64,000 nt of DNA from Dehalococcoidia bacterium (lineage in GTDB: Bacteria > Chloroflexota > Dehalococcoidia > Lucifugimonadales > UBA3495), in the NCBI GenBank assembly GCA_965261195.1, contig CBDHDC010000001.1, forward strand, positions 15,260 to 79,259. The letters run 5' to 3'. Numbering within the stretch: the stretch's first letter is position 1; every line of letters starts with the position of its first letter. This document shows positions 1 through 64,000 of the stretch, in pieces. Under the pieces are notes generated by a model. The model worked only from the letters and a program-made list of their open reading frames with translations, was not told the DNA's origin and did no database searches. The translations under genes were made by a program, and so were the position numbers.

Positions 1-1263
1 CGCCAGCGAGTGCTCCACCATGTCGGGCACGTTGCCGTCCTCCGACTGCAGGTACCCCCGGCTGCCCAGGTTCCGGGCAAAGACGGGATCGTCGGCCAGC
101 CGCTGCATCTGCCGGGCCAGGGAAATGGGGTCCCGGTGGGAGAACAGCAGCCCGTTCTCCTCGTGGCGGACATACTCGGCCATCCCGCCGTAGTCGGAGG
201 TGATCACCGGCACCCGGGCCTGCAGCGCCTCGTGGATCACCAGGGGCGAGTTCTCCGCCCAGATGGATGGTACAACGATGGCGTCGCAGCGGTTGAACAC
301 CTCGGGCACGATGTCCTGGTTGCGGTATTCCCCCATCCACTCGACGCGGCCTCCCGCCGTTCCCTCCAGACCCCGGGCCAGGGCCTTCAATCCCGCCGTT
401 TCCATCCCCAGGTCACGGCCCCAGATGCGCAGGACGGGTTGTCCCTCCACGGTGCCGAAGGCTTCGATCAGGTGGTCAACCCCCTTGGCCGGAATGTGGG
501 TGCCGATGTAGCCGAAGGTGAAGGGATCCCCTTCAACCCGCTTCCTGCCCCCGAGGCGGTCCAGGTGGAACCCGTAGTCCAGGTAGACCAGCTTCTCGGC
601 GGGCAGGCCGAACTCATCGCGGAACCGGCGGAGCAGGTACCTTGCGGGAGCGATGAAAACGTCCACGGCCTCGCAGTCCTCCCTGGCGTGGGCCATCCGG
701 CTGCCCGCCCACCGGGTCCAGTAGTTGACGTCGGAGTCGCGGTCAACGTCACCGCCTCCGAAGTAGCGGCAGTAGCACCGCTCGGCGCACTTCCGGTCGT
801 CCTGGCCGTCGCAGACCGCCCAGTTGTCGGAGGGGTTCTCGGGGTACATCTGGATGAACTGTCCCCGGGGACACATCAGCCAGTAGTCGTGCAGTGTCAA
901 CACCACGGGGATGCGCCGGTCGCGGGCCTCGAACACCAGGGAAGTAGAGAGGTGGTTCAGATGGCCGATATGCACGACGTTGGGCCGGAACTCGTCCAGG
1001 AGCTCCGCGAAGGCCGCGTCCACCGACGGATGGCGGTACCCGTCCCGGGCTCGGGCCATGTTGATGAGTCGCAGGATGATCCGGGGGTCGGAGGGGTCGG
1101 CTTCTTCCTGCACCGCGTACTCGGGCAGGAAGGCGTTCTCCTGGCGGGCGAAGACCCGTACCTCGTGCCGGTCGGCCAGCGCCTGGGTCAGCCCCTGAGT
1201 GTAGACCTCGGAGCCGGCGTTGTACCGCATCGGGTACCCGTGGATGACCTGCAGAATCTTCAT
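1..1263 (-). CDS. GT4-family glycosyltransferase; C-terminus runs off the left edge
   Basis: My minus-strand translation from ATG 1263-1261 gives MKILQVIHGYPMRYNAGSEVYTQGL... The C-terminal half carries the GT4 EX7E region (SIWAENSPLVIHEALQARVPVITSDYGGMAEYVRHEENGLLF). It is absent from the ORF track because there is no stop in the window. The listed 10..1281(+) ORF is its antisense shadow. Confidence 0.85.
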   Translation of the reverse strand, partial: MKILQVIHGYPMRYNAGSEVYTQGLTQALADRHEVRVFARQENAFLPEYAVQEEADPSDPRIILRLINMARARDGYRHPSVDAAFAELLDEFRPNVVHIGHLNHLSTSLVFEARDRRIPVVLTLHDYWLMCPRGQFIQMYPENPSDNWAVCDGQDDRKCAERCYCRYFGGGDVDRDSDVNYWTRWAGSRMAHAREDCEAVDVFIAPARYLLRRFRDEFGLPAEKLVYLDYGFHLDRLGGRKRVEGDPFTFGYIGTHIPAKGVDHLIEAFGTVEGQPVLRIWGRDLGMETAGLKALARGLEGTAGGRVEWMGEYRNQDIVPEVFNRCDAIVVPSIWAENSPLVIHEALQARVPVITSDYGGMAEYVRHEENGLLFSHRDPISLARQMQRLADDPVFARNLGSRGYLQSEDGNVPDMVEHSLA

Positions 1264-1481
1264 AACGCAGAATCTTCATAACAACGAGGATGGCCGCAAA
1301 ACCGCCGGACAGGCTCGGGAAACGGTGTGGAATCTGGAACGGGAGCCTGTCCGTCTCCCAACCCGACCCATCGAATGTTAGCACAACCCTTGCCTATGGA
1401 TAGTGGGTTGAGGGTATCGTTACCTGTTTTTCACCGGCGGACGCCCCAGCGCGGTTCCCCTGCCAGGGAGGCTGCCCGGTC

Positions 1482-1688
1482 TTACTGCGGGGTTATGACC
1501 ACCTGGAGCGTGGCCGGCGGAACGTCGCCCAGAGCGTCCTTGTCGATGTAGACGCTCTGGATGACGTCGCCGTCCTTGGTGCCGTACACGACCTTGTTCT
1601 TCGTGTCCTTGGTCTTGTGCAGCGTCAGAGTCAACTTTTCCATGGGTTTCATCTCCTCGTTGTAATCGTCGGAGGTAAAGTGTACCAA
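1482..1688 (-). CDS. small hypothetical protein (about 55-68 aa)
   Basis: Listed ORF with non-shadow-like composition (KLTLTLHKTKDTKNKVVYGTKDGDVIQSVYIDKDALGD). The start is uncertain (MKPMEKL is an internal alternative). No family recognised. Confidence 0.4.
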   Translation of the reverse strand: MVHFTSDDYNEEMKPMEKLTLTLHKTKDTKNKVVYGTKDGDVIQSVYIDKDALGDVPPATLQVVITPQ

Positions 1689-2209
1689 GTGTTGCGTAAA
1701 TTGTTACCTGAGAATGGGTTTGAGCCAGACGCTCCCACGCGAAGCGCCGCGCCGGCGACCGGGCCATCACAAGTGGCCTGCCTCAACCCGGCGTTGTCCA
1801 AAAACTGCTCCTGCTCCGGCATGGCGCCCAACTCCTCAGTGACGGTATTTCCCCGCCTGTTTGACGTCATTGGAGCACACCTGCTCCGCGGCCCGCAACG
1901 GCCAACTGTCAGGAAATCGTGGTTGGGGCGGAGCGGAGGGGGTGTTATGATTCAGCCCGGCAGCGGCCGACGGGCTTGAGGAAATCAGTCCGCATCCTGA
2001 AAGAATCGTTGACCTCCTGGGGTTTGGGGGGCCCAACGATGGATGCTAGCGCGACACTCTGGGTCACGGCAAAGACCTCGGGCAAATCCGGTGGGTCCAT
2101 CAACTGAGCGGCGAATAAACCCACTGGGATGGACACTGGGAACGTCTCCGCAGCCCAGGCCGGGCAGATCCTATGGGTGTGTAACGTCCAGCGGGCTCCG
2201 GAGAGAAGA

Positions 2210-5115
2210 ATGACCCAACAGCATGCCATCACAGCCAAAACGTCATGGCATTCCCGACTGCTCAGCGGGAGCCAGGTGCATGAGGTCAGGCTGACCAACG
2301 AAGCCCTGATAATCACCGGACCCGACAAGCGGGTAACCCAGCGAATCCCGGCAACCGTCCTCTCCGGAGCTCGGATCGAGGAAGGTCTGCTGCACAACGG
2401 TCTGATGGTGGCGACGTTGGACGGGAGGACCATCACCGCCGGAGGGATCCCCAGGGAGGAGTCGAAACAGATCCGGCAGGCCCTCGGCAGGCACATCCAG
2501 CAGAACCTGGACAGAGAGGCCACCGAGCAGGCCCGGGCCCTCGCGCCCAGGATCATAGGACTCGACTCCCAGATCCAACAGATGCTGTCCCCGGAGCGGT
2601 ACACCAGGCATTCGGAAACCACGGGGTTTGCCGAGGAGGCCAAACGTCTGGTGGAACAATGCGACGGGCGCACGGGGGCCAAGCTGGACCCTGCGGCCAA
2701 GGCGGCCCTCGAGCGGCTCCGCAACGCCGCCAACCCACAGAAGATCGAGAAGGACCGCAGGAGCTCCAACGAGGAATTCGCCACCCGGGTGGAGCCCATG
2801 GTGCAGACGGCATCCGCGGATATCCTGCCCAACGGGCTCACGATGGAGCAGGCCAGGGCCATCGCCACCGAGGATGACGCCACGCTGGTGCTTGCAGGCG
2901 CCGGCACCGGCAAGACCGCCGTCATCATCGGCAAGATCGCCCACCTGGTCAGGAACCAGGGCGTGGACCCCAGCGCCGTCCTGACCTTGGCATTCAACCA
3001 AAAGGCCTCGGGGGAAATCAGGGAAAGACTCCCCGAGGACCTGAAGGGCGCCACCGTCTCGACTTTCCACGCCTTTGGCCTCAGGGTCATCGCTGCCGCC
3101 GGAACCGCCCCCACGATCTCCAGGATGGCGCCGGACAATTTCGCCTACAACCAGGCCATGGACCGGATCCTGAACGAGATGCTCCGGGACCCCGCCTTCG
3201 CCGGAAGGGTCCTGGACCTGATCAGCTCCATGCCGGCCGAGTACCGCAGCCCCTTCGACTTCGAGAATGCCGCGGAGTACCAGCAGTACGTGAAGGACGT
3301 GGAGCTCCGGACGCTGAGCGGAGACTTGGTGAAGAGCTTCGAGGAACTCACGATAGCGAACTTACTCACCGAGAACGGAGTGGAGTTCCGGTACGAGGCC
3401 CCCTACGAGGTGGAGACCGCCAGCAGCCAGTACCGGCAGTACCAGCCCGACTTCCACCTGCCGGCCAAAAACATCTACATCGAGCACTTCGCCCTGGACA
3501 AGAACGGGAATCCCCCCAGGGAGTGGACCGGATATGCCGAGGGTGTGGAGTGGAAACGGGAGGTCCACCAGGCCCACGGCACCACCCTGGTCGAGACCTA
3601 CAGCTGGCAGCGTCGGGATGGGACTCTTTTGCAGACCCTCAGAGCCAGATTGGAGGAGCTGGGGGTGGAATTCCACGCGGTCCCGGTGGAGGAGCTGGTG
3701 AAACCGCTCTCGGGGGAACGGGTGAGATGGCTGGCCCACCTGCTGGGCGAGTTCCTGAAACACACAAAGTCGGGGGATCTGAGCAGGGAGGAGCTGGACC
3801 GCCGGGGCCGGAACGCCAGGGACCCGGGCCGTACCGAAGTCTTCCTCGGGGTGTTTCACCAGCTCCGGGAGCGGTATGAGGAGATGCTGGCGGAGGAAGG
3901 CGCCATCGACTTCCATGACCTGATCAACCGGGCGGTGGACATCATCCGGAACGGCGCGTGGGAGAGCCCCTTCGAGCATGTCCTGGTGGACGAGTTCCAG
4001 GACATCTCCAGCGGGCGCATGGCCCTGCTGGAAGCTCTGAGAAAGGATGGCCCCGCCTACTTCATGGTGGGAGACGACTGGCAGTCCATCAACCGGTTTG
4101 CCGGCAGCAATGTCGGGTTGCTCCTGGACTGCGACCGGCATCTGGGACACACGGAACGGAGAGTCCTGACCAGGACCTTCCGGTTCGGTAAGGGCATCCT
4201 GGAGCCCTCGGGCCGGTTCATCCAGCGGAATCCGGAGCAGACCAGGCGCCAGCCTGACCACGGAGAGGTGCGGCGAGGGCATGGTGGTCATGGCCAACCC
4301 GGACCAGCGGGAAGGGCTGGAGGTAGGCTGTCAGGGAGATCCTGGAGCGGAGCGAGGGAGGAAGGCCCCGCATACTGGTGCTGGGACGTTACCGGCACCA
4401 GGCAGAACTGGTGAAGCAACTTCAGGGCCGGGTCCCCGCCCACCTGGATTTCAGCACGGTCCATGCCGCCAAGGGACGGGAAGCCGAGTATGTCATCGTT
4501 CTGGGCCTGGAGGACGGCCGCAACGGGTTCCCCTGCCTGGTCGACGGCGATCCCCTCCTGGAGCTGGTGCTGCCGCCGGTGCACGGCAAAGCCTTCCCGC
4601 ATGCCGAGGAGCGGCGGCTGTTCTACGTGGCCATTACCAGGGCTGTCAGAGCCGTCTACCTGGTGACGGACCCGGCGAGGCCGTCCCCCTTCGTGCGGGA
4701 ACTCTTGGCGGAGTCCCCTGAGGTTGAGGAACGGGGTGAGTTGGCAGCGTCCTGTCCGGCATGTCCGCGGGGATCGCTGGTTCCGTCCATCAGCCGGGAG
4801 AACCTGAGATGCAGCAACAACCCCGGTTGTGGATACCTCGTCCCCAGATGCCCGGGTTGCCGGCAGGGCTACGTTACGGTGACAGAGGAGCAGGGGCGAT
4901 GTTCCAATCCGGGATGCAGGGAGACGCCGGCCGTCTGCCCCGCCTGCAGGGAGGGGATACTGGTGCGCAGGGACGGCCGGAGAGGTCCCTTCTGGGGCTG
5001 CACCGGATACCGGGCGGAGCCATCGTGCCGATACACGCGGCAAGGGGAACCTGCGGGCCCGCGGAGACATCGCAGCTCTCCTCCGGAACCCCCCCGGAGC
5101 GGGGTATTCGGTTAA
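2210..5115 (+). pseudogene. helD: DNA helicase IV (HelD/UvrD-like) with C-terminal topoisomerase-type zinc ribbons, broken by two frameshifts
   Basis: ORF 2129..4414 has the Walker A motif LAGAGTGKTAVIIGKIAH. ORF 4378..5115 has TVHAAKGREAEYVIVLG and RRLFYVAITRA, followed by several CxxC pairs. The parts join only via frame 2 -> 0 (about 4255-4265) -> 1 (about 4320-4327, with TAG at 4324 in the last frame). Likely start is MTQQHAI at 2210, preceded by GGAGAG. Confidence 0.75.
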
Positions 5116-5247
5116 CGGGGCGCCGTTGGTGTTGACGCCGGGTAATGCTTTAACATCCTGGCTGAGGGACCATTGAACTGACTGGCCAACAATCCATCCG
5201 TCCTGGTCCGGCCCCGGCCCGGCGGTCTGCCGCCGGCTCCACCGGAA

Positions 5248-5590
5248 ATGGAGCGCAGCTACCACCGGCTGAGCCTGCGCGACGTGCAACTCAGCTTCCC
5301 CGGGTACCGCATCCCCGCCATCCGATCCACCAGGCCATTGCCCGGCTCTCCCCCGGCGACCCGCTGCAGGTCAGGACCGGCAGACCCCGTGGGAACTGGT
5401 GGACGCCAGGGGCATCGCGGTGGGGCGGCTGGCGCGGAGCTATGAAACCCTCGGGAACCCCGGCGGCGGCTCCGCAACCGTTCTGGCCATCGGGACCTGG
5501 GATAAAACAAAGTCCGACTCCGAATACCAAAGCCGGCTGAACGCAGACCGCTGGGAGGTCGTCATCCCGGAACTGGAAGTGCACCCGTAA
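5248..5590 (+). pseudogene. frameshifted small ORF downstream of helD (OB-fold-like C-terminus?)
   Basis: Coding-looking sequence is split across frames. ...IHQAIARLSPGDPLQVRT (frame 0) continues as QTPWELVDARGIAVGRLARSYE...RWEVVIPELEVHP (listed 5399..5590). Family not recognised with confidence. Confidence 0.3.
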
Positions 5591-5686
5591 GAGGGCGTGG
5601 CAAAGTGGATCAGGGGGACATCCGGGACGCCGCGGAGAAGGCCTGGGATGCAACCAAGCGGGCGACCGACGCTCTGGTGCTCGCTA

Positions 5687-5830
5687 AACTAAAGCCAAGG
5701 TGAAATGCACAGATGGTGGGGGTCAGACGACGGAGCCGGGTCATTCTCCCAGTACGGATGAGAAGGATTCACCGGTGCAACCCAACTGATCATCAGCGCC
5801 ACTTAAATGTACATCCCTCCTTGGCTTTAG
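5687..5830. mobile_element. MITE, V family subtype V1 (right tip degraded)
   Basis: Left end is C-TA-AACTAAAGCCAAGGTGAAATG. The internal sequence is about 90% identical to 40683-40827 and to the reverse complement of 26863-27008. The right TIR stops at ...CCTTGGCTTTAG. Confidence 0.8.
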
Positions 5831-6141
5831 GAATCCTCTGAACAAGTCGGAAACGACGACGATCCTCTGTTGGAATCGTGCTTAACTAAGGCGTGGTCTG
5901 GGGCAATCCAACAACTTATTCAGAGGTTCCTTAGTTTACTTACCATAATGGATGTTGTCGGGACCAATCCCTGGCGGAGACCGAGAGGGACATCGAGTTG
6001 GCCGGCGGCCCTCATTCCTGGGTTGAGGAGCTGTAGAAAGAGACCCAGGTTGCCGATGGGAAAGGGACCGCCGGCGGACTGCCCAGAAGACGGCGCACCT
6101 GTCGGTGCGGGCCAGGGAACGACCCCACTGGATGGATCTGG

Positions 6142-6543
6142 GTGTCCGGTGCGACGCCACGCCACGATCTGGACTGGTTCCTGCGGGCCGTCTGGCTGGA
6201 ATGCTGCAGCCACGTGAGCCACTTCGAGATCGGGGACGACGTCTACTCCGTGATGGTGCCGATGCCCGGGGACCCTTGGCGCTTTGAGCCCATGGACGAA
6301 CGGGAAGCCCGGTGGCGGCACATGGGGGAGACCGTCAATGCGGCCATACCCCCGCTGGCCAGGTTCGAGTACGAGCACGACTACGGCAGTCCCACCGAAC
6401 TGGACCTTCCGCCGGGCTGGCGAGATTGGAAGAATAACGATCGACGCTTGTGTCTGCGGTGGGATCGTGATTTCTGGGGCCTATTGGTGGACAGGGTCAC
6501 CAACTATACGGACTTAAGGAGTTCCAGCCGTGGAGGAACGTAA
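6142..6543 (+). CDS. hypothetical protein, possibly MM3350-like (plasmid pRiA4b ORF-3-like) domain
   Basis: Listed ORF. WLECCSHVSHFEIGDDVYSV ... RFEYEHDYGSPTELDL resembles the HLhxFxI...YxYDFGDxWxH pattern of that family. The frame is open upstream to 6037, so the 5' end is uncertain. Confidence 0.4.
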   Translation: MSGATPRHDLDWFLRAVWLECCSHVSHFEIGDDVYSVMVPMPGDPWRFEPMDEREARWRHMGETVNAAIPPLARFEYEHDYGSPTELDLPPGWRDWKNNDRRLCLRWDRDFWGLLVDRVTNYTDLRSSSRGGT

Positions 6544-7036
6544 GATTTATCAGCTGACCAGCGGCGAGGGCTATGTTGTCGTGGTCAATGAGAATTTTGT
6601 AACGTTACGGTACGCAGGATCCTCAGTTTACACCTCAGTAAGGGCCTTCCTGGCAGACGACAATGGGCAGTCTCAAAGGTTCGACGACGTAGCAGAAGCC
6701 GTCACCTGGGCCACCTCTGCCGCCGAAAGCCATGTGGGGAAGCCTAGGCAACGTTCCAAGGTCGAGTACTGGGAAAGCCGTCAGTGTTATTCCATCACCA
6801 TCGAACGGAGGGATTCCTGGCTCTTCCGGGCAGACGTTTTCCCCATGTGGGCCGATTCCGACCACTACCCACACATGAGAGGCATCACAACTTTCTCAAC
6901 ACTGGATGAGGCCATCGAGCATGCCCGAAACTGGGCTGACGCTCAAATCACTGGCGACGCCGCGTGGCAACAAAGGTTGCGTCAATTGAGGGAGGCTCTG
7001 GGCGTCGGCGAACCGTGGAGTGGACAGGGTACATAA
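6530..7036 (+). CDS. hypothetical protein (168 aa)
   Basis: Listed ORF overlapping the previous gene by 14 nt. Composition is non-shadow-like. No family recognised. Confidence 0.45.
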   Translation: MEERKIYQLTSGEGYVVVVNENFVTLRYAGSSVYTSVRAFLADDNGQSQRFDDVAEAVTWATSAAESHVGKPRQRSKVEYWESRQCYSITIERRDSWLFRADVFPMWADSDHYPHMRGITTFSTLDEAIEHARNWADAQITGDAAWQQRLRQLREALGVGEPWSGQGT

Positions 7037-7259
7037 CGCAGTAGCAAGGCAAAGCAGCGCCGCATCGTGGTCCTGGCCTTCGGGACAGTGAACCGAAGCC
7101 GGCAGGTCGTCCTCCACGGGGAGTGCTTCTACAACGGGTTGTGCGAGCCTCTCGACGGGACGGAGCGCCGGATCCGCGAGACGGCCTGCTACATCGAGGA
7201 CGCCGCGAGCCTCGCCGGAGGACAGGCTGGAGGAGCCGCCGGAACCCAGCCCAGAGGAC

Positions 7260-7823
7260 GCGGCGCCGGCCATCCGGCAGGACGGCTGGTACCTTCGCTA
7301 CCTGCTCCAGCCCCACGACGACCAGAGCCTCCTGCTCCCCGCCGAGGCCGTCTGGAAAAATCAGGTGAATGGCCCCCACCCGGACTTTAACCCCGCGGAG
7401 TTCCTGTTGAGTTCCCTGGCCCAGGCTGGCTCGGTGTGTCCGCCCATCACCAACAGCCTCAAGCGCAAGCGGCCTGCCGGGTACCGGCTGAACACCTGGG
7501 AGGCCTATGGGTTCCTGGAAAACCAGGCCGCCGCGCTGCAACAGGCCGGGTTCGGCGTGCTGCTGCCCGCCTGGTGGACCCGGCAGGGAACCAGGACCAG
7601 GCCCGGCATCTGGGCCAGGGCCAGGACCCCGGCCATGCCGGGCGGCTCCGGCATGACCATGACCTCCCTGATCGACCTCGACGCCGAGATGGCCCTGGGC
7701 GATGAGCCCTTGTCTATGCAGGAACTGGAGGAACTGGCCGACCTGAAGGTGCCGTTGGTGCGGCTCCGGGGCCAGGGCCGTCCGGCCCCACCGCGACCAA
7801 CGCCAGCGCCGCCAGCACGATGA
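7260..7823 (+). pseudogene. 5' fragment of an SNF2-family helicase gene (SNF2-associated N-terminal region only)
   Basis: The frame reads WYLRYLLQPHDDQSLLLPAEAVWKN...GFGVLLPAWWTRQG...LDAEMALGDEPLSMQELEELADLKVPLVRLRGQ, then diverges and stops. No helicase motifs follow. Confidence 0.55.
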
Positions 7824-7878
7824 CGCAGACCAGAAATGGGAAGAGGTTACCCATGTCCCGCAAAATACCCGCCATAAT

Positions 7879-8850
7879 TCAGCCACCGCCCGGCTGCATG
7901 TTGCTTCCTGATGGCGCGGCGCTGGGATGCTCGATGTGGTGATCTTCCGTACACGACAAGGGAGCGTCCTCCAGTTGGATGGTCACATGGGATATACCGA
8001 ACTCCCGAGAGGCGATGTCGCGGAGACGCCGGAGTATCGGGGCGGAATGCTCCAGGACCTGCGGGTCGGTGGTCACATGGGCGCTGAAGGCATCGTATCC
8101 GCTGGTGATGGACCAGGCGTGGATGTCGTGCACGCCGGTAACTCCCTCCACCGCCTCCAGGCGTTGACATAAACGGTGCAGGTCCAAGTGGGACGGGGTG
8201 CCTTCCATCAACACATGGGACACCTTCCAGAGCAGCCTTGCCGAGGACGCGAGGATGAGCAAGCCGATGGTAATGCTGAAGATGGGGTCCAGGATGTACC
8301 AGCCAAAGACGAAAATCAGCACTCCGGCGGCCACCACGCCGATGGACCCCAAGAGGTCTCCCAGTACGTGGATGAAGGCCCCTGCCACGTTCAGGCTTTC
8401 CGCTGCCGAGCGGTGCAGCACCCAGGCTACGATCATGTTGACCAGCAGACCGCCGCCGCCAACCCCCAGCATCAGAATGCCTTCCACCTCCGGCGGAGCC
8501 ATCAGGCGCCGGTAGGCCCAGTAAAACAGGAAGCCAACGAAAATCCACAGGCTGAGGGCGTTTATCAGAGCGGCCAACACTTCGGTCCGCTGGAAGCCGA
8601 AGGTGCGTTTAATGGAGGAGGGCCGCCCGGCCACCCAGATGGCGAACAGGGCCAGACCAAGGGCGGCTACATCGCCCAACATGTGAGCGGCGTCGGCAAT
8701 CAGGGCCAAGCTGCCGGCCCATAGCCCACCCACAATCTCCGCCGCCATGTAGGCCACGGTTAACGAAAGAGCCACGCCCAGCCTGCGGCGACTGTTCTGC
8801 CGGTGGTCGTGACGGTGTTCAACCTCTGGCAGGCGCTCTGCCTGGGACAT
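7879..8850 (-). CDS. cation diffusion facilitator (CzcD/ZitB-type) transporter
   Basis: Motifs seen: RRRLGVALSLTVAYMAAEIVGGLWAGSLALIADAAHMLGDV ... HVLGDLLGSIGVV, plus a His-rich N-terminus. The internal start MSQAERL at 8850 is preceded by GAAGGGAAG. Confidence 0.85.
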   Translation of the reverse strand: MSQAERLPEVEHRHDHRQNSRRRLGVALSLTVAYMAAEIVGGLWAGSLALIADAAHMLGDVAALGLALFAIWVAGRPSSIKRTFGFQRTEVLAALINALSLWIFVGFLFYWAYRRLMAPPEVEGILMLGVGGGGLLVNMIVAWVLHRSAAESLNVAGAFIHVLGDLLGSIGVVAAGVLIFVFGWYILDPIFSITIGLLILASSARLLWKVSHVLMEGTPSHLDLHRLCQRLEAVEGVTGVHDIHAWSITSGYDAFSAHVTTDPQVLEHSAPILRRLRDIASREFGISHVTIQLEDAPLSCTEDHHIEHPSAAPSGSNMQPGGG

Positions 8851-9000
8851 CTTCCCTTCTTCGATGCGGATATTGTTGGGCAGCGCCCCTCGGACAAGAC
8901 AACGGCTGCCCCTTTGGGGAGAGGCAGCCGCTGTGTGGACTGTTCTCATTCCAGTGTATCAGATTGCCGAGGTTCTATAGCTCGGAGGTCTTGTTCCAGC

Positions 9001-9224
9001 AGGGCAATCGCGTCTTAATTCGTAACGAGCAAGACCCAACAATTTCCGGCAGATTAGCAAGGCTCCGAACCCTTGAAAACACTTCTGGCGGTTGAAGTGC
9101 GGGAGATTTGAGTGATTATCGCAGCACTGAGAGACAACGAGGCAGCCTTTAAGCGGCGTGAAACGTGCTTTTATCACCCATTCTAATAGCGATTATTGAC
9201 AGAAGTTTAAGACGCGATTGCCCT
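9001..9224. mobile_element. 224-bp low-GC element with perfect 18-bp terminal inverted repeats (MITE-like)
   Basis: AGGGCAATCGCGTCTTAA at 9001-9018 is the exact reverse complement of 9207-9224. The interior is AT-rich and non-coding. It sits in the intergenic gap between divergent genes. Confidence 0.6.
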
Positions 9225-9298
9225 GGATCTCAGGGGGAATCCTGGGCGGGTCCCTGGGCGATAGTATAATGCGGCACATTACCGCTGGGGAGGCCGCC

Positions 9299-10144
9299 AT
9301 GACTGTGGTTGATTACTCCGTGCTGGACAACCCTGAGGCGTCAGCACGTTCTTTCCACCCCTTACGAGGCTGGACCGAAACGCCCGATGGCGCGGTGGAC
9401 TGCGTGGTGACCGTCGCCGACGGGACCACCCTGTCGTGCCGATTTTTCGCGGTGGGGCGGGCAAACCCCACCGTACTGTTTTTCTACGGCGGTGGCGAGA
9501 ATGTGGCCCGTTACGACGACATCGCGCCGCACTACACCCGAATTGGGGCGAATCTTTTCGTCGCCGACTACCGGGGCTTCGGCGCGTCGAGTGGATCGCC
9601 GAGTTTCAACGCCATCCTGTCCGACGCGCACGAAGTGCTGGACTGGCTGCAGGGAACGATGCAGGTACTAAGGTTCACGGGCCCGCTATACGTCATGGGG
9701 CGCTCCATGGGCCGTCACGCCGCGGGAGAGCTTGCGATAACCGCCGGCGACCGGATCAACGGCGTCATCATCGAGAGCGGGCGGCCCAATCTGGGACGGA
9801 TAGCCCAGGGTCTGGCTCCGGAGATCGTGCGGGCGCTGGAGGAGGACTACCAGGCCAAGTTCTATTCCATCACCATCCCCGCGCTGGTGATTCACGGCCA
9901 GTGGGACGAGACGGCGCCGCTGGCCGGTGCGGTGGATATGTTCAACAAGCTGGAGACGGTCCACAAGCACCTGGAAATCATACCGGGCGCGAGCCACAAT
10001 GACCTGATGTACGTGGGTTTCCAGCAGTACTTCAACGCCATCCGTGGCTTCATGGCCCGGTACGCCGAACCGAGAGCAATGATTGCGAACCCGAGCGAGA
10101 CTGACCTGCCCTTCCTCGACACGGGACCTCAAACAGTCACCTGA
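9299..10144 (+). CDS. alpha/beta hydrolase
   Basis: Motifs seen: VLFFYGGGENVARYDDIAPHY, ADYRGFGASSG, nucleophile elbow GRSMG, and HGQWDETAP...ASHND. GGGGAGG lies 6 nt before ATG 9299. Confidence 0.8.
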   Translation: MTVVDYSVLDNPEASARSFHPLRGWTETPDGAVDCVVTVADGTTLSCRFFAVGRANPTVLFFYGGGENVARYDDIAPHYTRIGANLFVADYRGFGASSGSPSFNAILSDAHEVLDWLQGTMQVLRFTGPLYVMGRSMGRHAAGELAITAGDRINGVIIESGRPNLGRIAQGLAPEIVRALEEDYQAKFYSITIPALVIHGQWDETAPLAGAVDMFNKLETVHKHLEIIPGASHNDLMYVGFQQYFNAIRGFMARYAEPRAMIANPSETDLPFLDTGPQTVT

Positions 10145-10217
10145 AGCGGTGATCTGCTCCCCGAATCCTGAGCCGTCCGGAATGCGAGTTTTGCGGGATG
10201 ATCTAAACTTGCGCCTA

Positions 10218-10364
10218 AACTAAAGCCAAGGTGAAATGTACATATCGCTAGACCGCATTGTCGGTGGGCACCCAGTTGGGGCCTAAGAGTAATATGAGGT
10301 GCTGTAGAGTCCTTTCGGTCGTCTTCAAGACCCCCGAAATGCATATCCCACCTTGGTATTGGTT
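10218..10364. mobile_element. MITE, V family subtype V2
   Basis: C-TA-AACTAAAGCCAAGGTGAAATG ... CATATCCCACCTTGGTATTGGTT-TA. About 90% identical to 29849-29995 and 36133-36278. Confidence 0.85.
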
Positions 10365-10366
10365 TA

Positions 10367-10513
10367 GTATTACAACGACTGTTCGCAAGAAATGGACCTT
10401 GAGCACCTCTTCATGGCGGCCTGTCCGCGCGCTTGACAGCTTTGTTGCCTTGCCTTCCGCGAAGCGATTTTCGGCCAAAAACTGACCAAGTTGAGGAAGC
10501 GTCGTTGTAATAC
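10367..10513. mobile_element. MITE family C, copy 1 (TIR GTATTACAACGAC)
   Basis: GTATTACAACGAC at 10367 and its reverse complement GTCGTTGTAATAC at 10501-10513. TA lies on both sides. Low GC. Confidence 0.7.
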
Positions 10514-10515
10514 TA

Positions 10516-10688
10516 GAGGTCTGGCCGGAAAGCCATTGGCGGGGTTTCGCGCTACGCCAAGCAGACGTATTTCTGTCTTATACGGCATGGTAGTGTATGC
10601 AATACGTTTCAAGAACCAACTGTTACATCGATAATCGACGTTAAGAAAACGACGGCTTAGGGAGAATCGGGGTTTCCGGCCAGACTTC
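10516..10688. mobile_element. MITE family D (TIR GAGGTCTGGCCGGAAA)
   Basis: GAGGTCTGGCCGGAAAGCC at 10516 versus GGTTTCCGGCCAGACTTC ending at 10688 (17/19 complementary). TA-flanked, lying between the two family-C copies. Confidence 0.65.
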
Positions 10689-10690
10689 TA

Positions 10691-10836
10691 GTATTACAAC
10701 GACGGTTTATCTGACAGGGTGATTTTCGCGACCGATTTGGACCTGAACCGTACTGCCATGAGCGTACCGCGATTTCTCGCTCGTGGCCGAATACGAAGGA
10801 TCAGACACCATATTTGGCAATACGTCGTTGTAATAC
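10691..10836. mobile_element. MITE family C, copy 2
   Basis: Same 13-bp TIRs as 10367-10513 (10691-10703 and 10824-10836). TA-flanked. The interior differs from copy 1. Confidence 0.65.
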
Positions 10837-10923
10837 TAGCGGCGGTCCCGAACCGTCGTCCAAGTACAGGTGGAAGAGCTTCACTGTGGTACGTAAGCCG
10901 ACCTTTAGTAACCCACTAATGTA

Positions 10924-10947
10924 GATTTCATCGTGGCTTTAGTTTAG
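10924..10947. repeat. solo V-family terminal repeat remnant
   Basis: GATTTCATCGTGGCTTTAGTTTAG matches the V-family right TIR (CATTTCACCTTGGCTTTAGTTTAG) with 3 mismatches. A second solo tip lies at 25455-25473. Confidence 0.5.
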
Positions 10948-11289
10948 TTGTCAATCCAAGTTTATTTGAGCATAGGGAAACAAAGGCGAGGAGAACGGAG
11001 GTGAAATAGAGATGAGCTCTTCTCTGGTCTCGGGGGTACGATCGGTGTGAACCCTCTTAGCTGCCTTGGTGTGAGGATAACCGACGATCAGCCGGGACAA
11101 ATGCAAGTGTTGCCCCAAGAGGACACTAGAAGATAAACTCAGCGTGCCCGCGCGGGTCTGACCCCAGAGCCACGATGGTGGATTCCGGCGGGTGCGGGAA
11201 TGACGGGCCGAGTGCCGTACAGGTTTCAGACACTCTCTGAGGTCTATTGAATTCCCTCCAAGCCAGCTTGAAGGAGGCCCATTTCCATC

Positions 11290-12342
11290 ATGAAGTTCGC
11301 CCTTTTTTTACTGGGTTCGTGGACCGAGCCGGAGACCAGCGCCCAGAGCCGCATCTTCGGTGAAATGCTGGAACAGATTGAATACGCCGAAGAGGTGGGC
11401 TTCGATTCGATCTGGATTGCGGAGCACCACTCCAGCCGGTACGGCATCTGTCCCTCCCTGATGCCGCTGCTCAGCCACATCGCCGCACGCACCAGGAAGA
11501 TCCGAATCGGTGCCGGCGTCAGCGTCCTGCCTTTCCACAACCCCATTTTCCTGGCAGAAGAGAGCGCCATGCTGGACGTGCTGAGCAATGGCAGGCTGGA
11601 CTTCGGAGTTGGACGCGGGTCGGCGGACTACGAGTACGGCAACTTCAATGTCGACTTTGATACCCGGGACGGGCGAACTCAAGAGGCCCTGGACATTATC
11701 CTGGGGCTGTGGAGCCAGTCCGATTTCAGTTTTCAAGGGGAATTTTATCAGGTGAAAGACCTTACGATAGCTCCCCGGCCGGTGCAGCAGCCCCATCCCC
11801 CGGTGTACCTGGCCGTATCCCGCACCCCGGCCAGCGTGGACGTTGCCGTTTCGCGCGACCTTCCCATCCTGACCAGCTTTTCTACCCCGGAGGCCGATAA
11901 CCTGGGTCTGTTTTCCCTTTACGCTGAACGCTGCGCCGCCGTCGGAAAGGAACTTCCTATAGAAGAAATGCCCTATTTCCGGTTTGTGTACCTGGAGGAA
12001 GACGAACAGACAGCACGGGAATACCCCCGGCCGTCCCTGACCTGGGTCCGGGACCTTGGCGGTTATCGGCGCAACTTGACCCACGGCGATGAAATCAATG
12101 TGGACCTGGACCACTGGCGCCGAACCCGGACCGTCGAACCGGCCAGCTATGAGTCGGAACTGGAGACCACTGCCTACTTCGGCACACCGCAGCAATGTGT
12201 GCAGCGAATCACCAAGTTACGGGACGAACACGGCATCGGGTATTTTGGCGCCAGCATGTCCTTCGGCAGCATGGAGCACTCCAGGGTATTGCGCTCAATG
12301 GAGCTTTTCGCCAAGGAAGTGATGCCCAAGTTCCGGTCATAG
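11290..12342 (+). CDS. LLM-class (luciferase-like) flavin-dependent oxidoreductase
   Basis: MKFALFLLG...YAEEVGFDSIWIAEHHSSRYGICPSLMPLLSHIAARTRKIRIGAGVSVLPFHNPIFLAEESAMLDVLSNGRLDFGVGRG. Confidence 0.85.
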   Translation: MKFALFLLGSWTEPETSAQSRIFGEMLEQIEYAEEVGFDSIWIAEHHSSRYGICPSLMPLLSHIAARTRKIRIGAGVSVLPFHNPIFLAEESAMLDVLSNGRLDFGVGRGSADYEYGNFNVDFDTRDGRTQEALDIILGLWSQSDFSFQGEFYQVKDLTIAPRPVQQPHPPVYLAVSRTPASVDVAVSRDLPILTSFSTPEADNLGLFSLYAERCAAVGKELPIEEMPYFRFVYLEEDEQTAREYPRPSLTWVRDLGGYRRNLTHGDEINVDLDHWRRTRTVEPASYESELETTAYFGTPQQCVQRITKLRDEHGIGYFGASMSFGSMEHSRVLRSMELFAKEVMPKFRS

Positions 12343-12529
12343 GACTGCGTCACCGACTTTTACCAGCCCAGGCCCACGGTGCCGGTCATGACGATGACGG
12401 TATCCGGGGCGACTTGAGGATCATGCTCAAGTACCAGGATGACATTGAGGCGGGGCACACCGGGTCGCCGCGCGTCTTGCTGGCAAGTCCGCGTAACCGC
12501 GGCCACCGCAGTGGAAGGAGACGCATCCA

Positions 12530-13732
12530 ATGGCCATTCCCGAGAAACCTCAAAAAGCAGCCGTCATCGGCGCGGGCATCCTGGGCGCCGCCATCGCCTG
12601 GCGCCTGGCCCATCGCGGCGTCCACGTCGCCCTCATCGACAAGGGCCAGCCTGGCCACGGCGCGTCGAGCCACAGCTTTGCCTGGATCAATGCCGGGGCG
12701 AAAGAACCCATCGGGTATCACGACCTGAACCGCCGCTCCCTGGAGATGTGGCCCCGTTGCGCTGCCGGGATGGGCGATGATGGCGATCCGGACAGCGTCG
12801 GCCTCCGCTGGGGCGGAAAGGTTTCCTGGGAATCCGACCCGGTCGCCGCCGAAGAATTGGTGGCCCGGGTGCGGCAGCTACAGTCCTGGGGCTACCCGAC
12901 CCGCCTGATCGACGCGGGCGAGCTCAAGCGCTTGGAACCGGGGCTGGACGTCGGCCCGGTGGCTGCCGCCGAGTACAGTCCCAACGAAAGCCAGGTGGAG
13001 CCGCAGATGGTGGTCGATGCCTGCCTGCGCCGCCTTCGCGAAATGGGTTGTGAGATTAATCCGGACACGGAAGTTTGTGGATTTGAGCAGGATGATGATG
13101 GCCGGATCCACGGCCTGGCAACCAGCTCTGGCTTCAGGGATGTGGATGCAGTGGTCATCGCCGCGGGCACCGGGACCACCGGCCTGGCGGCCCTGGCTGG
13201 CATCAACGTGCCCCAGGCGGAAAGTCCCGGGGTGGTGATACGGACGAACCCGATGCCGCCCCTGCTCCACAATGTGCCGGTGGTATACGCGCCACCCCTG
13301 GGCGATGGCCGCCGGGAGATTCATCTGCGACAGTGCGCCGACGGTCGCCTGATGATCGGGGAAGGCGACCAGGAGAGTCTGGCCGAAGACGACACCCAGG
13401 CCCACGCCGACGACCTGCTGGCCCGGGCCAGCCGCTATCTGCCGGGACTCGCCGGTGCGCAGGCCGTTCCGGTGCCGGTGGGCTGGCGTCCCATGCCGCT
13501 GGACGGCTATCCGGTGATAGGGTTTGCGTCCGAGGCGCCCAACCTGTACGTTGCCCTCACCCACAGCGGCGTTACCCTGGCTCCGGCATTGAGCGAGTTG
13601 GCCACCCAGGAAATTTGCGACGGGACGCCGGCGGACGCGGTGCTGGGGCCCTATCGTCCGCAAAGGTTCGCCGGTCTGACACCCGAGGAAATGGCGGCGG
13701 CCAACCACCCCCGCGCCGCCAAGCTCCATTAA
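12530..13732 (+). CDS. FAD-dependent oxidoreductase (DAO family)
   Basis: N-terminal Rossmann motif AAVIGAGILGAAIAWRLAHRGVHVALIDKG. 400-aa ORF with GGAAGGAG upstream. Confidence 0.8.
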   Translation: MAIPEKPQKAAVIGAGILGAAIAWRLAHRGVHVALIDKGQPGHGASSHSFAWINAGAKEPIGYHDLNRRSLEMWPRCAAGMGDDGDPDSVGLRWGGKVSWESDPVAAEELVARVRQLQSWGYPTRLIDAGELKRLEPGLDVGPVAAAEYSPNESQVEPQMVVDACLRRLREMGCEINPDTEVCGFEQDDDGRIHGLATSSGFRDVDAVVIAAGTGTTGLAALAGINVPQAESPGVVIRTNPMPPLLHNVPVVYAPPLGDGRREIHLRQCADGRLMIGEGDQESLAEDDTQAHADDLLARASRYLPGLAGAQAVPVPVGWRPMPLDGYPVIGFASEAPNLYVALTHSGVTLAPALSELATQEICDGTPADAVLGPYRPQRFAGLTPEEMAAANHPRAAKLH

Positions 13733-13977
13733 CCCTTGAAGTGATCCTGCTCAAGGTCGTGGACCCAAGCGGTGGTTGAGTCTTCAACGTGTGTTGCGGA
13801 TCTTCCGCGGTCCATGGGCGGGCCGCAAGTGCCGCATATCCGGCCACCTGCTCTCCTACGGACCACCGGATCTGGAGGTTTGAACTCCGCTGAACGTCCG
13901 CCAAGGCGGGCACCGAGTCTTCATCGACAATCAGATGGTCCCCTGCCCGCCGAACGCCCGTAAAACTACAGGGCCCA

Positions 13978-14649
13978 CTAGGCCGGAAAGATGCGCTGGT
14001 ATATCCCAGGAGACCCGGTCTCATGCACCATGTGGGGCCGGATTTCGCTGTTCCAGACCGGGGTTACCAGGGTTCGCCAACCGTCCCAGGCGGGGCTTTC
14101 CGACACGGCCACGGATTCCATCTCGTGTACCGTCATGTACTTGGGTTGTCCCTCAACCGCCTCAAACCGGCGGTTGCGAATGTAGCCGGGGACCTTGTAA
14201 CACTCGGGCAGACGTTCCGTGTTGTAGGCGTCGTTGAACTTCGCTTCCAACTCCGGAGGCACCGACATCCGGCCCACCAGAAGCGTCGGGGACATGTCGC
14301 CCTCGGCGGTTTCCCGAGGCAACTCGTCAGGGAAAATCAGCCGGTAAAGGTTGCGAATGTAGTTCTGCCCCACCACGCTGGGGGACATTCGTTGGCTCCA
14401 TTCCGTGGGGTTCTCGTGCTGGTGACGCCAGGCGTCGGAGTGGAAGGTCTCGGCCTGGTCCAGCTCGTAGCAGGCCAGGTACTTGGGGCTATCCTGATGC
14501 GCCTCGTACCGGGCCGCGCTCAACACGCCGGGAATGGATAGCCGCTCCGGCAGGTGCTCCTCGTTGTACCAGCGGTTGAACTCCTCCTCCACCTCGGGGG
14601 GAACATCGGTAAAGACCATCAACATTCCTCTACCCTTTGTCTCTGCCAT
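13978..14649 (-). CDS. tandem dimeric alpha/beta-barrel (EthD/DUF4286-like) protein
   Basis: Two internal repeats of the pattern VPPE.E..FN.WYN.EHLPE...PG...ARR(Y/F)EA...PKY(L/M). The family call is tentative. Confidence 0.5.
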   Translation of the reverse strand: MAETKGRGMLMVFTDVPPEVEEEFNRWYNEEHLPERLSIPGVLSAARYEAHQDSPKYLACYELDQAETFHSDAWRHQHENPTEWSQRMSPSVVGQNYIRNLYRLIFPDELPRETAEGDMSPTLLVGRMSVPPELEAKFNDAYNTERLPECYKVPGYIRNRRFEAVEGQPKYMTVHEMESVAVSESPAWDGWRTLVTPVWNSEIRPHMVHETGSPGIYQRIFPA

Positions 14650-14919
14650 CCTCGACCTCCAGAATCGATTTAACGGGGTCGCTCTTCGTGAGCATCAGTC
14701 CCGCCGGACCGTTGCTTATACGGCCCCTGGCCTGCTGAGCATGGTATAGTCAGCGGCGGATACGAGTCAACGAAGTGGCCAGGCAAGAGATGGAGGCCTG
14801 GCAGCCATATCATCGGTTGGAAAACGGCATCCGCCAAATCTCCGAAAGTCTGAGGGAGACGGTCATCAGTCCATCGGTGGAGCAACGCCATCCCGACAAA
14901 CCAGTTTCAGGAGGCTACC

Positions 14920-15825
14920 ATGCCCGATAATTTGGACCAAATCGTAGAATCCTCCGCGGCGGAGCGGCTGGCCACCGGGTTCGAGTTCACCGAAGGGCCC
15001 CTGTGGCACCCGGAAGGCCACTTGTTATTCGTGAACAACCGCATCAACGTCATCTATCGCCTGACGCCCGGCGGCGAACCCGAGGTCATACGGGAAAACA
15101 GCGGGGCCGCCAACGGCCTGACCTTCGACCTTGAGGGCAGGCTGATAATGTGCGAAGGGGACAACCGGCAGATGACCCGTTGGGAACCCGGCGGCTCCAT
15201 CACCGTAATCGCCGACCGCTGGGAGGGCAAGCGGATACACCGGCCCAACGATGTGGTGTGCCGCTCCGACGGCAGCATCTACTTCACCAGCCCCGGCGGC
15301 CGGCTGCCCCCGGAAGAGCGGGAAATTGACTTCCACGGAATCCACCGGATCGCCCCCGATGGCACAGTGACCGCCGTGGTCACCGACTTGGAATCGCCCA
15401 ACGGCCTGGCCTTCTCTCCCGACGAGACCATTCTGTATGCCGACAATACCCGCCGCGACGACGAATGTGCGGCGGAGAAGGAACGGGGCGAGGTTTGTAC
15501 CCACCAGTACATCCGGGCCTACGACGTGGCCCCGGACGGCTCGGTGAGCAATAGCCGCCTGTTCGCCAACATGCACTCGGCGGAGGACGGCGTCCCCGAT
15601 GGGATGAAGGTTGATTCCGAAGGACGGGTGTACTGCACCGGCGCGGGGGGAGTTTGGGTCTTCGAGCCGGACGGTTCCCTGGTTGGGATAATCCGGCTGC
15701 CCGAGATTCCGGCCAACTGCGCATGGGGCGACGCCGACTGCCGTACCATGTACTTCACCGCCCGCAGCTCGGTCTACCGGCTTCGGATGAAGACCACCGG
15801 AATCAACCCCTGGCGGGGCGGCTGA
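14920..15825 (+). CDS. SMP-30/gluconolactonase/LRE family protein
   Basis: FTEGPLWHPEGHLLF, ANGLTFDLEGRLIMCEG, RPNDVVCRSDGSIYFTSP, PNGLAFSPDE, PDGMKVDSEGRVY. AGGAGG lies before the ATG. Confidence 0.85.
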   Translation: MPDNLDQIVESSAAERLATGFEFTEGPLWHPEGHLLFVNNRINVIYRLTPGGEPEVIRENSGAANGLTFDLEGRLIMCEGDNRQMTRWEPGGSITVIADRWEGKRIHRPNDVVCRSDGSIYFTSPGGRLPPEEREIDFHGIHRIAPDGTVTAVVTDLESPNGLAFSPDETILYADNTRRDDECAAEKERGEVCTHQYIRAYDVAPDGSVSNSRLFANMHSAEDGVPDGMKVDSEGRVYCTGAGGVWVFEPDGSLVGIIRLPEIPANCAWGDADCRTMYFTARSSVYRLRMKTTGINPWRGG

Positions 15826-15874
15826 CCGGCCCTCTTGCAGGGGCGCCTGGCGGATGCAAAGGAGGAGCCATCTT

Positions 15875-16768
15875 ATGGCAGGACGCGACCTGATCGGCTA
15901 CGGCCCCAATTCGCCGGTGGTGGAATGGCCCAATGGCGCCCGGATTGCCGTATCGTTTGTCGTCAACTACGAGGAAGGGTCGGAAAATTCCATCCTGGAT
16001 GGGGACCCTCATGGCGAGACGGTTGGCGAGTCGCCGTCGCCGGTAGCCAGGGGAGAGAGGGACCTGGCAAATGAGTCTTTCTTCGAGTATGGGAGCCGGG
16101 TCGGCGTCTGGCGCATACTCGACCTGCTGGACGAGTATGGCGTCAACTCGACATTTTTCGCCTGCGCCCTGGCACTGGAGCGCAACCCGGAAGTGGGGCC
16201 GGAGGTCGTCCGCCGGGGACACGAGGTAATGGGCCACGGCAACCGCTGGGAAGAATACTACAAGATGGACCGGGAGGCTGAACGGCAGGCCATCCATGAG
16301 GCGGTGGCCTCCATCACCCGCACCACCGGGCAGCGTCCGCTGGGGTGGTACACGCGTTACGGACCCAGCGTGAACACCCGGGAACTGGTGGTGGCGGAAG
16401 GCGGGTTCGTCTACGACTGCAACGCCTACAACGACGACCTGCCCTATTACACTGAGGTCCACGGAAACCCGTGGCTGGTGGTGCCCTACTCGTTGGAGGT
16501 CAACGACTACGGGTTCTGGCGTGGCCAGTTGTCCACGCCCAACGACTTCTTCGAGTCGGCGCGCAACTGTTTCGACACTCTCTACCGGGAGGGAGCGACC
16601 CACCCCAAGATGATGTCGGTGGGACTCCATTGCCGCATCATCGGCAAGCCGGCCCGGGCTGCGGCGCTGCGCCGGTTCCTGGAATATGTGAAGGGCAAGC
16701 CCGATGTTTGGCTGCCCCGGCGCATCGACATCGCCCGGTGGTGGCTGGACAATTACCCGGCCCAGTAA
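15875..16768 (+). CDS. polysaccharide deacetylase family protein (PuuE-type allantoinase-like)
   Basis: MAGRDLIGYGPNSPVVEWPNGARIAVSFVVNYEEGSE...YGSRVGVWRILDLLDEYGVNSTFFACALALERNP...GHEVMGHGNRW. Confidence 0.7.
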   Translation: MAGRDLIGYGPNSPVVEWPNGARIAVSFVVNYEEGSENSILDGDPHGETVGESPSPVARGERDLANESFFEYGSRVGVWRILDLLDEYGVNSTFFACALALERNPEVGPEVVRRGHEVMGHGNRWEEYYKMDREAERQAIHEAVASITRTTGQRPLGWYTRYGPSVNTRELVVAEGGFVYDCNAYNDDLPYYTEVHGNPWLVVPYSLEVNDYGFWRGQLSTPNDFFESARNCFDTLYREGATHPKMMSVGLHCRIIGKPARAAALRRFLEYVKGKPDVWLPRRIDIARWWLDNYPAQ

Positions 16769-17100
16769 ACGAGGACCAGTTTTGGTTGACCTGATTGCCC
16801 GGCCATACTGCTCTCCCTTCTGGTTGCGAACTCCCAAGACCATCAATTCAAAACGGTTGGACTGACAGGACAAATCGATAATTGGGGGGAAACAAAAATC
16901 AGAAGCGAGGCAACAATTTAGACCAGAGAAGTAGAGTGTTACTCTGGGTCAATCGTGCGGGGAGGGGGACGAGGATGAAACGGTACGAGGTCAGTGCATC
17001 CCAGTGGCGGCTGAATTTATCGTGGGTGAATGTATGGAAATGGACGGCGGCCAGGCCGCCTGAGCCATCAAGGTCAGCGCACCCTTTCGGAGGAAGGCAG

Positions 17101-17568
17101 ATGGTGAGTTTAGAGGACATCGAACGCAGGCTTCGGGCCCTGGAAGATGTAGAGGAGATCAAGCGTCTCAAGGCCCGTTACTGCACCTACTGCGACGACA
17201 ACTATGACGCCGACAAGATCGCCAGCCTGTTTGTCGAAGACGCGATTTGGGACGGCGGCATTCGGGGCAAAGCTGAAGGACGGGATGGAATCCGCAACTT
17301 CTTCGTCAACGCTTCGAAGAGGCTGCCCTTCGCCATTCACATGGTGATGAACCCCATCATCGAGGTTAATGGGGACGCTGCCACCGGCATCTGGTACCTG
17401 TTCCAAGCGTGCACCTACGCAGACGGCGACCGGGCGGTATGGGGATCGGCAAGGTACGACGAAGAGTACGTCAGGGTAAACGGCGTCTGGATGTTCAAAC
17501 ACCTGAAGCTAACGTCCCACTTCTGGACCCCCTTCAACGAAGGGTGGGTCAAGGCCCAATTCGTGTAG
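17101..17568 (+). CDS. SnoaL-like (NTF2 superfamily) protein
   Basis: MVSLEDIERRLRALEDVEEIKRLKARYCTYCDDNYDADKIASLFVEDAIWDGG... GGAGGAAGG lies before ATG 17101. The listed 16882 start is probably too far upstream. Confidence 0.7.
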   Translation: MVSLEDIERRLRALEDVEEIKRLKARYCTYCDDNYDADKIASLFVEDAIWDGGIRGKAEGRDGIRNFFVNASKRLPFAIHMVMNPIIEVNGDAATGIWYLFQACTYADGDRAVWGSARYDEEYVRVNGVWMFKHLKLTSHFWTPFNEGWVKAQFV

Positions 17569-17570
17569 GC

Positions 17571-17645
17571 ATGGGGACCATGGGTCAGATGGACGGAATG
17601 GTCGCAATCGTCACCGGCGCCAGCCGAGGACTGGGGCAGGCCCTA
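17571..17645 (+). pseudogene. 5' stub of an SDR-family oxidoreductase, cut by an IS630 insertion
   Basis: MGTMGQMDGMVAIVTGASRGLGQA (TGxxxGxG cofactor motif) runs directly into C-TA-GTAGTCAGTCAA, the IS630 terminus at 17646. Confidence 0.75.
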
Positions 17646-18425
17646 GTAGTCAGTCAACTTTGGAATCAAAAGGGTAGAGGCGGTGGAGTTTGGTTCGAGC
17701 ATCCTGGGTTTTGAACCGCCAGTTGATACCAACTCGGGCGGCGTTGCGCTCCCGCACCAGTGCCTGGACTTCCCTCCCGAGAGCCTCCTCGTCGGGGAGC
17801 CGCTGCTTCAGGCAGCAGCGGGACAGTACGCTGAACTCGATTTCCGCCATGTTCAACCAACTCCCGTGCTTCGGAGTGTAGTGGACCTCCAGCCGTTTCG
17901 CAATCCGCCGGGCCTCGGCCGCTGGGAACGTCTCGTACAGCGGCGCCGCGCGGTGGGTGTTGAGATTGTCCAGGACCACCCGCACCACCGGGGTCTCCGG
18001 ATGGGCTTCATCCACCAGCCAGCGCATCTGGTGGGCGAAGTCCTGCATGGTGCGCCGCTGGGTCACCGCCACCTGCCGCCACCCGGCCAGCGGCTCGCAG
18101 GCCAGGAACAGGTTTCGGGCGCCTTCCCTGCGGTACTCGTAGTCCTGCCGCAGGGGAAGTCCAGGCCGGAGCGGCAGTGAGGGCCGAGTCTCCGCCAGCA
18201 ACTGGGTGGAGGTCTCGTCAAAGCAGACCACCGGACGCTGGGGGTCATACGGTTCGGCGTACAGGTCCAGCGCTTCCTCCATGTTGGCCACGAACTCGGC
18301 GCTCACCTTGGGGATGCACCACTCCTGCTTCTGCCACGGCTTGAGAACGTTTTTTTGAGACGCTTACGCACTCCCTCGTGGGACATGGAGGACGCCAGCC
18401 CCAGTTCCACCACCTTGCCAGCCAA
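17646..18425 (-). mobile_element. IS630-family element, copy 1, truncated on its transposase 5' side
   Basis: TIR GTAGTCAGTCAA sits after a TA. The DDE half is listed as 17650..18306 (VVLDNLNTHRAAPLYETF...HYTPKHGSWLNMAEIEF). Only ...LAGKVVELGLASSMSHEGVRKRLKK of the N-terminal half remains. An A7 run at 18354-18360 links the two frames by -1. Confidence 0.85.
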
Positions 18426-18505
18426 TGGTTCAGCCCGACGCCGTAGTTGAGGTCTCGGATGGCATTCTCGATCTCGGCGTGGCGGCGATGATCAGCCTCC
18501 AGTTC
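18426..18505 (-). pseudogene. C-terminal scrap of an IS1380-family transposase
   Basis: LELEADHRRHAEIENAIRDLNYGVGLNH (a motif typical of IS1380 transposases) abuts the truncated IS630. Confidence 0.5.
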
Positions 18506-18659
18506 CAGGGTCTCTCCGTCCCGGTCTGTGCCGGCCTGTGACGGCCGAGTCCAGCGCATCCCACATCCACTCCGACAACTCCCGCCCGCTCCAGTTCGCC
18601 GACGCTCCCCAGGTAGCCTCCTGCTCCGGCGTCATGGTGAGCTCCACCTGGTCGTTCAT
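18492..18659 (-). CDS. small RHH-like protein downstream of the type IIG gene (3' end possibly replaced)
   Basis: MNDQVELTMTPEQEATWGASANWSGRELSEWMWDALDSAV aligns with the C-terminal module of 52163..52660 (EVEITLTRSQEDVCHTAAHRSGQELAEWMREALDSAV). Confidence 0.45.
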   Translation of the reverse strand: MNDQVELTMTPEQEATWGASANWSGRELSEWMWDALDSAVTGRHRPGRRDPGTGG

Positions 18660-18770
18660 GCCTCCCGGAAAGGCTGCGCAAGGCCGACGGACGAGCCACA
18701 TCCCAGCCCCTTCGACAAGCTCAGGCCCAACGGGCGTTGTCAACCATATTTGTCGGTTTGGCGTCAATCA

Positions 18771-21700
18771 TTACCCCGCCACCCTGGTCTCCGTATCTCC
18801 CGCAGAGAATGCACTCATGTAAGCCAAGATAAGACTGCGGGTTCGGTAAGTGCCGAACTCGGCCTCGTCTTCCTTTTGCACGATGGGGAACGTGCTCAAT
18901 ATGTAGTCGGCGTCATCACGCGAAAGGCCGTAAAGACGGAAATAGAGTGCGTCGAGGCGAGCGCGCAGGTGTCGGCGCTCCTCCTCGTCCCAAATGAACG
19001 GCGGGCCGTCGCAGCCAAGGTCGCGAGCGAACGGGCCCATATCGTCGGCGGTATAGGTGAGCCGGAGCACGTGGTCCCGGACGAGGTCACGCGCAGTCGT
19101 CGTACCGAACTGCTGGCCGTAATCGTCAGGTGCAATGACGGGGAGCTGCTCTATGATGAACAAATTCAAAGTCTGGCCCTGTACTTTCTGCCGTGTCGCG
19201 AAGTCAAATACCATTGCGTTGAGATTGGCGGCCAGCAACCATTCATTGCGATTTGCCTGTTGTGGCTTGAAAATCGGCACCTTGTTTCCGAATCCGACCG
19301 TGGGGAACAGAGCGGCGATAAACGTCCTCGCATTCGTGGAGGCGGTGATTTCCTTGAATCCGAGAACCCATTCCGTTCCAGAATCCCATCCGCAATCAGA
19401 TGCCGGCACCCAGAACTGGGGCTCCGGCAACCAACCTGTATTGGCGTGTTCGGCGAGACTGGTTGCCCGCGGTTGAGCCGGCCGGTTCAGGTTTTGCGGA
19501 TTCACGACCACACTGGCGGCCCGGTGGTCGAACGCCTGCACCATCTTGCCCTCATACAGGGGCAGATACAGTTCCTCGCCCTTCTTCCAACGGTTACCTT
19601 CGACACGGTAGAATCCCTCGTTGTCCAGTTGCGCCGCAGTGCGGAACAGATGGGAGTCGTTGGTCATATGGAACATCGTGTGGTAACGCACCGGCCACGC
19701 CCTTCGTTCTCCACCGCCCGCCCGGTCCACCAATACCGGCTGCTGCTCATAGATGCGGCGCGTGATCTCAGCATCCCTTCGCGTGCGAAAAACCGGAGCT
19801 GTTCCGGTGTTGGGGTTCACCAGGTCGAAGTCCGCGGGGTCCAGCGCAAAGCAGCGTTCCGGATCCTCAATGGTATTGGAGTCGTGGAGGAAGAAGGCGC
19901 ACCGGGTTTCACCGAATCGTCGCTCTTCACCGCCGAATATCAGTGCGCAGAACTTGAACCGGGAGTCCACATCGGGGAAGAAGGGTGGGAGGTCTGTGCC
20001 GAGACGCCGGTTCTCGAAGTCGAACAGGCCGCCCAGGCGCCCGCTAGTGGAAACGGACTTGAAGAACTTAGCCGCGGTCTTGTCGGCATAGATGCCCGAC
20101 GGCGTCAGCAGCCCCACGATGCCATCGGGCTTGACCAACTCCATGGCGCGTTCAATAAACAGCGAGTAGAGGTTGATGTCGCCGCCGCCGAGCAGGGGAT
20201 AGTGTCCGGACGCGCGGACCATCTTGCCCAGGGTTTCGGCCCGTTCCTTCGCCGCGTCGAACTCGGACGCCAGGGGAGACCCGCTGGCGCGCAACCGGTC
20301 TACGCCGTTCTTCCGGGCGGCGGCGGTCGGAGCGTGGGCCAACTCCGGTGAGCGGGTGGCGAACCACTCCACCTCCTGCAGCTTGATCCGGTCCCAGGGC
20401 GGGTTGCCGATGACGGCGTCGAACCCGCCCTGGGGATGCGCGCTCTGCCAACTGTGCCAGACGCCGGGGAACGCGGCCTCCCAGTGCAGGAATCCCTCGC
20501 GCTCCGCGATGGACCTGGTCTCATTCCAAAGGTCGGTGAACGCTGACTCCAGGGGACTTCCGTCCGTAAACTCTCCCCGCGCCAGCAGGCTGTATGCTTC
20601 GTCCGGCTGCTCAGCGAGGGTGTCAACCAGCTGCGACTCGAAGGCTCGGCGCTCCCGCTGCTTCATGCCGGCGGTCAGCCAGCGCAAGCCGGTCAGGAGA
20701 TCCAGCAGGCTGCGCAGGTCCGCTGTAGTATCCTCCACTTCCTGGAACAGGGTGGCCGACTGCCTGACCTCCACGATGTCGGCGTCGGACATCTCCTCGA
20801 TACGCTCCATCCCATCCGTGGCGGCTTCCGCTCCGGTTATGGCTGAACTGGCGAACAGTCCGCCCAGACGGTTCAGTTCCGCAGTAGCTTCCATCACCCG
20901 CAGGCCGACCAGGGAGTCGCCGGAGCGCAGGTGGTGATCCAGAAAGGACAGCGGCGCGCCGACGGTGAAGCTGTGCAGCCACAGCGACACCTTAGCCAGT
21001 TCCACGGTCAGGGGGTTCTTGTCCGCACCGTAGATGCAGCGCTTGAGCACCATCCGCCGGATGATGGCCTGGTCGGTGAGTTGGGCCTGGTCCATCACCC
21101 AGTCCGCTGCCTGGGCCCGTTGGGCGATGTCCTGACGGATTGCGGCCACCCGCTCCACCAAAGGCGATACGTACTCGCCATCGAGCCACTCCGGAACCCC
21201 GGGCGCGTGTTCCACCATTTCAGCGATATAGTCGGACAGAAAATCGACGGCGGTGACCAGAAAGTGGCCGCTGCCCATGGCCGGGTCGAGCACCTTGAGG
21301 TCCAGTACCGCCTCGGCCGGGTCCAGCTGCAGCAACTCGGCATAGCGCTCGGCTTTGGGCCTGGGGTCGCCAGCCAACTCAACAGCCTTCTCCACGAAAG
21401 CCGCCAGCCGCTCCTCTGCCAGGGGCTTCAGGGTCTGGTCCACAATCAGATCGACCAGTTCCTGAGACGTGAAGAAGCTGCCGCTATCCTTGCGGGCGTA
21501 GCTGTTGGGGCGTGCGACGACCTTGCCATCGTCGTCCCAAACCGGCTCACGCTCCAGCAGGCGCTCGTAGATGGACCCCAACTGCTGGACCGACATATCT
21601 CGATAGTTGACGAAGCGCCGTCCCTCGGGGGTCTCGGTGTGGCTCAGGTCGTAGATTATCGGGGCAATCGCAGCATCGGGTAGACGGACGTTGGCCAACA

Positions 21701-22793
21701 GCGGAGCGGCCGCGTCGTTGAACAGGCCGCCGTTGTAGGGCGGCAGGCCGATGGCCGCGTCGCCCTGGTCAATGAGTTGGCTAAGCGTCATCAGGTGATC
21801 GTAGTAGTTAGTGGCTCGCGACGAGAGCGCCGAGCCGTCCGCCATCCGGCGGGCGATATCGTCCCGGACCGGTTTCCGCAGGCCGTAATCCTCATATCGA
21901 GAGTCGTTGACAGGAAGCAGGCCGCGGTCCTCGGCGTAGAGCACAAAGAGCAGTCGATAGAAGAGGATGAGCGCCGGCGCGCGGAGTTCCGCAAGCTCCT
22001 GCTGTTGTGTGTGCTCCGCCAGCGCCTGGACCAACCTCGGAAAGGCCCGCTCAAAGACCACGGCGGAGAGGTCCTGCGCCACCTGCTGTTCGTAACGCCG
22101 CCCCTCGGCCAGCGCCGTTTCCAGGAAGCTGACCGTGGCGCCCTCCTGCGCTTCGAATGAGTCGCGGCGGAATAGCAGGTAGAAGGTGCGGAGGCGGTCG
22201 GTATCGCCAGACTCCAGTATCTCGCCGAGGCTGGCCTCGAAGTAACCGGTGGCCCGGGGACGGGCGCGGTAGTCGTAGAGACGCCATACGCCGCCGTTGG
22301 TCAGAACCCCCCACCTGATGCGGCCCTCCGACTCGACCTCGGCCGTCGACAAATACCTGACTATCTGATCATGGGGCGTCGTGGCCTGGCGCCGGCCGTC
22401 CTGACCGCGGGCGTCCAGGGGAAGACCGAACCGCTTGCTCTCTTCCACCACAACAGCATCGCGGTAACGCTCTTCCGCGCTAGCTCTGGCGATGGTCAGT
22501 TCCTTGGCGTCAGCATCGGGAAACAGCAGGAGGTCCGGAATGTCTTCGTTCCGGGAGGCGCCTTGCTGTGGCAGGTAATCGGTCCATCCCAGCAGCTCCA
22601 GAACGGGACGGATCAGCTCCTGCTCGGTTACTGCTTCATTGGGGTCCTGAGCTTGCGACAAAGCGTGGTAGCTCTGCCTGACGCCGTTCCGGAATGCCTC
22701 GAACTCCAACTCAGAGGCGACCGATGTGTGCCACTCCGGCGTGGCTTTGATGCCGTCGGCGAGGAAGTAGTCGGTGAGTAAGCTGCCAGCCAT
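18771..22793 (-). CDS. type IIG (fused endonuclease / N6-adenine methyltransferase / TRD) restriction-modification enzyme, 1340 aa
   Basis: N-terminal PD-(D/E)xK motifs (IPDLLLF ... AVVVEESK ... WGVLTNGGVWRLY). SAM motif I VLDPAMGSGHFLV. Catalytic motif IV FDAVIGNPPWDRIK. A long C-terminal specificity-type region. Uninterrupted ORF. Confidence 0.8.
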   Translation of the reverse strand: MAGSLLTDYFLADGIKATPEWHTSVASELEFEAFRNGVRQSYHALSQAQDPNEAVTEQELIRPVLELLGWTDYLPQQGASRNEDIPDLLLFPDADAKELTIARASAEERYRDAVVVEESKRFGLPLDARGQDGRRQATTPHDQIVRYLSTAEVESEGRIRWGVLTNGGVWRLYDYRARPRATGYFEASLGEILESGDTDRLRTFYLLFRRDSFEAQEGATVSFLETALAEGRRYEQQVAQDLSAVVFERAFPRLVQALAEHTQQQELAELRAPALILFYRLLFVLYAEDRGLLPVNDSRYEDYGLRKPVRDDIARRMADGSALSSRATNYYDHLMTLSQLIDQGDAAIGLPPYNGGLFNDAAAPLLANVRLPDAAIAPIIYDLSHTETPEGRRFVNYRDMSVQQLGSIYERLLEREPVWDDDGKVVARPNSYARKDSGSFFTSQELVDLIVDQTLKPLAEERLAAFVEKAVELAGDPRPKAERYAELLQLDPAEAVLDLKVLDPAMGSGHFLVTAVDFLSDYIAEMVEHAPGVPEWLDGEYVSPLVERVAAIRQDIAQRAQAADWVMDQAQLTDQAIIRRMVLKRCIYGADKNPLTVELAKVSLWLHSFTVGAPLSFLDHHLRSGDSLVGLRVMEATAELNRLGGLFASSAITGAEAATDGMERIEEMSDADIVEVRQSATLFQEVEDTTADLRSLLDLLTGLRWLTAGMKQRERRAFESQLVDTLAEQPDEAYSLLARGEFTDGSPLESAFTDLWNETRSIAEREGFLHWEAAFPGVWHSWQSAHPQGGFDAVIGNPPWDRIKLQEVEWFATRSPELAHAPTAAARKNGVDRLRASGSPLASEFDAAKERAETLGKMVRASGHYPLLGGGDINLYSLFIERAMELVKPDGIVGLLTPSGIYADKTAAKFFKSVSTSGRLGGLFDFENRRLGTDLPPFFPDVDSRFKFCALIFGGEERRFGETRCAFFLHDSNTIEDPERCFALDPADFDLVNPNTGTAPVFRTRRDAEITRRIYEQQPVLVDRAGGGERRAWPVRYHTMFHMTNDSHLFRTAAQLDNEGFYRVEGNRWKKGEELYLPLYEGKMVQAFDHRAASVVVNPQNLNRPAQPRATSLAEHANTGWLPEPQFWVPASDCGWDSGTEWVLGFKEITASTNARTFIAALFPTVGFGNKVPIFKPQQANRNEWLLAANLNAMVFDFATRQKVQGQTLNLFIIEQLPVIAPDDYGQQFGTTTARDLVRDHVLRLTYTADDMGPFARDLGCDGPPFIWDEEERRHLRARLDALYFRLYGLSRDDADYILSTFPIVQKEDEAEFGTYRTRSLILAYMSAFSAGDTETRVAG

Positions 22794-23195
22794 GTCAAAT
22801 CCTGTTCAACCAGATCAGGGAGTACTTGCAGGGAAACTGCAGTATCGTTGTCCGAGCCTATCTTTGGGGTCATTTGTCGCAGGCACCACGCGTCGATCAG
22901 TTTTGCCGGTTCACTTCCACTTTCATGGAAGTATTGAACCCTCTCCGTTACTGCGATGTGTCGGTTCGGTAGCTGGGGACATCAAACCTCTAGGATAACG
23001 GATTGTGCACCACCTGGTCAGTCGCCATCGCGGTAGCCACGGGGTTGGCGAAGGCGTTTCTCGTGCGCGATTCGCTCAGCATTTGTACCTGATTCAGGCC
23101 GGCCATGGCTGGCGCCTCTTATAAAAGGCTCAGTAAACTATACCCCCGCCTGGGGCGGCGTGCTCTCCGGCCAACGTTCCAGATGCAATCTGGTA

Positions 23196-24167
23196 TCAAA
23201 ACCATTGGTCCTTATCGACCACGTTCAGCAGAGGCCTACCATCATTGAACCGGATGCAGTTATCTATGAACAAATTGGTGCGCCGGTCTCCCAAGTAGGG
23301 GCCTCTTCCAGCCACATGAGGTGTAATCAAGACACCGGGTGTTTCCCAGAGCGGGTGGTCGGTGGGCAAAGGCTCGGTTTGGAACACGTCCAGCCCGGCT
23401 CCGGCTAACTGGCCTTGTTGTAAGGCTTCCACAAGTTCGTCCAGTATCACGGTGGCTCCCCTTCCAATGTTGATGAAGAATGCGCTGGACTTCATGCGCT
23501 GAAACTGATTGATCCCAAACAGTCCTTGAGTCTGAGGGGTCTCAGGGACGGTGACGATGACGAAGTCTCCTCTTGGCAGCAGGTCGTTAAGGGCTTCTGG
23601 CCGGTGCAACTCGCTAACACCGGGGGGTGGCTCGTCAACTCGAGGGTCTACCGCAATGACAGTCATGCCGAACTCGGCGCACAGACGGGCCGCTTCTCCA
23701 CCGATGCCCCCGACTCCTACGATTACCACCGTGGCGTCCGGCAGATGGATTGTCTGGTATCCTGGACTCCATTGTCGATTAAGTTGTCGAGGGATATAAA
23801 CGTGTAATCCTCTAGCAAAAGCCAAAATGAACGACATGATATGGGCGCTGATGTGATCGCCGTAAATTTCCCGAGTGTTTGTCACCACAACATCGCTATC
23901 TATCAACGCCCGGTGATAATAGCCGGCCCTGGGACCAGCCTGAGGACAGGCAATCCATTTCAGGTTGTTAGCCCTTTCAAAGAGTTCAGGCGCTATATTC
24001 CCGAAGGCAGCGTCAACCTCGCCAATGACCTCCATGGCCTCTCCGACTGATTTGGATAGGTACACAATTACGTCCGGAATTTTATCCTTTAGCTTCTCAG
24101 GCCATGTGTCAACGTATGCCGTTTCTCCCTGTTCGGACGGGTTCAATATCAGCAGTTTAAACCCCAT
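23196..24167 (-). CDS. D-isomer-specific 2-hydroxyacid dehydrogenase
   Basis: VVIVGVGGIGGEAARLCAEFGMTVIAVDPR ... FINIGRGATVILDELVEALQQGQLAGAGLDVFQTEPLP...LITPHVAG. Start taken as MGFKLLILNP. Confidence 0.8.
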   Translation of the reverse strand: MGFKLLILNPSEQGETAYVDTWPEKLKDKIPDVIVYLSKSVGEAMEVIGEVDAAFGNIAPELFERANNLKWIACPQAGPRAGYYHRALIDSDVVVTNTREIYGDHISAHIMSFILAFARGLHVYIPRQLNRQWSPGYQTIHLPDATVVIVGVGGIGGEAARLCAEFGMTVIAVDPRVDEPPPGVSELHRPEALNDLLPRGDFVIVTVPETPQTQGLFGINQFQRMKSSAFFINIGRGATVILDELVEALQQGQLAGAGLDVFQTEPLPTDHPLWETPGVLITPHVAGRGPYLGDRRTNLFIDNCIRFNDGRPLLNVVDKDQWF

Positions 24168-24355
24168 AGCTTCAGTCCTCTCGGGTAGTACCAATTGGTG
24201 GACAAGTTTAGGTCGGGCTAATTTTAGCCCCAACATAGAACGAAGTCACCCAAAGGAATCTGATAGGATGGCGTCAACATAACAACACCCTCACGGGGAA
24301 CACCGGCAACCAAACGCGGTCGCGAAGAAAGCTGGCCAACTTAAAAAGGCGTTAA

Positions 24356-24862
24356 CGGCCATCGCAGGGCATACCGGCAGACTTTTTAGGACAACCTGAC
24401 GCTGCTCTCAATGATATTTATCTGATCGTGAACACTGTGGACGACCTCCCATCTGGCGCATATGTGTTCCACCGAGACCTGAAGGCTCTGGAGCTGCTGA
24501 AAGAAGGAGACTGCCGCCGGCAAGCTGGTCATCTGGGGCTCGATCAGCCGCTTCCGGCCGATGCCAGCGTCGACTTTTTCTTCATGACTAATCTGAATCC
24601 GATACTGGAGCGTTTTGGTAACCGGGGTTACCGGTTGGCTCAGCTGGATGCCAGTATCACAGCGGGCAAAATCTACCTGGCAGCCTATGCCCAAAGACTG
24701 GGGGCCTCTGGCCTGACGTTTTACGACGACCAAGTATCCGGATTCTTCTCGCCCCACGCGGAAGGTAAAAGCGTGATGTTCCTGGTGGCGCTGGGGAAGC
24801 GAGCCAGGCGTAGGCTAGTCACCCTCGACACCAGTCGGCTGAGGCAACAGCACAACTTGTAA
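24356..24862 (+). pseudogene. 5'-truncated SagB-type dehydrogenase / nitroreductase-fold gene
   Basis: The frame opens after TAA at 24353 and reads ...DIYLIVNTVDDLPSGAYVFHRDLKALELL...FGNRGYRLAQLDASITAGKIYLAAYAQRLGASGLTFYDD. The N-terminal roughly one-third of the fold is missing. Confidence 0.5.
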
Positions 24863-25019
24863 AGGGCACCCCACTTAAGGAACTTGACCATCGCCGAGGA
24901 GTTGCCATACCTGGAGAGAGGACACACCTCTCCGAGACCAAGCGAGCAAATTTTAGAAGTAGAGACTATCAAGGTCCCAAAACCGTCAAGCTAGAAACCG
25001 GAGTCGAGGAGTGCTTTGC

Positions 25020-25412
25020 ATGAGAGTGTATTGGCGAAAGGTAAAAAGGGGAGAGACCCTGATTCTCAGTGACGAAAACGACGGCCATGAAGAGGAGCTT
25101 GGAGGGTTCCGAGACACCAAACGGGGCATCGACGCGTTGGCGAAGACTTTTAGCTACGACCCGAGCCGCTCCCGGAAGGGGTTCCCATCTATCGAAGAAG
25201 CCAAGGATTTCGTGGAGTCCTTCAGACCTTGGGAGCTATTCGGCACCCAGGGCGTTACTGTCGACCCTGGGGTTAGGCCCGCCCTAGATTCGGCCACAAC
25301 AGACACAGCGGCCACAACGGACACAGCGGGCACGCCAGACCAGCCGGCGCAGTCGATGGTGGCGGACCTGCGATCAACGAGAGGATGGTGGCAGTTCTGG
25401 AAGAAGAGTTAG
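25020..25412 (+). CDS. hypothetical protein
   Basis: Listed ORF (MRVYWRKVKRGETLILSDENDGHEEELGGFRDTKRG...). No family recognised. Confidence 0.35.
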   Translation: MRVYWRKVKRGETLILSDENDGHEEELGGFRDTKRGIDALAKTFSYDPSRSRKGFPSIEEAKDFVESFRPWELFGTQGVTVDPGVRPALDSATTDTAATTDTAGTPDQPAQSMVADLRSTRGWWQFWKKS

Positions 25413-25594
25413 ACGCTCCATGACCCTCCCGCCAGAGACCCGCGCCAGTAGATGCCACTTGGCTTTGGTTTAGCCCGAATCCACCGAAAAGATGAGTGTC
25501 GCGGCGGGTTGAATGGGTAAGAAAGTGCTCCTGTGCGTCTGGGATAATGGTTTTCGAGACAGAAAACCAGCCAGAAACAAGGAGCACCCAATAG

Positions 25595-25920
25595 ATGCTG
25601 CCACGCCACCACCCCGACCGCATCCGCATCGCCTTCGACGACCACCGCCTGGTCAACAATGCCGGGCTGATCCTTCCCGCCACGTTGGCCTTGCACCTGG
25701 GCCTGGGCGATGCGCCAGGCCGAGCCAATCCTGGCGATAAGATTTCGACTCTGGTGACCTCGGCGCTGGCGGGCGGCGACTGCATCGACGATGCCAATGT
25801 GTTGCGCACCGGCGGGACAGCCTGCACCCTGGGCAGTGTGGTCAAGGCGCCATCCACCCTGGGCACCTTCCTGCGCAGCTTCAGGTGGGGCCACGTCCGC
25901 CAGCTGGACCGGGTGAGCCG
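25595..25920 (+). pseudogene. N-terminal fragment of an IS1380-family transposase
   Basis: FDDHRLVNNAGLILPATLALHLGLGDAPGRANPGDKISTLVTSALAGGDCIDDANVLRTGGTACTLGSVVKAPSTLGTFLRSFRWGHVRQLDRVS, after which similarity ends. Confidence 0.7.
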
Positions 25921-26060
25921 CCGATGTCACCGTGCTGCACTGCCGGATTCCCACGGAACTGCACCGCCGGCTGCGGCATCTGATGGTCGACGAGGGTCCC
26001 AGCGTCACGGCCCTGGTGATCGACTTTCTCGAGGAGGGGCTGCAGCAGAGAGGCCGATAG
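25921..26060 (+). pseudogene. C-terminal fragment of a CopG/RHH-family gene fused to the IS1380 scrap
   Basis: My translation: ADVTVLHCRIPTELHRRLRHLMVDEGPSVTALVIDFLEEGLQQRGR*, with TAG at 26058-26060. Confidence 0.45.
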
Positions 26061-26507
26061 GCTGCGGCGGAGACCCTCCTGCATCTGGTGCGTCGGTGCG
26101 ATGGTGTAGAGGAGTATTGGAGATCTGGACCTTGCGAGGCACCTGCGCGATCCAGGCAGCGGCGGCGGTATCCCATGTGTCCGACTCCAACACCAACGTT
26201 GACACCGACACCGGAACCAGGGGATGTCGGGACGCCGCCATCGCCCATCCGGACGCGGGCGATGGCCTCCTACAGCTTCATACAGCTCGAGTGGGACATC
26301 CCGGAGGGCAGCGGCATCACCAGCTGCCAGATCCTGTGGGGACCGGACGCAGACTCCCTGGCAGTCCTGCTGAACGACATCCACCGGGACGCCAAGGGGT
26401 TCGTGGAGCGGGGGGTGGAGCCAGAGACCTCCTGGCGGACGCGCTTGCAGCGGCAGCATCCGCCATAACCAAAAGGAATTGACGTAACAGGGGTTAAGCG
26501 AACCAAG

Positions 26508-26745
26508 ATGAAGTTGATTGCCCTGGCCCTGGTAGGCGTCCTGATGGTGGTTACTGTCGCGTGTGGCGGGGAAGAGCCAACCCGCCACACGCCGCCGCCT
26601 CCCCAGTCGGCGCCGGTCCAAGAGGAGTACTCGCCAGAAATGAAGCAGTTCTGCGATAGGTTTGGGCGGTCGGTTGGCCAGTTGCGAGCGCAAGGTTACA
26701 GCAGTGAGGAATTGTTCCAAGCCCTGTTAGAGAAAGGATGGACTA
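26508..26745 (+). pseudogene. lipoprotein gene interrupted by the MITE/IS chain
   Basis: Signal peptide plus lipobox (MKLIALALVGVLMVVTVAC). The ORF reads straight into MITE sequence from 26746 onward. Confidence 0.55.
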
Positions 26746-26860
26746 GTACTCAGTCAACCGTGAAATCGCAGTATCTTTGGAACAGCGTAACCCCAGAGTG
26801 GTTGCCTATCGGGCCTTACCGAGGCCGCCGAACCCTTCGATTCCAAACATGACTGAACAC
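26746..26860. mobile_element. IS630-type MITE, family M1 (115 bp)
   Basis: GTACTCAGTCAACCGTGAAATCGCAG...TTCCAAACATGACTGAACAC, TA on both sides. About 90% identical to 40065-40179. Confidence 0.85.
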
Positions 26861-26862
26861 TA

Positions 26863-27008
26863 AACTAAAGCCAAGGTGGGATGTGCATTTAAGTGGCGAT
26901 GATGATCATCTGGGTTACGCCGGTGAATCCCCCTCATCCGTACTTGGAGAATGACCCGGCTCCGTCGTCTGACCCTCACCGTCTGCGCATTTCACCTTGG
27001 CTTCAGTT
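26863..27008. mobile_element. MITE, V family subtype V1 (inverted relative to 40683-40827)
   Basis: AACTAAAGCCAAGGTGGGATG...CATTTCACCTTGGCTTCAGTT, TA-flanked. The interior is the reverse complement of the other V1 copies. Confidence 0.85.
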
Positions 27009-27010
27009 TA

Positions 27011-27124
27011 GTACTCAGTCACGTCAGGAATGAAAGTTTCCGAAAGGCTCCTTGGAAGACGCGCCATGTTGACACACGAAGAAACTTCAAAAATGACCCT
27101 TGCATTCCAAACATGACTGACTAC
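27011..27124. mobile_element. IS630-type MITE, family M2 (114 bp)
   Basis: GTACTCAGTCACGTCAGGAATGAAAG...CCAAACATGACTGACTAC. About 92% identical to 35888-36001. TA-flanked. Confidence 0.85.
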
Positions 27125-27126
27125 TA

Positions 27127-27253
27127 GTACCGGTTCCAGATAGTCTTGTCGATACTGGAAAGTCACTTCCAACTGTGGATTCCAGCTTGCGCGGGAACGA
27201 CGGGCAGGTGAAACGGGTATCTGGTATAAGGCATATTCAAGTGGAAACGGTAC
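27127..27253. mobile_element. MITE family M3 (127 bp, TIR GTACCGGTTCC)
   Basis: GTACCGGTTCCAGATAG...GTGGAAACGGTAC. The reverse complement of this element is at 36004-36130. TA-flanked. Confidence 0.85.
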
Positions 27254-27255
27254 TA

Positions 27256-28474
27256 GTAGTCAGTCAATCTTGGAATCAAAGAGATAGAGACGGTGAAGTT
27301 TGGAACGGGCGTCTTGGGTGTTGAACTGCCAGTTAATGGTGGTCTGGGCGGCGTTGCGCTCCGTCACCAGGGCCTGGACTTCCCGCTGCAGCGTCTCCTC
27401 ATCGGCCAGGCGCCTCTTGAGGCAGCAGCGGGACAGCACGCTGAACTCGATCTCCGCCATGTTCAGCCAACTGCCATGCTTGGGGGTGTAGTGGAACTCC
27501 AACCGTTTCGCAATCCGCCAGGCTTCGGCCGCTGGGAACGTCTCGTACAGGGACGCCGTGCGATGGGTGTTGAGATTGTCCAGGACCACCCGTACCACCG
27601 GGACCTCCGGATAGGCTTCATCCACCAGCCAGCGCATCTGATGGGCGAAGTCCTGCATCGTGCGCCGCTGGGTCACCGCCACCTGCCGCCAACCCGCCAA
27701 CGGCTCACAGGCCATAAACAGGTTGCGCGTGCCCTCCCGCCGGTACTCGTAGTCCTGCCGCAGGGGGATCCCAGGCCGAGCCGGGAGCGCCGGCCGCGTC
27801 TCCGCCAACAATTGGGAGGAGGTCTCGTCGAAGCAGACCACCGGCCTCTGGGAGTCATAGGGTTCGGCGTACAGGTCCAGCACGTCCTCCATGTGGGCCA
27901 CGAACTCGGCGCTCACCTTGGGAATGCACCACTCCCGCTTCTGCCAGGGCTTGAGGATGTTTTTTCAAGTGCAGCCGCACTGTCTCATGGGACAGCGATG
28001 GCGCCAGCCCCAATTCCACCACTTTGCCGGCCAGCAGCCGCAGGGTCCAGTGGCCGTGGCCTTCCGGCGCCGGGCTGCAGGCCAGAGCGATCAGGTGGGC
28101 CTCCCCCCGGTCGTCCAGCTTCCGGCGCCGGTGGGCCTGGGACCGGTCCTTGAGCGCCCCGTCCACGCCATCCTCGGCGAAGCGCCGCTTGATCCGGTAC
28201 ACCGTGCCGTCAACCACGTCCAGGGCTTGGGCCACCTGGGGTTGCAGGCCAACCCTGGCCGGTCTTGATCAGGATGCGGGCCCGCGTAACCACCCGGGCA
28301 GCGCTCTTGCCAGCCCGAACCAGATGCTCCAATTGGTCCCGCTGCTCCGCAGTCAGCCGGACTCCATACTTTTCCCTGACCATACCGCCACCTCCCAGCA
28401 ACACTATCCACAGTCAGGGTAGCTGCTTCAGTCAGTCTTTCACATTACCATCTAAATCCAGTTTGACTGACTAC
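27256..28474 (-). mobile_element. IS630-family element, copy 2, full length (1219 bp) but transposase needs two frame corrections
   Basis: TIRs GTAGTCAGTCAA (27256) and TTGACTGACTAC (28474), with a TA each side inside a CTAG context. ORFs: MVREKYGVRLTAEQRDQLEHLVRAGKSAARVV (from 28383), 27855..28235, and the DDE half at 27260..27916. Frame breaks lie near 28262 and at the A6 run 27961-27966. Confidence 0.9.
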
Positions 28475-28481
28475 TAGTTTC

Positions 28482-28962
28482 ATGGCTGTCTGGCGCTACA
28501 CCGGTTACTTGATGGGCATTCCAGAGACTATCCTGTTCCGAGACGCGGAGGAAGCCCTGAGACTTCACGACATCGGGCTCATGTGTGAGCCGTCTGCCCA
28601 AAGGGAATCCATTGTCATGGCCCATGCTTTGATAAACTCGGCTCCGATAGTGGCCGGAATGAGCGATCCCAATGACCGGCGCAAGCTATCCCAGTACGCG
28701 TACCATCTTACCCGAGGACTTATCGGGGACACCCTTGCGAATCAGCTTGAGTTTCCGAAGGGATCGTCCTTTGGAGTTGTCGCCCGGTTTCGCATTGAAG
28801 AGCGGTTAAATCGAATCCTGCGTCAGCTGAGCCCGGGATATGGTCAAAAGGCCAATCTCAACAAGTTCACCGGCTTGCTCGAGACCTCCTTGGTACGACG
28901 AGGCGGGCATCAGTTACCGGCTTCCCGACCACGTATACGCCGAAGAATCCAGCCGGTGGTGA
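28482..28962 (+). pseudogene. C-terminal part of an MpaB/DUF2236-like oxygenase gene
   Basis: WRYTGYLMGIPETILFRDAEEALRLHD... resembles the mid/C-terminal part of that family. It begins at the IS630 junction. A possible 1-nt frameshift near 28895 would end it at TGA 28960-28962. Confidence 0.4.
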
Positions 28963-28974
28963 GCCAGTGTCCGG

Positions 28975-29205
28975 TATCCAGTGACCAGCGGCCAGTAGAC
29001 CGGCCGGCCGCTAACCACTGGTCACTGACGCCGCTCTCCCCTATACCCGCGGGAGAAGGGCCGGGAGTGAGGGCGAACCCTGCCCGGCGGTATGAAAGCC
29101 GGTGGTATGAAACAATGGGGGAAGAACTCTTGAGCCGGATTAAATCCGGCTCAAGAGTTCTTCCCCTCTCCCCGCGGGAGAGGGGCCGGGGGTGAGGGCG
29201 AACTC
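28975..29205. repeat. REP-like GC-rich repeats plus a 49-nt near-perfect palindrome
   Basis: Two copies of CCCGCGGGAGA(A/G)GGGCCGGG(A/G)GTGAGGGCGAAC (29034-29078 and 29163-29203). Palindrome GGGGAAGAACTCTTGAGCCGGATT-A-AATCCGGCTCAAGAGTTCTTCCCC at 29117-29166. Confidence 0.8.
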
Positions 29206-29236
29206 CCCTCTCCACTGACCACCAAGGAGGTCTGCC

Positions 29237-29620
29237 ATGGCCAGCCGTATCCTGGACACGATCGACGCACCGAGCGACCTCAGAGCGCTGAGCTACGCAG
29301 AACTGGACCAGGTGGCCCAGGAGGCGCGGGACACGATTATCTCGGTGATCACCGAGCGCGGCGGCCACCTGGCGTCGAACTTGGGCGTCGTCGAGCTTAC
29401 GCTGGCGCTGCACCGGGTTTTCGACAGCCCCAGGGACAGCCTGGTCTGGGACACCACCAACCAGACCTACACCCACAAGCTGGTGACCGGACGCCGCGAC
29501 GACTTCCAGAACATCCGGCTGGAAGGCGGCCTGTCCGGGTTCGGCGAACCCAGCGAAAGCCCCCACGACACGCTCTGCGCGGGCCACACCGGCACCGGCC
29601 TGTCCATTGCTCTTGGTTTT
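29237..29620 (+). pseudogene. dxs: diverged 5' fragment of 1-deoxy-D-xylulose-5-phosphate synthase
   Basis: GGHLASNLGVVELTLALHRVFDSPRDSLVWD..THKLVTGRRDDFQNIRLEGGLSGF..ESPHD..GHTGTGLSIALG matches the Dxs N-terminus. The conserved GHQ is replaced (TTNQ). The gene stops being Dxs-like after about 128 aa. Confidence 0.65.
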
Positions 29621-29700
29621 ACCCAGATGAAGCCGGGAGAACCCTTCGCTTTCGCGGGCCTCTGGGACTCGTGGCAGGACCCGGAGGGAGAAGACGGTGT
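29621..29700 (+). pseudogene. scrap of an SRAP (YedK/DUF159) gene fused in frame to the dxs fragment
   Basis: KPGEPFAFAGLWDSWQDPEG is the characteristic SRAP PFAFAGLWexW block. Nothing else of the gene is present. Confidence 0.35.
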
Positions 29701-29848
29701 TGAGGGCCCCGGAACTGTCGAAGAAGTGCTGGATGTTCTGGTAGACCCTGAAGAAGATGTCGGGCCTGAGTTGGTCTCCGGTGGCGTTCTGACAGATGCC
29801 GCCGTCGATCATCAGGTCGAGAGTATTCGGCGTGCGACTGTAGTACTA

Positions 29849-29995
29849 AACTAAAGCCAAGGTGAAATGTACATATCGCCAGGCCGCATTGCCGGTGGCC
29901 ACCCAGTTAGGGCCTATGGGTGATATGAGGTGATGTGGAGTCCTTTCGGTGGTCTTCAAGACCTCCGAATTGCACATCCCACCTTGGTATTGGTT
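29849..29995. mobile_element. MITE, V family subtype V2
   Basis: C-TA-AACTAAAGCCAAGGTGAAATG...CCCACCTTGGTATTGGTT-TA-G. Same subtype as 10218-10364 and 36133-36278. Confidence 0.85.
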
Positions 29996-30374
29996 TAGGC
30001 GGTCCTTGAACCCGCCCGGAGAGGGGCGCGGAGTTCGGACGAGGGTCGCGGGGTTGGGCTTGGCCTGGGATGCAGCCAAGATGGGCTGGGGCAAGCTGGC
30101 AACCGCCCCCGGCATCACCGCTTCATGGACCATGTCCGCCAAGCGGGGAATTGATCTCAGGGGCCGGGCGCAAAAATCTGCGTGGCGGCCCCTGGAAGGG
30201 GCAAACCCGGACATGTTATGTCCGGAAGATCTCTGGACAGTTCCCCGGGAAACCCGCCCGTTTGGGACATCCTGGCGCAGGAAGCACAACATGCCTAACC
30301 CCGCCTGAGATATCCCGGCAGCCAGGTTGGTAAATCATGGGGATGTCCCCAAGCATTAGTTCAGGAGCGAGAGA

Positions 30375-30908
30375 ATGTCGATCAGCAGCGTGGAAACCGC
30401 CATCCAGCAAGCCCGGTCGGTGATAATGGATTGGGCCCAGGTTGGGTTCATGGATTGGCCGGAGGACCATACCCGTTCCACCGTCATCGATCCCGTCATC
30501 ACGGCCCTGGGCTGGGATACCTCCGACCCCAGGGAGTGCCGCCCGGAGTACCGGCGCTCCCGTGGCGATGAAGCTGCCGGCAGGGTCGACTACGCCCTGT
30601 TCGGCACTCCCGATCTCGACGCCATCGATAACGGCACAGTGGCGCCGGATGTCATCATCGAGGTGAAGGGCCTGATCGTCGCGCTGGACCAGCACGTCGA
30701 GCAGATGCAGCGCTACGTCGAAGCGGCCCCCCGGATGCGGAAGGGCGTGGCGGTGCTGACCAACGGGTTGGGGTGGTGGCTGTACGACCTCGACCGGAGC
30801 GGAGCCTTCCCAGAGAAACGCATCGACCCCATCCACCCCATGGCGGTCGATGCGAGGGAAGCAGCCCTGATTTTGAACGAACGGCTTGACCGGCGGAGGT
30901 TCGGATGA
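30375..30908 (+). CDS. stand-alone HsdR_N-like PD-(D/E)xK domain protein
   Basis: EDHTRSTVIDPVITALGWD ... GRVDYALF ... PDVIIEVKG ... GVAVLTNGLGWWLY follows the type I R-subunit N-terminal nuclease-fold pattern. Confidence 0.6.
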   Translation: MSISSVETAIQQARSVIMDWAQVGFMDWPEDHTRSTVIDPVITALGWDTSDPRECRPEYRRSRGDEAAGRVDYALFGTPDLDAIDNGTVAPDVIIEVKGLIVALDQHVEQMQRYVEAAPRMRKGVAVLTNGLGWWLYDLDRSGAFPEKRIDPIHPMAVDAREAALILNERLDRRRFG

Positions 30909-31025
30909 GCTCTGAGGCACATCAACCGAGCGCGGAACCCCGAGGACCGGCCTTCAGGATGCCCCTCGGAGCTGGAGAAGAACATCCGGGGAGACCGGAA
31001 CGTCAACTACGTCTGCCACCCGCAG

Positions 31026-31268
31026 GTGATCCGGCTGATGGCCAACGCCTGGGCCCAGTGGCGCTTCGACCGGAAGATGGACGGGGCCGCGCTGGCCGCC
31101 GGCATCGGGGCGGCCCAACTGAGAACCGCCGACTCCGAGAACGTCCTCTACCAGGACTGGGGGATCATCAGCCACGGGCGGAACACCAAGTTCCAGGGCG
31201 TCAGGCACGAGAACTGGGAGAAGGCCACCACGGAAATCCTGCGGCTCGCGGGAGCGCAGGGACACTGA
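31026..31268 (+). CDS. hypothetical small protein (start uncertain; frame open from 30909)
   Basis: Listed ORF in a different frame from the spurious first part of 30905..32002. No family recognised. Confidence 0.35.
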   Translation: MIRLMANAWAQWRFDRKMDGAALAAGIGAAQLRTADSENVLYQDWGIISHGRNTKFQGVRHENWEKATTEILRLAGAQGH

Positions 31269-31285
31269 AGGAGAGAGGAACCAAC

Positions 31286-32002
31286 ATGACGATGCTGGAA
31301 ATGGCCGACTGGCCCGGCACCCCCGGACTGGAGCGCCTCGCGTCGGCCGCGCAGTTCATCGCCGAGAGCCTCAAGCTCGAGGGGGAAATGGCCGACTGGC
31401 TCGGCACCCCCGGGCTGGAGCCCCTCGCGTCGGCCGTGCAGCTCTTCAACGAGAGCCTCAAGCACGAGGAGGACAACCCGCAATACCCGCCGGAACCAGA
31501 CGAGCTGAACACCCTGCGCCAGGATGCCCGGATGCTGCTGGGCTACAAGGACACTCTTCTCTTCAGCATGGTAACCCACTCGGAGCTGGCCGAGATGGCG
31601 GAGGCTGGGCAGATCCAGGAGGGCATGGACATGGTGCCCGTCGTGGCCCGCGGTTCCGACGAGCAGTTCATCGGGATGCTCATTGATCTGGGCGAGCCCG
31701 AGGAGGACGACCCGGAGGACGGGGAGTACGGCATCATGGCCACCCGGCTCTACCGGGACGCCGGGTGGGTTGGGTTGAACGAGCAACTCCCCTTGTGTCG
31801 GGGCCTGGAAATCCACATCTTCAGCAGGAAGGGCCGCCCCGAGGAGCCCGCGGGGATCCTCGCGATCAGGCAGGGCAGGATGGATGGTCCACCCGGCGTC
31901 CCCGAGCCCCGGGGTGAGCTGAACGGGGTCATCCGGGAGGTGATGCGGTGGCACGGCGCCACGAGCTTCGCCTGGCATGAGCCGGAGGGTCTGGAGGAAT
32001 AG
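31286..32002 (+). CDS. unknown-family protein, paralogue 1 of 3 (contains an 87-bp tandem duplication)
   Basis: ATG 31286 follows GAAGGAGAGAGG. Shares MADWPGTPG, RQDARMLLG, EQFIGMLIDL, LYRDAGWVGLNEQLP and a C-terminal ...VMRWHG with 48190..48762 and 43871..44542. Confidence 0.7.
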   Translation: MTMLEMADWPGTPGLERLASAAQFIAESLKLEGEMADWLGTPGLEPLASAVQLFNESLKHEEDNPQYPPEPDELNTLRQDARMLLGYKDTLLFSMVTHSELAEMAEAGQIQEGMDMVPVVARGSDEQFIGMLIDLGEPEEDDPEDGEYGIMATRLYRDAGWVGLNEQLPLCRGLEIHIFSRKGRPEEPAGILAIRQGRMDGPPGVPEPRGELNGVIREVMRWHGATSFAWHEPEGLEE

Positions 32003-32039
32003 GAAGCCGGCGTAGCTGTTGCTGGCCAGCAACAGCTGC

Positions 32040-32291
32040 GCCGGCGCCAACCACACTCACTTCACCGAACTGCTGCGGGAACGGGAGGGCATCGACCTGA
32101 GCTGTCCCATGGTGCGCCGCATCCTGACCAAGGCAGGCATCGGAAGTCCTCGCAGCCGCCGTTCCCAGCAACACCGGTTCCGGCGCCGGAGCATGCCCCA
32201 GGAGGGCATGCTGGTGCAGATCGACGGCAGCAACCATCCCTGGCTGGAGGACTTGGGACAGAGTACCAGGGACGGACCGGACCCAGGGTAA
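32040..32291 (+). pseudogene. internal fragment of an ISNCY-type transposase
   Basis: NHTHFTELLREREGIDLSCPMVRRILTKAGIGSPRSRRSQQHRFRRRSMPQEGMLVQIDGSNHPWLED, with no DDE core following. Confidence 0.55.
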
Positions 32292-32701
32292 ACCACCGTC
32301 CTGGAGGCCCCAGGTTGCCGATTCCCGGGCTGCCAGCCATCCAAGCGAAGGGGTTGTGGCGCCCATTATCAGCCCAAAGCCCCTGAAATGGCCGCCTGGG
32401 GCGAAAACCCCCGTTTCCCGCCATCCCCTCCGGATGGGATGTTCCACGCTGGCTCGAGGTGGTCGGAAAAGGAATATCGGGTCAATTCCAAGTTGCTATT
32501 GACAACCGCCAGGCTATGCGCGAACCGGCCTTCCCAGATCCTGAACCCCTAAGGCTTGGCCGTCGGCCTACCGCATAATGCCTAACCAGTCCACGTAGGG
32601 TTGGAAGTTGACAACCCAGCTGCTTGAGAGAGCCCTTGACGATCCTCCCTCCAACGGGGATGCCCCTGTGCTGCCCCACCACTGAGATCCGCGCCTTGAC
32701 G

Positions 32702-33394
32702 ATGGCCGACCTCGACAGCCACACTGCCCTCACGGACTGGACCGACCGGCCACCAGGTCCAGCGGAGGCGGACATCACGACCTTCAACCCAGTCCGGCGC
32801 CACATCACCAGGGGCCGTGGGGAAACCAGGCTCTGCGACGGCCGTGCCGCCGGCGGGGCGGACATTTCCACCAGCAACCTGGAGGCCCTGCGGCAGTCCC
32901 GCGCCGAGGCGACCCTCTGCCCCGTCTGCCAGCAGAACTCCGGGATCTCTCCCCACATCCTCAGGCCCAGACGCCCCTCCGGAGGCAGCAGAAACCTGGC
33001 CTGCCTCTACACCACGCCGGTGCTGGACGACTTCGACAACATCCGCAACTGCCCGCGCTGCCGGAAGACCCCCGGCGACCGCACCTGCCGGGACTGGGAC
33101 GAAGCCCGCAAGGGGGTGAGGGTCCTGCACCAGGAGGCCAGGCGCATTGCCAGGGAGGTCACGGATATCCCGGAAGCCACCGGAGGCTGCACCGCCACCA
33201 TCTACGAGTTCCTGGACGGATCGGTGGGCTACTTCGCCTTCGGAGCCCCGCCCTGGCAGGAGGCCGGAGAGATCACCGGCTCGGTCCGTGAACAGGCCCT
33301 GCATGTCCTGGAAAGCCGAGGGGTTCCAGGTGGAAAGGCAACCTGGACCACGGGAGCCGCACGGCCCAATCAGGGTGATCTGACAGGAAGGTGA
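32702..33394 (+). CDS. hypothetical protein with two CxxC pairs
   Basis: Listed ORF. The internal start MADLDSHTAL is preferred. CPVCQ and CPRCRK suggest a zinc ribbon. No family recognised. Confidence 0.4.
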   Translation: MADLDSHTALTDWTDRPPGPAEADITTFNPVRRHITRGRGETRLCDGRAAGGADISTSNLEALRQSRAEATLCPVCQQNSGISPHILRPRRPSGGSRNLACLYTTPVLDDFDNIRNCPRCRKTPGDRTCRDWDEARKGVRVLHQEARRIAREVTDIPEATGGCTATIYEFLDGSVGYFAFGAPPWQEAGEITGSVREQALHVLESRGVPGGKATWTTGAARPNQGDLTGR

Positions 33395-33505
33395 TGGCCG
33401 GTCAAGCCCCTCAGGGCTTTGTGGACAAGGACCTGGGAGGCGCCTCCTGCCACCGCGATGACCGGGGGAAGCTCGGGCTTGGTGCCACAGAATCGTCCAT
33501 CCACG

Positions 33506-33715
33506 GGTTCACCCCCACCCGCGTGGGGAAAGCGCCAACTGGGCCGTCGCCAACGACCAGAAGTTCGGTTCACACCCACCCGCGTGGGGAAAGCGACAGG
33601 GACGTTTAACAGCCTGATATTCGAGACGGTTCACACCCACCCGCGTGGGGAAGGCTCTACCGGCGGTGCCACCAGTCTATAATTCTGGGTTCACCTCCGC
33701 GCAAGCGGGGCCGTC
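33506..33715 (+). CRISPR. mini-CRISPR array 1: three good repeats plus one degenerate, type I-E-like repeat
   Basis: GGTTCAC(C/A)CCCACCCGCGTGGGGAA(A/G)GC at 33506, 33567 and 33628 (61-bp period, 32-33-nt unique spacers). A degenerate fourth repeat is at 33688. Stem CCCCAC/GTGGGG. Confidence 0.85.
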
Positions 33716-33907
33716 CTTTCCTTTGCCCTCGCAGCGGGCTAACCCTCGTCCAGGAGCCTGCGGACGCCGCGCTCCCTAACCCAGGCCCTGAAGACCTGGT
33801 AGAGGTCGCGGTCCTCTTGATGCTCGGACGTGGCCATGCTCTCGAGCCAGATCTCGAGGACGCGGGCGGCCGACAGGCAGGCGTCGCCGGAGAATCGTCC
33901 ATCCGTG

Positions 33908-33935
33908 GGTTCACCCCCAACCGCAAGTGCCAGTT
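33908..33935 (+). repeat. isolated degenerate CRISPR repeat with duplicated upstream flank
   Basis: AGAATCGTCCATCC(GT)GGGTTCACCCCCAACCGC at 33891 repeats the flank plus repeat start seen at 33489 (AGAATCGTCCATCC(AC)GGGTTCACCCCCACCCGC). Confidence 0.6.
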
Positions 33936-33962
33936 GTTCCAATAGTCCGGCGGACAACTGCC

Positions 33963-34364
33963 TTAGCTCTCGTCTGCCGGTGTCGCCGATTCGTCCTCAA
34001 CAACGTACCCGACTATGGTGCCTTCTGCGTAAGCAGAAAGCTGGATAACATTCCTGTCGGGAAACAAGCTACCTGGGTAGTGCATCACCTTCCCGTTGAC
34101 CTTCTCAACGTAGTCTCCCCATTGGTACGTGGTGCCATTGATTTCCACTTCCTCGACCACACAGTAATAGGCTTCCGAAGTTTTGCCCGTGTTGTTTCGC
34201 CTAACTTTGGAAAACCCATGAACGAATGTCATGTGGGAAGACATTTCCCAATCGTCGAACACCCCTTTGAGTGGTCGGGCATTGGGAAAGGCTCTGGCGA
34301 TAGCCGGGGGCATCGTATCCTTCTTGATTTTAATGTTCTCTCCGCACAACATGCATATCATCAT
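33963..34364 (-). CDS. hypothetical protein (133 aa), low-GC gene between the two CRISPR arrays
   Basis: GGGAG lies 4 nt before ATGATG at 34364. Visibly AT-richer codon usage than neighbouring genes. MMICMLCGENIKIKKD...; no family recognised. Confidence 0.6.
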   Translation of the reverse strand: MMICMLCGENIKIKKDTMPPAIARAFPNARPLKGVFDDWEMSSHMTFVHGFSKVRRNNTGKTSEAYYCVVEEVEINGTTYQWGDYVEKVNGKVMHYPGSLFPDRNVIQLSAYAEGTIVGYVVEDESATPADES

Positions 34365-34431
34365 CTAACTCCCTTAACTGCGCCGGTTGTTCCAAAACTC
34401 GCCTTGATTCGGGACTTTTGGAGCAAAGCCG

Positions 34432-34642
34432 GTTCACCCCCACCCGCGTGGGGAAAGCGCCAGCAGGATGTAAACATCGGTCATGCCCATGGGTTCACCC
34501 CCACCCGCGTGGGGAAAGCTCCTGCAACCGATGCGGCAAGCGTTTCATTTCGGGTTCACCCCCACCCGCGTGGGGAAAGCTAACCAGCCTTGCCCATGCG
34601 TCCTCTTGCTCCTGGTTCACCCCGACCCGTCCGGCACTTCAT
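34432..34642 (+). CRISPR. mini-CRISPR array 2: three perfect repeats plus one degenerate
   Basis: GGTTCACCCCCACCCGCGTGGGGAAAGC at 34432, 34493 and 34554 with 33-nt unique spacers. Degenerate terminal repeat at 34615-34642. Confidence 0.9.
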
Positions 34643-34783
34643 AACCTATCCCAGGACCGGCGCTGCAGGACCTGGGAATGAACCCTTCACCTGAATAGCT
34701 TCTCCAATGGGGCGGCCGGCGTCCTTCGTTCGAGACCGCGGCCCCGTCCGCCCGGTCCGACACTAAATTCAAGGAGAAGCAAC

Positions 34784-35452
34784 GTGCAAATCTACCCACC
34801 TTTCCCATCCTGTCGTGAGGACACGCCGAAGCGACAGGCGGAAAAACAGATTTACCAGGCCCTCGCGGCCTCCGACCTTGAGGGTTACGTCCTCTACGAG
34901 GTCAAGCCCATCTCAAGCGCACCGCAGTTGGACTTCGCCATCTGGATCGTCGGGATCGGAATCTTCGGAGTCCAGGTCAAGGGCGGCAAGTATGTCGTCA
35001 TCGAAGGGCGGTGGTACCTGATCACCGACCAGGGGCGGCACCCCAGGGAGTCCCCCGTGCCGAGCACTTGGGACGCCGCCATGGCCATCCGCGACGTAGT
35101 CCAGGAGCAGCTCCACCAGAGCATCTTCGTAACCCCGGTCCTGGCCATGCCCAACATGGAGCCCAACGAGGACATCGAGGCCCTCGCCGGGTCCAGGAAC
35201 GTCGCGATGCACTGGGGAGACCCTTCCCAGATCGTCGACCACCTCGTCCAGTTGGCCATCGACCGGAAGGTCTACATCACGCCCACGCCGGCCAGCATCG
35301 CCGCCCAGGTGCAGCTGGTCGAGCCCGGGCTGGTCCTCCCGCGCCAGGCTCCGGCCGGGCTGGACGCCCAGGAGCTCCACATCCATGTCGAAAACCTGCA
35401 CATCCACGTCCCCCAGGGCGGACTGTCGGTAGTGGAGGTGAAGGCGGCCTAG
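34784..35452 (+). CDS. NERD (nuclease-related domain) protein
   Basis: GTG start after AAGGAG. AEKQIYQALAASDLEGYVLYEVKPISSAPQLDFAIWIVGIGIFGVQVKGG fits the NERD pattern (E..vy..L....y.v......e.DfvI....GifviEvK). Confidence 0.65.
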   Translation: MQIYPPFPSCREDTPKRQAEKQIYQALAASDLEGYVLYEVKPISSAPQLDFAIWIVGIGIFGVQVKGGKYVVIEGRWYLITDQGRHPRESPVPSTWDAAMAIRDVVQEQLHQSIFVTPVLAMPNMEPNEDIEALAGSRNVAMHWGDPSQIVDHLVQLAIDRKVYITPTPASIAAQVQLVEPGLVLPRQAPAGLDAQELHIHVENLHIHVPQGGLSVVEVKAA

Positions 35453-35783
35453 CACCCAGCCACAGCCCCCGGTCGACCTGGTCGAGGACGGCGGCCAGGA
35501 GACCCCGGGGCTGTGGTCCTCGACATCATCCAGTCCCGGAGCGGTCCAACCCGGGACAGGCCTTCATTCATGGGCCGGGAGGCCGCTCTCCCCGCAGGGG
35601 ACGAGGCGGATGTGGAAGCAAGGAGTCCGGACCCACGCCGAAGACCGCCGGACCGGCCCGGGACCGGGGCATTCCCGGACGAAACGCGCCCCGGGCACCC
35701 CCACGCGCCTGAAGGCCTTCTAGCGGAACCTGGAGCGATTTCCAAGAGGGCCTTGCATCTGCAGCCGCATGAAGCGGATCCTA

Positions 35784-35885
35784 AACTAAAGCCAAGGTGG
35801 AATGCGCAGAATGAGAGGGCTTCACTGGCGCAACCAAGCCAATCTTCATCGCCCATCGAATGTACATCCCACCTTAGCTTTAGTT
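35784..35885. mobile_element. MITE, V family subtype V3 (102 bp)
   Basis: AACTAAAGCCAAGGTGGAATG...GTACATCCCACCTTAGCTTTAGTT, TA-flanked. The interior is unrelated to V1/V2. Confidence 0.8.
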
Positions 35886-35887
35886 TA

Positions 35888-36001
35888 GTAGTCAGTCACG
35901 TCAGAAATGAAAGTTTCCGAAAGGCTCCTTGGAAGACGCGCCATGTTGATACAAGAAGAAACTTCAAAAATGACCCTTCTATTCCAAATATGACTGACTG
36001 C
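35888..36001. mobile_element. IS630-type MITE, family M2, second copy
   Basis: GTAGTCAGTCACGTCAGAAATGAAAG...CCAAATATGACTGACTGC. Same orientation as 27011-27124. Confidence 0.85.
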
Positions 36002-36003
36002 TA

Positions 36004-36130
36004 GTACCGTTTCCACTTGAATATGCCTTATACCAGATACCCGTTTCACCTGCCCGTCGTTCCCGCGCAAGCTGGAATCCACAGTTGGAAGTGACTTTCC
36101 AGTATCGACAAGACTATCTGGAACCGGTAC
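36004..36130. mobile_element. MITE family M3, second copy (inverted relative to 27127-27253)
   Basis: GTACCGTTTCCACTTGAATATGCC...CTATCTGGAACCGGTAC is the reverse complement of the first copy. TA-flanked. Confidence 0.85.
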
Positions 36131-36132
36131 TA

Positions 36133-36278
36133 AACTAAAGCCAAGGTGAAATGTGCATATCGCTAGACCGCACTGTCGGTGCCCACCCAGTTGGGGCCTA
36201 AGGGTGATATGAGTTGCCGTGGAGTCCTTTCGGTCGTCGTCAAGACCCCGAAATGCACATCCCACCTTGGTATTGGTT
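36133..36278. mobile_element. MITE, V family subtype V2
   Basis: AACTAAAGCCAAGGTGAAATGTGCATATCGCTAGACCGCACTGTCGG...CCCACCTTGGTATTGGTT, TA-flanked. Confidence 0.85.
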
Positions 36279-36869
36279 TAGCTATGCTGGAACCCCGCGG
36301 GAAGTCCCGGCCAGAACGCAACCTCAACCCGGATCCCCACGCGCTGGCCTAATTACCAGAGTCCGAGGAACGATCCCCATCGGTCCAGACCCGCCGGACT
36401 CAGCCCGTGTGGAAACGCCGGGTGCAGCCCGAGGATCCCCGCGCAATGCGTCCCGATCCAGACCTGCCGGACACCGTACCAGGAGCAGGGGGAATCGCCC
36501 CTGCGGGGGGTTTTGAGACAGCCGGAAGGGCCAGAACGCCGCCGGAACGTAATCGACATCAAACCTACTTAAATCATACTCATTTTCTCTAACAACCAGG
36601 GGGGGCGTGGGCAGGGGGCGCGCGCCGCCGGAACGAAACGCACATCCCCTGAGCACAGGCCCCGAACAAAAAAACCGCAATCCGAACATCCTCTCTAAAA
36701 TTACATCAGCCGTGCTGGGAAACCCCGGATTCCATGCTCCCGCAGGGGGGCCGGAATGAAACCAACAACAACTGTGCTTGGAACTACCCCCCTTTGGCCA
36801 GCCCCCCCGGCAGGGCATTTCGGCAGTCAGTCCGGACGGCTTTTAGAGCATTTTGAGACTGGCCGGGGG

Positions 36870-37735
36870 CGCCCTCGCTCCACAGACGAGGGCGCCCCCG
36901 GCGGGACCATCCTGGCCTGGAGCGCCTGCCAGAATGCCGTCGCGTCCGCCCTCTCCATCCGGGGCAACTGGAACAACCTGCCGCAGTATCTCAGAGAGTG
37001 GTTGTACGACGGCGGCGACCGGGCGCGTCCCTGCCGGACCGAACTGGACGTAAATCTCTGCTTCGCGCCGTTGCTCAGGTGGGTCCTTGCGTGGTGGCGG
37101 TCCGGCCGGCTGGCGCTGGCGGTTGACCCCACGTTGAAAGGGGACGACACCGCCGCTATCGTCATCAGCGTGGTCTACCGGGGTTGCGCGATTCCCGTGG
37201 CCTGGCGCATCCTGCGCGCCAACCAGCGCGGGGCTTGGATGGACCCGATAGTGGAACTGCTGCAGGCCCTGGCCCCGGCGGTCCCCAGGGAAATGACCGT
37301 GGTGGCGCTGTGCGACCGGGGCCTGGCCAGTCCAAAATTGTGGAAACAGATCCTGGCTCAGAGCCGGCCCCGGCGACGGCCGGGGGCTGGCATCCCTGCA
37401 TGAGGTATCCGAAAAACGTCACTTTCTGCGCCGAGGGCGGTCGGCGGCTGCCCGCCCGCGCCTTCGTTTCCCGTCCGGATACCGCGTGGACCGGGAGCGG
37501 GACCGCTTTCGGCGCAGCCGCCGCAAAACGCCGTTGCACCCTGCTGGCGGTCTGGTACGTTGAACAGGAGGAGCCGTGGATCATCCTGACCGGCCTTCCG
37601 CCGGACGAAGTTGGGGTGAGTTGGTACGCAATCCGCTTCTGGATCGAGTTGGGGTTCAAGGCGATCAAGAGCCTGGGTTGGCAATGGCAAAAGACCCGCA
37701 GGACTGACCCGGCGCGGATTTCGCGGCATTACCAG
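36870..37735 (+). pseudogene. IS4/IS701-like DDE transposase, frameshifted and 3'-truncated
   Basis: LALAVDPTLKGDDTAAIVISVVYRGCAIPVAWRILRANQRGAWMDP...VVALCDRGLASPKLWKQI (listed 36756..37403) continues in another frame as GWHPCMRYPKNV...CTLLAVWYVEQEEPWIILTGLPPDEVGVSWYAIRFWIELGFKAIKSLGWQWQKTRRTDPARISRH, then ends abruptly. Confidence 0.6.
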
Positions 37736-38312
37736 GCTCGTCAAGTACCTGGGCGACCCGCCCACCTACTACGTGTACACCCTGCAGGGAAACATCACCA
37801 TCGGCGCCATCGACAGGATCTACAGCCAGTCCAAGTTCCGCGAGATGGTGGGCGCGGCCACCAACATCGTGATCCCGAAGGTGGCCGGAGCGGCCTGGGA
37901 GAAACGCATCCAGGCGATCCTGAGGCTCGCCGAGGACGTGGATGTCGGCGATGCCAGCCACCCCGTCCAGGAGACCCGGACCTGGATCATGGACTACCTG
38001 ATCGAGCGGTACGTCCGGGACGAGGAGGAGAGGGAGAAGGCCGCCCTCGTCCGGTACCCCTACATGAAGGACGGACTAATCAGGATCTTCCTCGAGGACT
38101 TCAGCAAGTGGCTCGACGTGAACTTCGGAAAGAAGCTGGACAGCCACGAGCTGGCGCGGAAGATGCGGAGGATTGGGGGCGAGCCCGACCACATCAACCT
38201 CACCATCGGGGGCGCCCGGACCAGCCGGAACTGCTGGAAACTCCCGGACAGCTTCCATCCCCCACAGCGGGACCAGGAGGAAAATGAGTCACGGGGAGAC
38301 GCGCCTGAGTAG
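37736..38312 (+). pseudogene. C-terminal fragment of a replication (primase/helicase-type) gene
   Basis: The frame is open from the transposase junction: GITRLVKYLGDPPTYYVYTLQGN...FSKWLDVNFGKKLDSHELARKMRRIGGEPDHINLTIGGARTSRNCWKLP. The family assignment is an inference from the C-terminal pattern only. Confidence 0.35.
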
Positions 38313-38360
38313 CGGGAAGAACCCGGGAAAAACCCCGATCTGAGCGTGAAAAGAAAAAGT

Positions 38361-38612
38361 GAGTAATAGTACACGCGCGCGAAAATATAAAAACGTTTTT
38401 ATAAAAAAACTCCATAACTCCGTAACTCCGTAACTCAAATCTGGGATTTCGTGCTCAAAATAGCCCTTTTTCTGAGTTACGGGGAAGGTCTGCGCCGTAA
38501 CTACCGCAACTCACCCCTTTATATACGCGAGCAGACAATTTGGCCTTGAATGAATGAATAAATTCTCCCCTCCCGCGAGCGGGCATTTATATAGGGGAGA
38601 AAACCCCGGGAA
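38361..38612. promoter_or_regulatory. 252-bp AT-rich iteron block, copy A (ori- or arm-site-like)
   Basis: About 92% identical to 48815-49066. Contains the palindrome ATAAAAACGTTTTTAT, tandem (C)GTAACTC iterons in two pairs plus an inverted copy (GAGTTAC), and TATATA-containing inverted repeats. Confidence 0.7.
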
Positions 38613-38844
38613 CGGCCAAGCCCCGGGGGAAGCGGCAGAGCCGGCCGTGGACCCCACGGAGAGAGAGCCGGAGAATACGCCACAGTGGGTTAAACAGACC
38701 GCAGGGCCGCAGAAAGGACTGTGAGAGCCACAACGAGCAACAGGACGCGCTACGGCGATTCTGGAGCGATGGAGACTCAGGACAGACGGAGACCCAGGAC
38801 ATACTGGGGCGGGAGCGCCCCGGCGTGGAGGAAGTGGAACCAGG

Positions 38845-39042
38845 ATGCAGGAAACCGAGATAACTACCAACGAGTTCAGGGTGGTGGGGCCTCCGGGCTG
38901 CGGAAAAACGACCTGGCTGGGAGACCGGGTGGACGAGGTCGTGGAGGCCACCCGGGCATGCATCCCACGTCCAACCACCGGTCAACGGGCCAACGGGTTG
39001 GAGTCGGTCCTGGCCGAAGATACAATCTGGCCAGCCATCTAG
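38845..39042 (+). pseudogene. N-terminal stub of a P-loop ATPase/helicase gene
   Basis: MQETEITTNEFRVVGPPGCGKTTWLGDRVDEVVEA. The sequence is non-homologous-looking afterwards, with a stop at 65 aa. Confidence 0.35.
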
Positions 39043-39054
39043 CCGGAGACGCTC

Positions 39055-39259
39055 ATGACTGACTGCCCCCTCCAGGACGCCAAGAACAAATTCAGCGCCG
39101 TGGTCGACGCCGCCCTGGCTGGCAGTGGACGAGTACGAACGCCTCTGCCGCTTGGAGAAGGCCAACGCCCCCACGCTGGCGGAGCTGTTGCTGGATATTC
39201 CGCAGGACGACCAGGAATTCGAGCGCATTCCCCTGCCGGCCCGGCCCCTGGACCTGTGA
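39055..39259 (+). pseudogene. vapB: Phd/VapB-type antitoxin with an internal out-of-frame deletion
   Basis: N-terminus LQDAKNKFSAVVDAALAG. The C-terminus is only readable in another frame (DEYERLCRLEKANAPTLAELLLDIPQDDQEFERIPLPARPLDL*). The central beta-strand region is missing. Confidence 0.6.
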
Positions 39260-39686
39260 CGTTTCTGCTGGACACACCGGCACCCTGTCGGCGCAGCGGA
39301 GACAGGACCGGCATCCCGAGGCCGCCCGATGGCTGGCCGCTCAGCAAACGGCCGACCTGCACCTCAGCGTGGTAACCGTGGCCGAGATTCAGAGGGGCAT
39401 CGCCCAGCAGGAGCGGAGCAACCCCAGCTTTGCCCTCGAGCTGGCCGTCTGGCTGTCCAGGGTGCTCACCTGGTACGGCGACCAGATCCTCGCGTTAGAT
39501 GTGCCCACGGCGCAGCGATGGGGAAGGCTCTCCGCTACCCTGGGGCACGACGGCGTGGACCTGATGGTCGCCACCACGGCCCTGGAACATGGCCTCACAG
39601 TGGTGACCCGCAACGTCAAGGACTTCATTCCTACTGGGGCCAGGGTATTCAACCCCTTCGGTGGTCAGGAAGCGACTCCGGCATGA
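39256..39686 (+). pseudogene. vapC: PIN-domain VapC toxin with a frameshift near 39270
   Basis: GTGA overlap with the antitoxin stop. VTFLLDT, then a frame change to ...LSAQRRQDRHPEAARWLAAQQTADLHLSVVTVAEIQRGI...VDLMVATTALEHGLTVVTRNVKDF. Confidence 0.65.
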
Positions 39687-39853
39687 CAAAGGCCATTGCC
39701 CTGACGGCACCGCCGGCCGCCTGGCCGGAGCTGCCCATCCCCCAGTCCGTGCAGATCATCGCCGTCGACGCCGAGGGCAAACCCACCCTTGACCTGGCGT
39801 CGCATTACCCCGGCCCCTCAATCGCCACCCCCGACGAGGCCTATAGCATCTGA
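39683..39853 (+). CDS. small hypothetical ORF (56 aa), ATGA-coupled to the vapC stop
   Basis: ATG 39683 overlaps TGA 39684-39686. MTKAIALTAPPAAWPELPIPQSVQIIAVDAEGKPTLDL... Confidence 0.3.
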   Translation: MTKAIALTAPPAAWPELPIPQSVQIIAVDAEGKPTLDLASHYPGPSIATPDEAYSI

Positions 39854-40011
39854 GGTAACCTGGATCTTCTGGCCGATCAGAGGATTGAAGCCTGCGCGGT
39901 CACTGGACGGGCTATCTATGCTAGGCTCAAAGCAATTACCTACAGGAGGGCATCGGCAACTGCTCCAGCACCCGCACCACTAAACTCCTCCCACCAATCC
40001 TCCGATATGTT

Positions 40012-40046
40012 CATATTTAGATATATCATTAGTTAAACATTAAGAT
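40012..40046 (-). promoter_or_regulatory. AT-rich about 30-bp operator-like motif, copy a (inverted)
   Basis: The reverse complement ATCTTAATGTTTAACTAATGATATATCTAAATATG matches 43153-43187 at about 28/35 positions. Confidence 0.5.
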
Positions 40047-40064
40047 GTCAATATAAAGCAGCTA

Positions 40065-40179
40065 GTAGTCAGTCAACCGTGAAATCGCAGTATCCTTGGA
40101 ACAGCGTAACCCCAGAGTGATTGTCCAACCGGTCTTGCCGGGGCCACTGAACCCTTTGATTCCAAACATGACTGAGTAC
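40065..40179. mobile_element. IS630-type MITE, family M1, second copy
   Basis: GTAGTCAGTCAACCGTGAAATCGCAG...TTCCAAACATGACTGAGTAC, TA on both sides within CTAG. Confidence 0.85.
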
Positions 40180-40299
40180 TAGCTGAGCGCGTCTCGCCAT
40201 ATCAAAGAACACAGGATTTTCTCAGGTTACTCGTTGGGCAGACCCACTCAGGAAGCCGATTCAGCGACCATTGCTGCACTTCAGGTTTGAGGAGCAGCA

Positions 40300-40650
40300 A
40301 TGGAGTACCTGGAGGTGAACCGAGTGGAAACTACGGAAGTGATCCGGCTCTACCGGTCGGGAACGGGAGTTTCCCGGGATACGGAGCGAAAGTCCATCGC
40401 GGCAGCGAAGGAGGCGGGGATGGCCTGGAATGAGCCGGTTCCCACCGAGGAGCAGTTGAGCAGGCTGGCGGGAATCAGCGAGCCAGCCCCCGGGTCTACT
40501 AGATATCCTACGCATCGCTGCAGCGGTTCTTCCTGAGCCGCCGCCAGTTGCGCTGCAGTCTGAGCACGGTCCGGATGGAAGCGACCGCTCGGGGAGAGGT
40601 GGCGGAACTGGACTGCGGCTGTCCGGGCCGGTCATCAGCGACCATCGCAT
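40300..40650 (+). pseudogene. 5' fragment of an IS21-family istA transposase, frameshifted, then cut by a MITE
   Basis: HTH region MEYLEVNRVETTEVIRLYRSGTGVSRDTERKSIAAAKEAG...PTEEQLSRLAG. It continues in another frame (SLQRFFLSRRQLRCSLSTVRMEATARGEVAELDCG) up to the V1 MITE at 40683. Confidence 0.5.
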
Positions 40651-40682
40651 TTCAAATCACCAGATGGTCATCGAAGGCTCTA

Positions 40683-40827
40683 AACCAAAGCCAAGGTGAA
40701 ATGCGCAGATGGTGAGGGTCAGACGACGGAGCCGGGGCATTCTCCAAGGACGGATGAAGGGATTCACCGGCGCAACCCAGCTGATCATCATCGCCACTTA
40801 AATGTACATCCCACCTTGGCTTTAGTT
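40683..40827. mobile_element. MITE, V family subtype V1
   Basis: C-TA-AACCAAAGCCAAGGTGAAATG...GTACATCCCACCTTGGCTTTAGTT-TA-G. Confidence 0.85.
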
Positions 40828-40954
40828 TAGCTACCAAGAGCGTCTGTCCCCGGACCGGGCCCGGATAGGCCCGAAAGGAGTCACACCCAGGGAGTAACCC
40901 GATATTAGGCTGAATCGAGCACAGGATGGACTGATACTCGTGAAAATTGACAAG

Positions 40955-41110
40955 GTGCCCCTAGCCGTTAAAAGGCTATGGACAGCCGGGAAACGGCAGG
41001 AGAAGTAGTCGTATTCAATCAAATAATCGATTATGAATATTGATACTACTACTACTGTTCGTAGCCGTTTGACAGCCGGGGATAGCCGTCAAACGGCTAT
41101 GGCTGGCTCC
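40955..41110. promoter_or_regulatory. iteron / hairpin cluster 3' of the Rep gene (candidate origin)
   Basis: TAGCCGTTAAAAGGCTATGGACAGCCGGG, TAGCCGTTTGACAGCCGGGG and ATAGCCGTCAAACGGCTATGG (AGCCGT..ACGGCT hairpins, GACAGCCGGG twice). An AT-rich stretch and a (TAC)4 run lie between them. Confidence 0.55.
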
Positions 41111-41431
41111 GGTGCTTACGGTCTTGGAGGTGCGGAGACCAAGTTAGGTCCAGGGATGAATTGGATTCGGGTATGGAGATGGGGTGACAGGAGGATTCTG
41201 GGGGCCGGTTCGAGTCGGTTCGACCGTTGACCAGAAGATAGGGGCTGGTGAGTGGAAATCACAAGCCGGTAGATAGATGGCGCGCAGTTCAGTTCAGTCT
41301 TCAGAGCCGACGAGACCCTGCTCGTATGGCCAGCATGACCTTTCAGGTCGTCCTTATGCAGCGCCCACGCTAACCATGGGCGCTGCATATCGCTATACCG
41401 AAGGATATTGGTGGTTACAGGCGGGCAGGCG

Positions 41432-42637
41432 TCAACCTTCAGCCGTTGGGGTGTGTTCGTAAGCCGGGGGAATGGTGTCAGCATCAGGCTGGACGGAGTT
41501 CTGATCTCCTGCGGGTTGACCGGCTTTGTCATGGCCATTTCCGGCTCGGATGTCGAGCATGAGATTTAGGCCTGACGTCCGTTCCAGCGCACTTTCGAGG
41601 TCTTTGAACATCCGGCGCTCCAGCCATGCAGCGGCCAATCCCGGGGCTGCGATGATGAAAACATCGCCATCGCGGGCTATACCCACGGTGTTCTTCACCC
41701 AAGCTTTAAAAGTGGGCTCTGGCAGTTGTTTCCGGATGTCTTCCAGCACCAAATCCCACATGGCTTTGGCCTCAGGGTCTGCTTCGGGAGGCTCAATCCA
41801 AGCCTGCTCAGGGGTAGGTTCCGGCGGATGCTGTCGGGGCTGGTCCCCGGCGTAGTCTGGGAGTCGGTTGGCGGTCTGCTGTTCTTTGATTGCTAGGACG
41901 TTGGTGATCTGGGCTTCCAGCTCATCGGGGTATTTCCTGTACCAAGCGATGGCGGTGTTGATGCCCTGCTTCCAGCTCTGGCCGAGATCGGGCCAGTGTT
42001 TACGGACCCTGGCGTCGATGTCGTTGGGGGTTGGGGACTGGGAGGGCACTTGGGCAGGTGGCGCGGCGGTGGTTAGTGGTGGCATTGGACTTTCAGTTGC
42101 CGCGTCCGGAGTTTGCGTATCGGCCGGGGTGTAATCCGGACCCGTTCCCCAGTTGGAGGTGGCTGTCGCGTCGCTGAGTGAGGAGCCGAGCCGGTCCTCG
42201 ACGAGGTCTTGAATCCGTAGACGGTAGGCTGCGAAGAGCTGTCCGGTCTCCCTGGAATTCTTCTCACGGGGCTGCCAGCTGTTGAGAATTCCGGACAGCC
42301 GGTAGACGTTGGACTGGTTGGGTTCCCCGGGAGCTCCTGGCCGCTGCTGCACGGAGATCAAGCCGAGGCTGGTCAGGTGTTGGATCGCGACTTTGATGGT
42401 GGAGGTTCCGGCAGCGTCGATGGCATCGGCGATGGTTCTATGTGAGGGCCAGGCGATGCCGTCGGCGTTGGCGTAGCGTGAGATGGCGATGAGGACGGCT
42501 CGGGTGGTGATGCTCAGGCGCGGGCCGGTGTTGGTGGCCCAGTTCACGATGGTGTCCAGGCCGATGGGTATGGTGATGGAACCGGAGGTCGAAAAGTCTT
42601 GAGAATTCGGCGCAAATGCGTTAATATTAGTGGGCAT
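41432..42637 (-). CDS. replication initiator-like protein (N-terminal winged helix + C-terminal DnaA_N-like domain)
   Basis: RAVLIAISRYANADGIAWPSHRTIADAIDAAGTSTIKVAIQHLTSLGLISV (Rep-type wHTH). C-terminus: MWDLVLEDIRKQLPEPTFKAWVKNTVGIARDGDVFIIAAPGLAAAWLERRMFKDLESAL (DnaA N-terminal domain pattern). Confidence 0.65.
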   Translation of the reverse strand: MPTNINAFAPNSQDFSTSGSITIPIGLDTIVNWATNTGPRLSITTRAVLIAISRYANADGIAWPSHRTIADAIDAAGTSTIKVAIQHLTSLGLISVQQRPGAPGEPNQSNVYRLSGILNSWQPREKNSRETGQLFAAYRLRIQDLVEDRLGSSLSDATATSNWGTGPDYTPADTQTPDAATESPMPPLTTAAPPAQVPSQSPTPNDIDARVRKHWPDLGQSWKQGINTAIAWYRKYPDELEAQITNVLAIKEQQTANRLPDYAGDQPRQHPPEPTPEQAWIEPPEADPEAKAMWDLVLEDIRKQLPEPTFKAWVKNTVGIARDGDVFIIAAPGLAAAWLERRMFKDLESALERTSGLNLMLDIRAGNGHDKAGQPAGDQNSVQPDADTIPPAYEHTPTAEG

Positions 42638-43157
42638 GGCAGGCTCCTTTCTGCTATGCGATGGCTCAGCCGCTGAGAGAGATTTGCGGCGGGGCCCGGC
42701 ACTTTTCGAGCAGCCTGCCGAGTGGAACCGGTGGGCTGTTCTACTTTTATGCCGACATTATGTGATGTGCGGATTATACCAAGTGATGTCGGTGCATGGT
42801 AGTCCAATTTACCGTCCTCGGGCCGTTTCCCCTGATAAATTATTGCTGACAGGGGTCTGACACCCGCCGAATCCGTCCTGCCCCGGCATTTTTGCCGGGT
42901 GTCTGGTGTGGCCGGGGGGTGCTTGACCATTGCGCGAGCAGAGTCTGACCGAGCGTGAGTACACATCCACAGGGTGTCATGGTTCTAATCTCTAATGGGT
43001 GAGCTGAAAACCGTTTGCTGGGCCGAAGATGTTCAGGCAAACGTCCATATAGACGGGAATAGCATTCCACCAGGACCTGTTGGCGATTGCCGGAAGGGCA
43101 GACGGTGTGTTGTGGGTATCAGACTATCCAGTCATGACGATCGAGACACGATATCTT

Positions 43158-43185
43158 AATGTCTAACTGACGTTATATCTAAATG
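43158..43185 (+). promoter_or_regulatory. AT-rich operator-like motif, copy b
   Basis: AATGTCTAACTGACGTTATATCTAAATG, preceded by ATATCTTAATG (an internal direct repeat ATATCT(T)AAATG). Confidence 0.5.
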
Positions 43186-43202
43186 GTTATATATAACCAA
43201 GA

Positions 43203-43475
43203 TTAGGATGGGGTCCATGCGGGTGATCCCAGGCAGGCCGTCGAAGTTGGTGTCTGCGCCGGGATCATGGGCCGCCTCCACCCCAGGCTGATCAGCTGCT
43301 CGATGGCCGGCCTCCGCCGCTCGTTCAGGATGCTTTCGCAAGCGTCGTTAATCAGACGGCGCATTTCGTCGGAGATGGGAACTCCCTTCTCCCTGGCCAT
43401 CTCTCCGAATCGCCGTCGCTTCGGATCCAACCATACATCAGTCGGCTTGCCATGGTGTTTTCCCTTTATGGACAC
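43203..43475 (-). CDS. putative RHH-type small DNA-binding protein
   Basis: KPTDVWLDPKRRRFGEMAREKGVPISDEMRRLINDACESIL has the strand-helix-helix layout. The start is uncertain (GTG 43475 or ATG 43400). Confidence 0.35.
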   Translation of the reverse strand: MSIKGKHHGKPTDVWLDPKRRRFGEMAREKGVPISDEMRRLINDACESILNERRRPAIEQLISLGWRRPMIPAQTPTSTACLGSPAWTPS

Positions 43476-43870
43476 TTGTGTGGATTCGATTATCCGTCTC
43501 CGGCCCCGGTGGGACTCCAAATAACCGAGGACGGGGCCGAGCCCCCGGGATCCAGACCACCTCGCCCTGCGGACGCAGGCGTGAAGGAGAATCCCTCGAG
43601 AGTTGCACAAACGCGGGCCCCTGCTCTACCATGCTTACATGGCCGCACAAACACCGGCCATCGGAGTTGAAGACGGGTTCGGGCATTCCATGTCCATGAC
43701 GTGCAAGCCGAGGAGCATGGGCATTGGCCTCACCGATGAGGGATACAAGGCCTCTGCATCACGAGGGTAGACCGGAAGACAACGCACCAGGACTCCTTCA
43801 TCCTGCTGGACGACTTCATGAAGCGGGAGCCGAAGCACTTGGTTTAGCCGCCCTCCGAAGGAGCAGTAAT

Positions 43871-44542
43871 ATGGGTCCAGCGGAACTCTCTCTGATCCAG
43901 GGCCCGGGAGAATGGCCCCCCAGGGACTGGCCCGCTTGCCCCGACGGGGTTAGGTACCTGGCTGCTCTCCAGGCCTATGACCGGATGATGGCCAACTATC
44001 AAGAGTTCATGGACGAGTCGCCGCCCCGGCTGAGCGATGATGCCTTGGTCGTCATGGGCATGGTGGCATGCGCATGGGAATGCACAAAATATCCTCAAGT
44101 CGTTTGCCCCGGTCTGGAAAGCGACCTGCTCGACCTCAGCACCACGAAATTCATCAGGGCGCTGAGCGAGGAGATATTCGCATGGCACATTGGGTTGATC
44201 ATACTGACGGAGAACGGCTTGGACGAGACCCTGGCTGAGTTCGCCGTTCTGAGTCGCGACCCCGAATGGATGGGGTTGTCGCCGATTCTCCCGAAGCTCG
44301 CTGGCATGGATGTGACGGTCACCTGCTACCTACAGGGATATCCGATGGTAATAACGGCCATGCTGCCCGAACACATGGACCCCTACGTCCGTACAGTCCT
44401 CCAGAACTCCCGGATGCCGGAGGAACAGCGGAACGAAGAGAACTGGGTACTGGAGCAGGTGCTGCGCTACCACGGGGCAAAGCCCTATTTCATGCGCACG
44501 AACTCAGCCAGCGAAATCGGGGCTTTGCTGGATGCGGAGTAA
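43871..44542 (+). CDS. unknown-family protein, paralogue 2 of 3
   Basis: ATG 43871. LSRDPEWMGLSPILP and the C-terminal VLEQVLRYHG match LYRDPEWAGLNQNLP/...MTWR (48190..48762) and LYRDAGWVGLNEQLP/...VMRWHG (31286..32002). Confidence 0.6.
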   Translation: MGPAELSLIQGPGEWPPRDWPACPDGVRYLAALQAYDRMMANYQEFMDESPPRLSDDALVVMGMVACAWECTKYPQVVCPGLESDLLDLSTTKFIRALSEEIFAWHIGLIILTENGLDETLAEFAVLSRDPEWMGLSPILPKLAGMDVTVTCYLQGYPMVITAMLPEHMDPYVRTVLQNSRMPEEQRNEENWVLEQVLRYHGAKPYFMRTNSASEIGALLDAE

Positions 44543-44924
44543 GCCGGTGGGTCTGAACCGGCACCGGCGGATGGAGGTACGGTCCGGACGACCGAGCCCG
44601 GCATTCCGGTGGACGCTCCCCCAGGACGTGATGACGCGGCCCCTCGGTTGTTGGCGGAGATTGCCGCCGGGGTTAGCATGGCATGACGGGGCATCATAAC
44701 TCCTCATCGACGCCAGCAGATTGGGCGCAAACCCGATCACTGCAAATTCAGCCCAAGGTTTGGCCTGACTACTGCCGATTGAACCGGTGGCCCAGTCCGG
44801 CAACTTAGACCGCCTCTCGGATGATAGAAGAGCATCGGCGGCAGGCCCGCATATCATGGTTGGGGTACTAGCCGTCCCTCAGTTAGGCAGCGGCGTGAGC
44901 CTGAGCCTCTCCTCGGATGTGCCG

Positions 44925-45206
44925 TTAACCCGTCGCAGCCCCCAAGCCGAGGTTGTGCTCCCTGAGTATCTGGTCCACAGCGGGCTGCAGTGCTCGGATG
45001 ATAAACTCTCGTTGCGTAACACCCGACAGGGTTGCGGCTAACTTCAGCTGAGCCGAGAACTCATCCGACATCCTGACACTGACCAGCCGGTAGCTATCGC
45101 TATCTGCGTCCACAGTTGGCTTGGGACCAGGGCGAGTGCCCGGTCCACTTGCGGATTGTCGAGGTGTCTTGTTTCTACTGTCTCTTCGCCTGATGTCCAT
45201 ATTCAT
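44925..45206 (-). CDS. ParG-like RHH partition/centromere-binding protein
   Basis: ATGA overlap with the parA stop (45203-45206). C-terminal RHH: YRLVSVRMSDEFSAQLKLAATLSGVTQREFIIRALQPAVDQIL. Confidence 0.6.
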   Translation of the reverse strand: MNMDIRRRDSRNKTPRQSASGPGTRPGPKPTVDADSDSYRLVSVRMSDEFSAQLKLAATLSGVTQREFIIRALQPAVDQILREHNLGLGAATG

Positions 45207-45868
45207 AATAGTTTATCCTTCGGCAACTCTTCTGAGAATACCAACTGGTAGACTGCGGCAATCTCCTCTGAACCTTTCGGGTCCCGCGGCCGGTATTCGT
45301 TCACCAGCAGACCTGCCGGCACCGCTCGCCTGATTGATGAGCGCTCACGAATTACCAAATCTGACACCTTGATGTCGCGGCAGCCCTGCAGTGCTGACAT
45401 GGCTGCGTCAAGGTCGCGGCTGGCATGATGAGGCGAAGCGCGGTTTAGCACCGCCCTTACTACCAGGTGGTCATTGACTTGAAGGGCATCACCCGTCAGC
45501 TCGTCCAGCAACCCCACCGTCCAGATGTCCAGGCCGTTGGGTTGCACCGGCACGATGGCAGCATCAGCAACACGCAGAACATTTTCAATCGCTGGACCGT
45601 CGCCCGACCCTATATCGACTATGGTATCGTCGTATCGACGTGCCAGATCTGTGATCGCGCGTCGCAGCCCGCCGTCAAACTTCTGCACCGCAGCTGGTGC
45701 TTCACGCTGATGCTCGTGCCTTGACTCGACCCAAAGGCTGGAACTACCCTGCCGGTCGGCGTCAACCAGCATCACGTCTCTGCCAGCGCTCACTCGCCAG
45801 CCGGCCAGATGCACCGCAACTGTGGTCTTGCCGGTTCCCCCCTTCTCGCCGACCACTGCGACAATCAT
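45203..45868 (-). CDS. parA: ParA/Soj-family partition ATPase
   Basis: Deviant Walker A MIVAVVGEKGGTGKTTVAVHLA, then VMLVDADRQGSS and a D-rich Walker B region. Confidence 0.85.
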   Translation of the reverse strand: MIVAVVGEKGGTGKTTVAVHLAGWRVSAGRDVMLVDADRQGSSSLWVESRHEHQREAPAAVQKFDGGLRRAITDLARRYDDTIVDIGSGDGPAIENVLRVADAAIVPVQPNGLDIWTVGLLDELTGDALQVNDHLVVRAVLNRASPHHASRDLDAAMSALQGCRDIKVSDLVIRERSSIRRAVPAGLLVNEYRPRDPKGSEEIAAVYQLVFSEELPKDKLL

Positions 45869-45907
45869 ATCTCACCTGCATTTCGTTTCATAATATTTTA
45901 ATGTAAG

Positions 45908-45935
45908 AATGTCTAACTAACCAAATATCTAAATG
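45908..45935 (+). promoter_or_regulatory. AT-rich operator-like motif, copy c, 40 bp upstream of parA
   Basis: AATGTCTAACTAACCAAATATCTAAATG, preceded by ATATTTTAATG. Confidence 0.5.
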
Positions 45936-46563
45936 TTTGCATCGCTAAATATTTTACTACATCCTGTTGTCGTGCAGAAAGGCATTGGAAGAGCGAGAAA
46001 TACTGATTCTGTTGCAGTTGGCAGGGGATTCATGCGGCGTGGAAACCCCGGACAGGAACCCGGCCCTGCTGCTTGGATCCTGATACCGGTACGACTTCGG
46101 GACGTTCAACGCCTTTTCAATGCCAGCGTTAACTGGAGGACATTGATACCCGGGCTGGCAGAACCTCGGGCCACTAGGACAAACCTTTGCCCCGATATTT
46201 TGGGCGCCCTATCGGATAAATCTGTTGACGGCCACCACCCAGGCTGGTGCAAGACTGGATACGCGGCGCTTGGCGGTTGCCCACCGGCATCAACAGCATG
46301 GGCCGCGAGCGTGAGCCGCCCGGGACTGAATGCGCCACTGGGCGCCCAATTTCCGGTGGTCAGCTTCGGAGGTGATACCGCTGGCCTACGAGGAAACCTG
46401 GGAGCACCGGTACACCGCGGCCGAGACCTGGAGGATTGCCGCCAGCGGGTACCAGTTACGTTGTATCTGCGGCGACTGAAGGGTCGGCTTCGCCGGGCCG
46501 TGGTAGCCGGGGCCCGCACCCGATGTCGGTGGACCGTCGGCGAAGGTCTCGGGGGACGCCCTG

Positions 46564-47072
46564 GTGGCCTACGCTGCCCGGCCGGACTTCGATGACGCTG
46601 ACCCACTATGGCAGACCTGGGACGCAAGCCCCAACCCTGCCGTTGACGCCGGTCAGCCCATTGGCCTGGAAAAACTGGACTCCAAGGGCGAGGCGGGACG
46701 TTCGCCGTGCGACCACGAGTATGTCTGTGGCTGCTACGCTCAGGGCTATTCCGATGCCCTGCTGTCGATCCAGCCCCCGGCTTCGGACACGTTGCTGGAC
46801 CAAGCCCGCCGGGCCGCCACGGAGGTTGCCCTCAGTGCCGGCGCAGAAGTCCGGCAAACCCAGGGGAGGAACCGGGTGACGCCGCAGGCCCGGTGGTCCA
46901 CCTGCGGCAGTTGCTGACCGCCGCGGGCATTGCCCTGAACCGGATGATGGAAGACTGGGGCCAGCCGGTAGATACCGGCGGCAAGGCCCCGGAAGTCCTG
47001 ATTGCGATGCGTCGGACGCAGGCGGCGCTGGACCAGGCATCCGACGCCGCGGCGGGCATCTGCCTGCCCTGA
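46564..47072 (+). pseudogene. hypothetical gene readable only across a frameshift (about 46850-46900)
   Basis: Listed 46564..46917 (...CDHEYVCGCYAQGYSDALLSIQPPASDTLLDQARRAATEVALSAG) and the tail of 46707..47072 (VVHLRQLLTAAGIALNRMMEDWGQPVD...AALDQASDAAAGICLP*). Confidence 0.25.
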
Positions 47073-47305
47073 GACTGCCGTAGGGGCTGCTGGGTTATCC
47101 ATCCGGGTATAAGCGTGCGGACACCGACTTCGACCGCCTGCCTGCGATAACCTGTCTGGACCCCATCCGCATCGGGGAATGAGGCGATTCCATCCAGCCC
47201 CGGGGGAATTCTGAAGCCGCTCAATCCACGGGCCTGCGGCCGGGAGGCTGGCCAGACTCGTGGAGGCCTGCAGCTTGTGGGTAAGGTGAGCGAATACAGG
47301 GATGA

Positions 47306-47563
47306 GTGATTCCGATAATGACGACTCGACAGAACGACCCCGAAACGATTCGCGAAGAAGGTGTCAATGCTCTTCTGAATCAGTTGCTCCGCAACCGAGG
47401 CATATCGGCAAGGGCAGAGCGCCGCAGCCGGGAGGGTGCGCCCGATATCCGCGTTGATTTGAGAAGCGGCGACCTGGTCATTCTGGAATGCAAGTGGGAC
47501 GGCTCGGCCGGTCTCCTGGAAAACCAGTTTGATGAACGCTTGAGAGAGTCCTGTGAGGTCTGA
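47306..47563 (+). CDS. short PD-(D/E)xK-like protein (possibly truncated)
   Basis: APDIRVDLRSGDLVILECKWDGSAG contains a D...ExK arrangement. The ORF ends just before a 14-bp tandem duplication (47567-47594). Confidence 0.35.
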   Translation: MIPIMTTRQNDPETIREEGVNALLNQLLRNRGISARAERRSREGAPDIRVDLRSGDLVILECKWDGSAGLLENQFDERLRESCEV

Positions 47564-47607
47564 GGACCCGTGAGCAACGGCCCGTGAGCAACGGCAAGGA
47601 GAGAGAA

Positions 47608-47997
47608 ATGAGCGCAAGCCAAGGAGCCGGGGACCAGTCCCAGCCGAGAATCAAGCACACCCCGCACGGGGTCAGGCTGATCATCCAGCCCAACGGTCCG
47701 CCCCGCGTGGAGGTCCAGTACGAGAGCGGGGAGCTGGGCAAACTCACGGGATTCATCGACCACATCTCGACGCTGAGCATGCGGAGCTGGCAGATCAACG
47801 CGATGACCCAGCAGGAGGGCGGCCAGCATCATCCCATCATGGACAACCCCAGGAGGTTCGGCAGCCTGGCCGGCGCGCTGGAGGAGCTGGACCGGACGAT
47901 TCAGAGGATGGAAGAGGTATGCCGCGGTATCTCGAAGAGGGAGAACCGCATGATGGAAGAAGCGCTGGCGGAGTTCGACAGCATACCGGCAGGCTGA
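47608..47997 (+). CDS. hypothetical protein (129 aa)
   Basis: ATG 47608 after AAGGAGAGAG. No family recognised. Confidence 0.4.
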   Translation: MSASQGAGDQSQPRIKHTPHGVRLIIQPNGPPRVEVQYESGELGKLTGFIDHISTLSMRSWQINAMTQQEGGQHHPIMDNPRRFGSLAGALEELDRTIQRMEEVCRGISKRENRMMEEALAEFDSIPAG

Positions 47998-48189
47998 CCA
48001 CACCGGGGCAGAACGCGCCAGGATGCCCAAAACGGGCAGGCAACTGCAATCAGTGGTTTATGGGCGGATTGGACAGGATGAGGCCCGAAACGGGCTGCCC
48101 AGAACCGCCAGGAGACTCCCGGCGCGGCCCCCTGAGGGTTTCCGGGAGGAATTCCGGGAGAAACCGGGAAACCCGGCAGGAGAGAGAAC

Positions 48190-48762
48190 ATGGAGATCAT
48201 GGATATGGTGGGGTGGCCCGCAACCCCGGGGCCGGTCAGACTGAGCCGGGCGGAGGCCGTGATCAGCGGGGATGCCCACCGGGACAGAAGCCTCCTGGAC
48301 GACGGGAAAGCGCTGCCGGACGAGGCCCGCCGGGATGCCCGGATGCTGCTGGGAATGCTGGAGATCATGGACTTCAGCGCCTGGGCCCACGGGGAGGCCG
48401 GGAGACTCGTCCGGGCCGGGCGGATCAACAGCGCGCTGGACATCGCTGAGGTCGCGCTCCAGGGAACCTCGGAGCGGTTCATCGGAACGGTCATCCATCT
48501 CACCGAGGGAACCAGCGAACAGGAAGAGTACATCCTCACGCTGCTCTACCGGGACCCCGAGTGGGCCGGGCTGAACCAGAACCTGCCCCAGCGCCGCAAC
48601 ATGGCGGTCCGGATCTTTGGGAGGATCAACCCAACGGAGGACCCCGCGATGATCATCGCGGCCCCGGCGTGGGCCGCCAGAACGGGCAATAAGGCATATT
48701 CCGCTACTCAGCCCGCCGGTGATCTGGGCCGGGCGATTCACGCTGCAATGACGTGGCGCTGA
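48190..48762 (+). CDS. unknown-family protein, paralogue 3 of 3
   Basis: MEIMDMVGWPATPGP, RRDARMLLG, ERFIGTVIHL, LYRDPEWAGLNQNLP. Collinear with 31286..32002 but lacks its 29-aa duplication. Confidence 0.65.
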   Translation: MEIMDMVGWPATPGPVRLSRAEAVISGDAHRDRSLLDDGKALPDEARRDARMLLGMLEIMDFSAWAHGEAGRLVRAGRINSALDIAEVALQGTSERFIGTVIHLTEGTSEQEEYILTLLYRDPEWAGLNQNLPQRRNMAVRIFGRINPTEDPAMIIAAPAWAARTGNKAYSATQPAGDLGRAIHAAMTWR

Positions 48763-48814
48763 GCACGGAATTGCTCGTGGTACGACTCGACAGCAGGCCC
48801 AGAAAAAAATATTT

Positions 48815-49066
48815 GAGTAATAGTACACGCGCGCGAAAATATAAAAACGTTTTTATAAAAAAACTCCGCGATTCCGTAACTCCGTAACTCAAATTCGAGA
48901 TTTCGTGCTCAAAATAGCCCTTTTTCTGAGTTATGGGAAGGGTCTGCGCCGTAACTCCCGTAACTCACCCCTTTATATACGCGAGCAGACAATTTGGTCT
49001 TGAATGAATGAATAAATTCTCCCCTCGCGCGAGCGGGCATTTATATAGGGGAGAAAACCCCGGGAA
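48815..49066. promoter_or_regulatory. 252-bp AT-rich iteron block, copy B
   Basis: Direct repeat of 38361-38612, offset 10454 bp, with the same palindrome and GTAACTC iteron pairs. Confidence 0.7.
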
Positions 49067-49287
49067 GCGGCCGAAGCCGCGTTTCGGAACCCGGGAAAAG
49101 CCCCGGCTGTGGATCCCCCGGAAGCGGCCCAGCCCCCGGGGAACACCCCCGCACCCGCCGTGGAAAGCCCCGGTCATCCCCGCAGGGAGAAGCCCCGCGC
49201 CCCGGCCCGTGGGGACAAATTCCCAGCCGCAAAAAGCATGTAGCCTTATGAAAAAGACCTCGAGCCGGGGTCCAGGAGGCGAAACAC

Positions 49288-50189
49288 ATGCTCAGAAAGA
49301 TGACCAAGGCGCTGGCCGGGCTGGCGGTGGCCCTGATGATTCCCGGGCTGGCCTGCATGACCGGCGCCGCGCAACCGCAGCCCGCCGCCATCCCGGTCAC
49401 CACGGGGGAGGCCGCCGCCGCCGCCGTGGATGCCCAGATCCCCACGGTGAGGACGGAGCGGGCGGGACCGCAGCCCGCCGCCATCCCGGTCACCACGGGG
49501 GAGGCCGCCGCCGCCGCCGTGGATGCCCAGATCCCCACGGTGAGGACGGAGCGGGCGGGACCGCAGCCCCTGGTCAGCAGGATCCCACGTGGGAGGACCA
49601 TGGAGAGCAGTGGGGAATGATCCCCCATGACCGCCCGGGGAAGCCGGATACCATCACGACAACGGGCGCCGGGCGGGCCACGGCGGCGGCGGACGTCATA
49701 CGGATTCACCTGAGCGCGCTCCGGGACGGCGAGGATGCGGCGGCCGTGCTGGAAGCCGTCACCAGGGCGGCGGCCGCCATGACGGCCGAGGCGGAGCGGC
49801 TCGGGATCGCGCCGGAGGACATCAGCGCGGTGGGGCTGACGGTCACGGAGAAAATGGAGTACGAGCCCAGCGCCCGGCAGTGGGAGAGGAGGGGATATGC
49901 GGCAAGGCAGAGCGCCCTGCTGAAGGTCCAGGACACCGGCCAGGCGGGCAGGATCCTGGGAGCGGTGATCGAGGCGGGAAACCAGGCCGGCACGGGAAGC
50001 CGCATCCTCCTGGACGGGGTGAGCGCGGACATCCAGGACCGGACGGCCCTGCGGCTGGAGGCCGTGGCGGCTGCGGCCCGGAACATGTGGGACCAGGCGG
50101 AGCTGATCGCGCTGACGCCGGGACCGGGGATCTGCAGTCTCCTGGAGACACCGCCCCAAATACCCCCGGGATGGCCCCAGAATGGCTGA
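49288..50189 (+). pseudogene. SIMPL/BP26-like (DUF541) lipoprotein with a perfect 2 x 93-bp tandem repeat and a frameshift
   Basis: Signal peptide plus lipobox (MLRKMTKALAGLAVALMIPGLAC), then PQPAAIPVTTGEAAAAAVDAQIPTVRTERAG x2 (listed 49288..49620). The SIMPL-like body (PDTITTTGAGRATAAADVIRIHL...GYAARQSALLKVQDTGQAGRILGAVIEAG...) is in the frame of listed 49008..50189. Confidence 0.55.
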
Positions 50190-50630
50190 TTCCGGGGTCC
50201 AAACCCCTCTGGCCCAGAGAAGGCAGTGGAACGGGAAAGGGGCCGCCACGGGCCGCCAGCGGCCCGTGGAGCGGGGGCGGCAGCCGTAGCAGTAGCCGGA
50301 GCGGAGCATCCCGGTGGGCTGGCCGCAGGCCGCGCAGGTGGTCTCACAGCTACCGCAGACCATGCGGGAAGCCCCAGACCTTCCGCACGGGGGACAGTTG
50401 GTTCGCTGGCAACCTGCAGGAGAACCGGCTCGGCCGCGGGCCGCCCAACGGCAGACAACCCGCAGACCGGCGAAGGTCACCGCCCGACTGGGCGTGCATT
50501 CAGGTAAAACTCCGCAGATTCTTTAGCTTTTTAGCTTTGATGTACGGATGTCCATGTGCTACTGTTTACAGACGTTGCAATGTCCAAACGTGGTATGTTG
50601 CCCTAAATTCTGCTGCTCCCTGGAGGTGAC

Positions 50631-51287
50631 TTGTCAGCCATCGCGGTCTGTTCCATGAAGGGCGGCACCGGCAAGACCACTTTGGCATTGAACCTCACTG
50701 AGCGGGCCCATGCGTCGGGTCTGCGAGTGGCGGTCATTGACTTCGACCCTCAGGAGGGGGCCATTGGTCTTCTGGACCTGCGCGCCGGCCGCGAGCCGCC
50801 CTGGCCGGTCTTTGCCAGCCGGGTCAGCGTAGCCGGTGCCGAGAGTCTTACTGTGATGAAGTCCGGGGGCGATTATGACCTTCTGGTCTGCGACCTGCCC
50901 GGCTCGGATAGCATGGCCCTGGGCCGGCTTTTGATGGAGATGGAACTGATTCTGTCGCCAGTGGGGGCCAGCGCTGCCGAAGTGATTGTTGCGGCCAACT
51001 TCACACGGTTGGTTGAGCGGCTGAATTTGCCGGTGGTCTTTGTGCCGAACAATATTCCCGCGGGACGGGCGCGGCGTGAGGATCTGCTTCAGGAACTTGC
51101 CAGATTTTCTGATGATGTGTGCCCAGTGGCGGTACGGCACCGGGTGGCGCACCTGGACGCAACTCGCCTGGGGATGGGGGTCTGTGAGGCATTCCCGAAG
51201 TCGATCGCCGCCGGGGATATCAACTCCCTGTGGGAATGGGTGGCTGGGCGGATAAAACTTGATGTTGGAAACGGAGGCAATGAATAA
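50631..51287 (+). CDS. parA: ParA/Soj-family partition ATPase (second locus)
   Basis: TTG start after GGAGGTG. SAIAVCSMKGGTGKTTLALNLTERA, VAVIDFDPQ, LLVCDLPG. Confidence 0.85.
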   Translation: MSAIAVCSMKGGTGKTTLALNLTERAHASGLRVAVIDFDPQEGAIGLLDLRAGREPPWPVFASRVSVAGAESLTVMKSGGDYDLLVCDLPGSDSMALGRLLMEMELILSPVGASAAEVIVAANFTRLVERLNLPVVFVPNNIPAGRARREDLLQELARFSDDVCPVAVRHRVAHLDATRLGMGVCEAFPKSIAAGDINSLWEWVAGRIKLDVGNGGNE

Positions 51288-51688
51288 TGGTCAACTCCAG
51301 GCGTCCGCTGAGGTCACGGGATGACCGGGCTGCCGCGCCCCGGATTGAAGAGATGGTCCAGGCCCCGCCGGTGGGTTCCGAAGCCGAAGTGATTGCCTCG
51401 CCGGAGTCGAATGCGAACGGCCCAGCTGACACGTTGGCTGAGGCCCGCCGGTTGGCCGACTCCCACGGCATGGTGCTTGCCCGGCAGCGGCAACCCCGGG
51501 GAGTTCGCCCGCAGGTACAGGGAGGCAACAAGGTACGGACCACCTGCTATATCTCGCTTCCGGTGCGGCATGCCATGGAGTTGGCCCGCCTGGAGCTGGA
51601 TATGCACATGTCCGATATTATTGAGGCGTCAGTCATACATTACCTTCAGGCACAGGGGCTTCAGGTTGAAGGACTGCCGGATTCCTAG
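51287..51688 (+). CDS. ParG-like RHH partition protein (second locus)
   Basis: The ATG overlaps the parA TAA by 1 nt. C-terminal RHH: VRTTCYISLPVRHAMELARLELDMHMSDIIEASVIHYLQ. Confidence 0.6.
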   Translation: MVNSRRPLRSRDDRAAAPRIEEMVQAPPVGSEAEVIASPESNANGPADTLAEARRLADSHGMVLARQRQPRGVRPQVQGGNKVRTTCYISLPVRHAMELARLELDMHMSDIIEASVIHYLQAQGLQVEGLPDS

Positions 51689-51814
51689 ACTCAGTATTCC
51701 TGGGTCAGTATTCCTGGGTAGGGATTACCCACCCAAAGTCCCGGCATTTCCCTCCGCTCGGTTGCCGCGCATGCACTTCGTTGTCTGAGGGTCAGTCCTC
51801 TCGGATTCCCAGGC

Positions 51815-51910
51815 ATCTGAACGTCTGTAGCTTTGAACACTCGGACGTCTGAACGTCTGGAGTCCTGAGCGTACAAGTGTCCGAGCGTCTGTGCATCCGA
51901 GCGCCCAAGC
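51815..51910. promoter_or_regulatory. iteron cluster downstream of par locus 2 (candidate centromere)
   Basis: TC(N)GA(A/G)CGTCTG-type repeats: TGAACGTCTG at 51818, GGACGTCTG at 51843, GAACGTCTG at 51851, GAGCGTCTG at 51883, plus weaker GAGCGTAC/GAGCGCC copies. Confidence 0.5.
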
Positions 51911-52162
51911 CGCCGGAGCGGAAATCCGGCAGTTGCGCGACCAGTTGCAGGATCAGCAGTCGCCGGCGTGGGACCCGAGGGGCAGCGCCATCATTCGCAG
52001 GGTATCCGGCCCACATTCCGATGCCGCGGACAGCCCAAGCCGGCGGCTCGTGGGAATCTGGCAATCATGGAAGCAGTGTGGCCAGGCAGGGCTCAGATTT
52101 GACCGCCGCTGTGCGGCGGTTGGTACTATCCGGGAAGCGAACGCCTCAAAATGGAGGTGAAG

Positions 52163-52660
52163 ATGAGCGGCACCGATGCCACAACGTGTGCCCACCATTG
52201 GGTGATCGAACCGGCCAGGGGCGCCAGGTCGGCCGGTGTCTGCAAGCTCTGCGGAGCGGCCAGGGACGACTTCGCCAACTCGGACCGTGCGCTGGACGGG
52301 GACGCCGGCGCCGGCCGCCAGCCGATGGGCCTAACGGTCCTACAGCGTGGGCGCTATACCCAGCGGCTGAGAATTCGGGTCAGTATGGCCCAGCGGGTCT
52401 CCTACCGCCGATCGTCGGAGGAAGCAGGCGTCGGGCTGATGGCCTGGTGCCGGCGGGCCCTGGAAGCGGCCGCATCGCGGGGCCTGGGACAGGCTCTCGA
52501 GGAGCGGCCGCCCACCGGCGGCTACACCGACGAGGTGGAGATCACGCTGACCCGGTCGCAGGAGGATGTCTGCCATACTGCGGCGCACCGGAGCGGGCAG
52601 GAACTGGCGGAGTGGATGCGGGAGGCCCTGGACTCGGCCGTGAAGGAGAAGGGCGAATGA
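52163..52660 (+). CDS. hypothetical protein: N-terminal Cys/His zinc-ribbon-like motif + two RHH-like modules
   Basis: ATG 52163 after GGAGGTGAAG. CAHHWVIEPARGARSAGVCKLCG, then LRIRVSMAQRVSYRRSSEEAGVGLMAWCRRALEAA and EVEITLTRSQEDVCHTAAHRSGQELAEWMREALDSAV. Confidence 0.5.
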   Translation: MSGTDATTCAHHWVIEPARGARSAGVCKLCGAARDDFANSDRALDGDAGAGRQPMGLTVLQRGRYTQRLRIRVSMAQRVSYRRSSEEAGVGLMAWCRRALEAAASRGLGQALEERPPTGGYTDEVEITLTRSQEDVCHTAAHRSGQELAEWMREALDSAVKEKGE

Positions 52661-52818
52661 TGGACCAGCCCAACTCACGCCGGCCACGCCGCTGGGGGAA
52701 CCCGAAACCCACCGCGGTGCCTCCGGCCCGGTACACGGCCCTTCTGCTGGAGGCTTTGATTGCCTACAGGAAGGGCTCAGCAGGAAGGGCTCAGTATGAA
52801 CAGCTCGCGGCTTCGTAG
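52660..52818 (+). CDS. small hypothetical ORF (52 aa)
   Basis: ATGATG junction with the preceding stop. MDQPNSRRPRRWGNPKPTAVPPARYTALLLEALIAYRKG... Confidence 0.25.
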   Translation: MDQPNSRRPRRWGNPKPTAVPPARYTALLLEALIAYRKGSAGRAQYEQLAAS

Positions 52819-52923
52819 CCGGCCCGTACACTGATGCCCGCAGCCCGGACCCGCAGCCCCGGTGTCCAGGGTGGAGCGCCTCTTGCCGGTGAGGCGGCAT
52901 CGGAAGGCAATGGAGACGAAACA

Positions 52924-53769
52924 ATGCCGAACATCTACGTTCTGTACCACGCCGGCTGCAACGACGGCTTCGGAGCCGCCTGGATTGCCCACAAGCACCT
53001 GGGCGACGCCCGGGATGGTCGGAGGGTCAGGTACCTGCCCCAGTCCTACGGGGGCGAACCTCCCCGGATGGGACCGGGCAGCCGCATCTACATCCTGGAC
53101 TTCTCCTACCCGCTGGAGACGATGCTGGAGCTGCACCGCCGTCATGAGAGCGTCATCCTGCTGGACCACCACGAGACGGCCAGGGATGCCCTGGAGGGCC
53201 GGGCGCCGGACTGCCACTTCGACCTGGAACGGTCGGGTGCGGCCATCGCGTGGGAATACTGGGGATCGGGGTTCAGCACGAATGAGGGAGATCTGCTGAC
53301 CAGGTACATTGAGGACCGGGACCTGTGGCGCTGGAAGCTGCCGGACTCCCGTGAGGTATCGGCGGCGCTGGACTCCCATCCAAGGGACTTCGACACATGG
53401 GACCGGCTGGACGTGGAGACCCTGGCCCGGGAGGGCACGGGAATTCTGCGGTACATCCGGACGCAGGTCGAGAACCTGGCCGGCATGGCCCAGGAGCAGG
53501 AACTGGCCGGATACCGGGTCCCGGTGGTGAACACGTCCCTGCTGGGGTCGGAGACCTGCGAGGCCCTGCTGGAACGTCACACCGAGGCGGAGTTCGCCGC
53601 AACCTACTGGGAACGGGACGGACGGCGGCACTGGAGCCTGCGGAGCCGGGCTGACGGGGACTTCGACGTATCGCAGGTGGCCCTGAAGCGGGGGGGCGGG
53701 GGACATCCCCACGCGGCGGGCTTCACCGAGGAGCCGGGCCGGTGGGAACCGATGAACCCGGCAGACTGA
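52924..53769 (+). CDS. DHH/DHHA1-family phosphoesterase
   Basis: MPNIYVLYHAGCNDGFGAAW, DHH motif VILLDHHET, DHHA1 motif GGGGHPHAAGF. Internal start preferred over the listed 52834. Confidence 0.75.
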   Translation: MPNIYVLYHAGCNDGFGAAWIAHKHLGDARDGRRVRYLPQSYGGEPPRMGPGSRIYILDFSYPLETMLELHRRHESVILLDHHETARDALEGRAPDCHFDLERSGAAIAWEYWGSGFSTNEGDLLTRYIEDRDLWRWKLPDSREVSAALDSHPRDFDTWDRLDVETLAREGTGILRYIRTQVENLAGMAQEQELAGYRVPVVNTSLLGSETCEALLERHTEAEFAATYWERDGRRHWSLRSRADGDFDVSQVALKRGGGGHPHAAGFTEEPGRWEPMNPAD

Positions 53770-54017
53770 GAGTTCCAGCCGGCGCTGTCGCGGTTCCCCT
53801 GGAACAGTGGTAGCGCGTGGAACAGTCGCAGCGCGCCGGTTGTCCGCAGACTGGCTGAGATCTACGTGGCATTCGATAAGCATCGGTGAGGCAGCATCGG
53901 TGAATCGGAACATTGACAGCCGGCAGGAATAGTTGACGCCAAACAAGACGGCTGTAGGCAGGGGCTGAGGTTTTTCCACGCGGCGTCTCAACGGTCGTTC
54001 ACAAAACGCTTGACGCA

Positions 54018-54119
54018 GTTGTTGGACGCCGACTATTGTTGAACGGGGTTGTTGGACACATCGGCGAGCGTGGGGATGGAATTTCTGCGGAGGTGTTCAA
54101 CAACGCCCGTTTGTTGAAC
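54018..54119. promoter_or_regulatory. res-like cluster of five (G/A/T)TTGTTG(G/A)AC repeats upstream of the recombinase stub
   Basis: Direct copies at 54018, 54035, 54048 and 54110. One inverted copy lies at 54093-54104. Confidence 0.5.
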
Positions 54120-54173
54120 GCCTCACCCCCAATGACGCCGGCCTGGGCCGGCCGGAGGAACCCCATGACCATG

Positions 54174-54329
54174 CTCCCAGTCACCTACGGCTACGCCCGG
54201 GTCAGCAAGGCCGACGACGATGCCAAGAACCTGGACACGCAGCTGCGCCTGCTGGCCAACCACGGCATACGCGATGACCTGATTTTCACCGACGTGGCCA
54301 GCAGCCTCACTATGGCGGTGGACCGGTGA
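54174..54329 (+). pseudogene. N-terminal stub of a serine recombinase (resolvase/invertase)
   Basis: MTMLPVTYGYARVSKADDDAKNLDTQLRLLANHGIRDDLIFTDVAS, followed by 7 unrelated residues and a stop. The catalytic Ser motif YARVS is present. Confidence 0.7.
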
Positions 54330-54398
54330 AGGACCGGGCCTTCAGTGAAATGCCCAGCGATCTCCATTGGGTCAACGGTATTTCCTGTGTGAACAGTG

Positions 54399-55367
54399 TC
54401 AGAGCAATCTCTTGTGACGCCGCACGTTCTGAGCCTTCCATTCCAGAAGCGGCTGGCCTTGGATGCGTTCCTGCAGCGTCTTATCGGAAGTCAGAATCGT
54501 CGCATCGATCTTCCCTTCATCCAGCAGCAGGTCCAGGAATGCTCGTTCGGCGTCATTGAAAGGCAACAGCGCGGACAGCGCCTCGCGGCATTCGTCCACA
54601 AGCATCCCGCCATAGCTGGCTGCTTCGATTCCCTGGATGCCGCCGGTGCGGAGCGCAGGCAAGAGTTGGCTGGACAGTTCCCTCGGGTCGAAAGCCACGT
54701 CTTCGACCGAGACCATGCGCCAGTCCTTCCGGTTCATCGCGCCGTAGACGACGAAAGCGGTTCGGAGCCTCTCAAAATCGAGGCCTTCTATGGAGAAGAT
54801 CAGGCGGCTATCGAAGAGGTCCCTGGCCTTTTGGCGTGCCAGAAGGGCAGTCAACTTTCCCGCCGCGAGCTCGTGAATGTCCACCACAGGGATGCCCGTA
54901 GCCCGCCAGCTTCCCAGGGAGTGGGAGTCCATCGTGGTAACCGGCCACAGTGGTACCCGGTACATGTAGTTGAGGTCTACGTCGATCCCGCCGCTCTGTC
55001 CTGAAGCGGTTGCATAGCGCAGTGACCACTTGCCTCCCGCGTGCTCTTCGGGCATCCGTCTGACCTCGAAGTCCTCACGGCTGAAGACGGCCTGCAGCGC
55101 GCCCTCGATCCTGGGGCGCTCCTGCAGCATGGCCTCTCGGTTCTGAGCGCCCACGTAGTTCAGGTCGATGTCCACCGACAGCCTCGGCACATTGAACACG
55201 AAGAGGTTCAATGCGGTCCCGCCCTTGAGGGCGAGCTTTCCGCCCAACAACGGGTGACTGCGAATGGCCTTTAGCAATCCCAGCAGATGGGCGGCCTTCT
55301 CCAGCACGTCCGCCCGGAATCCCGTCGCCCCGGCCTCTGCGGCCAGACTCTCGGAGGATATTTTCAT
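54399..55367 (-). CDS. abiEii: AbiEii/AbiGii-family nucleotidyltransferase toxin
   Basis: LALKGGTALNLFVFNVPRLSVDIDLNYVG. Start ATG 55367 after GGAGGTG. ATGA overlap with the upstream gene. Confidence 0.85.
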   Translation of the reverse strand: MKISSESLAAEAGATGFRADVLEKAAHLLGLLKAIRSHPLLGGKLALKGGTALNLFVFNVPRLSVDIDLNYVGAQNREAMLQERPRIEGALQAVFSREDFEVRRMPEEHAGGKWSLRYATASGQSGGIDVDLNYMYRVPLWPVTTMDSHSLGSWRATGIPVVDIHELAAGKLTALLARQKARDLFDSRLIFSIEGLDFERLRTAFVVYGAMNRKDWRMVSVEDVAFDPRELSSQLLPALRTGGIQGIEAASYGGMLVDECREALSALLPFNDAERAFLDLLLDEGKIDATILTSDKTLQERIQGQPLLEWKAQNVRRHKRLL

Positions 55368-56179
55368 GTCACCTCCGCCCAGGATCGCTCGGCGACTTCC
55401 GTCGGAACCACCAGGTTCCATTCGGCCACCAGGTTCCCCGAGCCGCGTCTGCTGCGGTCCAGGTAGTGGGGCTGCCGTGGGCGCCGGTCACGGAGCGCCT
55501 TGAGATGGCGCTCCTCGACCATCAGGATCTCGCGGTGCTGGTCAAAGAAGAAGCCCACCTTCGATGCCGTTGTCGCGTTGTCCAGCAGGAGCGCGTACTC
55601 CACGGCCTTTTCCAGGTCGAAGTACTCCACCGACTCCAGCGAGCGCCAGACCTCCTCCCAGCCCCCCGAGTGGTCTGGGCGGTCCAGAACATCCACCAGG
55701 GTACGCTCGAGGCTGGCAACCCTGAGCGGCATGCCGGCGCGTTCCCTGGTCAACACGCCGAAATGCTCCTTGCCGGAGCGGAGAAGCGCCTCCGGGAATC
55801 TCGTTCCACGGAAGACATGGGATCGGAACGTCAGCGGCTCCACTGGGCGCGATGCCAGATAGGTGAGATGTTGCCAGACCGAGTAAGCCCTGCCGTGGAA
55901 CTCAAGGGCCGTGTGGTGAGACAGGACGGAATCGCGAGTCAGCCTGGCGGCGACCAGGCAGGGGTCGACCGGATAGGTATCGCAGTCGGTTCCCGGCGGA
56001 ATGACGGCGAACAGCCCGCGCCGCACCCGGACGAGGCGTCCGGTCCTGGTGTGGTAGGCCAGCAGAGATTCCTGCGTTCTTGCTCCGGGTGGGCCGTTGG
56101 ATGAGAGATGCTCAGCCAATTCTTCCCCGGTGAACACCGGATGGCGGCGGAAGAAGGCATCGTGTTTGATGGCTGGCAT
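55364..56179 (-). CDS. abiEi: AbiEi-family antitoxin / transcriptional regulator
   Basis: FRRHPVFTGEELAEHL...TGRLVRVRRGLFAVIPPG plus the COG5340-like C-terminal domain. Its stop overlaps the toxin start (55364-55367). Confidence 0.8.
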   Translation of the reverse strand: MPAIKHDAFFRRHPVFTGEELAEHLSSNGPPGARTQESLLAYHTRTGRLVRVRRGLFAVIPPGTDCDTYPVDPCLVAARLTRDSVLSHHTALEFHGRAYSVWQHLTYLASRPVEPLTFRSHVFRGTRFPEALLRSGKEHFGVLTRERAGMPLRVASLERTLVDVLDRPDHSGGWEEVWRSLESVEYFDLEKAVEYALLLDNATTASKVGFFFDQHREILMVEERHLKALRDRRPRQPHYLDRSRRGSGNLVAEWNLVVPTEVAERSWAEVT

Positions 56180-56394
56180 TATTGTGCTTCTATCGAGACA
56201 CCCATGATTATGCTATGGGTATTGGGGGCTCGTGTCATTCGGTGCAGCCGCTGGCTTGACATACTGGCGTGGAACCCATATCCAACCTACGGGTTGTGCG
56301 TATAAATGTCAAGTGGAATGGGCGCAGGCGCTATCGGTGCAGGGTGGATGTCAAGGGCGGCGAGAAGGTGGACCTCGGTGATGGAACCGGACCG

Positions 56395-56490
56395 GTGTGA
56401 ATACGTCCAGCGGCGGGAGAACGTCATCTCCGCCGGTAATAGCGGCATAGGCAAGACTCATGTCGCCCTGGGGTTGGGCCTGCCCGCCTG
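56395..56490 (+). pseudogene. scrap of an IS21 istB helper ATPase
   Basis: ENVISAGNSGIGKTHVALGLGLPACQGG (IstB Walker A region) within listed 56306..56608. No flanking IstB sequence. Confidence 0.45.
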
Positions 56491-56610
56491 CCAGGGCGGG
56501 CTGGAGTGGACGAGAAACCAGGCATGGAACTTCCGTGCCAACTGCGCAAAAGAGGAAAACGATCTCAGACACATATACTTTACCCACATCGGACTGGAGG
56601 ACTATTGATC

Positions 56611-56922
56611 ATGGTATCAGAGCAACCACAACCCTCCGACCTTGACAGGTTCCACTTCGCGATTCACGACGGGAAAGCAGACGATTGTCCTGAGTGTAGA
56701 CACTCGACCGTCCAGGGAGCACACCACGCACCCCTCAAGCAACTCGACGACCTCGCGATCTTGGCCGAACTGCTGGCAGCCTTTGAACCGGGCTCTGAGG
56801 ACTACGAGGGGTTTCTGCCGGAGTTGGTTGCCGCAGCGGTGGCCTACGGGAAAGCGATTGGCGAGTGGAGACAAGTATGGGAGTACGGAGACCATGACTG
56901 CAAAGGGAAAGATTGCCTCTAA
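56611..56922 (+). CDS. hypothetical Cys-rich protein; same frame stays coding-like after TAA to 57132
   Basis: ATG 56611 after GGAGGA. MVSEQPQPSDLDRFHFAIHDGKADDCPECRHS... After TAA 56920-56922 the frame reads CEWKLEPPAWDPVELDCTLHPNCTVHTIQPCW... up to TGA at about 57130. Confidence 0.4.
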   Translation: MVSEQPQPSDLDRFHFAIHDGKADDCPECRHSTVQGAHHAPLKQLDDLAILAELLAAFEPGSEDYEGFLPELVAAAVAYGKAIGEWRQVWEYGDHDCKGKDCL

Positions 56923-57393
56923 TGTGAATGGAAGCTGGAGCCTCCGGCATGGGATCCTGTGGAACTGGACTGCACCCTCCACCCCAACTGCACGGTCCAC
57001 ACCATCCAGCCCTGTTGGGTGAGCCAAACCTGGGCCAATGTCCTCCACTACCTTGCCATGAACGGAGACCAGCCACTACCCGCCCACCTGACAGCACGAC
57101 ACGAACGTAAGCCCTTCAACGGGAATCCCTGAAGAAGGTCCCGGCGCTATCGTACGATTCTCCTTTTAAGCTCAACCTGAAGATCATTCGTCCGTCCTGC
57201 CAGTAGGGGAGAACGGCCCGGGACGATCCTGGAAGTTTGGGTCTGCTGCGGGTGCGGCCGGCGAATCTTCCCGAAAGCCTTCGTAGTCGCCACCGGAGGC
57301 TGTGGGGCGTGAACAGGCTCCTAAAGGCAGGTGCCGCCGCTGGTGAGGAGAAAGTTATGCTGAGTATGGACCCGATCAGCTTAACCCCCCGGC

Positions 57394-60300
57394 TCAGCTC
57401 AATCTCAACTCCTCGGACACCTCGGACAAGAGGGAGTTGATGGCGTCTACCACCTCAGGGCCGGGAGGGTTGTCTCCGCTCAACTCGACCCGAACGGTGA
57501 ACTGTACGGTATTGCCGATCGCGGCAGTGGTGATCCCTGGGATCTGGTCGGCCAGGTCCTGAATCCCGTGCGCTTCCAGGGTTGCCTCGGCGGTTAGAGT
57601 CCCCAACCGCTTCTGAGCGTGAGGCTGTTGACCATTGTCACGATTGATCGGCCCCGGTATCTGAATGACCACATGCTGTGCACCCGCGAAGTCGCAGGGC
57701 CACGCGCTGCTGTCAGGGGTTGGCTCAATCCATCGCGCCCGAATGCCGGAGTCGATGGCCGAACGGACCGTAGACCATGGCAACGTTTTGCCCCTTTTAA
57801 TTGATAGAGCCGTGCTTATGGCAAGGACGTTGGCCTTACCATCCTTCCAAGCTTCCGGGATCGATTCCGCGATCAACTCTTGCACGGCAACAGGGCCGGG
57901 TGGAACACATAGGGTCGCCGATGGGCCAAGGACTCCGTCGGGGACAGGCTCCTCGAAGATCGAAGCAGGGCCGTTAATCAGCCAGACCAACCCGTTCTGC
58001 ACGGCCTCTGCAACTGCCGCCTCGACCGCCGCGGCCTCGCATTTGGGGATGAAAAGGGTGTCCTCATATCCATCCCTTGGCACCGTCACCGAGTGGCCTC
58101 CGGCAAAGTAGCCGGTCACATCCTGAAGCGCGACCTCATCCGATGTCCAAATCCCTGGAAGTTGCTGGTAACGCAGCAGAGCAGGCTCAATCCCGCTGAG
58201 AGTCGCGGACTCGGGGAGAAACACTTCGAGAGCCGGATCGTTCAGGGCATTTTCATCAATCCCAGCGCGCCAAAACGTCTTGACCGTTCGGTCCGGCCGC
58301 ATCAACTGGGCCACCCAGATACCGTCCCGGACCCCTTGAACCACGGTATCCATTATCCCTTCGGGGTTCAGCATCTTGGGCAGCTTGGGAAACTGGGCGA
58401 AGGCGCCGACCAGGTCCTTGACCCGGCGAGAGCCTTCCCCTTGCCGCCACAGGTCGTAGGGTCCGCCGGGCAGCATCGCCTCCGAGCTAATCGCCGTTTC
58501 CTGTATCCTGGACCGCCGGTCGGCCTTGATGGTGATGAACAGGGGATCACCGCTGACCGCCACCCTGAAGGCCTGAATGTCGTTGCTTTCGTTTACGGTG
58601 ACCACAATGGAGTAGGCTTGCCGGATGGCCTCCGGAATGCGTCTCCTGGCCGCTTCGGTTTCACTGGCCAGCATCTGCTCGCGGATGGGGTCAACCGGCT
58701 GGCTTTTGAGAAGCTCACGAACCTCTTCCCAACCCAAGTACTCTCGGACCCGATTTCTAACTAAATCGAGTCCATCCCGGGATGGAACCGACAGTACGAT
58801 GGCGTTGCGGTTTACCCGGGGACGGTCCGCGGCGGTGGTGTCATTGATGTAGCGCCTCGCTTCGGGACTTGGCTTGCCGGATTCAGACGCCGCTTTTGGC
58901 CCCAGGACGGCGTAGTGGAACTCACCGTCGTCGGAGATGTCCCGGGGCCGGTCCGGGAGGTTGTGCACCCTTGCTCCCACAGCCGCCGCTCCGGCAGTCA
59001 GAAATCGCTGCTTCCCGATATGGTCGGTTACCTGTGCTTCGACGCGGTTGGCCGGTACGCGGTTCAAGCAGGCGTCGTCGTGCATCTGACGCAGGTTGGG
59101 GCGATTGCCCAACCGCCAAGCCTTGGGCAACTGCCTCGCCCCATCCGGGCCAACTTCTGCGGTGCCCACTTCCACTTCGTCCAGAAACCAGGACAACTCG
59201 GTCCAGCGGAGCAACGCCTTCTCCAGCTCAATCTTGTCCGGGTTCGTTGCTCCAATTAGCACGGTCAACTCGTGGGTGAGGACTTTCTGGCCGATGGGTT
59301 GCGAACTCAGGAACACGGAGACTACGGCCTGCTCCATTTCCCGTTGTCGAAGCCCGGTGGATTCAGCCTGGATGGCGCGGGCCTTGGCCAACTCGCCCTC
59401 CAGGATGGGCCGCCATTCCTGGTGACTTCCGGTGCCGGTGTCGATGCTGGCCAGGGATGCCAGTTCACCGGCGGACTCCGCCAGGTCTACCGCACCCGGC
59501 TGGTTCAAGAACACGTTCGGCCCGATTAGCGGGCTGGAGTCCCATTTTTCGGCGTCTCGAAGAGCGATGGCGAAGGTGCGCAGAATGCCACGGGTCCGCT
59601 GAAATCCGTCAAGTTGGGTCCACCGGGTGTAAAAAACCTCGGTAAGATCAGGGTGAAAGGGATAACTGCCCAGGTAGCGATCTTCAGCCGATGGGCGCTC
59701 CTTCTGAGTCTGTTCATCCAGTGCGGCAATGTTGCCGACGACCGAAGTCACATGCGGCCGGAAGGCGCCGGGATCGCGAATCGATTCCGGCTTGAAGAAG
59801 CGGCGCCGCAGGACTTCCGATACGTCCTCCTTGCTGACCGGGTTGACGGTTGGCTCTATCTGTCTGCCGAACACATCGGACACATCGCTGAGAAGCTCCC
59901 GGCCCAAGTCGTCGTTCTTCCGGGGGTCGGAGGCTAGAAGCGAGGCCACCATGGCGCACCGGTCCACCTTGACCACCGCCTGGGTGAGGTACTGGAAGAA
60001 GTTCACCAAGTGTATGCGGGAGGATGGGTCGATCTCGGCCTTGCCGCGGAGATACATGAGCACTTCGTCCAGAAGCACCAGGGTCGAAAGCCCTTCCTCC
60101 TGGGGCTTGGACAGCAGTTCCACCATCTGCGGTTCCGCCGGCGGCGTTTCCCGTTCCTCGTCCCTGCCCTCGGCGTGGATTAGTCTCAGGCCATCCGCTC
60201 CGGCTATCTGGAAGGCCAGCACGCTCCATGGATGCTTGAGCATCCTGAGCGCGCCATCCGGTCCGGGGGTATCTATACCCTTCTCCATGTCGATCTTGTC

Positions 60301-60711
60301 GAAGCACAGCGCCGCCACCCGGGCCCTGGGGGGCTGAAACCCGATGTGGGCCTTGAACTCCTGGATGGCGGGCAAGTCGGGCAGGCCGTCCGGGTCATGC
60401 GCCAGGTGCCGGAGGGTGATCAGCGTGTGGGTCTTGCCGCCGCCGTAGTTAACCAAGAGCTTCCGGTAGGCCTTGTCGCTCCGCCCCGCCAGGCGCAGGC
60501 AGACGTCCTTGACCAGATCTCGCAGGTTGTACGTGGGATAGGTGAGGGCGAAGAACTCGGCGGGGTTTTCGTAGACCGGCCGCTGGCCCTTCTGTATCAC
60601 TACGTCATACAGGTCGGCGGCGAATATGGACAGCGAGAGCTCGCCGGTCTTCAGGTCGTCCCGCAGTTCTACTGCCTCATGCCAGGGCTTCAATGCCGCT
60701 TTCTGTGCCAT
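57394..60711 (-). CDS. DUF499-type (BrxC/PglY-like) P-loop ATPase, 1105 aa
   Basis: KPWHEAVELRDDLKTGELSLSIFAADLYDVVIQKGQRPVYENPAEFFALTYPTYNLRDLV...LLVNYGGGKTHTLITLRHL. GAGG lies in the 11-nt spacer after the upstream stop. Confidence 0.8.
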   Translation of the reverse strand: MAQKAALKPWHEAVELRDDLKTGELSLSIFAADLYDVVIQKGQRPVYENPAEFFALTYPTYNLRDLVKDVCLRLAGRSDKAYRKLLVNYGGGKTHTLITLRHLAHDPDGLPDLPAIQEFKAHIGFQPPRARVAALCFDKIDMEKGIDTPGPDGALRMLKHPWSVLAFQIAGADGLRLIHAEGRDEERETPPAEPQMVELLSKPQEEGLSTLVLLDEVLMYLRGKAEIDPSSRIHLVNFFQYLTQAVVKVDRCAMVASLLASDPRKNDDLGRELLSDVSDVFGRQIEPTVNPVSKEDVSEVLRRRFFKPESIRDPGAFRPHVTSVVGNIAALDEQTQKERPSAEDRYLGSYPFHPDLTEVFYTRWTQLDGFQRTRGILRTFAIALRDAEKWDSSPLIGPNVFLNQPGAVDLAESAGELASLASIDTGTGSHQEWRPILEGELAKARAIQAESTGLRQREMEQAVVSVFLSSQPIGQKVLTHELTVLIGATNPDKIELEKALLRWTELSWFLDEVEVGTAEVGPDGARQLPKAWRLGNRPNLRQMHDDACLNRVPANRVEAQVTDHIGKQRFLTAGAAAVGARVHNLPDRPRDISDDGEFHYAVLGPKAASESGKPSPEARRYINDTTAADRPRVNRNAIVLSVPSRDGLDLVRNRVREYLGWEEVRELLKSQPVDPIREQMLASETEAARRRIPEAIRQAYSIVVTVNESNDIQAFRVAVSGDPLFITIKADRRSRIQETAISSEAMLPGGPYDLWRQGEGSRRVKDLVGAFAQFPKLPKMLNPEGIMDTVVQGVRDGIWVAQLMRPDRTVKTFWRAGIDENALNDPALEVFLPESATLSGIEPALLRYQQLPGIWTSDEVALQDVTGYFAGGHSVTVPRDGYEDTLFIPKCEAAAVEAAVAEAVQNGLVWLINGPASIFEEPVPDGVLGPSATLCVPPGPVAVQELIAESIPEAWKDGKANVLAISTALSIKRGKTLPWSTVRSAIDSGIRARWIEPTPDSSAWPCDFAGAQHVVIQIPGPINRDNGQQPHAQKRLGTLTAEATLEAHGIQDLADQIPGITTAAIGNTVQFTVRVELSGDNPPGPEVVDAINSLLSEVSEELRLS

Positions 60712-60722
60712 GATGACCTCGC

Positions 60723-61289
60723 TTATGTTGCCCGAACGGCAGTCGCCAGCCGCCGGGCTAGGGAATCAAAGTCCTCGGGACATTTTTGACGGATGGCGCG
60801 AATCCTCCGGGATGCCTCTGCTCCCAGGGCCTGCCGCCCGCCTCCAGTGGCGCCGGCCAGGCCGCGTCGGACGGCCAACGGCTCAAAATATCGTTCCTTA
60901 ACATCGACCTCTGCACGAACGTCCGCCCACCGCCAGTCGCCGGGTAGGTCCAATCCAGCCAGCACCCAAGTCTCTATCTCTTCCCAGGCATTCTCGGCGA
61001 AGAATGCCGCTCCGAACAGCGATTCAAGCTCATCGAGTCTTTGGCGCCGCCCAGCGCTGCCATCCCGGTCAACGCACAGAATGAAGATGTCGGTCATTCC
61101 CCTTTGGCCGTTGACAATTTCTGCAAGTTGGGCGGTCTTGAGAGCTTCCCCAACGCCGCCGAGCAATGGGTCCCGACAGACCTCAACCCGCGGGTTAGGG
61201 GCTCCGAGGTGCTTGAATAGCCGGGAAACCAGTGGTTTGAGGATGTATTGGTCGTTGCGGAAGTCCTCGGGGATGACCAATATGTTCAT
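60723..61289 (-). CDS. TOPRIM-like small protein (DUF4276/RloB-like), 188 aa
   Basis: MNILVIPEDFRNDQYILKPL (acidic residue at the end of beta-1) and IFILCVDRDG (DxD). The ATG at 61289 overlaps the upstream TGA (61286-61289 = ATGA). The family call is an inference. Confidence 0.55.
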   Translation of the reverse strand: MNILVIPEDFRNDQYILKPLVSRLFKHLGAPNPRVEVCRDPLLGGVGEALKTAQLAEIVNGQRGMTDIFILCVDRDGSAGRRQRLDELESLFGAAFFAENAWEEIETWVLAGLDLPGDWRWADVRAEVDVKERYFEPLAVRRGLAGATGGGRQALGAEASRRIRAIRQKCPEDFDSLARRLATAVRAT

Positions 61290-62593
61290 TGGAGCACTCC
61301 CTGTTCCCAATCATCCTGGTCATCGTCCAAGTGGTCCGTGTCGGAGTCTCCCTCCGAAAACTTCATTGCAGTCTCAAACCATCCACTGGTGAGAAGCCGT
61401 TCCAAGCCTTGGGACTCTCGCAACTCCCGAAGATTGTACAAACCCGCTATGGGTCGGATGACGCTGTCGGTCCAGTATTCGTCACGGTAAACGACGGAGG
61501 TATGCTCAAAGGTTGTGTCATTCATCCATGCCAACAGTGCGGGCGAGTGGGTGGTAGTAACAACCTGGATTTTGCCCTTTGCGGTTTGCTGCTCAATAAG
61601 GTCAAGGAGAAGCCAAAGCCGGTTCGGGTGGATGCCGTTGTCTATCTCCTCAAAGAAGTAGAGACCCCCTTCGTTAGGATCCAGCAGCGCGGCAAGTATG
61701 CCCAAGAATCGCAGGGTGCCGTCGGAGGCGCTGTAGGCGGACACCTTGCGCCCGTTGCGCTCCACGATGTGGAGATGGACCCGCCCGCTGGGGTCGCGGG
61801 GAAAATCGAAGTCCTTGACATCCATAGGGGTAAGTTCTTGCAACCACGACATTAGGTTCCTTTCCTGCGCGGAGTCGGCGCAGATCGACTCCAAGACCGT
61901 CGGCAGGTTTTGACCATAGTCGCCCAGCGTCGTTGCGCCGGGGATAGAGGGCTCGCGCATTCGCTCGGGTGACAGTTCCAAGAAGTGCATTTTCTGAAGA
62001 ATCTGCAGAAAGCCAGGGTCGGGCACCAGTGATAAATACTCCTCATAATTGGCCTTGTAATGCCCAAAAAATTGACTCACGGCCGGTTGTGATCTGCTGA
62101 TTTCAATCGAAAGTCTGGTCATTAACAGCCGAACCAATAGACGATCTTCGTCTGATTCACCGTTCGGTATATGGGTGTTGTAGATTTCCCCCGATTCGGT
62201 CGTTAGCCTTTCTCCTAACAACCTATATCCGTCTGGACCGAACGCATCGAACCACACGGCTATCGAGTAGAAGTTTTTCTCTCCTACAGTTTCGTCCGTT
62301 TCCACATCCAAAGAAAAAGTGGAGTGCGGGATGCTGAACTCTGGGTCTATCCGACCAATTTCATTCGGCGCCCCGCGAATCCCTGACCACTCCAGTTGCC
62401 CGCCCGGCCCGTACTTCCCACCTATAATCTCCGCGAGGGTGTACCCCCGACCGATGCCGTGGAGGAAGCGGAAGGCGTCGCGGATGTTGCTCTTGCCGCT
62501 GGCGTTGGCGCCCACGATTATGGTGAACGGTCCGACCTTCAGCGTTTCGTCGGCGAAATTCTTGAAGTTGACCATGCGAACCGACTTAATCAT
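61286..62593 (-). CDS. ABC/SMC-type ATPase (AAA_15/AAA_21-like), 435 aa
   Basis: MIKSVRMVNFKNFADETLKVGPFTIIVGANASGKSNIRDAF (Walker A), SDGTLRFLGILAAL (signature-like), LYFFEEIDNGIHP (Walker B), VVTTTHSP. The true start at 62593 overlaps the methylase stop (ATGA). The listed 62809 start is an upstream extension. Confidence 0.8.
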   Translation of the reverse strand: MIKSVRMVNFKNFADETLKVGPFTIIVGANASGKSNIRDAFRFLHGIGRGYTLAEIIGGKYGPGGQLEWSGIRGAPNEIGRIDPEFSIPHSTFSLDVETDETVGEKNFYSIAVWFDAFGPDGYRLLGERLTTESGEIYNTHIPNGESDEDRLLVRLLMTRLSIEISRSQPAVSQFFGHYKANYEEYLSLVPDPGFLQILQKMHFLELSPERMREPSIPGATTLGDYGQNLPTVLESICADSAQERNLMSWLQELTPMDVKDFDFPRDPSGRVHLHIVERNGRKVSAYSASDGTLRFLGILAALLDPNEGGLYFFEEIDNGIHPNRLWLLLDLIEQQTAKGKIQVVTTTHSPALLAWMNDTTFEHTSVVYRDEYWTDSVIRPIAGLYNLRELRESQGLERLLTSGWFETAMKFSEGDSDTDHLDDDQDDWEQGVLQ

Positions 62594-64000
62594 GGCGTTT
62601 CCCCAAGCATGGGTTGTCTGTAGCGTGGCGCGCGCACGTCGCCGTAGGCGGCGGCATGGTTGCTCAGGGCTTCCAGGATGGCTCGCTCGTCGGAGCCGGC
62701 GGGGGCTAGTTCGATGAGCGCTTGGATTATCTGGTGGAACAGCGCATTTCGTTGAAGCCCGCGGCTGTCCAGATATTCGTTTACCCTCACCTGATCCCCT
62801 GCCCGCCACAGCTGCATCAGCTTGTGCATCTGGTCGATGAGAGGAACGGGCCGGCCACCCACTCCTTCCAGTCCCAGATTCCTGCCTCGCCTCTGGTTCC
62901 AGGCTTTCAGCTTTACCTTGGCGCCACCCCCGCTCTCCCCATCATCTGCATTCTCGGACGGTTCGCCTTCCGGTTCATCGGATGCCGAGCCATTGCGGGA
63001 TTGGGCCAGCATATCGTGTTGGTTCACCAGCGCCGAGTCGGAGAGATTGCACGACATGGCGTAGAGTATGCACCCGCCCACCGGCGCGGCATCCAGGCCG
63101 AAGTCGTGGCGGTGCAGCAGATAGTAAGTGGTCACGTCGTCCAAGCCGGTAACAGCCTCTTCGCCGTCCTGGGTTAACACCCGGCCCACGACGAAGTCCA
63201 CCACCATACGCCGGACCTCCCGCAGGAAATCCGAGACGCTCATAATCTCGTCCGGGGCGTTGGCCTTCTTGACCACCGGGTGCTTGCTGAAGGCTTCCAG
63301 GGCGGGGCCGGTGGCGGCCCATACGAAGTCCGGGCCCCGAATGCCGGCGTCCCAGAAGTCCCGGAGTTTCTGGGTGATGTTCTCCCGCATCTCCTCAAGG
63401 ACGATATTATCCCAGCCAGGGCGGGATGGCGGCCGCTTCTTGCAGACAAGCCAGACAGACGAGGCTAGGGCTGCGGAGCCGATGGCTCGGTTGCGACTGC
63501 CCCTCTCAGTCTGGATTGGCCAGGAACCATCGACCACAAATCCTGCCCGTATCAAGGCCGCAACAAGAGTCTCCCACGCATCGGGTTGCTTGTTGGCGAA
63601 CACAACGACGAACCGCCCATCTTTTTGCAGCGCAGCGAGGCAAGCCTGAAACGCTCTGGCCATGCCGTCCTCGTAATTCCTCTTAGACAGCGCTTGGTCA
63701 CCTTGAAATCGGCTGGCATCATCAATCAACTCGCCGTCGCCGGTGCAATGATTCCATTTGGGACCAAGGTGTTCCCGAAAGGCGGCGTCTACCTCGTGGG
63801 AAAGCCCATGCGCCGCTCGCCGAAGCCAAACATAGAAAAAATCCATACAGTCTGAGTAGGGGATTGCGTCATAGTACGGTGGGTCGGTGATGATAACGTC
63901 GTATTCTCCCGATGACTTATTTGCACTAACGTTCTTTGTGCTTGGCGTTTCCGGTAATTGAGATGATTCGAGCGCGTGGGTGATAAAGCGTGACACCCAA
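62590..64000 (-). CDS. DUF1156-type DNA methyltransferase, N-terminus beyond the right edge
   Basis: YDVIITDPPYYDAIPYSDCMDFFYVWLRR (DPPY catalytic motif in the DUF1156 context), RFVVVFANKQPDAWETLVAALIRAGF. The frame is still open at 64000. Confidence 0.75.
   Translation of the reverse strand, partial: WVSRFITHALESSQLPETPSTKNVSANKSSGEYDVIITDPPYYDAIPYSDCMDFFYVWLRRAAHGLSHEVDAAFREHLGPKWNHCTGDGELIDDASRFQGDQALSKRNYEDGMARAFQACLAALQKDGRFVVVFANKQPDAWETLVAALIRAGFVVDGSWPIQTERGSRNRAIGSAALASSVWLVCKKRPPSRPGWDNIVLEEMRENITQKLRDFWDAGIRGPDFVWAATGPALEAFSKHPVVKKANAPDEIMSVSDFLREVRRMVVDFVVGRVLTQDGEEAVTGLDDVTTYYLLHRHDFGLDAAPVGGCILYAMSCNLSDSALVNQHDMLAQSRNGSASDEPEGEPSENADDGESGGGAKVKLKAWNQRRGRNLGLEGVGGRPVPLIDQMHKLMQLWRAGDQVRVNEYLDSRGLQRNALFHQIIQALIELAPAGSDERAILEALSNHAAAYGDVRAPRYRQPMLGETP

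Follow-up and report, generated by a model that had tools for sequence, protein, structure and literature searches.

What are two short CRISPR-like arrays doing in a Dehalococcoidia genome fragment that carries no cas genes of its own? Within the window, by which we mean the whole 64-kb stretch of DNA that was analysed, they could be the instrument of a mobile element, a working orphan system or what is left of an ordinary CRISPR-Cas locus. The features on which the argument rests are as follows, in window coordinates.

33484..33505, minus strand: 22-bp flank, copy 1 of a duplicated array edge; read on the minus strand, it comes directly after the final repeat of array 1.
33506..33715, minus strand: array 1, in the order Rvar (33715-33688), S3 (32 nt), R, S2, R, S1, R (33533-33506).
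33716..33885, minus strand: repeat-free segment of 170 bp between the lone half-repeat and array 1, possibly a gene fragment.
33886..33935, minus strand: flank copy 2 (33886-33907) and lone partial repeat (33908-33935), repeat family D2.
33963..34361, minus strand: ORF132, coding for 132 aa, protein family uncharacterised; Shine-Dalgarno-like AAGGGAG upstream.
34362..34430, minus strand: 69-bp region from the last repeat of array 2 to ORF132, with the motif GGCTTTGCTCCAAAAGTCC.
34431..34641, minus strand: array 2, in the order Rdeg (34641-34614), S6, R, S5, R, S4, R (34458-34431).

Inspection of the sequence, a repeat finder and a pattern search agreed on two mini-arrays (33506-33715 and 34431-34641), each with three spacers. 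Both are built on the same 28-nt consensus repeat, GGTTCACCCCCACCCGCGTGGGGAAAGC, with a period of 61 bp (60 bp in the final unit of array 1), and the six spacers are all different, each 33 nt in length except S3 (32 nt). A preliminary description of this DNA had given the two arrays, the six unique spacers and the 61-bp period correctly, but its coordinates for array 2 were off by one. In the pattern search, the repeat was matched six times in the window and not once in shuffled sequence; all of these matches (6/6) fell inside the two arrays, leaving no full repeat elsewhere in the 64 kb, and no spacer had a second copy in the window. A dispersed REP-like repeat was considered and rejected, since every copy stands in an array with spacers. 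The repeats of array 1 at 33506, 33567 and 33628 carry 0, 1 and 2 mismatches, respectively, and the fourth (Rvar, 33688-33715) is divergent, with a hairpin still predicted at −11.8 kcal/mol. In array 2, the repeats at 34431, 34492 and 34553 are perfect, and the fourth (Rdeg, 34614-34641), which faces the leader side, is degenerate, keeping only its final ~15 nt, with no hairpin on folding.

On the minus strand the repeat reads GCTTT-CCCCAC-GCGG-GTGGGG-GTGAACC (fold −12.6 kcal/mol) and shows type I-E geometry, with a short 5' flank, a G:C stem-loop and a 3' tail of 7-8 nt, the future 5' handle; most members of the repeat family end in AACCG. CRISPR-I of E. coli K-12 is alike in its 28-29-nt repeat (GAGTT-CCCCGC-GCCA-GCGGGG-ATAAACCG) and 32-33-nt spacers, as well as in the 5-nt 5' flank, the 6-7-bp G:C stem, the tetraloop and the 7-8-nt tail ending in AACC(G). 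Further type I-E arrays with this architecture are those of Thermus thermophilus and CRISPR4 of Streptococcus thermophilus, whose repeat GTTTTTCCCGCACACGCGGGGGTGATCC has the same 28/33 split and 7-nt 5' handle as the window. The spacing, the repeat geometry and the link to type I-E cas genes in related metagenome contigs, where the identical repeat lies behind such genes, all place the repeat in the type I-E class, in line with the earlier I-E-like reading, and both arrays are genuine CRISPR arrays of that class. The window differs from known type I-E arrays in having no leader, cas gene or acquisition, in its truncated leader-side repeat and in the ORF that splits the array.

The degenerate repeats on the right had previously been taken to mean that both arrays are transcribed from left to right, a claim that is contradicted by the cas-linked arrays and by E. 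coli K-12. In every cas-linked locus of the repeat family the leader is followed by GCTTTCCCCACGCGGGTGGGGGTGAACC, the leader adjoining the GCTTT... end in L026/L031, L033, L032, L037, L003, L012 and L001, and the junction is conserved, with the leader ending in ..AGG and the repeat beginning with G. Loci with 100% identical Cas6e and leader (L026, L033 and L032/L034) differ in their cas6e-proximal spacers and carry the mutated repeat at the far end from cas6e, and the cas1-cas2-leader-array loci of L012 and L001 have the same repeat orientation. E. coli K-12, checked directly, has the same geometry (5-nt 5' flank, stem and 8-nt tail AUAAACCG). Since the cas-linked arrays of the family place the leader at the GCTTT end, the crRNA strand is the minus strand. 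The left-to-right polarity had initially drawn support from the right-hand degenerate repeats, a mutation gradient in array 1, an extra spacer in L018 relative to L017 and irregular units in L003; it was dropped because arrays with identical Cas6e and leader vary next to cas6e and decay distally, and because the cas1-cas2-leader-array loci agree with them. On this strand, the two degenerate repeats lie at the leader-facing and not the trailer end, one as a truncation scar and the other as a divergent repeat. The rule that a degenerate repeat marks the trailer can assign the wrong strand in truncated arrays.

The block as a whole, from array 2 through ORF132 and the lone half-repeat to array 1, was found in nine other contigs at 93-96% identity; it occurs in eight samples and at least three different genomic contexts. 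In L026/L031, the genes cas3-cse1-cse2-cas7-cas5-cas6e are followed by a 93-nt, AT-rich leader and then by a 60-spacer array of the identical repeat, and a block of the window type sits at the distal end of this array. In L026, the final repeats of the main array are followed by 66 nt, ORF132, the 3' half-repeat with its 22-bp flank, a divergent repeat, S3, S2 and onward, with 92.8% identity to positions 33506-34629 of the window over 1144 nt; the motif GGCTTTGCTCCAAAAGTCC is also found after array ends in L026. Because this block forms the distal end of a full cas-linked array in the sister contig, what the window carries is a remnant rather than a dedicated mini-array; with the intact parent architecture visible there, the remnant can be assigned to the trailer end of the parent locus. 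We consider it probable, at roughly 0.7, that the locus in the window is what survives of the distal (trailer) end of a type I-E CRISPR-Cas locus, a vestige with neither cas genes nor leader.

Two side observations concern the relatives themselves. In L003, cas6e (PF08798) is followed directly by an array of about 23 copies of the identical 28-nt repeat, whose first, cas6e-proximal units are irregular. There are also type I-E effector loci that lack cas1-cas2 and yet have wholly different arrays between strains with identical Cas6e.

The duplicated array edge reported earlier is real, in that the lone partial repeat at 33908 comes with a second copy of the 22-bp flank of array 1 (GCCGGAGAATCGTCCATCCGTG ahead of the lone repeat versus GCCACAGAATCGTCCATCCACG ahead of array 1; family D2, 39 nt, 87%). 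The last 17 nt of the lone repeat remain (GCGGTTGGGGGTGAACC on the minus strand), and no hairpin is predicted in it. Flank copy 1 is kept in L017-L020, L027 and L028, and flank copy 2 with the lone half-repeat is present in all of the related contigs (9/9). Over the 170-bp segment, the gene callers placed an ORF of 63-72 aa (33739-33957, minus strand), and the 63-aa product of L026 is 95% identical to that of the window (tblastn).

Comparison between strains separated the two arrays. Spacers S1-S3 are the same apart from SNPs in L017-L020, L027 and L028, and S3 and S2 are found in L026. The spacers of array 1 are constant wherever they are seen, in seven other contigs from seven samples, and its repeats carry private, strain-specific point mutations; fixed spacers combined with drifting repeats are the behaviour of unselected, non-acquiring DNA. 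In array 2, S4 and S5 are common to L027 and L028, and L017-L020 have other spacers. The synteny of L017-L020 with the window stops exactly inside array 2, with different genes beyond, and the differences between strains in array 2 coincide with this break rather than with ordered additions. Relative to L017, L018 has one extra spacer, adjoining ORF132.

The earlier statement that the 64 kb hold no recognisable cas gene was upheld by three methods. Pfam found none in the window (about 75 ORFs), PADLOC run on 141 ORFs gave no Cas protein among the best 25 families listed, and tblastn of Cas3, Cse1, Cse2, Cas7, Cas5 and Cas6e of the sister locus and E. coli Cas1 and Cas2 against the window gave nearly all matches at E > 0.09. 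One Cas6e match (25% identity, E = 0.001) lay inside a UvrD_C/zinc-ribbon ORF and was judged spurious. A cas operon immediately outside the window, the case that the preliminary description had raised against its own reading, was absent from the adjoining 8.6 kb on the right and 7.8 kb on the left, as read from contigs that match the window ends at 100% and 99.98% identity, with ~10 kb of the 90.7-kb source contig lying outside this view. The leader motif of the cas-linked arrays, CTCAATAATCATTATCGGTGAAATAGG, had 0 matches in the window at ≤3 mismatches, a scan of 33200-34900 on both strands for sigma-70 consensus sites only gave no promoter-like site, and the interval from Rdeg to a divergent gene is just 142 bp of GC-rich DNA. 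The adjacent cas operon, leader and signs of leader-end acquisition that mark a complete, autonomous CRISPR-Cas locus are absent, and with neither leader nor cas1-cas2 the arrays are unable to take up spacers here.

Target searches gave no match for any spacer. BLAST searches of 50,697 records of phages and 72,556 of plasmids returned chance matches alone (E ≥ 3), the 24-nt cores of all six spacers had 0 matches in IMG/VR, and neither the window nor the related loci contained a match, the best in the window (13/14 nt) being at chance level. The proposal that the spacers target competitors found no support in any of these sets. Because all of the target searches were negative, no PAM could be derived.

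Under the vestige reading, everything upstream of the block would have been replaced in the lineage of the window, with the breakpoint within a repeat, so that only its last ~15 nt would survive at 34614-34641. Array 2 would be the three remaining spacers of the main array, and array 1 an older three-spacer array behind ORF132. The locus probably lacks a function at present. Any crRNA would be made from the minus strand and carry a 33-nt guide between a 7-nt 5' handle (GUGAACC) and a 21-nt 3' hairpin handle, and interference would be feasible only in trans, with another promoter and a same-repeat I-E Cascade elsewhere in the cell; a cognate I-E cas locus may lie in trans elsewhere in the host genome. 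Orphan or degenerate arrays left after cas loss are known, for example, in E. coli and Listeria, and the window resembles them in its short arrays, the repeat of its relatives, the lack of adjacent cas genes, the fixed spacers and the drifting repeats, but differs in that the intact parent is directly visible in a sister contig.

Some observations speak against a vestige. The perfect repeats of array 2 and the hairpin of Rvar could reflect continued selection for processing by Cas6e, and retention in at least three contexts and eight samples is more persistence than pure junk predicts. In addition, the spacers adjoining ORF132 differ between strains despite a 100% identical ORF132, and this variability makes a simple trailer remnant insufficient, repeat-mediated deletions or exchanges being needed as well.

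The perfect and hairpin-forming repeats and the persistence of the block across many samples and contexts would also be expected of functional orphan arrays, transcribed from the minus strand, possibly together with ORF132, supplied with Cas6e/Cascade in trans and providing immunity through S1-S5. The same population contains type I-E effector loci that have the identical repeat but no cas1/cas2, and L026 (cas-linked) and L018 (the orphan version) even come from the same sample (ERZ25069191). However, neither a leader nor a promoter-like site was found, array 1 repeats drift between strains, no spacer has a protospacer in the collections searched, and the cas locus is known from sister contigs and not from the same genome. 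Rdeg, having no hairpin, is not cleavable by Cas6e, and S6 would consequently lack a proper 5' end. We regard functional orphan arrays as possible, though unlikely.

ORF132 runs in the same direction as both arrays, splits the array block and has a GC content of 50%, compared with 64-68% in the DNA on either side; 19-bp imperfect direct repeats flank it (33929-33947 and 34382-34400; repeat family D7). An exact-sequence cluster look-up, for which starts were chosen by Shine-Dalgarno guidance, found the exact protein on 7 contigs. Against L017-L020 there are 0 differences in 468 nt, whereas the neighbouring ORF is 94% identical, and the ORF132 of L026 has 99% amino-acid identity. The remote family comprises 17 proteins. 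No match was found in Pfam or PHROGs, a word-indexed homology search returned its own cluster alone, and IMG/VR held no relatives of the family. An MSA-based AlphaFold model (pLDDT 82.9) had no fold match in PDB or BFVD, and a single-sequence model (pLDDT 41) was useless. A bolder version of the functional reading holds that the remnant is kept because it works: a single minus-strand transcript would span the arrays and ORF132 and be processed in trans by the I-E effector loci that lack cas1/cas2, and ORF132 would be a new CRISPR accessory, regulator or anti-CRISPR, spread with array ends by repeat-mediated recombination. We consider this doubtful and quite improbable.

The preliminary description had instead proposed mini-arrays of a plasmid- or phage-like element that hijack host Cas proteins against competing mobile elements. 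The decayed mosaic setting that it described was confirmed: two copies of IS630 and truncated genes stand beside ParA and Rep-like genes and numerous genes for defence. In keeping with such an element are two ParA genes, an HTH_36+DnaA_N Rep-like gene, AbiE, IS630 and a resolvase fragment, as are the 99.98-100% identity of parts of the window to contigs of 62 and 87 kb with names ending in _c (probably circular) and a phage contig (L006) in which five repeats of this repeat family form an array adjoining terS. Mini-CRISPR arrays and solitary repeat units carried by viruses and plasmids have been described in archaeal viruses and phages, and the window is like them in having 1-4 spacers and no cas genes in DNA rich in mobile genes; such mini-arrays usually keep a leader-like promoter and spacers against related elements, but here neither a leader nor a target was found, and the block descends from a cas-linked array. 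Moreover, the link from the arrays to ParA and Rep (at 41-51 kb of the window) comes from one low-coverage assembly and is broken in another assembly of the same sample, in which window positions 26913-40463, with the arrays, is a separate linear contig without plasmid hallmark genes and ParA/Rep are on another contig. Window positions 28-40 kb had no match in the plasmid and phage collections (megablast), the Rep-like protein had none in PLSDB (tblastn), and Rfam and tRNA scans of the window found nothing. With the block homologous to the distal end of a cas-linked array and no spacer matching mobile elements in three collections, we find a mobile mini-array very unlikely; this is probably ordinary CRISPR decay, with no evidence of a mobile-element weapon. 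A CRISPR-derived regulator or decoy (creA/CreR-like, or solitary repeats acting as RNA anti-CRISPR), perhaps controlling or protecting ORF132, is barely credible: the degenerate repeats do retain exactly the part that encodes the 5' handle, around a co-directional and unusually conserved ORF132, but spacer complementarity to promoter regions in the window is at chance (best 13/14 nt) with no creA-like target found, known creTA/CreR modules adjoin a cas operon and this locus does not, the lone repeat has no hairpin and the ORF132 family has no IMG/VR relatives.

Overall, the vestige reading makes the decay of a CRISPR-Cas locus cleanly visible in natural populations, with an intact parent, several cas-less derivatives and a break inside a repeat. 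The importance of the locus would be greater if the orphan arrays are used in trans, and ORF132, with its odd conservation, low GC, position within the arrays and predicted fold without a match, would raise it further if it acts on CRISPR immunity.

Two short arrays that share one 28-nt repeat (plus-strand form, GGTTCACCCCCACCCGCGTGGGGAAAGC) were located in the window, together with a lone partial repeat and a 132-aa ORF (ORF132) that lies between them:

33506, 33567 and 33628: repeats of array 1, with 0, 1 and 2 mismatches, respectively
33688-33715: fourth repeat of array 1, divergent
33908-33935: lone partial repeat, preceded by a 22-bp copy of the array 1 flank (both in repeat family D2)
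33963-34361, minus strand: ORF132, 132-aa protein, embedded between the arrays
34431, 34492 and 34553: the three perfect repeats of array 2
34614-34641: fourth repeat of array 2, degenerate

The six spacers are all different, and each is 33 nt in length except the third (32 nt), with a period of 61 bp. No further copy of the full repeat was detected elsewhere in the 64 kb by pattern search, and the shuffled control sequence gave zero matches. The repeats, the spacers and the copied flank confirm the two mini-arrays and the duplicated array edge of the preliminary description, although its positions for array 2 were shifted by one. An identical repeat was recovered from the Dehalococcoidia MAG L003 in a scan of one genome per species; there, a 23-repeat array begins 95 bp past a gene matching Pfam CRISPR_assoc (Cas6e; E = 5e-66). 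Metagenome and viral scans yielded a dozen more arrays with close variants of the repeat. These arrays exclude a dispersed REP family as the source of the repeats and support the type I-E assignment.

ORF132 is also present on other contigs. Four of these, from four samples (L017-L020), align to window positions 32624-34579 at ~95% identity and carry array 1 with the same three spacers (S1-S3), the lone half-repeat, ORF132 and the first array 2 repeat. Three short contigs (L027, L028 and L029) share part of the block: ORF132, the half-repeat and array 1 or at least its start; in L027 and L028, the array 2 spacers S5 and S4 also adjoin ORF132. On a 70-kb contig (L026/L031), where ORF132 is 99% identical, a single strand carries IS elements, cas3, cse1, cse2, cas7, cas5, cas6e, a 93-nt leader and 60 spacers. 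The last repeat of that array has a 1-nt insertion and is separated by 66 nt from ORF132, after which come the half-repeat with its 22-bp flank, the divergent repeat known from the window, S3, S2, one further spacer and a closing repeat. From this gene order, and from 92.8% identity over 1144 nt between window 33506-34629 and L026, we infer that what the window shows as two arrays with a duplicated edge is the distal end of a complete I-E locus.

The rest of such a locus is missing. The leader motif of the cas-linked arrays is absent from the window, and Cas proteins were found neither by Pfam (~75 window ORFs), nor among the top 25 families listed by PADLOC (141 window ORFs), nor by tblastn with Cas3, Cse1, Cse2, Cas7, Cas5 and Cas6e of the sister locus and E. 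coli Cas1 and Cas2, bearing out the claim that the 64 kb are cas-less. The sole low-E tblastn match, to Cas6e (E = 0.001, 25% identity), lies inside a UvrD_C/zinc-ribbon ORF and was judged spurious. Immediately outside the window, no cas operon or cas gene was present within 8.6 kb to the right or 7.8 kb to the left, as read from contigs that match the window ends at 100% and 99.98% identity. Read on the minus strand, array 2 opens with a repeat that retains only its last ~15 nt and has no hairpin; the opening repeat of array 1 is divergent but still folds. Synteny with L017-L020 stops inside array 2; past that point the window carries, on the opposite strand, a gene for a 222-aa protein, and L017-L020 carry genes for a 183-aa protein and an HD-domain protein. 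The truncated repeat, the synteny break and the missing cas genes and leader fit a replacement through breaks or exchanges at repeats, in which the cas operon and its leader would have been replaced along with most of the array. The 222-aa gene (34784-35452) has no Pfam match and is NERD-like by eye; its 40%-identical, equal-length homologue in another Dehalococcoidia MAG (L004, 3040-3708) lies 2 kb away from a mini-array that has this repeat and a single spacer.

Left-to-right transcription had been proposed for both arrays, and the opposite strand is indicated. The base preceding GGTTCAC is C in most members of the repeat family, whose reverse strand reads G(C/T/G)TT(T/C)CCCCACGCGGGTGGGGGTGAACCG, with a 5-nt flank, a six-pair G:C stem plus tetraloop, and a tail of 8 nt whose last bases are AACCG. 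In the E. coli K-12 reference, read with cas2, an AT-rich leader precedes GAGTTCCCCGCGCCAGCGGGGATAAACCG, and the far-end repeats are decayed in their 3' halves. Two related loci (L012 and L001) show the same geometry: cas1 and cas2 are followed by a short leader, beyond which the repeat runs in this sense. In L026, L033 and L032/L034, Cas6e and the 93-nt leader are 100% identical, yet the leader-adjacent spacers are different in each, and the repeat that carries mutations lies farthest from cas6e. The leader/repeat junction ..AGG|G is common to L026, L003, L033, L037, L012 and L001. The leader-side geometry of the cas-linked loci and of E. coli K-12 points to the GCTTT...GTGAACC strand as the transcribed one, which is the minus strand in the window. 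The expected crRNA has a 7-nt handle (GUGAACC), a 33-nt guide and a 21-nt hairpin handle, presumably as in S. thermophilus CRISPR4. In L003 (1419-1710), the spacers of the first four leader-side units are irregular in length (68, 40, 38 and 32 nt), and the first repeat is immediately followed by a degenerate one, an arrangement that the established polarity does not explain.

I-E loci with this repeat (L031 3153-10705, L037 3114-10705 and L032 1048-8600) are ordered cas3-cse1-cse2-cas7-cas5-cas6e-leader-array, and neither cas1 nor cas2 lies within 10 kb. Since L026, L033 and L032 nevertheless have no spacer in common, adaptation must be supplied from elsewhere or the arrays swapped wholesale. 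In L006 (IMGVR_UViG_3300045413_000294, 1030-13050), a 5-repeat array of the same family directly follows a phage structural module (tape measure, tail tube, capsid, protease, portal, TerL and TerS), being either phage-borne or a host array abutted by a prophage. In L008 (Ga0007796_10075030, 53-860), a ~790-bp cassette bounded by a 12-bp direct repeat (AGCGGACACGGT) occupies a spacer/repeat junction of a same-family array and holds two overlapping small ORFs (124 aa and ~95 aa) in a toxin-antitoxin-like layout.

The array 1 spacers are identical in all seven of the other contigs showing this array (7/7), and its repeats carry strain-specific point changes. Because the spacers are fixed while the repeats vary by strain, array 1 looks like non-acquiring, weakly constrained DNA. 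Array 2 has perfect repeats, and its spacers vary with the lineage: the window has S4-S6, L018-L020 have Sa and Sb, and L017 has only Sb. No cas-linked array among the loci fetched shares any of them. We read these differences as different surviving subsets or repeat-mediated exchanges; array 2 may also have been recently active, prior to the loss of the cas genes. A search for sigma-70-like promoters at the arrays was negative on both strands. The idea that the spacers target competing elements was unsupported: there were no second copies in the window (0/6), no matches in the fetched loci (0/6), only chance matches among 50,697 phage and 72,556 plasmid records, and no exact match of the 24-nt cores in IMG/VR. 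Uncultured targets may be missing from the collections searched.

ORF132 has a Shine-Dalgarno-like site and 50% GC, against 64-68% around it. Its region shows 0 differences over 468 nt relative to L017-L020, against 94% identity in the neighbouring ORF, and strains identical in ORF132 DNA differ by 4-6% in adjoining DNA, which suggests recent spread beyond conservation alone. A search of 1.84 billion representatives returned an uncharacterised family of 17 proteins (E <= 1e-3) with the motifs CxLC, HMAFxHGF, AExYYxVVDE and FGDxVE. The MSA-based model is confident (pLDDT 82.9, pTM 0.71); searches of the PDB and of predicted viral structures (BFVD) gave no similar fold, and IMG/VR gave no relative. 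We regard ORF132 as a passenger gene that inserted close to the end of the array.

The window itself is a mosaic. Metabolic genes lie in its first 17 kb. Besides two copies of IS630 and truncated fragments of DXP synthase and HsdR, it carries a type IIG restriction-modification/DrmMI-like gene, two genes for ParA, a Rep-like gene (HTH_36+DnaA_N), AbiEi/AbiEii, and DUF499, DUF1156 and AAA_21 genes. Its ends match 62- and 87-kb contigs with names ending in _c, a suffix that probably denotes circular, and in another assembly of the same sample it is split over at least five contigs.

17650-18306 and 27260-27916: IS630 (DDE_3) copies
38349-38623 and 48802-49078: other internal repeats
near 5961-6042, 22725-26913, 40463-40831 and 55866-58430: assembly junctions

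The IS630 copies and internal repeats coincide with the points at which the other assembly breaks up the window. The 90.7-kb (90,703-bp) source contig, to which exact-sequence look-ups assign the window's proteins, may combine related elements as a mosaic or chimera. The IS630, ParA and Rep-like genes would be compatible with the proposed mobile backbone, but in the other assembly the array segment (26913-40463) forms a linear contig of its own, 13.5 kb long and without plasmid hallmark genes, and the Rep-like protein has no relative in PLSDB. The window is also defence-dense (18771-22793, 54399-56179 and 57394-63996), with the type IIG restriction-modification/DrmMI-like protein (1340 aa), AbiEi/AbiEii, and a cluster of DUF499, a 195-aa protein, AAA_21 and a DUF1156-like methylase (PADLOC: Hma, PDC-M07A, HEC-01A and AriA).

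Overall, the two arrays are genuine type I-E CRISPR arrays and an ordinary remnant, cas-less and leaderless, with the minus strand as the one that would be read. There was no evidence for a mobile-element weapon; the arrays are what is left of a I-E locus, with spacers lacking a mobile-element match in the collections searched. The preliminary description correctly spotted CRISPR arrays but proposed the opposite strand for their reading.

Follow-up and report, generated by a model that had tools for sequence, protein, structure and literature searches.

The two genes nested between hmaB and hmaC in a complete eight-gene Hma operon, one encoding an ABC-type ATPase and the other a 188-aa protein, probably form a defence-type module that is self-contained and consists of just these two genes, of the HEC-01, PARIS or OLD kind. 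We put the probability of this reading at roughly 0.65. The operon lies on an 87-kb contig that is apparently a circular plasmid, and its 3’ half falls within the window, the 64,000-nucleotide stretch of this DNA that was analysed.

Four co-directional open reading frames occupy the minus strand of the window from 57394 to 64000, as read from the list of open reading frames and their translations. The first is the 3’ part of hmaB (62590..64000, minus strand), which encodes a DUF1156 N6-adenine DNA methylase with a DPPY motif. It supplies the C-terminal ~470 codons of a 1064-aa protein, with its stop codon at 62590-62592, and the frame continues to the edge of the window, where codon 63999-63997 reads TGG and is not a stop. 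The gene for the 435-aa ABC-type ATPase (61286..62593, minus strand) follows, its start overlapping the hmaB stop in an ATGA at 62593-62590. A second ATGA, at 61289-61286, joins the ATPase stop to the start of the 188-aa gene (60723..61289, minus strand), whose product is a putative metal-dependent nuclease effector. The operon ends with hmaC (57394..60711, minus strand), encoding a 1105-aa DUF499 P-loop ATPase. At this third junction the TAA of the 188-aa gene and the hmaC ATG at 60711 are separated by an 11-nt, Shine-Dalgarno-like spacer, gcGAGGtcatc (60712..60722, minus strand), which recurs in identical or near-identical form in the related embedded loci L002-L008. The earlier note had described these genes, the two overlaps and the GAGG-containing spacer, and had quoted the motifs DPPYYD, GGGKTH, GANASGKSN, FFEEIDNGIHP, ILVIPED and CVDRDG. 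All of the junctions were seen again, and all of the motifs are present in the translations.

The same note had described a four-gene coupled operon, a count that the source contig does not bear out. There the operon comprises eight genes, all on one strand, in the order hmaA, zeta-toxin-like kinase, 73-aa gene, DUF2806, hmaB, ABC ATPase, 188-aa gene and hmaC. The kinase, the 73-aa gene and DUF2806 thus make up a second embedded cassette, between hmaA and hmaB, and this cassette had no significant match in PADLOC. A helicase had been guessed to lie beyond position 64000, and one is indeed encoded by the operon’s first gene, outside the window (positions 1391-5047 of locus L001 on the source contig). 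This protein, HmaA, is 1218 aa long, matches PADLOC HmaA at 2e-158 and contains HTH, SNF2-rel_dom, Helicase_C and NOV_C domains, of which Pfam finds the last three. The NOV_C/DUF3883 domain lies at its C-terminus.

The flanking genes also proved to be what the earlier note had called them, a DUF1156 methylase and a DUF499 ATPase. PADLOC HmaB was matched at 2e-37 by the partial protein encoded in the window and at 1.4e-116 by the full-length contig protein, which also matched Pfam DUF1156 (2e-17). HmaC matched its PADLOC model at 3.2e-70 over residues 6-795 and Pfam DUF499 at 2.1e-15, and its match to NCBIfam DUF499_antiphage (5.4e-22) is below that model’s cutoff. Given the strength of the HmaA, full-length HmaB and HmaC matches, and their arrangement in one co-directional cluster, the operon is, judged by its gene content, a complete system of the anti-phage Hma (helicase-methylase-ATPase) type; the name that the earlier note gave to this trio was the right one (PADLOC models; Payne et al.). 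No classical nuclease-family model matched the core Hma proteins in the HMM searches that were run.

Genes nested within Hma have been catalogued at scale. Embedded genes are carried by 62.7% of 1485 Hma systems and are lacking in 37%, hundreds of different cassettes use these positions with a limit of up to three genes per gap, and the commonest embedded family consists of ABC ATPases paired with TOPRIM (HEC-01), NERD or PIN proteins (Payne et al., bioRxiv 10.1101/2024.01.29.577857). The present operon has three genes in the hmaA-hmaB gap and two in the hmaB-hmaC gap, neither of which exceeds the three that the clustering rule allows. Nothing essential separates it from Hma as described (Payne et al. 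2021; Payne, Hughes, Fineran & Jackson 2024), with hmaA, hmaB and hmaC co-directional and strongly matched in PADLOC, and nested genes in both gaps; this copy is carried on a plasmid-like circular contig of an uncultured host, probably a member of the Chloroflexota (Dehalococcoidia), and holds two different cassettes at once. The locus is a further example of published Hma embedding and not a new system. The earlier note had known of no description of the arrangement, but the embedding of an ABC ATPase with a TOPRIM protein in Hma is published and is in PADLOC as HEC-01 (10.1101/2024.01.29.577857). That note had itself held that a cassette already named in defence databases would count against it, and the cataloguing of HEC-01 comes close to this.

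For the inserted pair, the ATPase half of the earlier assignment is upheld by HMM. The protein carries a Walker A motif (GANASGKSN), a Walker B motif (FFEEID, within FFEEIDNGIHP) and an H-loop (TTTHS), and in Pfam it matches AAA_21 (4.4e-33) as well as AAA_15 and SMC_N. Its best PADLOC model is PDC-M07A (9.4e-65), with residues 1-414 aligned to model positions 1-411 of 432. The HEC-01A models were matched at 5.9e-38 to 6e-23, the AriA model PDLC02980 at 1e-33, most strongly across residues 274-355 of the C-terminal lobe, the AriA model PDLC02979 at 1.9e-17 in the N-terminal part only, and mad3 at 5.9e-22. The NCBIfam MAD3 equivalog NF047739 scored 85.1 bits, far under its 420-bit cutoff.

The TOPRIM-like half stands by way of relatives and fails as a direct model match: no Pfam, PADLOC or NCBIfam model matched the 188-aa protein itself, even at E<=10 in the DUF4276, HEC-01B and TOPRIM checks. 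Its family is large, with 3018 homologous clusters when grouped at 90% identity and 627 representatives when grouped at 50%. Among 78 diverse relatives, 42 matched Pfam DUF4276 (PF14103; E<=1, best 2e-7), 26 matched HEC-01B PDLC04210 in PADLOC (best 1e-6), 8 matched RloB in Pfam and some matched mad4 in PADLOC. The acidic residues of the protein are E8, D13, D74-R-D76, E104 and E106, with E8 and D74-R-D76 in or beside the ILVIPED and CVDRDG motifs; E8 is invariant among the 78 relatives, and D74 and D76 are present in at least 90% of them. When the family was aligned to the HEC-01B family with hhalign (E 0.0016, at a probability of only 16%), E8, D74xD76 and E104xE106 fell in register with the HEC-01B catalytic motifs. 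On the strength of the DUF4276 and HEC-01B matches of its relatives and of the aligned E, DxD and ExE motifs, and only by this route, we assign the protein as a probable divergent DUF4276/TOPRIM-like member.

The placement of these motifs in a predicted structure is consistent with this assignment. The Toprim superfamily, which includes DUF4276 and RloB, places a glutamate after beta1 and a DxD motif after beta3 of a three-layer alpha/beta fold (PMC12065111). The AF2 model of the 188-aa protein (pLDDT 97.8) has the same placement, with E8 directly after strand 1 (residues 2-7) and D74-R-D76 at the end of strand 3 (residues 68-74). Foldseek comparison of this model with solved structures counts against the assignment: the best E in the PDB was 0.036, and no TOPRIM protein was among the top 50. 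The only hint came from BFVD, where a viral RloB-like protein ranked first with E 0.013 and a probability of 0.96, and where two TOPRIM matches of DnaG type had E ~0.8-0.9. As the protein is too divergent for the HEC-01B or DUF4276 models, HMM annotation with these libraries would leave its gene unassigned.

We surveyed the pair in 80 related genomic loci. The ATPase gene lies directly 5’ of the 188-aa gene and in the same direction in all 80, and the 4-nt overlap between the two genes is found in 79 of 81 loci. The pair sits between hmaB and hmaC in 25 of the 80 loci, a fraction biased by the choice of the most query-like 80 from 432, and it is never found at hmaA|hmaB. Two further loci show only hmaC, downstream of the pair, and in 53 of the 80 there is no Hma gene within 10 kb of an intact pair. 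The recurrent neighbour clusters inspected at these Hma-free pairs, judged only by reading their sequences by eye, look housekeeping, and none of them resembled R-M genes. Nor does a transposase or integrase accompany the pair in the surveyed loci. Embedded pairs are scattered over the tree of the pair, with 15 inferred changes of state, and in locus L041 the pair is intact beside a decayed hmaC stub. Pair identity is 63-80% across many phyla, which points to frequent horizontal transfer, and pair divergence correlates with HmaB and HmaC divergence (rho 0.55-0.60, Mantel p 0.001). The pair is thus obligatory as two adjacent, translationally coupled genes and is found both embedded and free-standing. 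Invariable pairing, together with the absence of Hma from most loci, gives it the look of a module of two genes that stands on its own, plausibly in the manner of PARIS, and does not suggest that it is an obligate guard of Hma. Roughly a third of the pairs sampled occupy exactly the same hmaB|hmaC junction, which, with the co-divergence, also fits a functional link to Hma.

PARIS systems are frequently found inside or beside R-M loci. In PARIS the ABC ATPase AriA senses Ocr, an anti-restriction DNA mimic that acts as the trigger, and frees the TOPRIM nuclease AriB, which cuts tRNA-Lys (PMC11464382). The present pair has the same order of an ABC ATPase and then a small TOPRIM-type protein, and shows partial AriA similarity. 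However, AriB is a 35-kDa (~300 aa) DUF4435-type TOPRIM protein (PMC11464382), whereas the partner here is 21 kDa, 188 aa and DUF4276-like. We rejected PARIS proper on this difference in length, on the lack of any PADLOC AriB match for the 188-aa protein or its 78 relatives, and on the absence of DUF4435 from the 25 Pfam families most matched by those relatives. HEC-01, which joins the ABC ATPase HEC-01A to the DUF4276/TOPRIM protein HEC-01B, shares the two-gene logic with the ATPase first, the gene overlap and the Hma embedding; unlike it, the present pair has an ATPase that fits PDC-M07A better (9.4e-65 versus 5.9e-38) and a second protein that matches no HEC-01B or DUF4276 model. PDC-M07, a PADLOC candidate (FAM_00005>>FAM_01367) embedded in BREX, DISARM or type I R-M, offers the best full-length ATPase match, and its ATPase family FAM_00005 is also that of HEC-01 and HEC-02. 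Its second gene belongs to another family: PDC-M07B was matched neither by the 188-aa protein nor by any of the 78 relatives (E<=0.1), and the pair was rejected as PDC-M07 because the A component matches and the B component (FAM_01367) does not.

MADS likewise holds an ABC ATPase and a DUF4276 protein, mad3 and mad4, inside a methylase-based multi-gene defence operon, Mad4 being a DUF4276 homologue (PMC12065111), and the matches of the present pair to mad3 and mad4 are weak. Genetically, MADS depends on its pair: deletion of mad3 or mad4 abolishes defence, and deletion of mad5 is lethal except where mad2 or mad3 has been deleted as well. MAD6, MAD7 and MAD8 are mandatory in the definition of MADS, whereas the core genes mad6-8 are absent from this operon. 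None of its eight proteins matches mad6 or mad7, mad8 is matched only marginally (0.0097, by the 173-aa kinase of the second cassette), and the MAD3 score is 85.1 against 420 bits; the operon was rejected as MADS on these grounds.

On the model of PARIS and OLD-family systems, an oligomer of the ATPase would hold the small TOPRIM nuclease inactive and sense a trigger derived from the phage. The nuclease, released or activated in an ATP-dependent step, may then cut nucleic acid, either tRNA or DNA, and abort infection. Embedding would provide co-transcription and co-transfer with Hma, and the module would serve as a second defence layer, not as a required Hma subunit. The defence activity of this class is unproven, since HEC-01, its nearest counterpart in the catalogue, did not protect E. 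coli when assayed (10.1101/2024.01.29.577857).

We regard it as rather unlikely that the pair is functionally wired to Hma, as its missing nuclease effector in the manner of mad3/mad4 or as a guard against anti-restriction block, with the 188-aa protein representing an unrecognised TOPRIM subfamily of ~3000 clusters. Such wiring, if true, would explain the exclusive hmaB|hmaC position, the conserved two-sided coupling and the way in which pair divergence follows that of HmaB and HmaC. A guard would monitor Hma, or anti-restriction proteins aimed at Hma, and mount an abortive response on inhibition, as in PARIS with Ocr (PMC11464382) or PrrC with EcoprrI. Translational coupling to both hmaB and hmaC, the location of all 25 two-flank loci at one junction, the tracking of Hma flank divergence by the pair, and an embedded share of about one third in our biased sample against 0.7% for Septu (Payne et al., 10.1101/2024.01.29.577857) agree with a guard. 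Yet we think this unlikely, with 53 of the 80 pairs lying away from Hma and no R-M-like genes among their recurrent neighbours as read by eye. Moreover, sensing a diffusible anti-restriction protein would not require the pair to be physically linked to Hma, and embedding therefore says nothing specific in favour of a guard.

It is distinctly unlikely, in our view, that the pair is an integral subunit, the nuclease effector of a methylation-based Hma in this lineage. The mad3/mad4 deletion phenotypes set a precedent, and the ATPase match to mad3, the mad4 matches among the relatives, the conserved junctions and the co-divergence with the Hma flanks are compatible with it, as is the lack of a classical nuclease-family match in the core proteins, HmaA’s NOV_C/DUF3883 domain being noted. 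An integral subunit is harder to reconcile with the 37% of Hma systems without embedded genes, the hundreds of alternative cassettes, a pair that stays intact after hmaC decay in L041 and is distant from Hma in most loci, and a MAD3 score far below cutoff. That the pair is a selfish toxin-antitoxin-like addiction element, or a mobile cassette with no anti-phage role hitch-hiking in a frequently exchanged locus, seems to us very unlikely. Pfam labels AAA_21 ‘putative AbiEii toxin, type IV TA’, HEC-01 was inactive in assays, and horizontal transfer appears frequent; but the surveyed loci show neither a transposase nor an integrase moving with the pair, its architecture is that of the proven defence systems PARIS, OLD, Gabija, HEC-04 and MADS, and for 7 of the 9 candidates put to the test, embedding in a defence operon had correctly pointed to a role in defence (10.1101/2024.01.29.577857).

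Read as a self-contained defence-type module within Hma, the pair leaves the picture of bacterial immunity unchanged and provides a clean, complete case of one defence system nested inside another. The second cassette (kinase, 73-aa gene and DUF2806) is, on the same guilt-by-embedding reasoning, a defence candidate. The pair also brings into view a large, divergent DUF4276/TOPRIM-like family of ABC-ATPase partners that escapes the present models of Pfam, PADLOC and NCBIfam, and such modules are consequently under-counted in defence censuses, especially in uncultured Chloroflexota, Latescibacterota, Binatota and similar lineages. Its unusually strong preference for the hmaB|hmaC junction makes it a good model for asking whether modules of this nested kind act as separate layers of defence or work together with the system that houses them.

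The window holds four co-directional minus-strand open reading frames, occupying 57394-64000, as the earlier note described, and every peptide motif that it listed was found in their translations. The stop of the most upstream gene overlaps the start of a 435-aa gene in an ATGA at 62593-62590, the stop of the 435-aa gene overlaps the start of a 188-aa gene in the same way at 61289-61286, and an 11-nt spacer (gcGAGGtcatc) separates the TAA of the 188-aa gene from the ATG of a 1105-aa gene at 60711. A promoter and terminator consensus scan of 56000-64000 found no internal sites exceeding shuffled expectation, a result compatible with a single transcription unit that is weak evidence in a non-model phylum. 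The most upstream frame runs open to the window edge, with TGG at codon 63999-63997, so that the window shows only part of a longer gene. The product of this part matched PADLOC HmaB (2e-37), and the 1105-aa protein matched PADLOC HmaC (3.2e-70) and Pfam DUF499 (2.1e-15). The 435-aa protein matched PDC-M07A end to end (9.4e-65), as well as HEC-01A (5.9e-38), AriA (1e-33), mad3 (5.9e-22) and Pfam AAA_21, AAA_15 and SMC_N; it is an ABC-type ATPase.

An exact-protein look-up located this ATPase on ENA contig ERZ25068833:ctg57104_5x_c (87,240 bp), where the locus, L001, extends upstream of the window. The operon there begins with HmaA (1218 aa, L001 1391-5047; PADLOC HmaA 2e-158), which has an XRE-type HTH_3 domain at its N-terminus (residues 17-60), followed by SNF2 and Helicase_C domains and a C-terminal NOV_C/DUF3883 domain. 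It continues with a zeta-toxin/AAA_33-like P-loop kinase of 173 aa, a 73-aa open reading frame, a DUF2806 protein of 344 aa, HmaB (1064 aa, DUF1156; 1.4e-116), the ATPase, the 188-aa protein and HmaC, in that order. The Hma system at this locus is thus complete and holds two embedded cassettes, giving eight genes rather than the four first proposed. The helicase that the earlier note expected past 64000 is thus HmaA, and its reading of the flanking genes as DUF1156 and DUF499 members of a system tentatively named Hma agrees with the PADLOC matches to HmaB and HmaC and with the presence of HmaA on the contig.

The 188-aa protein itself had no Pfam, PADLOC or NCBIfam match at E<=10. Its family comprises 3018 clusters at E<=1e-3 in a 90%-identity database and 627 representatives in a 50%-identity library, and no source in the search output supplied a name for it. 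Across 78 diverse members, E8, D13 and E106 are invariant, and D74, R75, D76, E104, W108, K131 and E132 are at least 90% conserved. In an AlphaFold2 model based on the alignment of these members (pLDDT 97.8), strands 2-7, 34-37, 68-74 and 96-101 alternate with helices to form the core, and the C-terminal half is helical. E8 lies after strand 1 and D74xD76 sits at the end of strand 3, so that the conserved acidic cluster occupies the positions at which Toprim catalytic residues have been defined in DUF4276 and RloB (PMC12065111).

When the relatives were scanned singly, 42 of the 78 matched Pfam DUF4276 (best 2e-7) and eight matched RloB, while any other Pfam family was matched by just one or two. 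In PADLOC, 26/78 matched PDLC04210, a model of HEC-01B (the DUF4276/TOPRIM component of an Hma-embedded candidate), with a best value of 1e-6; others matched further HEC-01B models, four of the 78 matched mad4 and none matched PDC-M07B. We took the family of the experimentally tested DUF4276 protein WP_060782632.1 as the HEC-01B profile, and hhalign aligned it with the 188-aa family over 122 columns at E 0.0016, with a probability of only 16%, pairing IPED with LLEE, VDRDG with RDQDS, and QEiEvWxLAG with RELEtFYLAD. Both profiles had to be diverse for this comparison to succeed; a low-diversity alignment (A1) did not work against the lone HEC-01B sequence. Nothing meaningful emerged from sequence-profile searches of the PDB, whether with the close alignment (A1) or the diverse one (A2), and Foldseek searches of the PDB with two models (pLDDT 82 and 97.8) found no TOPRIM structure, the best E-values, 0.026 and 0.036, belonging to generic flavodoxin/Rossmann-like folds. 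The sole structural hint was the top match in BFVD, a weak one to a viral RloB-like protein (E 0.013, probability 0.96). The proposal that the 188-aa protein is TOPRIM/DUF4276-like therefore stands through its relatives and motif topology, but not through a direct profile match or a PDB fold. From this transitive sequence evidence and motif topology we placed it, as a putative divergent member, in the DUF4276/RloB branch of the Toprim superfamily.

The arrangement had been thought undescribed, but the class of ABC ATPase and TOPRIM pairs embedded in Hma was already published, and the window arrangement is an instance of it. Embedded genes occur in 62.7% of 1485 Hma systems, the commonest family being ABC ATPases with TOPRIM (HEC-01), NERD (HEC-02) or PIN (HEC-03) proteins; HEC-01B is a DUF4276/TOPRIM protein with an OLD-like metal site, and HEC-01 gave no protection in E. 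coli assays (Payne, Hughes, Fineran and Jackson, bioRxiv 2024). Relative to HEC-01, the window ATPase is nearer to PDC-M07A than to HEC-01A models, and its TOPRIM-like partner falls in a subfamily beyond the reach of current models. PDC-M07, a PADLOC phage-defence candidate, is a related cassette that shares its ATPase family with HEC-01, has a different second gene and is embedded in BREX, DISARM or type I R-M; membership was rejected because its B component had no match, and a literature search on PDC-M07 found no paper. Among ABC-ATPase/TOPRIM pairs, the mechanism of PARIS is the best understood: AriA forms a hexamer that retains three AriB subunits, and binding of Ocr frees AriB, which dimerizes and cleaves tRNA-Lys. 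AriB is a DUF4435-type TOPRIM, in contrast to the DUF4276-like protein of the window, and PARIS membership was rejected on this difference in effector family. In the methylation-associated defence system MADS, the ABC ATPase mad3 and the DUF4276 protein mad4 are both genetically required, and deletion of mad5 is tolerated only when mad2 or mad3 is also deleted. MADS membership was likewise rejected, as the locus lacks the MADS core genes and its MAD3 score falls short of the cutoff.

With one genome scanned per species, 432 genomes had a relative, and we studied the 80 best loci among them (L002-L081) with 10-kb flanks each. In all 80, the gene immediately upstream of the 188-aa gene encodes an ATPase homologue. 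With L001 included, stop and start overlap by 4 nt in 79 of 81 loci and by 1 nt in the remaining two; the two genes form an obligate unit with coupled translation. Among these best 80 loci, the pair sits between hmaB and hmaC as in the window in 25, two more have hmaC downstream without hmaB (one being on a short contig), and 53 have no Hma gene within 10 kb. Recurrent neighbour clusters inspected at the free-standing loci, read by eye, consist of ordinary-looking genes, LepA, AcrB and transporters of the MFS and ABC types among them. The pair was never found at the hmaA-hmaB junction in the surveyed loci; more distant ABC-ATPase genes occupy it in L020, L028, L038, L064 and L069. Several Hma loci (L044, L069, L030, L025 and L041) carry two to four paralogous ABC-ATPase genes, and in L069 the copies lie at -3, -1, +1 and +2, cassettes stacking at the same junctions.

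Hosts of the pair include Chloroflexota/Dehalococcoidia, Latescibacterota, Binatota, Alpha- and Gammaproteobacteria, Acidobacteriota, Nitrospirota, Gemmatimonadota and Actinomycetota. Members of the 188-aa family in L002-L081 are 63-80% identical to the query across at least eight phyla, nearly all of them in uncultured MAGs, and such identity across host phyla implies frequent horizontal transfer of the pair. The 188-aa protein is more conserved (mean 70% identity) than its ATPase partner (59%). Judging from isolate naming, we presume that many of these MAGs derive from marine sponge or symbiosis metagenomes.

On a neighbour-joining tree of the ATPase and the 188-aa protein, built without bootstrap, the embedded state needs approximately 15 changes; 500 random labellings averaged 22.4 and none needed fewer than 16, which reveals some clustering, yet many switches. 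Given this scatter, a single ancient insertion followed by vertical inheritance was rejected as the sole explanation. Two pairs classed as free-standing are flanked by Hma debris. L041 keeps 253 nt of the hmaC 5' end (10574-10830), about 90% identical to L025, with ATG changed to AGG and an in-frame stop, and L043 keeps an hmaB 3' fragment (8488-8703) and the conserved 11-nt spacer (10574-10584); the pair is intact in both, indicating that some solo pairs arose through loss of the surrounding Hma genes.

Within the embedded loci, pair divergence correlates with that of HmaB (rho 0.55) and HmaC (rho 0.60; Mantel p 0.001), and HmaB and HmaC divergence correlate with each other at 0.85; the block of pair and Hma flanks has therefore often been inherited together. 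This co-divergence, together with the specificity of position, makes it somewhat more attractive to regard the pair as a guard of Hma, as the earlier note suggested, or as an integral effector of Hma in the manner of MADS, and both are possible readings. The many free-standing intact pairs make an obligatory dependence on Hma unlikely.

The second cassette (L001 5047-6813) lies upstream of window position 64000 in the hmaA-hmaB gap, and the starts of its kinase, 73-aa and DUF2806 genes overlap or abut. The same three genes occur in L002 at 92-96% identity, and the junction holds DUF2806 alone in L005 and L065. Compared with PADLOC, the cassette gave no significant match and a single marginal one, of the kinase to mad8 (0.0097), and DUF2806 is absent from the searched portions of the Payne et al. 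supplements. We consider it an uncatalogued defence candidate through guilt by embedding.

The replicon carrying these genes is most likely a plasmid with several defence systems, judging from its gene content. The 87,240-bp contig ends at window position 58430 and the window runs on beyond it, which fits a circular replicon; the contig-name suffix '_c' can be read as 'circular' in hifiasm naming style. Plasmid-type functions are represented by a Rep-like protein (HTH_36 and DnaA_N, 41432-42637, minus strand) and ParA (50631-51287, plus strand), and a perfect 93-bp tandem duplication (2.1 copies, 49374-49569) lies just upstream of the latter. About 1.2 kb downstream of hmaC, a predicted AbiE pair (54399-56179, minus strand) adds a further defence/TA module, with an AbiEii nucleotidyltransferase toxin (1.7e-33) and an AbiEi-like antitoxin whose weak AbiEi_4 match (5.3e-05) is under the Pfam cutoff. 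Two short plus-strand open reading frames between the Hma operon and the AbiE pair look like mobile-element gene fragments by eye: 54036-54329 has a serine-recombinase-like N-terminus (YGYARVSK...) and no Pfam match, and 56306-56608 has an IstB-like P-loop (NSGIGKTH). A type IIG R-M-like protein of 1340 aa, an Eco57I-like/N6_Mtase fusion, is encoded at 18771-22793 (minus strand). Its family is also present, split, on a linear 16.7-kb contig of the same sample (L082, ERZ25068833:ctg44710_5x_l), which carries the luciferase-like monooxygenase also encoded at window 11290-12342, similar-looking neighbouring Pfam families and a DDE_3 transposase. L082 probably represents a variant or a duplicate of one part of the window replicon.

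We propose that an ATPase oligomer would sense a phage cue and control the small putative nuclease in the style of PARIS or OLD, leading to abortive infection, that Hma would act as a methylation-based, restriction-like system, and that embedding would provide co-expression and co-mobility. As an instance of a published class, the locus draws its interest from a second cassette without a significant PADLOC match, a strong preference of the pair for the hmaB-hmaC junction, and a TOPRIM-like subfamily that had gone unrecognised.
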